Assembly: GCA_043381765.1 (NCBI GenBank)
Contig: JBHJMP010000889.1
Span: 1-35,449 of the forward strand
Length of the DNA stretch: 35,449 nt
Direction of reading: 5' to 3'
Source: Collodictyon triciliatum
Taxonomy: Eukaryota
Positions 1-35,449 of the stretch are shown here, piece after piece. Both the position numbers and the translations under genes were made by a program. The notes under the pieces were generated by a model. The model was given only the letters and a program-made list of their open reading frames with translations, was not told the DNA's origin and did not search any database. Numbering within the stretch: the stretch's first letter is position 1; each line of letters opens with the position of its first letter.

Positions 1-88
1 AACAAAAAAACAAAAAAACAAAAAAACAAAAAAACAAAAAAACAAAAAAACAAAAAAACAAAAAAACAAAAAACAAACAAAAAAACAA
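1..88. repeat. (AAAAAAC)n heptamer simple repeat, truncated by window start
   Basis: Directly visible. Confidence 0.95.
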
Positions 89-254
89 ATGGCCTGCATA
101 ATATGCCGCTGGCTCTTTCGTCAGGCAAAGTTCTCACTGATCAAACTCTAACGCGCAGGATCAAGAGCGCCACACTTTTGCTCTTCGCAAAAAAGAAACT
201 TCAAAGATAAACAGCAGAAAAAGAGACTCGCCCACACTGCGATCTCAAAGAACT

Positions 255-3200
255 ATGACACAGTATCTTTTGGCTGAAACAGAACCCTCGCTGATCCAAG
301 AGGCTGATGATGAGTTGACTTGTTTGCTATGCCTAAACCCCTTGGAGGAGTTGGACTTAAAGTACACTTCTTGTGTCTGCCAATATCAGGTAAAAGACAG
401 TCCTCTATACATTCTTTTCTTCTGTTCTATTTCATTCACATGAAAGAAGGAATGAAAAATCTTTACGCCATGCTCTGCATGTAAATTTAAATAGTAATGA
501 TTTGAATTCACATATGTGAAGTTCTTGTTCAATTTTATTTAAATAAAATACTACACAGTACAAAGATACACACATACGTTTTCTTCTTCGATCGATGTAT
601 ACCCAAACACCCGATGCCATTCTGAATACTCCAAAATATATTAGTTATAAATATTGAAGCAGGGATCAGCCTGGGGTGTATATTCATTCGAATAACTTTC
701 TTTGCTTTATTCTAGATATGCATTTGGTGCTGGGAAAACATAAAAAAAATGAGCGATGGGCTTTGTCCACTGTGTAACCGACCACTGCACCGAGAATTGC
801 GATTCGAAATTCATGATGAGATAAAGTGAGTTACCTTTCCTTTTTGTCTCTCTCTTTTTTTCTCATGGGATCTCTCATCACGATAGTGAAACATCATCAA
901 TTTTTTCATTCTTCCTTTCAATTTTGTGCAAGATGGTGAGGCGATAGTGAAGTCCTATATATTATATTTATTCAATCGGGCAGGTGGTCGAATAAATTTT
1001 TTTTTATTCAAACGACCAAATTCGAATATCTCACCAAGCTATAGTGGCTTATGTTATTGTTATGATACAGATACCAAAGATTCCGTGAGAATCTTGAAAA
1101 AAAGAGACACCAGGCAAAAGAAAATCTTCATAATGAGGATACCACCCGAAAGCTACATAATATACTTATCGTTCAAAAGAATATTGTACTATTGATTGGA
1201 ATACCACGCACACTCACCCGCGAAGAGGTTCCCCCGTTTCTTCAATATATACCAAATTAATAAAGAATGGTTCAAATACGAAATAATATTATGCGTATTT
1301 TTAAAATTTTTATCGCAATTTCAAAGTATACCCTTATATGATTAAATCTCTTAAAGTTTGAATGCCAGAATGGAGGAAACGGAGTCTATTGTGATGAAGA
1401 ATCATTTTTCATGTCTTGTATAATTTTTTAAAATCCATTTTTATTAGATTTTACGAAAGGATGGGCCGTTTGGAAGATTCGGGAAGATACGGAAAGTATT
1501 CTTTCTCCAGCATGACGGACCAAGTACCCAACCCGCAGGTGGCCGTGTTCCTGGGTGTCATATTACATTTTTTTCTGTAGAGGATGCTACCGATGCAATT
1601 CTTCATCTTGATGGAGCCTGCTTCGAGGGACATCCTATAAGGTTTATTCAAAACTCTTTTAATACGTTTTTGCGGAGTTTGCCTGTTCATTTATGATATT
1701 TATAATTATTATTATTATTATTTTGCAGAGCCTTCTACGGAACTACCAAATACTGTCACTACTTTATCAAGAAATTAACCTGTGCAAATAATGCATGCTT
1801 ATTTCTTCACGAATTGGCTCCAAGTGAGATCTGTTTCACAAAAGATGATATGAACGGAAAGGGAGCCAAGGCGTAATGACTATTTTTAATTTCCACAAAA
1901 CCACATTTTTCATATTGTAAATCAAATACATTCTATATAAAGATTCTGTCCATATAATTCGCCAAGTAATATAACATACCATTTTCTTAAAAAATTAGGA
2001 GTTTATTTGCAGACCTTACGAGGCCGCAAGAGAGACGGAAGTTAGTGTTGTCTCAAATTATTTTCCAAATATTCGAATTTTGAGTCTTTAATATTTAGCA
2101 CTAATTATTATCATATTTTATCTAGCATATTCGCCTCTGGTTTATTAAGTAAATTTTTCTTACATTCAGCACGCTTTTACATGATTACTGGTATTGCAAA
2201 GCGAATCATAGTCATATATAACAGTTGAATATGTTTCATTAGTATGTTGATATATTTCAGAAATATTTACATTCTGAAACACGATACTCAGAAGAGGTCG
2301 ATGCATCACACCTTCTAACCACCAGACGGCATGAGAAGAATTTAGAGGTGTTTTTCTAATGAAACTCATCAACAGTTCTATATATTATGTAATTTTGCTA
2401 TTATAGCTAAAAAGAAAACCGTCTGACAAAAATTAGAACTTTCATGCGGAAATGAACCAAAACCACACGAATAAAATTAACGCCAGGAAGATTATAGATT
2501 CAAAGGAATATGATAGAAAGTACATAGATTACAACAGAGCATCTGTGAATTACTTCTCTGCTTCATTCCCATTCACTAATTATTTTCTGAATAAATTTTA
2601 ACCCTATTTTCTGCGCCTTGCATCCAGTTGTGACGGTTTCTTCTTTTTGTTTATTAGCTCATGAAATATTATGTAACCCCTCACTTTTTTTTTTTTGCTC
2701 CCATAGGTCATTTGAGATGGTACTTCAAAATGAAAGGCATGCAAATGAAGGTATGAAGTTGTTTCTCTTGTCAATTTTTTTCTCATGGAAGTAGCACTAT
2801 ATTTCACATTATCTTAATCATCAACACACAGATAAAGATAAATCTATACTAGTACACGGAGGGAGGTCGACACTTTTTGTTGGAGATGATCCATACCACG
2901 AAAAGGCTTCAAGAAGCATGTATATGCATACTTATGGTTCGGTTGGAGAAGAAACAGAAATGATTAGAAAAGAAGCAAGGCGAAAGCTAACTAAGAAGAT
3001 CGATGATGAATTTTGGAACCAAATATCAAAAACTCCAGACATATTTTTACAAATGCCTCTATTGTATTCGAAACGCAATGTATTATTTAGTGATTATGAC
3101 AAAGATATTGTACTGTTTGATGACGATACTCCAGACCTGTTGCAAGACAACCCTTTCTTTTCATATAATAACATAAATATGCACACAATGTCCGGTATCC

Positions 3201-6152
3201 TTCACAGGTTACCATTTTATAGTCATTTTTCATTATGGAAGACCGAATACCACGGGGAATGGCCATCTTTACATAGAAGAGCAATGCCCCTCTCTTCACA
3301 CCATAATCATACCACAAGACCCTTTATCGGGGTTGAATCCAAATCTCATCAACCCACAAAATTAAATTCTCCAATCTCGCTTACACCTTCAGAGATATTT
3401 GGGAATGCTACAGGATATAGTCATGACACCAATGAAGCATACAATCCAACATATACCCCAGAAAACACACTCCCAACTAGCCATTATGACGGGGTGTTTA
3501 TGATTCCTTCAGAACATGATAAAAAACCTCTCCAGCTGCGTCCGGGCACCCGATTGCACCCATCGCAACTTTTTCCGGATATGCATTCTAGTCATGCGCA
3601 ATTGACACAAACACGACAAAGTATGGAATATTATGCATACTCCTCTCAGGAATATACTCCGTCATATTTAGATAACCAGGAACCTATCAAAAGCCTGGTA
3701 ATCTTTATTAATTTTTTCTGCCAACCTTTTTGTATATTATCAAAAAAAAATTGAGTAAACTGAACAGAAGTATTTAAGAAAATGAGAGAAATAAAGGATC
3801 CTCCTGACATTATTATTTATTTAAGAAAGAAAAATTGCCAACCTTATTTTTTTCCTCTTTATTCGATAATTGCCAACCTTCTTTAATTATTCTAGGGTGC
3901 CAGTCTCAAACAGAACGTCACAAACGTTGGAAACAGAAGTTCCACAGGTAATCATACACTTTGACTTACCGTCCATGTAATTCATACAGGTTCCCCCACA
4001 AAAATGTATGGATCAAGTAAATATTAGTGCCGTTACTTTGTAATAATGATTGATATATTGACACAACGTAATGATGATATACATTTTATTAGATAGTTCG
4101 GGGGTTCTACCAAAAGCAGCCAATTCAAAAGCGAAGAAAAAAAGTGGCTCAAAAGTGCATCCAACGGACCAGAAAAAAATCGATACAGAATATCCAAATA
4201 CCAAAGAAGCGAGGAAGACAAACGTCATTGAGACCACAATTACTATTAGACAAAGTCAAACTCCCAGAAAGATTGATGAAGTGTATACCACTACCGGAGT
4301 ACAAGCAAAAAAAGAGACTGGAAAAATGGACTTGAAAGAAATATCAAAAGATTCAAAAAAGGAGAAGGAAATTCCTCATCAGGACGTATCATTAGAAGGA
4401 AAATACGTACGAGAAAGTAAATCGTCGCCAAAATCTAAATCCACTCCAAAAACAACAAAAAGCTTACCAACCACTCCATCTCAACCTGGAAAGCTCGTAG
4501 ACATAATGGAGTCAAGTGAAAATATCCAGAAAAGTGAAAAACAAATGCAAAAATCCACAGACGACCCAATCAATGGGACACCAGAGGAGCTTGAAAGAAA
4601 ACGGATTCGAAGGGAGGAGAAAAAGATAAGGAGAGAAAAAGAAAAGGAGGAGAAACTTCGAGAAAAAGAAAAGGAAAGAGAGAGGCAACAAGAGCACGAG
4701 AAAGAAAAAGAGCTTCAGAGGACAAAAGAAAAGGAGGAAAAGAAAAAAAGAGAAAAAGAGGCACAGACACTTAAAGATAGAGAAAGGTTTATTGAAAAAC
4801 AAAAATATCAGATGGAGAAGGACTATGAAAAGAAACATACGAATAGGGAGACGGAAAATCCTAACGAGGAGACAAGCGTTGGAATTGCATGTGATTCATC
4901 GGAAGAACTTCATATGTCGGATATGGGCAAACAATCCAACACATGCGAGATTCAATCAAAAGAAGACCTTATTCAGCCAGAACCAAAAACGCCAGAATCG
5001 ATGGCCCCAGCGTCGGTTGTTGCTCCCAATGCTTCTGTTGAGGAAAATAGCGAAGCTGATGCCCATATCTTTACGAAAATTATGCCACATGTTAGTGAAG
5101 TTATTGTTACAATTGAAAGCAAAACAAATGATGATGTTGCTGAAGAGCTACCAAAAGGCCCTGGGCAAGACGTGGCAGGGGTGCCAGAAAAAAACGAGCC
5201 TCAAGTCGATTCTGCCCAACCATCACAGCCTACTTTGACTTCGAAAAAAACAAGAAATAGACGCAAGCGACGGTTACTACAAGCAGATTCTCAATCAGAA
5301 TCCCAATCCCAATCCCAATCCCAATCCCAATCCCAATCCCAATCCCAATCCCAATCCCAATCCCAATCCCAATCCCAATCCCAATCCCAATCCCAATCCC
5401 AATCCCAATCCCAATCCCAATCCCAATCCCAATCCCAATCCCAATCCCAATCCCAATTACCACCGCAAATATTAGATGGTGACTCTATTTCAACAAAGTC
5501 CGAAACCCCAAACCCACACATTGCTGTTGTGTCAGAGACCAAATATTCAGAATCAGCTCTTCAGAGCCTCACACAGCTCAAAGACGTCATCCTTTCGTCC
5601 ATCGAAGACACTCCATACCTGACTCCCAGAGAGCAAGAATTGATTGTAAATGACCTGCTTAGGATTATTGAAGCCAATGAGTTTATAGCACACGCCGATT
5701 CCTCACAATTCACCGGCATCACACCTCCGATGGATGAATGGCTGTCTGAAGAAGAAAAACAACTTTTATTCGAGGCCATAGAACCGGGCCTGTTACAGGA
5801 GGCCATCGAGCAAAGCAATGCAAGCTTGCAACCGCTGCGTCTGAATTTGGATGTGGCTCAATCGAGACGATGGTTGGACGTGACCCGGGGCACATCAACA
5901 GAAGAGGAATACGATGACTTTCTACAAGATCACATGGTCCCAGAGGAAGACTTAATCGCGCCAGATGCCGAGTGTCAATTACTTCGCTTCTTCTCTTCCT
6001 TGTCTCCCGAATTCTCGGGCGATGATATTGTTGCTCCAATATACTCCGAGGCAGTTTTGGACGCCCTCGACGATGAGGTCGACATTGTTTCAGAGGGGGT
6101 CAAAGTTATCGAAAAAACTCTCCTCAACATCATCATGAGAAATAAGGCCTAG
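255..6152 (+). CDS. NOT4: NOT4/CNOT4-like E3 ubiquitin ligase (C4C4 RING, RRM, C3H1 zinc finger, long low-complexity C-terminus), multi-exon
   Basis: Spliced exons 255-389, 716-825, 1071-1227, 1448-1641, 1729-1872, 1999-2040 join in phase across GT-AG introns. They give RING CLLCLNPLEELDLKYTSCVCQYQ|ICIWCWENIKKMSDGLCPLC, RRM start RKLHNILIVQKNIVLLIGIP...FGRFGKIRKV, and AFYGTTKYCHYFIKKLTCANNACLFLHE, the Not4 order of domains. Later exons (~2261-2347, 2437-2519, 2707-2750, 2832-~3696, ~3896-3947, 4093-6152) are phase-compatible; the junction between 2040 and 2261 is unresolved. Confidence 0.9.
5301..5456 (+). repeat. Perfect coding (TCCCAA)26 encoding (Ser-Gln)26
   Basis: 156 nt = 26 identical units, in frame in the last NOT4 exon. 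Confidence 0.97.
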
Positions 6153-6653
6153 TTCAAAATGCATTACGACCCTTCACTATTCCCATGTCTTTTTCCTTTC
6201 CAATCACACCTTCCTCTTTTCTCTAATATCATCACTTTCTATCATCTTCACGTACAAGCCTGCGTCATTACCCCTTAAGCCAGAGCTAGTGGCACATACT
6301 TGCCATATCTTTCAAACGCGTATTCTCGGTGAGGTGTAACCGGAAAAGAACGAGGGACAGAGTGAGAGCCACACCTCTCAAGGGAGAAAAAACAAACAAT
6401 AAACGAGCCATGCAGAGCGATGTGTATAGCGTGTATGTCTGTGCTGAGTCGAGCATTTTTTTATGAGACCACGAAAACGAGTGCAAGCGGGTCTAATTTC
6501 ACCGATGGAAAAACCCGAAAGTCGCAATACGCAAGTATAAACAACTATGTCAGTACACACACCCGGCTTATCAACGCTTTGTGAGATGTTGGCGACACAA
6601 GCAGAATACAACGACGACAACAACAAATAAATTCCCATAGGATATCTTTGAAC

Positions 6654-9447
6654 ATGACGACCGAGGCACTGTCAACCGCAATTCTCGTTGACTCGCCAAC
6701 AGTAAGCCCCAGAGAGCTTTCTTTCCCTCAGCACTTTCTTTTATCTATCTTTCTCTTTTCCAAACTCTGCTTTCCTCTATGAAGGCACAAGTGGTTTTAT
6801 TTCCAGCTCGTTTCTTTTCAGGGCGAAGAGAACGAAAACTTTGAGTCGTCTCGGCAGATAAGGTCCCCTATCGAGACACTGTGGTGGAAATACTATCTCT
6901 ATGCAAGCCATTTTCTTTCGTCTTGGGTTTGTCTCCCTTTTGTCTCCCTTTTGTCTCCCTTTTGTCCTTTCTTCCTTCTTTTTTTCCCCTTTATTCGATT
7001 CAAAGCGTCCTTTCTTCCTTCTTATTTTTGGTTTGTTTCTTGGGTTTAAATGTAAAATATCAATACTCATAGTTTTTTTATGGATATTACTAGAGTAAGC
7101 ATACACCACATTGCTTCTTTACCAGATGTTGTGTAAATAGAACTCACCTGGCGTACTTCTAGGGTGACAGAATGTGGCAATTCTGCGCAGCTATTTTGCT
7201 ATTACGTCTTTCTCCTGACTCTTTACTCTTGGTCTCCGTGTATGGATTGGCTCAGACGTTTTCTGTTTTCGTATCTGGTCCAAGTATCGGCAAATGGGTT
7301 GATTCAGCTGACAGATTATACGGTAGAGTAATCTTTATTTATATTTTACATATGGATAATATGTTGGTCATCCTATTTTCTTTCTCCTCTAGGATTTGTC
7401 TTGTTTCTCATCTCACATAAGTATTGAACAATAGCTCTTATACTGTACATCTTTATTGATTTTTTGAAATAGGCGCAAGAATAAGCTTGATAATACAAAA
7501 CATGAGCGTTGCTACATCTGCATTCTTATTGACTTTACTACTGGTAGTCGACTTGAAAGAGGTTCTTGTTTGATTTTCATTTTTTTATTCATATATGGTT
7601 AGACCTATGGAACAGGTGCACATTTTTAACCATGCGGAAACAATATAAATAACCATATCCAAAATTTTCTGATGTAAAACTAAAATAATAATAAAAAAAC
7701 CCAACAAAATGATACAAAAATGTTTAATTAATTGTAAATTATTATATGTCTGAAGTGGATCTACAGTGTATGCGTGGCTCTTGTTATTGCACTTGGAATG
7801 ATTTCGGATATGTCGAGTATGTCCAGGTCGATTATCGTAGGAAACGATTGGGTCATAACAATCACAGGAACCAACAAAGATCTATTGACAGGTATGTTGC
7901 CGTAATGCATATATATTGCATATAGACACCTTATTTCCTAAAAATATTAACAAGGTATGATTAAAGTAATAAAGCAATCCACTTTCCAACATTCCTACCA
8001 TCTTGCACAATATTGAAAGGAAGAATAAAATAAAAAGCAAGTCACTTTCTAATTTAGTATTCCTTTACAGCCACCGTACCAGTGACTGCTTGAAAGTTTA
8101 TCCAATCGTAAAACTGATCATTTTCATACCTAGAACTGAATTCTATGATGAGAAGAATAGATTTGGTATGTAAACTGGCTGCTCCGTTACTATCAGGGGT
8201 AATACTGGCATACAAATCGTCCACAACGAGCTGTATTTACATTTTCTCATGGAATGTGGTCTCTGGAATACCTGAATACTACCTTTTAAAGAGGTAAATA
8301 GTTAATCCTGACATGATTAGATTGTCGTGAATGTTAAGAAATGAGATGCACAATCCTCATCAAATTTTTCAACCTTTTTCAGAGTCCCACCATCTCGCAT
8401 AAAATTGAAAGGAAGAATAAAAATAACAAAAAAAAAACTTTTTCTTTTTAGGGTATATGAGGCACAGCCATCCCTGAAAGAACCAAAGCGCCAATCGATG
8501 GAGACAAAGTCACCCTTAAACTTTTACTCAGTCTGGAAATCCACGATTGAGGGATTTAGGTATTCCGTTCCTACATAAAAATTGGCATTCCAAATTAGAG
8601 TGAATAATTTATGATATATTTCCCATTTATGAAATTCTGATGTCTAAGTGACGGCCAGGAAATCAGTAGTTCTCACATCTATTTAATACTTGTGCAAAGG
8701 ACTTACAACAAACAAAGATGCTTTCTGGCATATACATCGTTGGCAATTCTATACTTTACAGTCCTGTCTTTCGGATATGTGATGACAGCATATGTATATT
8801 GGACTGGTATGAGTGAGGACTATATCGCAGTATGCCGGGGTATCGCTGCTTTTATGGGAGTAATTGGGACATATGTGTACCCTTTCATGAGGAAAAGATA
8901 TGGGCTCAGTAAAACAGCTCTTTTCTCTATCTGGTCGCAGTTGTCGATGCTGGGGATCGCTTTAGCATCGGTGTTTGTGAACGATTCCTTCGTAGCAGTC
9001 AATTTACTAATGTTTGGCGTTATCTTATCGCGTGTTGGCTTGTGGACTTTTGATCTATCTGTGACGCAAATTGTTCAGGTTTTTCTTAATTTTTTTCTAT
9101 CTGGGCATCTTTTTTTCTTCTTCAAAATCACTACTCCTCTCATCCCAATAGATTCATATATTGAAAAAAAACTTCATTTTATTTTATTTTTTTTAAAAAA
9201 GGAATCGGTCCCAGTGAACATTCAAGGTGTGGTGAATGGTACCCATCGCTCCATTTCAAATCTGTTAGATATGCTTGCATATGTTCTTTCCATAGCATTC
9301 TCTGACCCCAAAAGTTTCGGAGTCTTAAATGCGATATCTTTTGCCTCGGTAAGCTTTGCAGCTGGGATGTACACAGCACACTACATTAAGCACTCCAAAC
9401 CTTTTTCCAAGGACACAGAATTAAGCAAAATATCGCCCAGCGAATAA
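6654..9447 (+). CDS. SLC40A1: Ferroportin (SLC40A1/IREG-like) metal exporter, 9 exons
   Basis: Exons 6654-6701, 6822-6926, 7163-7322, 7473-7561, 7756-7891, 8134-8293, 8452-8559, 8700-9078, 9202-9447 join in phase. Family motifs: YLYASHFLSSW|GDRMWQF, GPSIGKWVDSADRL, LIIQNMSV, ELNSMMRRIDLVCKLAAP, SLAILYFTVLSFG, SRVGLWTFDLSVTQIVQ|ESVP...GVVNG. Confidence 0.93.
6931..6963. repeat. (GTCTCCCTTTT)3 just after a ferroportin splice donor
   Basis: Three exact 11-mers at the start of intron 6927-7162. Confidence 0.85.
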
Positions 9448-9471
9448 AGAAATACATATCAATTTTTTTTT

Positions 9472-9899
9472 NNNNNNNNNNNNNNNNNNNNNNNNNNNNN
9501 NNNNNNNNNNNNNNNNNNNNNNNNNNNNNNNNNNNNNNNNNNNNNNNNNNNNNNNNNNNNNNNNNNNNNNNNNNNNNNNNNNNNNNNNNNNNNNNNNNNN
9601 NNNNNNNNNNNNNNNNNNNNNNNNNNNNNNNNNNNNNNNNNNNNNNNNNNNNNNNNNNNNNNNNNNNNNNNNNNNNNNNNNNNNNNNNNNNNNNNNNNNN
9701 NNNNNNNNNNNNNNNNNNNNNNNNNNNNNNNNNNNNNNNNNNNNNNNNNNNNNNNNNNNNNNNNNNNNNNNNNNNNNNNNNNNNNNNNNNNNNNNNNNNN
9801 NNNNNNNNNNNNNNNNNNNNNNNNNNNNNNNNNNNNNNNNNNNNNNNNNNNNNNNNNNNNNNNNNNNNNNNNNNNNNNNNNNNNNNNNNNNNNNNNNNN
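9472..9899. other. Assembly gap (N run)
   Basis: N run; hides the ferroportin 3' UTR and the start of gene 3. Confidence 1.
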
Positions 9900-12800
9900 G
9901 AAGTTGAAGTCCACAAGGCACAAGCATTGGGATAAAAAGAAATATTTTTTTCAATTGAAATCGTAACGTGCGCCAAGCAAATTTAATCAAACAACAGACG
10001 AAGGCCGTCAGGGTAATAAAATATGTTTCTTAATAATCTCGTATCATACGTGAATGATTGTAGACCCAGTTTAAAAACATAATGGGACATATAAATATTT
10101 TCCATTATTAGATAATAATCGAATATTATTTGCTTTATTCCAAATATAGAAATTTCTTATATTTTTTCCTGCGGCGGTCTGCATTGGGCGAGGCTTGGGA
10201 TAAGTCTGCGAACCCGTCAGAAATCTGCTTGCGAGGCCGCGTTTGTTTTCCTTCTTCCTTTTTCCTTTTTCCTTTGTCCATTTTCCTTTGTCCATTTTCC
10301 TTAGTCGATTTTCCTTTGTCCATTTTCCTTAGTCGATTTTCCTTTGTCCTTTGTCCTTTGTCCTTTGTCCTTTGTCCTTTGTCCTTTGTCCTTTGTCCTT
10401 TTTCCTTTTTCCTTTCTCCTTTTTCCTTTTTCCTTTCCTTTGTCGATTTTCATTTTTCCTTTGTCCTTTGTCCTTTGTCCTTTTTCCTTTCCTTTGTCGA
10501 TTTTCATTTGTCCTTTGTCCTTTGTCCTTTGTCCTTTGTCCTTTTTCCTTTCCTTTGTCGATTTTCATTTGTCCTTTGTCCTTTGTCATTTGTCCTTTGT
10601 CCTTTTTCCTTTTCCTTTCTTTTTTTTTAATCTACTGCAATCACCCGAAAGTATCCTACCAGAAGCAGGCCAACATCAAGAGAGTGAACAAATATTTGAT
10701 CCATTTATTTCATCGCTGGGGTCGTATTATCCTTTGATATGGACAAGAGAATGTGAGGCTCATCTCCCCTTCGCCTAACACGAAATATAGACAAGCTGTT
10801 TATTTGAATACCAATCTCACTATAATCCTAACAATATCCAAATCATTCTGAAGAACGAAATGAAGTTTATCGGACGAGTCTATCTGCAGATATGCGAAAC
10901 CCTCCGGGTGGATTTGGAAGCGCAATCAGATGGTTTCTCCATTCTTTCCTTACTATGTCAACTTACTATATACAATTCACTCATTAAATTAACTCAATAT
11001 AATCCAATTACATGCCTAATAGCACATGTTTAATATTTCAAATTATCAATAATTAACCTTTTCGTGTGCAGCGCACTTCGTATTCGATGTGACTCTCCGT
11101 TGCCAAGAGGGTTCAAGCCCTATCGCAAAGTTTATTGAGTCGCCTCTGAGTGGGCCAGAAAGGACACAAAATAAGGAGTGCTTCATGTATGACTGCTAAC
11201 CATAATACTATTTTTTTTAATTCAGTGTTAGTGTGAACTCATGGAGTGATTGAAAATTCTAAATATCATTAAATCAATTAAATGCGTTCTCACTTCACTT
11301 TTTATGAAACAAATTCCGATTTCTTTTCCTTGGTCGACAGAGACATTTCAAACAAGGGGTGCTGGATTGAGATTTCCATGTCAAGAATCAGTCATTTAAG
11401 ATTGGTGGGTTCACTATCATACTCAGATAAAAGAATAATGAAAGGCTTTCTTTCTCATACATTTTTATTTAAAATTTACTTTAGATAATTATAAAACAAC
11501 AGCAACAGTGTATTTCAATATCAACGTACTTTTATCCGGCTAATAGGAAGCAACTGCATCTAAATATATCATTAAATGGGAGAGATTTTCCAAGTCAAAT
11601 CACTTGAGCGACATGTATATAGACGAAGAGCATTCAGCTTATGTGTCGAATGAAACGACTCTACTGGCTAAATTACTTTACATATCTTTTGTATGATTCT
11701 TACGGATATTATTTTATACAAACTAACTGAAAATGTGTTTTTTTTTTTAACTAAATGATTCATCCCGTGCATTTACAGGATAACATAAGCGAGGAAATTT
11801 ACGACGATTATCTTAATTTTGTTCAGGTATTTCAATTCGAAAAGTATCAATATATGTCAGTGCAATCAGAATAATTCTCAAAAGAAAATAATCAGCCACA
11901 ATCGTAATATTTGACGAGATTTGGGAGAGAAAAGAAAACTGACATATATAACTTAATGAAAATTCTGCTTCTAGTATCTCACCAAAGGAAATCAAAAGCT
12001 TTTTTCGGCTCTTTGTACTGCAGCCAGAGATTCGAAATACTTGTTTGCGACACCTATATCAGAATTATTTCCAGATGCAGAGGATTCATTAATCCTTGTC
12101 CAAATACTGACGAATGAAATTTTTCAAAGCAAGTGTATCACTTCTATTTGAACATCCCAATATCTAATTCATCTTTTGATGGTAACCTAACGCCGTATGA
12201 TTCTCAAATTCACACTTATAAAAACGCAGCATCAAAGCAGGCAGAGTCATTTGCATATGATTCAGTGGAAAAAGAAATCCTTCGTCTTCACATCTCTGTA
12301 CAATATTTAGCATAATTTGGACGAGTCTGGATATCTTTTCTTTATTATCATACANNNNNNNNNNNNNNNNNNNNNNNNNNNNNNNNNNNNNNNNNNNNNN
12401 NNNNNNNNNNNNNNNNNNNNNNNNNNNNNNNNNNNNNNNNNNNNNNNNNNNNNNNNNNNNNNNNNNNNNNNNNNNNNNNNNNNNNNNNNNNNNNNNNNNN
12501 NNNNNNNNNNNNNNNNNNNNNNNNNNNNNNNNNNNNNNNNNNNNNNNNNNNNNNNNNNNNNNNNNNNNNNNNNNNNNNNNNNNNNNNNNNNNNNNNNNNN
12601 NNNNNNNNNNNNNNNNNNNNNNNNNNNNNNNNNNNNNNNNNNNNNNNNNNNNNNNNNNNNNNNNNNNNNNNNNNNNNNNNNNNNNNNNNNNNNNNNNNNN
12701 NNNNNNNNNNNNNNNNNNNNNNNNNNNNNNNNNNNNNNNNTTTCGTTATGTATATGCGGTCTTTAGATTCATGATTTGATTTCTCATGATGAGACAAGCA

Positions 12801-14781
12801 GAAATTTTAGCCAGTTTCAGCAATTGTTTTTCACCGTACTTCAATCAATAAAAACTAGCATAACTGGGCTTCCCTTGTAAGTATCTTAATTCTAAGAATA
12901 TTTCTAAATACAACCCTTCCCTTACGTACAAAGGAAATTATTGTCGATAATTACATCAACATATATATTAAAAATAAATTAAATCAGAGTCCTTCGGCAA
13001 GCAGCCTACATTGTGTTTCAGAGTGTTTCAAAAGATAATCCAGGTCAAGCTAATCGTAGTGTCGGCCTCCTGCTAATATATTTCTTTCTTATTCCGTGTA
13101 TCGAGAGTCCTGCAAAATTTGGTATTTGCTCATGTGAGTCTAATTTCTACTTTGAATCCGTATATTACTCCGATAATAGAATCAAATTACCAAATAAATT
13201 GCAAAATCAATTATGCGCAGACGAGCAATGGACACCTTTGGTGGATAAAGTATTATCACAACTTTGCCGATGTTTCGCTTACCTGTGTGAGTATGACTCT
13301 TTCACTGAAGATGCCACCGCGATAGCTGGTTCAATATGCAACCAAGTTTATGAAGTTTATCAACAAATCCTAGAAAGTCTCCCACTTAATCCGGACGCAA
13401 AGGTGCAGTAATTTCGAAATCAACATAAATAACCTCACTCTAATCACTCTTTGATATGTAATAGACATCCAAACGAACTGCAATTGCAACACCTGCGCCC
13501 AGTGCAGAGTCAAATTATCTTGATAGTCTTGTTTTCGCTACCAGAACTCTGCATTTTGCGATGATTGATGATGATTTCATTCAATCTCTATCTTCTGAGC
13601 TGGATACCGAATTCAAGTAACTGCATACTGAAGATAATTGCTCATTGTTTTTTTTCTTTTTTTTTATATATGTATAAAAACAGAGACATACGATTGAATC
13701 CAGAATTTAAATTCACATAACTTGGTTGTAACTTCCACGTTGAAACCCATACATGTATATGTTCATAGGCGAGACATCACAAATATCAAGGAGTTCACCA
13801 TGTGCTTGCCAGTCCCAAAAGGAGCTGTCAGCATGGACTCTCTAAGCAAAACATCCTCGTCTTTCAAACAACGCAACAGTTTCCGGCGCAAGAAAAGTAC
13901 AGCCAACGAAAGAGTATCATCCGAGCTGTTCAACATTCTAGAATCCATGGGGTATAAGCTTATGTCTGTTGAAAAAGAGAATGAAGCTTATCCGATGCTT
14001 ATATGTGTATTTATGTCATGTAGCGATTGTAGAGTTCCGCATGATACATTAATCTATCATCCAAAATAGCGACCAACAAAAAGTTGCACCAGCACAACCG
14101 AATACCCCGTCTCGCCGTGATTCAACGGTGCAGCAAGTGGACCAAGAACTTGCCAGCATTCTAAGCGAACTTGAGGTTGGTTCCAACACCACCACAGAAA
14201 ATCGCCGTTCTAGTCATGCCCGCCGTTCTTTATCCAACCGCACATCACCCGCCTCTTCTGCACGTGAGGCAGCAGGCGATGAGTCGATCTCCAGAGAAAA
14301 TGACAGCGCAAAAAGAAGCGGTGTGGATGTGCGTGATGGAGGCGTGGAGAAGGAGGACGAAGAAAGAGAAACGGACAGTGAGGATGAAGGCGTGTGTGGT
14401 GGTTTTATGGACCGAGACAGGAAGGGCTCAGTCATCTACACGGGGAAAAAAGACATGTCTCAGGAGATAGAAGACCTCCTCACAGACATGGCAAAGCCAA
14501 GGAAACAATCGCTGCTTCAACGCTCGTCCTCGAGCACGTCTATACGCGGGCCGGGCAGCCCAGAAAGCGAGCCGGTCGGGACTGTGCACCGCAGTTCTAT
14601 GTCGGACATCAGCCAGAGACAGCACATGATGGCAACGCCTGCTCTCGACCCACTGGGCAGCGGCAGTTCGCGTCGCACAAACACAGCAGATGCCGCAAAG
14701 GAAGGCTCTTTCTTGTCTGCAGTCAAGAGCTGGAAGACAGACTCCAACTTGTTCAAATTCAGGTCATCAAAGAAAGGATGA
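9900..14781 (+). CDS. PH-domain / possible C2 / divergent RasGAP-like protein; 5' end lies in or before the N gap; multi-exon, partly unresolved
   Basis: Exons <9900-9962 + 10150-10240 give KLKSTRHKHWDKKKYFFQLKSNFLYFF...EICLRG (PH-like start). KFIGRVYLQICETL (~10860-10905) is C2-like. Exons 11974-12132, ~12799-12876, 12988-13402 give KLFSALC...LVQILTNEIF, FFTVLQSIKTSITGLPLVLRQAAYIVFQSV...VGLLLIYFFLIPCIESPAKFGI...DKVLSQLC (RasGAP helical pattern). Exons 13465-13616, 13789-13951, 14070-14781 join in phase to TGA. Structure at 10631-11180 and across gap 12355-12740 is uncertain. Confidence 0.65.
10257..10620. repeat. Compound (TTTGTCC)n / (TTTTTCC)n / GTCGATTTTC intronic repeat
   Basis: Directly visible, after the donor at 10241. 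Confidence 0.95.
12355..12740. other. Assembly gap (N run)
   Basis: N run inside the RasGAP-like region. Confidence 1.
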
Positions 14782-15335
14782 GATGGGACTCTGGCCTTGG
14801 CTTACTCTCTGGCAAATAAATATTCATGGCGTGTACATCAGCGAATGAGACTTGCGTCCTGTCGAGCAACAGAGCGGGACTTGTTGGACGCGTTGTTTGT
14901 TTTGTTTTGTTTTGTTTGTTTGTTTTCCCCTTATTCGATTCATAGTTGTTGGATGTGATGCGTTGTTATATTGAAATCATAGAATGATGCCATTACACAT
15001 AAATGAATTGAAATTCACTGGTCAGCATTTTTGCACATCGCAGTTATTTTGATAGTTATTTCCCTCTTTTTTTTTTTTTTTTCATCAGAAATATGCCATG
15101 GGTTTAAAGTGGTGAACATCGCGGGGATGTTAAGGAGTAAACATAAAATAAGATGGCTCGAGCGATTTGCTTATCTCTCTCCCTTTTTTTTTTTTTTGAG
15201 TGTGTTTTTCGTTCTATTATTTATTTAATTTATACATAAAGTAGCATCAGTGTCTACTCTTTTTTTTTTTTTAACCGTCCTACTGCCGAAGGAGGAGTTC
15301 GGAAGAAGGGTTATCTTTTTCTTGGCGTAGAGTCC

Positions 15336-18300
15336 TTACGCGTAGTAAAACTCATCCTCTTCCTCAATCAACTGGTCCGTGTCGATGTCAAAACACGTTG
15401 TTATCGCTTGTAGTAGTCGCTCTCGCAAAATGTTTTCACTAGAATAATCAGGTAACTCCACTGCGAAAAAGCACGTCTGTGCGCGTGGGAAGTCGGAATC
15501 CGGGCTATCCACAACCAGTTTCCCCAGTTTCATTTTGTCCTAGAATCAATCATTCAATCAATAGTTGATCTGTAAAAATCTAATAGCTTATGTGTAAGTG
15601 ATTCTTTCTTTTGAGGAATTACAAGTATAGCCAATAATGGATTCCTCTTTTTATGGCAACATGACCCGATAAGTGTGTCAGTTATATTCAAATGAAAAAA
15701 AAAAAGGGACAAGAATATATCAGAAAGGATGTTTCCTCCCTGTCGACTTCTATTCGAGATTGCAAAGGTGTTTCGTCAGGAATTACCTGTTGCCGAAACT
15801 CAGCCGCAGAAGGCAAGCGCTCCCGACCGGATGCAAACCTTAAGAACAGTTTGCGCTGTTTTTGGTTGAAGCCCTCCAATACATTCCAAAAGTATGAGAC
15901 AATCGGTTCGGTTGGTGAAATATTCTCTCGGTAACGTGTGTGCATCTAGCATGGCAAAAAGTGTGAATATTTTGAGATTCTCGTCCGAGAGATATGAAAT
16001 ATGAAATATGAAATATGAAATATGAAATGAGAAATGAGAAATGAGAAATGAGAAATGAGAAATGAGAAATGAGAAATGAGAAATGAGAAATGAGAAATGA
16101 GAAATGAGAAATGAGAAATGAGAAAGGAGAAATGAGAAAGGAGATATGAGAAAGGAGAAATGAGAAAGGAGAAAGGAGAAAGCAGAAAGGAGAAAGCAGA
16201 AAGGAGAAAGCAGAAAGGAGAAAGCAGAAAGGAAAAGGAAAAGAAATACCTTGAGCAAAGAAAGGTCGACATCTGAATGGCCACACACGCGCAAGGCGAG
16301 TTGTTGCCAGGTAAATAGAGGAAGCAAGCATTCAGGTATGATTGTCGACATTCCCTTACGAATGGCTTTCATTTGCAAAGAACTCTCCTGGAGTCGAACC
16401 TGCTCCACTAGTCTGCAATACTCCCCACGGTTGTCAAATCTAATAAACGAGAAACTTTTTTTAATAATAGTATTTCAAAGATGATATCAATTTGGTGACA
16501 AAAGACAAGAATTCGAGTATTAAAAGAAAAAGAAAGAAAAAGAAAGAAAAAGAAAAAGAAAGAAAAAGAAAGAAAAAGAAAGAAAAAGAAAAAGAAAAAG
16601 AAAAAGAAAGAAAAAGAAAAAGAAAAAGAAAAATGAATGGATGAATGGATGAATGGATTTAACCATTTATTAATTTAATTCGCCGTTCTGGAATACCATA
16701 ATGGCCACTAAACATCGACGTGATTATTGATATCTTATGTGCCACTTACGTGACATCGATGTGTGCTCCGTTTGGCATGAGAGGAACGACAGAGCCATCA
16801 CTTCTTGCAGTGGTGAAGGTTTCAAATATCATATTTGAAAATTGATCTCTATCCATGCCTTTCCTCTCTATTGCATGAAGAATTTCATTCAGCACATTAA
16901 TGAGAATTATCAATAGAGGATGTCCTAGAGGTTTGAGAGGGGAAAAGGAAAAAGAAAAAAGAAACCTATATTGCGTATGCTGTCTAGATACTGCCAACAA
17001 AAGCGGTCTATATCCTTGATATCTTTTGCATCCAGAGGAAGGCCAACCTTGAAGTGAACAGATATCGATCGTTCGGTTTATTACAGGAAAGTAGATTTCA
17101 CGGCATGTTGTAAAAGAGTAAAATACCAAAGGTTTCCAGACGAAGGGTGGAAAATCCAAGGGCAGAGGATTCCTCTTCGTTTCCAACAAACATTAAGTAA
17201 CATTAATTAAATAGATCAAAAATAGTTTAAAAATGAGTAGTCATGTATAAATAAAATGCCAAAAGCTGATTCATCAATCATCTTTGTGGTGATTTCTTAA
17301 AAGAAAAATAATAAGGATAGTGTATGCATGATGCATATATACCGTTCGCATGGCTATTCCCATCAACTTTCCAACAAACTCATACATGGACATATGTATG
17401 GGAGTGGTGGATGCTGGTCGTGGAATGTATTTGTCTCTGTTCTCACCAATACCAATTTCTAAACATGTCCAGAGGGTTTGATGTAATGTATGATTATTTC
17501 TCCCGCAATAACATTTCTTTAATCCATATATTTTGAATCATAAAAGGGATAATGGAAAACTAAAGTCGATTTTTTTTTAAAAAAAAATTAATAATAATGA
17601 AGCTGTATGACTGGCAAGACAAACCTTCTCGTGCAAGTTTGGCGTTGGGGCACAGTATGAACAACGGCAACAAGGATGATTGTAACTCTTCACAAATCCA
17701 TGTAATAGTTTCTCTATACGGTCCTCCAATATCTTGCGCCCCCTCACCCTCCATTTTAACTGTCCATGATTGGTCGTCTTGTCTTAAATACGAAGGGTCG
17801 ATATCATGCAACTGGTGGAATATTTGGACGAAAACACACCACGGAATATCTCCGTCTGGACCTGGTTGTAAATCAATTTAGAGGCTGTTATTTTATTATT
17901 TATTATATATTTACAGATTCATGAAGCAATTATTATCCTTTGTCAAAAAGAAAAAAAAACTATACTATTCGGCGTTTCCGTTGCCTGCTGTCGATTGATT
18001 ATAACGGTAGGTCTTGCGTCCGATGGCATCGTTTTCATCAGTTTATTGAATAACTCCATTTTGGTACTTTGGTTACATAGAAAAAAATTGTAATGATTTT
18101 TTACTGTGACTTTATTAGAGACTAATATATTAAATTACTTTCTGTGCCGTAATTTTTTTTAGATGATTAATAATATCATATTTATACAATTGCTATTCCA
18201 TACCTGTAGAATATAAGTCCTCTAAGCTCGCAGATGCAAAACGATAATGACCCACTTTCGACAGCGTAGCTGAAATCGACGATGGGGAGTATCGGTGCGA

Positions 18301-21300
18301 GAATGTAGTTGAATAATCGAAGGATGGAAAATCTCAATTTCAGTGATTCAGGGGGCACATTATGCAGCAAGGGATAAACCATTCTGTCAGTCTCTGTCAG
18401 TTCAATATCTGGAGGTGTTAATATCAACGGGTTTGTTCCTCTATCCTCGCACATAGAGTCCACATAGTTGACCAACTGCTCGTCCATGGATAATGTCCAT
18501 TGAACTCTACGTAAACAAAATGTTACAAAATAAATTGGGTTATGAAATAAATGCGACTGACATGACAAAAATAATACGCTATACAATACATACTTTGAGA
18601 TTGCTAGGTCGATTAAATCCTTTTCAGATGCGAATAACCTTGCTTTGTAATCCTGTGTAAACTCAGGAACAACAGAGAATCTAAAGCCCCATTCAGAACC
18701 TAAGAAAAAATTACTTCATTTTTCTGTTTTTGGTTGTTGATATTTTTTTCCAAAAGGAAAAAGAAGCAGAAAAAACCAAGAAAACCCAAGAAAAAAGAGA
18801 GCAAAAAACGTAAAATGTTGTGATCCGTTTAAATAATAAAAGCTACATCTTCGAGAATGAACCATATTGTTAACACCTACCATGAATCCCATCGAATTTG
18901 AAAGAAAATGAATCTCCATCTAGGGAGAATATTCGGAAGTGGCTTTCTTCGAACTATGGATTAGTTGAATTAGGTTATTATTATGTTTTTTTTTTTTTTG
19001 CTTTTTTGTTGTTTTTTTTGCTTTTTTGTTTTGTTTTTTCTTGGAACTTAATATTAAACAATACCATGAAAAATAATACATATAATGTAATTTTAGTGAA
19101 TGATTAAAATTACAAAACATAGCAAAAGAAATAAAACCTTTCCAAAAAATTGTCCCAAATCTTCGTATTCGGTATCCTCTCTAAAGAAAACCAATCTGTC
19201 ATGAGGGTGGGTCGACGACCGGCAATCAAGTATGACCAACAGAGATTTAGCGTTGGGAATGCTGACGGTTCCCTCCGTACTGAAACGGTGGTATGGATGA
19301 GGACTCTCTTGCACAACAACTTCTTTAGTCTCTAACCATGCTTCGCATAAGAACGTGTCAGGTAATCCCTTTCGCTGCAAGAAGCATTCCACGATGTGAG
19401 TTACTTCGAATATTATATCAAACCACGAGCGACTTGAGCCGTTATCAGGGTCATCTTTGTCTCCAGCGATATCTGATAAGCTAGTAATAGAGTGTTCGGA
19501 TGATATTGGGCGCATGTTCCCATCCGCACTTGGCGCCCGAAAAGAAACAGGCTTACTTCGCTCTGCATGTAACTGGGAATGTACTTGGCCAGAATGAGTC
19601 TGATTTGTCGGTGATGTCACAATCCCAGGGTCGATGTCACGCTCGAGCCAATTAAATCTGACAGCACCGAGTATGAACTCGACAAGAGACTTGAGATATA
19701 GGCCTTCTTCCTCGCTCCAAAGCAAAGGGAGAGTAGAGCCTTCAGCTGCATGTGAGCCTCTTTTATACATATCGGCCATCTCCTGTCTTACCCGCTGCAA
19801 GAGCTCAAGGTTGGGCTGGATGACATCAGAGGTATTTGAAAAGAGTTTCAATGCATGAGCAGACAAAAATTATCAAGGATAGACAAAATGAATCTAGTAA
19901 TAAAAATGAATGATTGAAAGTAAAATAAAAAGACAAAAAATTTCAATGGAAAATCTCACGGTTCTTGGAATGGACATATTTCGAGTGTGATGCATGATTA
20001 TAATCATCATTCTGATGATTTTTGTTTTTGCCGTGTCAGAAGGCTGAGACTCAACGTTTTGCAGGAGCATATCAATAATATCTGGGAGCCTATTTAACAC
20101 CTCAGCTTGTTCTCCATCCTATGAATTTGCATTTATTTTATTAAAAGATCTCACATGTATATTTCAAGATTATAGTGAACATAAACTCCTACCAAAGGTA
20201 AGAATGAAGCGTGGGTCAGATACATACCTTGCAAACAAGATCAAGAATCCAAGATGCTAAATCGAATGAAGGTTCAGAACTGAATATGTTTTCTCTGTGT
20301 TGTGTGTTGGGCATGGCTGGTGTAGAGGAAAGCCAAAACCCAGAGGAAATGCACAGATTGATAAGGTATCGAGTAATAATGGCTCTGTCAGATGGTTCAT
20401 TGCGAAGAGTACTTGTTAATTTACTACGCAACTGAGACATAACAGGGCCCTGTAATGGTAGATTGTGGAGATTGATAGATTTCATCTCTGGGACAATGTC
20501 ATCTGCGAAAGCTGGCAAAAAAGCTCGCTCGATTGTCGCCAATTTTAACAAACTGAATAGTTTCTCGTGACCACCAAATAAGCTTAGCGAAAATCGGCAC
20601 CCGTCTGGCCATCTCGATAGGATAGAAAGTAGTGTACGACATGCGTGTGTGGCCAAAAGACATGATGAAACAGACGCCAAACTATGAACAATATCAATAG
20701 GCCCAAGTATAGATATATCCCCATAAAAATCATTCATCCCAGTTACGGGACGAGTAAGTAACGTTGAGTACCAACTTGTAGATTTTACCCCTGTTTCAGG
20801 ATTATAATGCTGCAAAAGAGCCATCTGCGAGTCAAGGTCCACTCCTTTCAAAACACACATCTTTTCGTTCTTTTCCGAATTTGAGTCCATGTTTGCAAGT
20901 AGATCAGAATTTGTAGTAACAGAAACGAGCATCATAGGACATATATCTAAAGAGGAAAACAAGGCGCCATTAACGCTGTTTGTGGATTCTGTTGGTTGTA
21001 TTTCCGGGATTGCAACATCCATGCTATCTTCCCCGTTTCCCAAAAATCGACGGAGTGCGCTTTCCTCATCATATCGCATATTTTCTACGACATCATCTCT
21101 TGAAGTAGATGTGACTGGAAGTGAAACTGAACCCTGTAGATGATCAATTGTATTCTTAGTGACAGTGTTTGAACAGTACTGATTGATAGTATAATACAGT
21201 AAATTTTATGTTTTTTTTTTGTTACGTAAGTATAAAATACGTACGCTATTGAAAATGAAAATAGAAAAGCACTTGAATAGACTTTACAAAAATTGGGTAT

Positions 21301-24300
21301 GTAATTACTTAGTTCTATAAATTTCGACTAATTATGGGTTACATACAGGTCGCTTTGAAGTTGCTGGCGTTGTTGGTTTTTCAGTTGTATCACTAATTAT
21401 CATTCCCCTAAGCTTATCGATGAAATTAAATTTAAAGTGAAACTGTCCAAAATTTGCAATCACACGTGACCCCCGGCTGCTCATAGAAATATATGGGTAG
21501 CATATCCCATTCACATTCTTGAAAGCTTGGCCAATGTTGACCCCATTTTTTGTAAAGTACACACTCCCATCTGAATTATTCCAACCACAACCTACAATAT
21601 CGCCCGTCCTGAACGAGGGTCCGAAGACATCACCAGCGCCCCCTTTAGATTTCCCTCTCCATTTCCTCCCAGTATCCTGATAGACACATACATCATCATC
21701 AAAGTCACCAACGTGGGTGTCTCCATACGTTAAGCCGTACTCGATACCTCCTGTCGACCGGCCCTTGCTCTCTATGTAAATTTCATAATAGTACCCAGGT
21801 ATTTGCGATGGAATGGGGCGATTTGTACGAGCCCAGCCTCTGTCATCACTGGAGCGACCTGCATATAATACTGTGCGAGAATCATCCCCCGATATTTCTA
21901 CATAGAATGAGTGAAGTCGATCGAATGATGTCGGGTATTGAAGAGGCAAACGCGCAAGCGGGGAGCAAGGAATAATATCTTGCCACAATCGGTCGCTGAA
22001 ATCAGAACACTTTTCTTGCATCCTAGTCATCCTGCAGTGTGATTAAAACAACTTTAGTTCATATAATATGATTTCCAAAGAATAGGGTTAGAATGAATTA
22101 TAGAAGAAAACATAACATTATTTATGACATTAACGAGCTATATTATCAAGATAGGAAAATAAATAGATGCAGACGTTCGTTCCAGGTCATCAGAGTTTTT
22201 TAAATGTTTAGTATTGGTAACTTTAAGAGCTGTTTCTGATAAAATTGACATGGCTCCACTTTCCAAGAAGAAGGTCATCGATTCAGGATTTTCTAGTAAC
22301 GCGCTGAGACTCTTGAAGCCTCTCCCTGTTAATCGAACTTAGTGAAAAAAAAAATAATTTTTTTTGCGAAGTATTTAATGATAAAAAAAAAAAAAATCGT
22401 TGAGTATATGTATAAAAAAAACACAAAAAAACACAAAAAAACACAAAAAAAACACAAAAAAAAACACAAAAAAACACAAAAAAACACAAAAAAACACAAA
22501 AAACACAAAAAAACACACAAAAAAACACAAAAAAGAAACAAACAAAAAAAGGAATCGTTGACAATTCTTAAATATAAAAAATACATTTTATTTGCGCAGC
22601 CCCTATATTCATCGTTCGAAACGGTACGCATTCTTCGCTTTTCGTACTGGACTTCATAATTTTGATGTATGCGTCAAGTATGTGCTCGTTGAGTTTGAAG
22701 GTTGATGAGTCGAAAGCTGCTTCGGGCACGGGTATCACTTTTTCCACGTCGAAGGATGAAATCACCCCTGAATCCAATAACACTTGTAATTTGCCAGTGG
22801 AGTTCTCACATATTACTATACGAGTAAATGGAAGTATTGTTAATACTAGAGGTGTATATGTCTATAACAGTACCGAATATGTAATATATAACGCCGTCGT
22901 CCTGGAAAGAGAGTTAACACACACCAAAACATACAGGAAGCTGCTTGGTAAGATACTTGTTTGTTTGTTTGTTTGTTTGTTTGTTTGTTTGTTTGTTTGT
23001 TTGTTTGTTTGTTTGTTTGTTTGTTTGTTTGTTTGTTTGTTTGTTTGTTGGTGTGTTTTAATGAAAAAAAAGTACCTATAGTCCCATTCTCTGTTTTGTC
23101 TTTTTCAACCCGAACCTCAACCTGGCCTCCTACTCGAATACCGTCTGTGTGGCCCCCTAAAACACACAGAGCAGAAACTTCTCGACTTGCGTCCATCGAC
23201 TTCTCCCCTTCGGCTGACATCAATACACTTGGTATGTTGGATACATACTTGGAGAGTTTTTCATTCAAAATCTAGATAATTCGAGTCAGACTGAAGTGTC
23301 GGCGAGGATCAATCTTTCAACAATTTAGGGATATGCTTTGAATCGAATAAAGGGAAAAAACAATTTAGGGATATAATATTAATTTATTTATTTGTTTAGA
23401 ATAGGAAGCATACTTTTGCAGTGCCTTTGAAGCCCATCATCTTCCGAAGCAACATGATGCATTCATCAGCAAAACATCGATTAACAAATCCACTTCTCGA
23501 TCTAACAAGATTTGGTATTGATGAAGTTGAATCCCAGCCACGGGTACTGGTTCCACGAGATTTTTGAGGTTTTCTTCCCTTTCCACGGAGACGGGCAGCT
23601 GGTGCATGAGGAATGCGACCTTGTTGTATGGAATTCATAAAAACATCTGATGTATTACTACCGTCACTATGTATTGCTGAATTTAATGCTTCACTGGAAG
23701 ATGGATATGAACTCAGCGACACACTTTCTACTTCGGGTGATTGATAGGCTGAATTTGAAGGGGGTATTTTTCGAATTTGTAAGGTCATTTGAAGATTTGA
23801 TATTGATTCCAATATTTCAAATGAAATCATTTTGTTCATATTCTCAACTGATTCTGGAAGACTTTCAGGCCTACGAACAAAGAACCGTCCTGCTAGTAAA
23901 AGGAGAGCATCCACAATACTAGGTATACCCTCCTCAAAAACGATGGAACTAGGACCGATGGGCAGCTCAAATCTTGAAGGAATTAGAGTGGATATATACT
24001 CTTGACTAAATAGGTATCGGAATATTCGAAAAACTATTCTCTGAATTCGGAGCGAAGACACCATAAGGAGAGTTAGCAAGGTAATGAACATTTTTCTGGT
24101 TATTATATGCTGTAATGGTTTGTTTTGGCAAAGGTTGAGAACTATCGAAAGAATGTCGGATAAAGTGGCTTCGACATCATCGAAATTTTCAATTCCATCT
24201 AACTTCACTGGTGTTTCTCCATAGAGGTGCGTAGACAGAACAGACATGGAGTTTGATTCTCCTTGTTGCTGAGAGACAGATGGGAAAAATTTCATAATCA

Positions 24301-27300
24301 TAGATGAGTAGTGTTGAATCAGTCCTGCGAGCGTCTCCAAGCAATTTTGTTGTGTATCAGTGAGCTGACTTAACTCAAGCAAAGGGAAGTCAGTATGGAC
24401 GTTTAATATGGAGTGTATTGCTGATTTAAAAGCAAGAATACACGCATTTTTAAATTGAGCTTTTGACAATTTCTCTTCTTCAGTTGAGAGATTACGATTA
24501 ACTTCTACCGGTACATTGGTTGAAATAATAATTTTTTTGAGAGTCTCCAGTGAATTTCCCTTGAGAATGACATGGTGGTCTTTTGAAGAAAATCCGATGG
24601 AGAACAATCCGAGTAGAATAGATTTTGTATAGTCATCAGTCTATTATTATTTTTGCAGATGTTATAGGTATTTACTTTACATGTATAGAATTTAGCAATA
24701 GTTTTTTTCTTTTTTTTATAGAATATAGCAATAGTATTGGATTATCCTCTTTTTTTTAGAAAAAAAAGGATAATAAGATAACCTCTTTGTTGGAAAAAAA
24801 TGTCATCATAACCAAAAAAAGCGAACAAAAGGACTCTCGAACCCCTTGAATAATAATTGGACTACATCCCTATGGTATTCACACTTAATAATATATCAAA
24901 TACTTTACCACCTACGTGAAATAGAATTTACAGTTAATATAAAGTAGCATTTTGAGTAGCTCATACGTGAATATCATCCAGATACGATCCTTGTATCCCG
25001 TTTTTTGGTGCAAAAGCAGCAATCACAGAGCGAATTATGTCTTGCTTTACAGACAAGATTTTAATGGACTCTAATAGTTTCTGACATCTTTCCATCCCTT
25101 GAGCTCTATTAATGGCCCTGTTATTCTGTATATCTAGACATGCTCTTATGTCCTCAGCTAATAAAATTGATAAAATTATGTTGTTGTCTTTCAAAAAAAA
25201 AAAAAAAGAAGAAGTGAGATATGGTGATTCATTCATTTTCAATCAAGAATGGAGAAAACGAATAAATTGAAATGAATAAATATATAATGTATAAAAAATA
25301 GAAGAATCGTCCTCTCTTTATGAATTAAAAATAATAAGGAGGATAACGTCATCTCTTGCGTTCAATATATATGATGTGGTGTATATAAAGGGAACTTACT
25401 TGAGTTTGTCTCTTGAGATGTCATAAAATTAAGTACAGAATCGCTTACAACGTTGAATAAGTCGTCAGTATCTAGATGTGAGGCTTTGATATTCATCTCG
25501 GTTGAATTTGATATCTTGCTACTTTTCTCATCCCCATTCACTAAATTCTTTGAATGGAAACCTGCAGATTCACAAGTAGAATTGCAAGTAGAAATAAAAT
25601 ATGTTTTCGTATTAGCATTTACAAAAAAAAATTAAAAAGATAAATATACTTAAGTAGGGAGAAAAAAACATAGTCCATCAAATTTTGATCGGTTGTATTA
25701 TGAATCATGCATCTGTTTCGCTTAAAAAAAACCTTCCAACTTTACGTTTGCATGAGTCCCATTCACTACACCAGACAGGCTGCAAGCCGTAAATGATAAT
25801 AGAAATTTTGCCTTCATCACAATCTGATCAGATAAATCAGAGTATGTGATTTTGTCAGAGTTTAGTTGGTGTTGTTGTACAAGCCATATGCGAATTTTTC
25901 CAGCTTTCGACCATGCTCTTTCTATCTCAGGTGGCGGTGTCAATTCATCGCTCATTATTGTCTTGGACCCTGCCCGAAACCCTGATATTGTGATTTGCTG
26001 AGCGTAAAGAGATGCTTCTCCAGTTAGTCCAGTGTGGTGAATAAGTACTGCTGCCACAGCCCTTTCAGCACGTTCCATATCCTCGTTAGACAATGTACTC
26101 AAAGGAACTCTATTGGATGATTGCTGGAGCATCCATAAGCCAAACCTATGATATAATTAGAGTTGCTTCATTAAAAGGTTTCCATTCACCATGCATATAT
26201 GAACAGAGGATTCTGCACTGAATCACATATGAACTATGGATGAAATCAGACTGTGCGCCAGATGAGCCTGGTGTGCCTATTAACAATTCCATAGGGAAAC
26301 TTGACGTTGATAAGGGACTATCGGCTCCACCTTGCAGAGGAGGCGACTGCATCCACTTTTTTAGAACGACTTCTCGGTCATCAACAGGTACACCTGACAT
26401 CATCGACTTGAGGTATCTTCCTATCAATATTGAGGCTGTCTTTTCCAAGTCAAAGAGCCAAGGAAACTAAAAATTTTGTGAAAATTAAACTGTGTTCTTT
26501 TCTATTTCTCAAAGCTTTACATTTTTCGATATATATAATGGGTAAATTGAATTGCTTTTGTTTCGATTGAGAATGCATAAATGATTGATTCGAAAACCTG
26601 GTCAACAAGTTTCTGTCTGGATTGAATAGGCTTTGAGACTGAATATAAAGAGTTCATATACTCTCTCTTCAGGTAATTGTCTTCAGCCTTTATTACTAGC
26701 TCGGAAAGAGAGTTCTGATTATCTAAAACTAATGTGCGGCAAGGGGTTGCGAAGGGAAGGGGAAGAAAAAGCGAATTTTAGACATTTTCGTGCAAAAAAA
26801 AAAATACGATAACAAAGTAATGTGACGGAATAAGTAGACTATAGTTGTGATTTACCAATCAAAAAATCCTGTAAATTATCTATCAGATTGGATGATAGCA
26901 ACTGCTGGCTCGGGAAGCTGCATAGAGACGTTATGATAGAAGGCAATAATATTCCAATAATCTAGGAAGGGTTTGTTCAATTATGAATTCATTTAAAGCC
27001 GTTTCTATTAGGGATATTATACAACCAAATCTACTTGTCTATGATTTTATACAATAATATAAGAGAAAAAAAGGAAGTAGAAAATACAGAGGAGTATTCT
27101 GCATCCTTAGGGTCGAAAGGTACTCCAAGACTATAATAATTGTACAGTGTTTAAGTTTCTAATCACCTCATCTACTGCGAGAAAAAAAAACATGACATAG
27201 ATTATTTTTAGGGTGGAAATGTATTTGGTCAAGATACCACTCAGATCTATTTTGTTTGATGAGATAACAAGTTTTTTCGAGTAGACATTTTGAAAAGCTA

Positions 27301-30300
27301 ATGAATATGTGTGTCGGCTTCTCGAGAGTATCTTTTTCTTTGCTTGTAAATCCACATATCCTATTAAGATAATTTTGTGAGTGGCCATTGACTCTCCATC
27401 ATGATGTAAGGAGCAGTCCATATCGGAGAATATAAACCACAGATATTTTAATACCGAAGCAAATCGTTTCTTAAAGCAACTAGTAATCGCAAGGAGCAGG
27501 ACTTCTTCAACCAAGCAGAATAAGAATTTGTGGAGACATCCTGTCAGTATAATCAATTAATAGAAGTGTCTTTGTATATACAAAGAGGATGGAAAAAAAA
27601 AAGTTAAAAATATGAATTATTCGTTCAGGCGATGGTAGTATAGAGTAATGATTTTGAAATAAGGACAAGGTTTATATTACGTTAGGACTTCCGTAAGAAG
27701 CAACTTCAAGGTTAAGTCGATTCAGCAAGGCATTTACTAAATACATATTCGACCTTTGTATTGTGCAATAGATAAGTTAGCATGTCTAGTCGAGTTTGGG
27801 GAGTATGAGGTTGAGCGGGACGAATTTGGAAAAAAAAAAATTGAGTTCACACCGAAAATTAAAAGGGAAACTACCCAATTCTACAAAAATATTACTCATT
27901 TTTATCCGAAAGAAGTCTGGACGGGTCCGACGATGCTGATATGCTGTCCAGAATGGAGCAAATCAGTATATTTTTAGCGGAGCACGGTCGAGATGATCTG
28001 CATATTGGTTATAGTTGTCATGAATTGTGATAAAAGGGCACTTATTTGCATAAACAATCTCACATTTTCCATAGGATACATAGAATGGTTCAAGGGCATT
28101 ATTACGTCTCTTTCAAAAGACCCATTATGCAGGCCAGCTGCTGGTCAGGAGATGGGTAAAATATTGTAAACCCTACAGTCAGCAACTCACATACTTCCCA
28201 TTGAATTTGCTGTATGTAAAGCGACTCTGGTGAAAGGGGGCCCGTGCGACTTCTGTATCGCAATTTATGGTAAGTTACACGAAACACCCTCTATCAGGCG
28301 GAGCTATGCAATATTTTATGTTACAAGGTATATACTTTGCCGCTGGTCCATCAACCATTCGCAGGAACAATTGAAGCATTTTGGAACGGATTGAGCGATC
28401 TGCTGCATGCAATAAAAAAAATTTATGGAAACTGAATGTTGAAATATCATGACAAGATAATTACAAATCAAGTTAATTTAATGTGAGCCGGTATGCACCT
28501 TGGCCATCCTGGGGTGAGCTTATACACAATCCGACGTTTGCCGGTGGTGTCTTTGATCGAATAAGGAAGTATATGTTGGCTACAATATATAATCGATGAT
28601 AAAAGAAAAATAGACGCTTTGTAACAGGAGATGAACAGAAAAAACGTTGTTTTCATAGTAATGAAAAATAAATCTATAAATGTAATGCGCGCATATTGCA
28701 TATGGATTAAAATATATGGAAAAATCTGAAGTTTGATGATGGTATGTGATAAAAAAAAAAGGAGCGATTTCTTTTAATCATTTTATGGGTTTTTTTTGGT
28801 TTTTTTTTTGGTTTTTTTTGGTTTTTTTTTGGTTTTTTTTGGTTTTTTTTTGGTTTTTTTTTGGTTTTTTGTGGTTTTTTTTGGTTTTTTTTGGTTTTTG
28901 AAAAGATTACCTTTCAATATACGGATGGTAGCTAAAATGACGTAAGCAATTGATAGAGTTAATTGGGGTGACAACCCATTTCTGCTTGGGATAGGTGAAG
29001 GTGGAGTGGCCATAGCAAGCTGTGCCCTTTTTGAAGCTGGAGATGCTGATGCAGTTGCCCTTACAGTCCCAAAAAAATGATGTTTGTAGTTGTCGATAAC
29101 AGAGTATAGGACCTGAAAGGTTTTTGAATCCAGCTGTACGTAAAGCGAAGGAGACATTTCCGGTGTTGGGGTACTACAAAACAGTATTTCAAAAAGGATT
29201 GGTGGCAAATGTAAAGATGGGAATTTAGGTATGGAAGATAAATATGAGTACAGCAGCGGCTCACATATTTGTCGTGTGGATTTGTGTCCAGGATGAGAGT
29301 CTGAGAGGAGATGGCAGCAATGGGTAGCAATCATAGAAATTCCTTCTGGTCGATTTATCGATGTTTGCTAATAGCGTTATTGCGGCATGCTCGCTGCTAC
29401 TAGGTTTTTCAGTTTCGGTTGAACTGTATTCTGGTAAGGACAATATTATTTCCGGCATCATGATGATTTGAATGGCCGTGTAGTCTAATTAAATGATGTT
29501 AGAAGAGGAAATTAGGAGGGTTCTGGTTGCATACATTGATTCAGGCCCATCAAAAACTTCTGAGAAGTATATGGTTAAAAAAAGAAGAAAAAAAAAGGGA
29601 GCGATTTAAGGGTAAACATGGCTGATATATTGATGTTAATAAAAATTCACCTAGATAGGTATCAGGAACAAGCGCATCCTTAATTAGTCGACCATCGTTA
29701 AGTCCATAAACCCTAACGAATATATAATTTGGGCGAGGACAAATTTTCGTGGGGTATTTTACAACCTATGGTGATTATCAAGTTTAGCCAATGGCGTGTG
29801 GTTGCTGCATTTATATTGTGCCGATAGAGGAAAATTGATAAAAATATCCATTAGAAAGAAAGTTCACCAAAAAGTGTCCATTCGTCATGAATACACACTC
29901 ATTCAGCCAAGGGTTTACTCCCGTCATTTCTGATGCTAAGACATATGTTACAAAGTAAGGGAATTGGATATGAGCCAACATTTTGATTGTGTAGTGACGC
30001 AGTTTCTTTTTGCTTCTAAGGTGACTTCACTACTATAATTAACATAAAGAGTTATTTGATATTCTGTAGATGGATGCAAATATACCTTGTTTATTCAATG
30101 CGTAGTCAACATATCTAAGTTCGTCAAATGACAAATTTTCGTATGCAGGCATCGCGGTTATCGACACTATAGACTCTGATGATGTGGGTGTTTCCTGACC
30201 CTAGAATATGAAATGTCATATTTAATGGGTGACATAGAAATTCTGACGGTATACGATTACTAGATGAAAGTAAATCATTTGATTGTAGGAACTATACATT

Positions 30301-32938
30301 TCTATTTGATGAGTAATGCACTATGTATACTCTCTAAATGTATCTCCAAATAGGATAAAGGGAGACCTGTGGTACCGGTGCATATTTTTCAACCATGGAA
30401 CCAAGGGGATAGCGAGCTGAGTGTGTTTAGAGTCTTTACTATAAAAATCGGGGCAGAAGAGGAATGAGCCATTACAGGAGTAAAATTAAAGGTTGTATTT
30501 ACATTCAAAAGGAGTGCCGATAATTTGGAATAGTGCATCTTTGCATGGATGCACACCAGGCTTATTCTTTCTTTGGCACATGTAACAAACTTCAAAGTAC
30601 TTGCAAGTCGTGCACTATGTTAAAAGCAATCGAACTTAAATTTTTTGAATTATGATTTCGAATGATATAAAAAGAGAATCGCTTGAATGTACCTTAAATG
30701 AAGCAATATTTGTTCGACATAAATGGCAAAGTGAAGTATGCACTGTTGAATCTCCTTTGAGAGTTATTGTCTTTATATGATTCAGTGATTCGCTCGGGTC
30801 GTAAATACTTATAGAAACGCTCATCTAGACGTAATTTAGATAAGTGGTTGCACTTGCGCAAAAATTGAGACGCAGACTTATTACATATATATCTTGGAAA
30901 AATGGCGTACGTGATTATTGTATTGTGTAGTATAGATGTATCGCCCATCTGAAAATATGGGAGACCTAAACCAAAAATTAAGCATTATTAGGGACAAATG
31001 TACTCGAATCAATATACTGCTAGCTGAGGGGAAATAACATAAAAAATATATGTGAACAAATAAGTAGAGGATATATGTAAGTACGCTTTCCGCTTCGATT
31101 CATTCAGAATCTTCTTGTTCGAATCGATGAAGGTATTATTCGGGAGTTCCTCAAAACAGCATTCTTCCTAGTAAACATATACATGCATGAATTTGACCTA
31201 TCTACATATTTTGTTCATGAAATAATCTATACAAAGATTAGAAGGAAAAATGGCAGTGTAAGGATAAAACAGGCAATAATGATTTCTTTCTCTTCATGAA
31301 TAATATGGTACCTCCAGCGAGTCTGGTAAGAAGCAATGAAGAAGTGTGGGATTTTTTTCTGACCTAGTGTAAATTCGGTCGCGCGCATATGCAATCCAAG
31401 ACAGTTGGTCAAGAAACGGATATGATTTCGTCAAAATGACCGTATTCATAGTCTTCCAACAAATAATAATAGTAATAAGTAAATGATAGTAATAAAAATT
31501 CACATGAGTTGTTCAGATTAACATTAGTACAATACAGGAAGGCTATGTAGCGATGAAGGGTATATATAATTGTTATCATCATTCAAATGAAAATAAAATA
31601 GCTGTTACCGTGGAATAAAATCCAGTAGTGAGTTTAAATATTGAAGAATTATGTACAATATAGATATATGTACCTAAAATAAAAAAGTTAAGTATATTTC
31701 CCTTTTCCATATTGATTTATTACCTCTAGTTAGATTTTCACCACTTAAAATTCTTTTGTTCGGCTTATATATTGTAATATATGGCGCGGTAATCGGATTA
31801 GGTTTTCAATCTTAAATTACCATCAAATGCAAATGACTGAAGCTTTGCATAGTCTACAAGAGAGTTTCCGCTTTGTGCTCCACATATAATTTCTCCCGTT
31901 ACGACACCTGCAACGACAGCAGGTAATATATTATATCTTTGAATTGTGGTTTTTGTTTTATTTTTCTGAAGTGTAATGCCTTTGTTTTTTGTTTTTTGTT
32001 TTTTGTTTTTTGTTTTTTGTTTTTTGTTTTTTGTTTTTTGATTTTTGATTTTTGATTTTTGATTTTTGATTTTTGATTTTTGATTTTTGATTTTTGATTT
32101 TTGATTTTTGATTTTTGATTTTTGATTTTTGATTTTTTTTCTAGTTAAGTGTATAAAAATACGCGAGAGTCTGGGTCATTAATGAATAATAGACTATGAG
32201 AGAAGGGGACTGCATGTTCATCATATCGAATCACATATCTATGGTTTTTAGATTGATTGCAATAAGTAAATGCACGTAAATATTACCCAAGCGAGCCCGA
32301 AATAACGAGTTTTGGAGAAATGTGTCGTGTGTATGGTCTGCTAGCATACTAATTTCGGTATTCATTGATACTGGAAAATTCTCCACTCCGGTTGGTGATA
32401 AGAGTGATTTGATACACTGAAATGAACAGGAAAAATTCAGATATCATCATTATCACGCAAACGTGTTGATTCAGTAAACAGTAAAAAAAAAAAAATGTTT
32501 CTTTTAAAAAAAAATCCACAAATAATTGCAATACTATAATCATGTCGTGAAGAGACGAGCGGGCGATGGCAAGTCCTGTTAGTATTCGCAACACAAGGTG
32601 CCTGTGGGTTAATTTCGAGGTGTCTTGGCTCGACGTAGCCGGGAGCTTAGTGGAAGAAAATCATCACTTCATACTCATAGACCCACATTAAATGAAATAA
32701 ATCAACGAAGCTTTAGTCAATTATTCTAAGGACCATATGTTCGAAGTTGGTTAAAAAATGAAAAGAAAAAGCACAGCGTGTGAAAACTCTTCTAATTCAA
32801 TATATAGTGTAGTATTACCAGAGACATGACCCACTCCCGTAGCGGATTCACCCATTCGCTGGGTTCTTTTTTCAAATATGAAGGGTAGTGAGCAGCGATT
32901 GCGTCGGATAGTAGGTTTAAGCATTCGGTGCAGATTTC

Positions 32939-33035
<97 letters not shown>

Positions 33036-35198
33036 GTGAATTAAATCAAAATAAAGTAAAAGTAAAAATAAAATAAAAAAGATAAATTATATGGAGTTTT
33101 CTTTTTGAATCCATACATATTTTACTTTTCAGATAACCCCGAAGGGTCACTCTATACATATTTTATATTGTTCATAAACAAAAATGGTCCATCAATTCTC
33201 TGTGAGGGAAGAGAGAGTACCTATGCTTCCTTGACATATCGACTTTACCAACGGGACGAATATTTGATTACAAAGCTTTGCTATAGTTTCCGGAGACTTT
33301 GTGGCATCGGATGTGGTGTCTATGAATTTGGATGAGGCTGCTGTGCTCATAAAAGACATCTAAAAAACCGGATAACATATTAGCAGGGGGGTTTTCCATT
33401 ATGACAAACTATAAAAATAAAAATAAAATGCCACAAAAAATAGTAATGTTCTTGCTTATATCTTGATAGTGGGTCATTAAATACCAAGATTCCTGTTCCT
33501 ATTCCAATTATTGATGTAAGTGCTACTGTGGCGTTTGAAACAGATGCGATAGATTGAAGCCATGCTTGGTGGCTACCAGACTGATTACCCGTATTCGCCA
33601 TTAACTATATTAATTAGATATATTTTTAAAGAATATTTTACTTTGATATTTATTTGATAACTCATTTGTAATTCCTTGTATTCATAGTGTGATTCATTCG
33701 GACTTCGTAGCTATGTTTTTGGACCGCACCTAATGTGGGTTTATGAAAAAGATATCTACGCTCCGCAATAAATGATTAGAATATATACAAACCTGCAACC
33801 ACGATTTCAATTCATGTACCAATCCACCAGGGAGAGCCAAATTCGGTAACTCGTTCAAGCAAGATGCTATGTTCTAGTTCACAAAGATGCATACCGTGTT
33901 ATGTAACCAAAATGCTTATCTCTGAGACTATAGAAAAGTTTGTATAATTTTGTGTATTCTTCGACATTTGAATCGAATGAATTATTGATATATCAACTGA
34001 TAGAAAATCGAATAGAATGAGTACTTGGAGAGCCTCTGTGATAAGGTTGGGTTCCAACCGATTCACATATTTTATTATGGGGAGGAATACCCTTAAACAG
34101 ACTGCAGCGACAAACGGGATAGGTGGGTGATTGTCCGTTGCATTTCCCGAGATAGTTTTAAAAAGTGGGTCTGACTCCTGATACAAGATGGTAGGAATTA
34201 TACATGAGGAATTTAACAACGTTTCGTTTGTGGTGAATCATTTGATTAAGAGAATGTAAATGGAGATATTTTGGGAATTATTCATCGCAAGCGGAAATTG
34301 CACCTTAAAAGATCCGTATCTTTCTACAAACAGCTGTAAAGAGCGCCCTATTGCCTGCTGTGACCTGCATAACAATTGCAACCGTTGCTCCAGTACAAAT
34401 CCAAAACTGCTTGTCATTGGAGTGTAGTTTCTTAAATCGCTAATGTATCTCCTTTGAACAGCCTCTTGAAGCTTAAGAGAGTGGGCTGCTAATAAGAACG
34501 AAGAGTCTGGTACTTCCTGTGTCAAAATTTTCCTTGGTTTTGATGAAAAGAAATCGACCAAAGCATTTTTTTGATTGGGCCTATGGGAAAATAATTTTCA
34601 TGAACAATTATTAAGTTCTAATGCTTAAATAAAAAAAATAAGTCAGTAATATTAAATAATGTATATTCATATAATATGAGCTTGCCTCGCATATGGAAAA
34701 GAGGAAATGAATAAGTTAAGGACGATAGATTCACCTTTCGCTGGTATCGGTGGCTATCTCTGTGAGTGAAGATGTCTCCATAAATATCACATCTTCGCCC
34801 AGTTTTAGCCATTCAGCGTCCTCCAGGTCCTCGAGTTCTCTGTCCAACCTTGCAATTTCTGCCGCTAGTTCGTGGGATGGTCGATGAGAATGAAGAAATG
34901 CTTCCAGAGCGGATGGGATTTGTCCGTCCTTGGATAGAAGCGCTGCCAGACTTCTCCGATGGATCTGAATCTGAAGAATACGCTGTTTTGTTCGGTGTGT
35001 TTCTCCATAGAGTCCTGGGATGGATAAAGCTTCGCTCATCGCATCTATGGCATATTGGCGCGGATCTGCGAGTAGCTGCATCACATAGTCCAGTGAGCGG
35101 AGGTAGTCGGGTGCCCGCAAGTTTCGGATTCCAGGGATTGTGGAGAATGAAGAGGCTGGCGAGGGATTTTCAACACTGGCATAATCGATGTGGCTCAT
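15336..35198 (-). CDS. Giant HECT-type E3 ubiquitin ligase (HERC1/HERC2/HECTD4-like scaffold; no RCC1 repeats seen), ~57 exons
   Basis: I traced a continuous in-phase GT-AG exon chain from [10 protein letters not shown] (ATG 35198) to TAA at 15336; a few acceptors have alternatives. C-terminal HECT motifs: [86 protein letters not shown] (catalytic Cys). HERC-like segments: [58 protein letters not shown]. The start is tentative: a pyrimidine tract plus AG upstream could mean further 5' exons outside the window. Confidence 0.92.
15990..16245. repeat. Compound heptamer repeat (GAAATAT)n-(GAAATGA)n-(GAAAGGA/GAAAGCA)n in a HECT intron
   Basis: Directly visible; fills most of the intron at ~15946-16249. 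Confidence 0.95.
16522..16632. repeat. Purine tract (AAAAAGAAAG)n / (AAAAAG)n in a HECT intron
   Basis: Directly visible. Confidence 0.9.
18630..19320 (-). other. CUB-like module of the HECT ligase
   Basis: VQESPHPY...[27 protein letters not shown]...[10 protein letters not shown]...[11 protein letters not shown] across three exons; matches my recall of the ESxHPY...WGF module in ZZEF1/HECTD4-type proteins. Confidence 0.7.
21420..21900 (-). other. SPRY domain of the HECT ligase
   Basis: [19 protein letters not shown]...[16 protein letters not shown]...[14 protein letters not shown]...YPYISM...[10 protein letters not shown] is a RanBP9/HERC1-type SPRY pattern. Confidence 0.9.
22412..22550. 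repeat. (CACAAAAAAA)n imperfect intronic repeat
   Basis: Directly visible. Confidence 0.9.
22957..23049. repeat. (TTTG)n intronic microsatellite
   Basis: Directly visible. Confidence 0.95.
28788..28900. repeat. (GGTTTTTTT[T])n intronic repeat
   Basis: Directly visible, next to the minus-strand donor at ~28910. Confidence 0.9.
30086..30416 (-). other. GLEBS-like (Rae1/Gle2-binding) motif encoded by exons 30416-30367 and 30200-30086
   Basis: Spliced translation [54 protein letters not shown], compared from memory with Nup98 CITAMKEYESKSLEELRLEDY. Confidence 0.8.
30540..30728 (-). other. ZZ-type zinc finger-like motif split by an intron
   Basis: [36 protein letters not shown]: CxxC...FKCxxCxxFEVCxxC...H pattern; exons 30824-30693 and 30614-30503. 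Confidence 0.7.
31981..32140. repeat. Compound heptamer (GTTTTTT)n then (GATTTTT)n intronic repeat
   Basis: Directly visible; abrupt switch of unit near 32040. Confidence 0.95.
32940..33033. repeat. (AAT)~31 microsatellite abutting a splice acceptor
   Basis: Minus strand reads (ATT)n-AG directly before the exon starting at 32937. Confidence 0.95.
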
Positions 35199-35348
35199 GG
35201 AAACCTCACGAAAGAAAAGCAAGAGAGAAGCGGAGGTCCTATATGAAGCCAAGAAGTGATAGAGTAAAAAAAAAGTTAAGGAAGCAATAATTTGTTTTGT
35301 TTGTTTTTGGTTTCTTTTCTCGTTTGTTTCCCATGTTTTTGTTTCTTG

Positions 35349-35449
35349 TGGTTTTTATGGTTTTTATGGTTTTTATGGTTTTTATGGTTTTTATGGTTTT
35401 TATGGTTTTTATGGTTTTTATGGTTTTTATGGTTTTTATGGTTTTTATG
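35349..35449. repeat. (GGTTTTTAT)n nonamer repeat, truncated by window end
   Basis: Directly visible. Confidence 0.95.

Follow-up and report, generated by a model that had tools for sequence, protein, structure and literature searches.

The window analysed here, the whole stretch of 35,449 nucleotides, carries on its minus strand a predicted gene of about 20 kb, whose product would be a HECT ubiquitin ligase about 3,900 aa long. Two small exons of this gene follow directly behind a cysteine-rich finger, and the preliminary description had read them together as a Nup98-type GLEBS motif. The second of them carries the recognisable part of the motif. The gene and its features lie as follows.

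15336..35198, minus strand: modelled gene with about 57 exons; the product has about 3,913 aa, and its GLEBS core lies near residue 846
30693..30793, minus strand: first half of a Cys-rich zinc finger; RNA reaches to the contig end at 30793 and the model extends to 30824
30503..30614, minus strand: second half of the zinc finger, Cys-rich and ZZ-like, directly upstream of the motif; RNA-supported, C-x2-C spacing judged by eye
30367..30416, minus strand: exon 1, a micro-exon of 50 nt with 16 full codons, between the zinc-finger exon and the GLEBS core exon
30086..30200, minus strand: exon 2, the carrier of the GLEBS-like core, 115 nt with 38 full codons; from cDNA joints, Pfam and PDB
30102..30164, minus strand: GLEBS-aligned core, 21 residues (exon-2 residues 13-33); from Pfam and PDB alignments
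29868-29935, 29651-29765, 29265-29484 and 28911-29173, minus strand: RNA-supported exons 3′ of the motif, from cDNA joints
21347..22030, minus strand: SPRY exon of the RanBP9/10 type, Pfam SPRY E 2.9e-12
15339..17456, minus strand: HECT domain in five exons, Pfam PF00632, collinear with the profile
17343-17456, minus strand: HECT piece 1, profile positions 21-52, weak, E 0.048
16752-17174, minus strand: HECT piece 2, profile positions 56-135, weak, E 0.21
16250-16438, minus strand: HECT piece 3, profile positions 137-199, E 7e-10
15748-15945, minus strand: HECT piece 4, profile positions 202-247, E 1.9e-10
15339-15539, minus strand: HECT piece 5, with the catalytic Cys, profile positions 257-300, E 8.7e-10

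Both motif exons are found spliced in RNA. The junctions 30503|30416, 30367|30200 and 30086|29935, predicted beforehand as places to look for RNA reads, are all bridged by one cDNA contig each in the runs X1 and X2, whose contigs place the joint of exons 1 and 2 at 30366/7|30199/200. These two runs belong to the same study (P1), and they are the two of the four public runs compared in which the motif junctions are covered. The runs X3 and X4 are freshwater metatranscriptomes (study P2) with coverage limited to 28911-29105, outside the motif exons. At 28911 X4 has a loose end, which maps onto 28550-28579 with one mismatch, and the following exon starts at 28579.

The spliced-out parts read CT..AC on the plus strand and hence GT..AG in the direction of the gene. 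Exon 1 begins in phase 2 and exon 2 on a codon boundary, each continuing the frame of the exons next to it. The eight RNA-supported exons from 30793 to 28902 form a single open frame of about 350 codons. The cDNA contigs and the frame check bear out the earlier placement of two small GT-AG exons on the minus strand, in frame with the exons around them. Exons 1 and 2 are present in both contigs that cover them, one each from X1 and X2, and look constitutive.

The full gene model is an exon chain built by dynamic programming, in which most exons are without RNA support; a gap in RNA cover does not count against an exon. Of the eight known introns that lie downstream of its anchor, the chain recovered seven, and a ninth, at 31168-31311, was placed by the upstream run. 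The domain order along the predicted protein would be an N-terminal region, the ZZ-like finger, the GLEBS-like motif, a long unannotated region, the RanBP9/10-type SPRY, another long unannotated region and the HECT domain.

The two halves of the finger lie on separate exons and, queried singly, gave no Pfam match; the label ZZ-like comes from the Cys spacing. The SPRY exon matches RanBP10 among solved structures (PDB 5jia_A, E 2.6e-21). The five HECT pieces together span positions 21-300 of the 306 in PF00632, three of them at E<=1e-9, and in the PDB comparison the Cys of the C-lobe falls on the catalytic loop of E6AP. Judged by these alignments, the HECT domain is complete, with the catalytic Cys.

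The host had been described as a HECT E3 ligase and not an FG nucleoporin. Both statements agree with the gene model: the SPRY and the complete HECT domain lie downstream of the motif on the same strand, and the modelled protein of 3,913 aa has seven FG dipeptides against 8.6 expected, with no GLFG and no FxFG.

With the peptide of exon 2 as a single-exon query, Pfam reports the family PF21240, Nup98_GLEBS, with an E of 3e-5 and a score of 24.4 bits; the cutoff of the family, 27 bits, lies 2.6 bits higher. The alignment covers profile positions 19-39 of 39, the C-terminal half. Nup98_GLEBS is the sole family reported for this peptide at E<=1, and exon 2 is the one peptide that matches PF21240 among the 36 from the window scanned against Pfam (E limits of 1, 10, 0.1 and 0.01). 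Among the PDB sequences matched at E<=10, eight of the nine are Nup98 GLEBS chains; 13 of 26 aligned residues are identical in human Nup98 (3mmy_B) and 15 of 33 in the Nup98-Nup96 chain 9hcj_U0. Because of the Pfam E-value and the Nup98 share of the PDB matches, the resemblance of exon 2 is statistically significant and goes beyond chance. An ESM Atlas query with exon 2 gave an uninformative result.

The acidic pair of Nup98-type GLEBS motifs is present in exon 2 as D-E, and in the alignment with 3mmy_B it stands opposite the Rae1-contacting E-E of Nup98. The first residue is Asp in place of Glu, a conservative change. In the excerpt of PMC3783196 the Nup98 residues E201 and E202 form salt bridges with R216 and R172 of Rae1. 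Nearly all the most conserved positions of the GLEBS core are retained in exon 2, the acidic pair included. The Pfam match and the Nup98 chains in the PDB thus agree with the core as it had been described, with EE changed to DE.

A GLEBS motif has roughly 57 residues, and the N-terminal arm of its hairpin makes up the first half. For this arm, the preliminary description had pointed to a GS/T..K(Y/F).P strand in exon 1. The exon-1 peptide has no Pfam match and no PDB match at E<=10, although its 16-20 residues give such searches little power. The PF21240 alignment opens at profile position 19 despite the 12 further residues that exon 2 offers upstream, and no N-terminal arm is detectable by Pfam or PDB in exon 1 or in the upstream part of exon 2. 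Of the two-part motif, the exon-2 core is supported by the GLEBS profile, at a score under the threshold, and the exon-1 strand finds no support in Pfam or PDB.

On the strength of these comparisons, exon 2 holds a genuine GLEBS-like motif of the Nup98 type, for which the protein is a new host, and its putative function is Rae1 docking. The GLEBS of Nup98 and Nup116 binds Rae1/Gle2. The core shared with them is I-T-A-M, Y-E, S, acidic-E-L-R and D-Y. Its acidic pair occupies the salt-bridge position as well, with the first Glu replaced by Asp. The differences are the host, here a SPRY-HECT ligase without FG repeats, and the N-terminal hairpin arm, which is not recognisable here.

To our knowledge, the hosts of GLEBS motifs are nucleoporins, checkpoint kinases and BuGZ. 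The last of these shows that such motifs exist outside the nucleoporins and the checkpoint kinases, as stated in the excerpt of PMC4602037. The Bub3 binders Bub1, BubR1, Mad3 and BuGZ carry the same kind of motif, but the best matches of exon 2 are all Nup98.

The Rae1-binding motif of the PHR ligases is, as far as we know, not a GLEBS. These ligases (MYCBP2/Phr1, Highwire and RPM-1) hold Rae1 through a small conserved motif, according to the excerpt of a review (PMC4806438). They set a precedent for giant ubiquitin ligases that have a motif of their own for Rae1, while the Rae1 binding here is predicted. They are RING-type ligases and have RCC1-like and PHR domains, whereas here Pfam reported no RING-H2, PHR or RCC1-like domain among the 36 scanned peptides, which are part of the exons of the model.

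HERC1 and HERC2 are giant HECT ligases with a C-terminal HECT domain, and they have a SPRY domain in HERC1 and a ZZ finger in HERC2. The large size, the C-terminal HECT and an accessory domain of the SPRY or ZZ type are common to them and the ligase predicted here. In contrast with them, the 36 scanned peptides show no RCC1-like domain, the SPRY is closest to RanBP9/10, and of the solved chains E6AP comes nearest to the HECT C-lobe.

The searches for relatives returned no match to the 414-aa exon in an exhaustive phmmer search of 1.84 billion representatives. The exons of 414, 87 and 226 aa gave none in word-index searches either, where the candidate sequences had up to 2,070 residues and giant orthologues therefore fell outside the searches. 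Metagenome contigs, in one scan each, held no match to the 414-aa exon or to the 53-aa ORF containing exon 2. In the ESM Atlas, the 226-aa exon met one unnamed eukaryotic cluster with a score of 0.94 and a recognition of 1669, under the 2300 mark, which makes it a lead only. No GLEBS-HECT fusion was found in the literature at the level of titles and abstracts, and by these searches the combination is apparently undescribed.

We propose that this HECT ligase has gained Rae1 as a stable partner through a Nup98-type GLEBS, and give this explanation as a whole a probability of about one half. Exons 1 and 2 would put the GLEBS core in a Pro/Ser/Thr-rich linker right behind the zinc finger. The motif would lie across the top face of a seven-bladed WD40 propeller of the Rae1/Gle2 type, as the Nup98 GLEBS does, with the D-E pair salt-bridging conserved Rae1 arginines. 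Lying so across the propeller, it would make Rae1 a stable partner of the ligase. Once held, Rae1 may act as an adaptor, a localiser or a substrate, and the ligase may compete with Nup98 for it. The putative binding and its effect are predictions from the sequence.

The proposal depends on one gene running from the motif to the HECT domain. Were the ZZ-like and GLEBS exons a separate upstream gene, the HECT ligase would be its neighbour on the same strand. RNA contigs cover the gene only at 28902-30793 and 31087-31453, and the chain finder is always forced to yield one chain, both of which would suit two genes. However, coding-like ORFs are densely packed between 35198 and 15336 on the minus strand, and each step of the model is a frame-consistent GT-AG intron. 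The gaps between the modelled exons are all <=331 nt, so there is no room for an intergenic region, and the chain finder's recovery of known introns speaks for its chain. We regard a division into two genes as very improbable and infer from the model that the GLEBS and HECT exons share one transcript.

With the ligase taken as one protein, its partner could be Bub3 instead of Rae1. Bub3 is the spindle-checkpoint paralogue of Rae1, likewise a WD40 propeller, and the ligase would then be tied to kinetochore or checkpoint turnover. The exon-2 core does hold an S-F-acidic-E-L-R stretch, which is also typical of Bub1 and BubR1 motifs. In addition, the complex of a Bub1-type GLEBS with Bub3 is close in structure to that of Rae1 with the Nup98 GLEBS, as given in the excerpt of PMC3779320. 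No Bub1, BubR1 or BuGZ chain, however, is among the nine PDB matches at E<=10. The sole family match is of the Nup98 type, and the Bub1/Mad3-type GLEBS profile Mad3_BUB1_II, which we take to be PF08171, has no match with the exon-2 peptide in Pfam at E<=1. We regard Bub3 as a rather improbable partner. The motif may also have no present function, being a nucleoporin exon that was captured and is now decaying, or a look-alike that arose by convergence in a flexible linker, without a WD40 partner. The sub-threshold score on half of the profile, the lack of similarity of exon 1 in Pfam and PDB, and the lack of relatives among the 1.84 billion representatives, the word-index searches and the metagenome contigs, hence of evidence for conservation, all fit such a remnant. 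Against it, chance would hardly give an E of 3e-5 for a peptide of 38 residues, the core retains almost all of its most conserved positions along with the acidic pair, and both exons are included wherever a contig covers them. On balance a motif without function is unlikely, though a serious contender.

Returning to Rae1 docking, a fuller version may be put forward tentatively, and we consider it less likely than not. A giant HECT ligase would have captured the Rae1-docking motif of Nup98 on two micro-exons, would compete with Nup98 for Rae1 at the nuclear pore or on export-competent mRNPs, and would so couple HECT-type ubiquitination directly to the export of mRNA or to control of the spindle.

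If this version is true, the ligase would be the first GLEBS-HECT architecture, and giant ligases that hold Rae1 would have been invented a second time, independently of the RING-type PHR proteins. A functional motif in a HECT ligase would show that the Rae1/Bub3 docking module can move between machines of very different kinds. It would also tie ubiquitination, directly and physically, to mRNA export or to the segregation of chromosomes, in a eukaryotic lineage that has been poorly sampled.

The two small exons at issue lie in a modelled ubiquitin ligase gene on the minus strand, and their readings in the preliminary description agree with the window sequence.

30416-30367, minus strand: exon 1
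30200-30086, minus strand: exon 2, bearing the GLEBS-like core
15336-35198, minus strand: modelled host gene with SPRY and HECT domains

Public runs were sought for 28700-31000, and four of them were aligned to 28900-31950. Two of the four, X1 and X2, belong to a single study, carry different organism labels and are flagged in their records only as 'RNA?'. Each gives one contig from which 30417-30502, 30201-30366 and 29936-30085 are cleanly missing, and these exact omissions bear out the proposed splicing of both exons. All the skipped parts read CT..AC on the plus strand and hence GT..AG along the gene. Loose ends of the contigs carry what looks like SMART cDNA primer sequence. Given such primer-like ends and the exact intron removal, both contigs are cDNA. 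Occasional skipping of the two small exons could escape notice, since rare isoforms are invisible in contigs.

X3 and X4, the remaining two runs, are metatranscriptomes of freshwater origin from another study; within 28900-31950 they cover only 28911-29105. A loose end of X4 continues at 28550-28579 with one mismatch, which gives a further junction, 28911|28579. The RNA-supported exons of 30793-28902 all have AG/GT borders (8/8, after cut shifts) and share a single open frame.

The X2 contig retains a 78-nt minus-strand intron, 30615-30692, stops exactly at the intron's first base, 30692, and then runs into primer-like letters. Inside the intron it departs from the window at four listed positions and by one inserted base, and over about 620 nt of exon it has about 2 genuine differences. 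It may derive from a molecule of a slightly different strain, either unspliced or caught midway through splicing.

The 38-residue exon-2 peptide matches a sole Pfam family at E<=1, PF21240 Nup98_GLEBS (E 3e-5; 24.4 bits, the curated cutoff being 27). It is also the only one of the 36 window peptides scanned against Pfam to match this family. Among all PDB chain sequences, eight of its nine matches at E<=10 are Nup98 GLEBS chains, led by 9hcj_U0 (E 0.0089) and 3mmy_B (E 0.011), and the ninth is an unrelated receptor (E 0.62). Counted from the alignments, the identity is 13/26 to human Nup98 and 15/33 to the 9hcj chain.

Residues E201 and E202 of the Nup98 GLEBS are described as conserved and forming functionally crucial salt bridges to Rae1 R216 and R172 (PMC3783196). 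Opposite them in the PDB alignment stands D-E, just the acidic change that had been proposed. On the best-supported reading, which follows from this similarity, the exon-2 motif would serve to dock a WD40 propeller of the Rae1/Gle2 type. The motif would be held in the Nup98 manner, its D-E pair facing the conserved arginines.

The main functional rival is that the motif binds Bub3, as Bub1-type GLEBS motifs form a closely related complex (PMC3779320). However, the Bub1/Mad3 family is absent from the exon-2 Pfam matches and no Bub1/BubR1 chain occurs among the PDB matches. It is also possible that the resemblance is a non-functional remnant or a look-alike, for only half of the GLEBS profile is matched (peptide residues 13-33 to positions 19-39 of 39) and no relatives of the host gene that might show conservation of the motif turned up in the collections searched. 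The alignment omits profile positions 1-18 despite 12 spare upstream residues, a weak test for so short a peptide. Exon 1 had been said to supply the upstream GLEBS strand, and this part fails to find a match: its 20-residue stop-free reading has none in Pfam or PDB at E<=10, again a weak test at such length.

As to the host, a HECT domain is indeed encoded on the same strand. Five collinear pieces downstream cover HECT profile positions 21-300 of 306, and the last aligns to the E6AP catalytic loop with the Cys in place. This loop, at 15339-15539 (minus strand), reads Q-T-C-F-F versus H-T-C-F-N in E6AP, and its open frame continues about 30 residues past the usual HECT end in an acidic tail. 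Between the motif and HECT lies a SPRY exon (Pfam E 2.9e-12), whose nearest solved chains are RanBP10 (E 2.6e-21) and RanBP9 (E 8.4e-21). Just upstream of the motif, two RNA-supported exons encode a Cys-rich finger of three C-x2-C pairs followed by H-x-C. Its spacing suggests a putative ZZ-like finger; Pfam matches neither half searched separately, the finger being split across the two exons.

The exons were linked by a self-written, self-training chain finder that combines codon log-odds versus intron composition with GT-AG borders and phase tracking. Once self-trained, it recovers 7 of 8 known introns lying downstream of the anchor, and started at ATG 35198 it also traverses the ninth. In the merged model, about 3,913 residues long, the GLEBS core falls near residue 846; the model is approximate, with some micro-exons and repeat-encoded stretches doubtful. 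It holds 7 FG dipeptides versus 8.6 expected and lacks both GLFG and FxFG, which bears out the argument that the host protein is not an FG nucleoporin. Gaps between modelled exons are at most 331 nt and thus leave little space for an intergenic region. Because the finder always returns some chain, we infer the joining of the GLEBS and HECT exons in one gene rather than observe it in RNA.

A search of 1.84 billion representatives with the 414-aa host-gene exon gives no match (E<=0.001). Word-index searches with the 414-aa, 87-aa and 226-aa exons find no relatives among proteins up to 2,070 residues, nor do metagenome scans find any of the host gene. The 226-aa exon, 19138-19815 (minus strand), likewise has no match in Pfam, PDB or the word index. 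Its nearest ESM Atlas cluster is unnamed and eukaryotic (score 0.94, 209/256 features shared), with 153 members, Ciliophora being commonest among the 12 of known phylum.

Elsewhere in the window, the plus-strand ORF 8641-9447 encodes a ferroportin C-terminal half (Pfam FPN1, E 7.5e-50, positions 251-430 of 430), so a neighbouring gene is an iron exporter. Assembly gaps (N runs) at about 9470-9900 and about 12350-12740 interrupt this plus-strand gene region and give X runs in ORF translations. The plus-strand ORF 4062-6152 (696 aa) is Lys/Glu-rich with a long perfect (Ser-Gln)n run and has no match in Pfam at E<=0.01. Short tandem repeats with periods of 3-21 are numerous and lie mainly within the modelled HECT-gene introns. 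Several are open in frame and mislead ORF-based exon calls, and the window closes, upstream of the host-gene start, with 11 perfect copies of a 9-nt unit.

Short tandem repeats
15989-16230
16522-16633
22414-22550
22957-23058
28781-28899
31981-32137
32939-33079
35349-35449

The pairing of a ligase with Rae1 is already known in principle from the PHR proteins, which are RING-type and bind RAE-1 via a small conserved motif that lies in a domain dedicated to this (PMC4806438). BuGZ is an example of a GLEBS motif outside nucleoporins and kinases, and the HECT ligase Ubr5 has BuGZ as a substrate (PMC4602037). Our full-text literature search, at the level of listings and abstracts, found no GLEBS motif within a HECT ligase. 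The proposed function is read from sequence resemblance in one unplaced lineage; we regard the finding as a docking motif of known kind placed in a new host protein.
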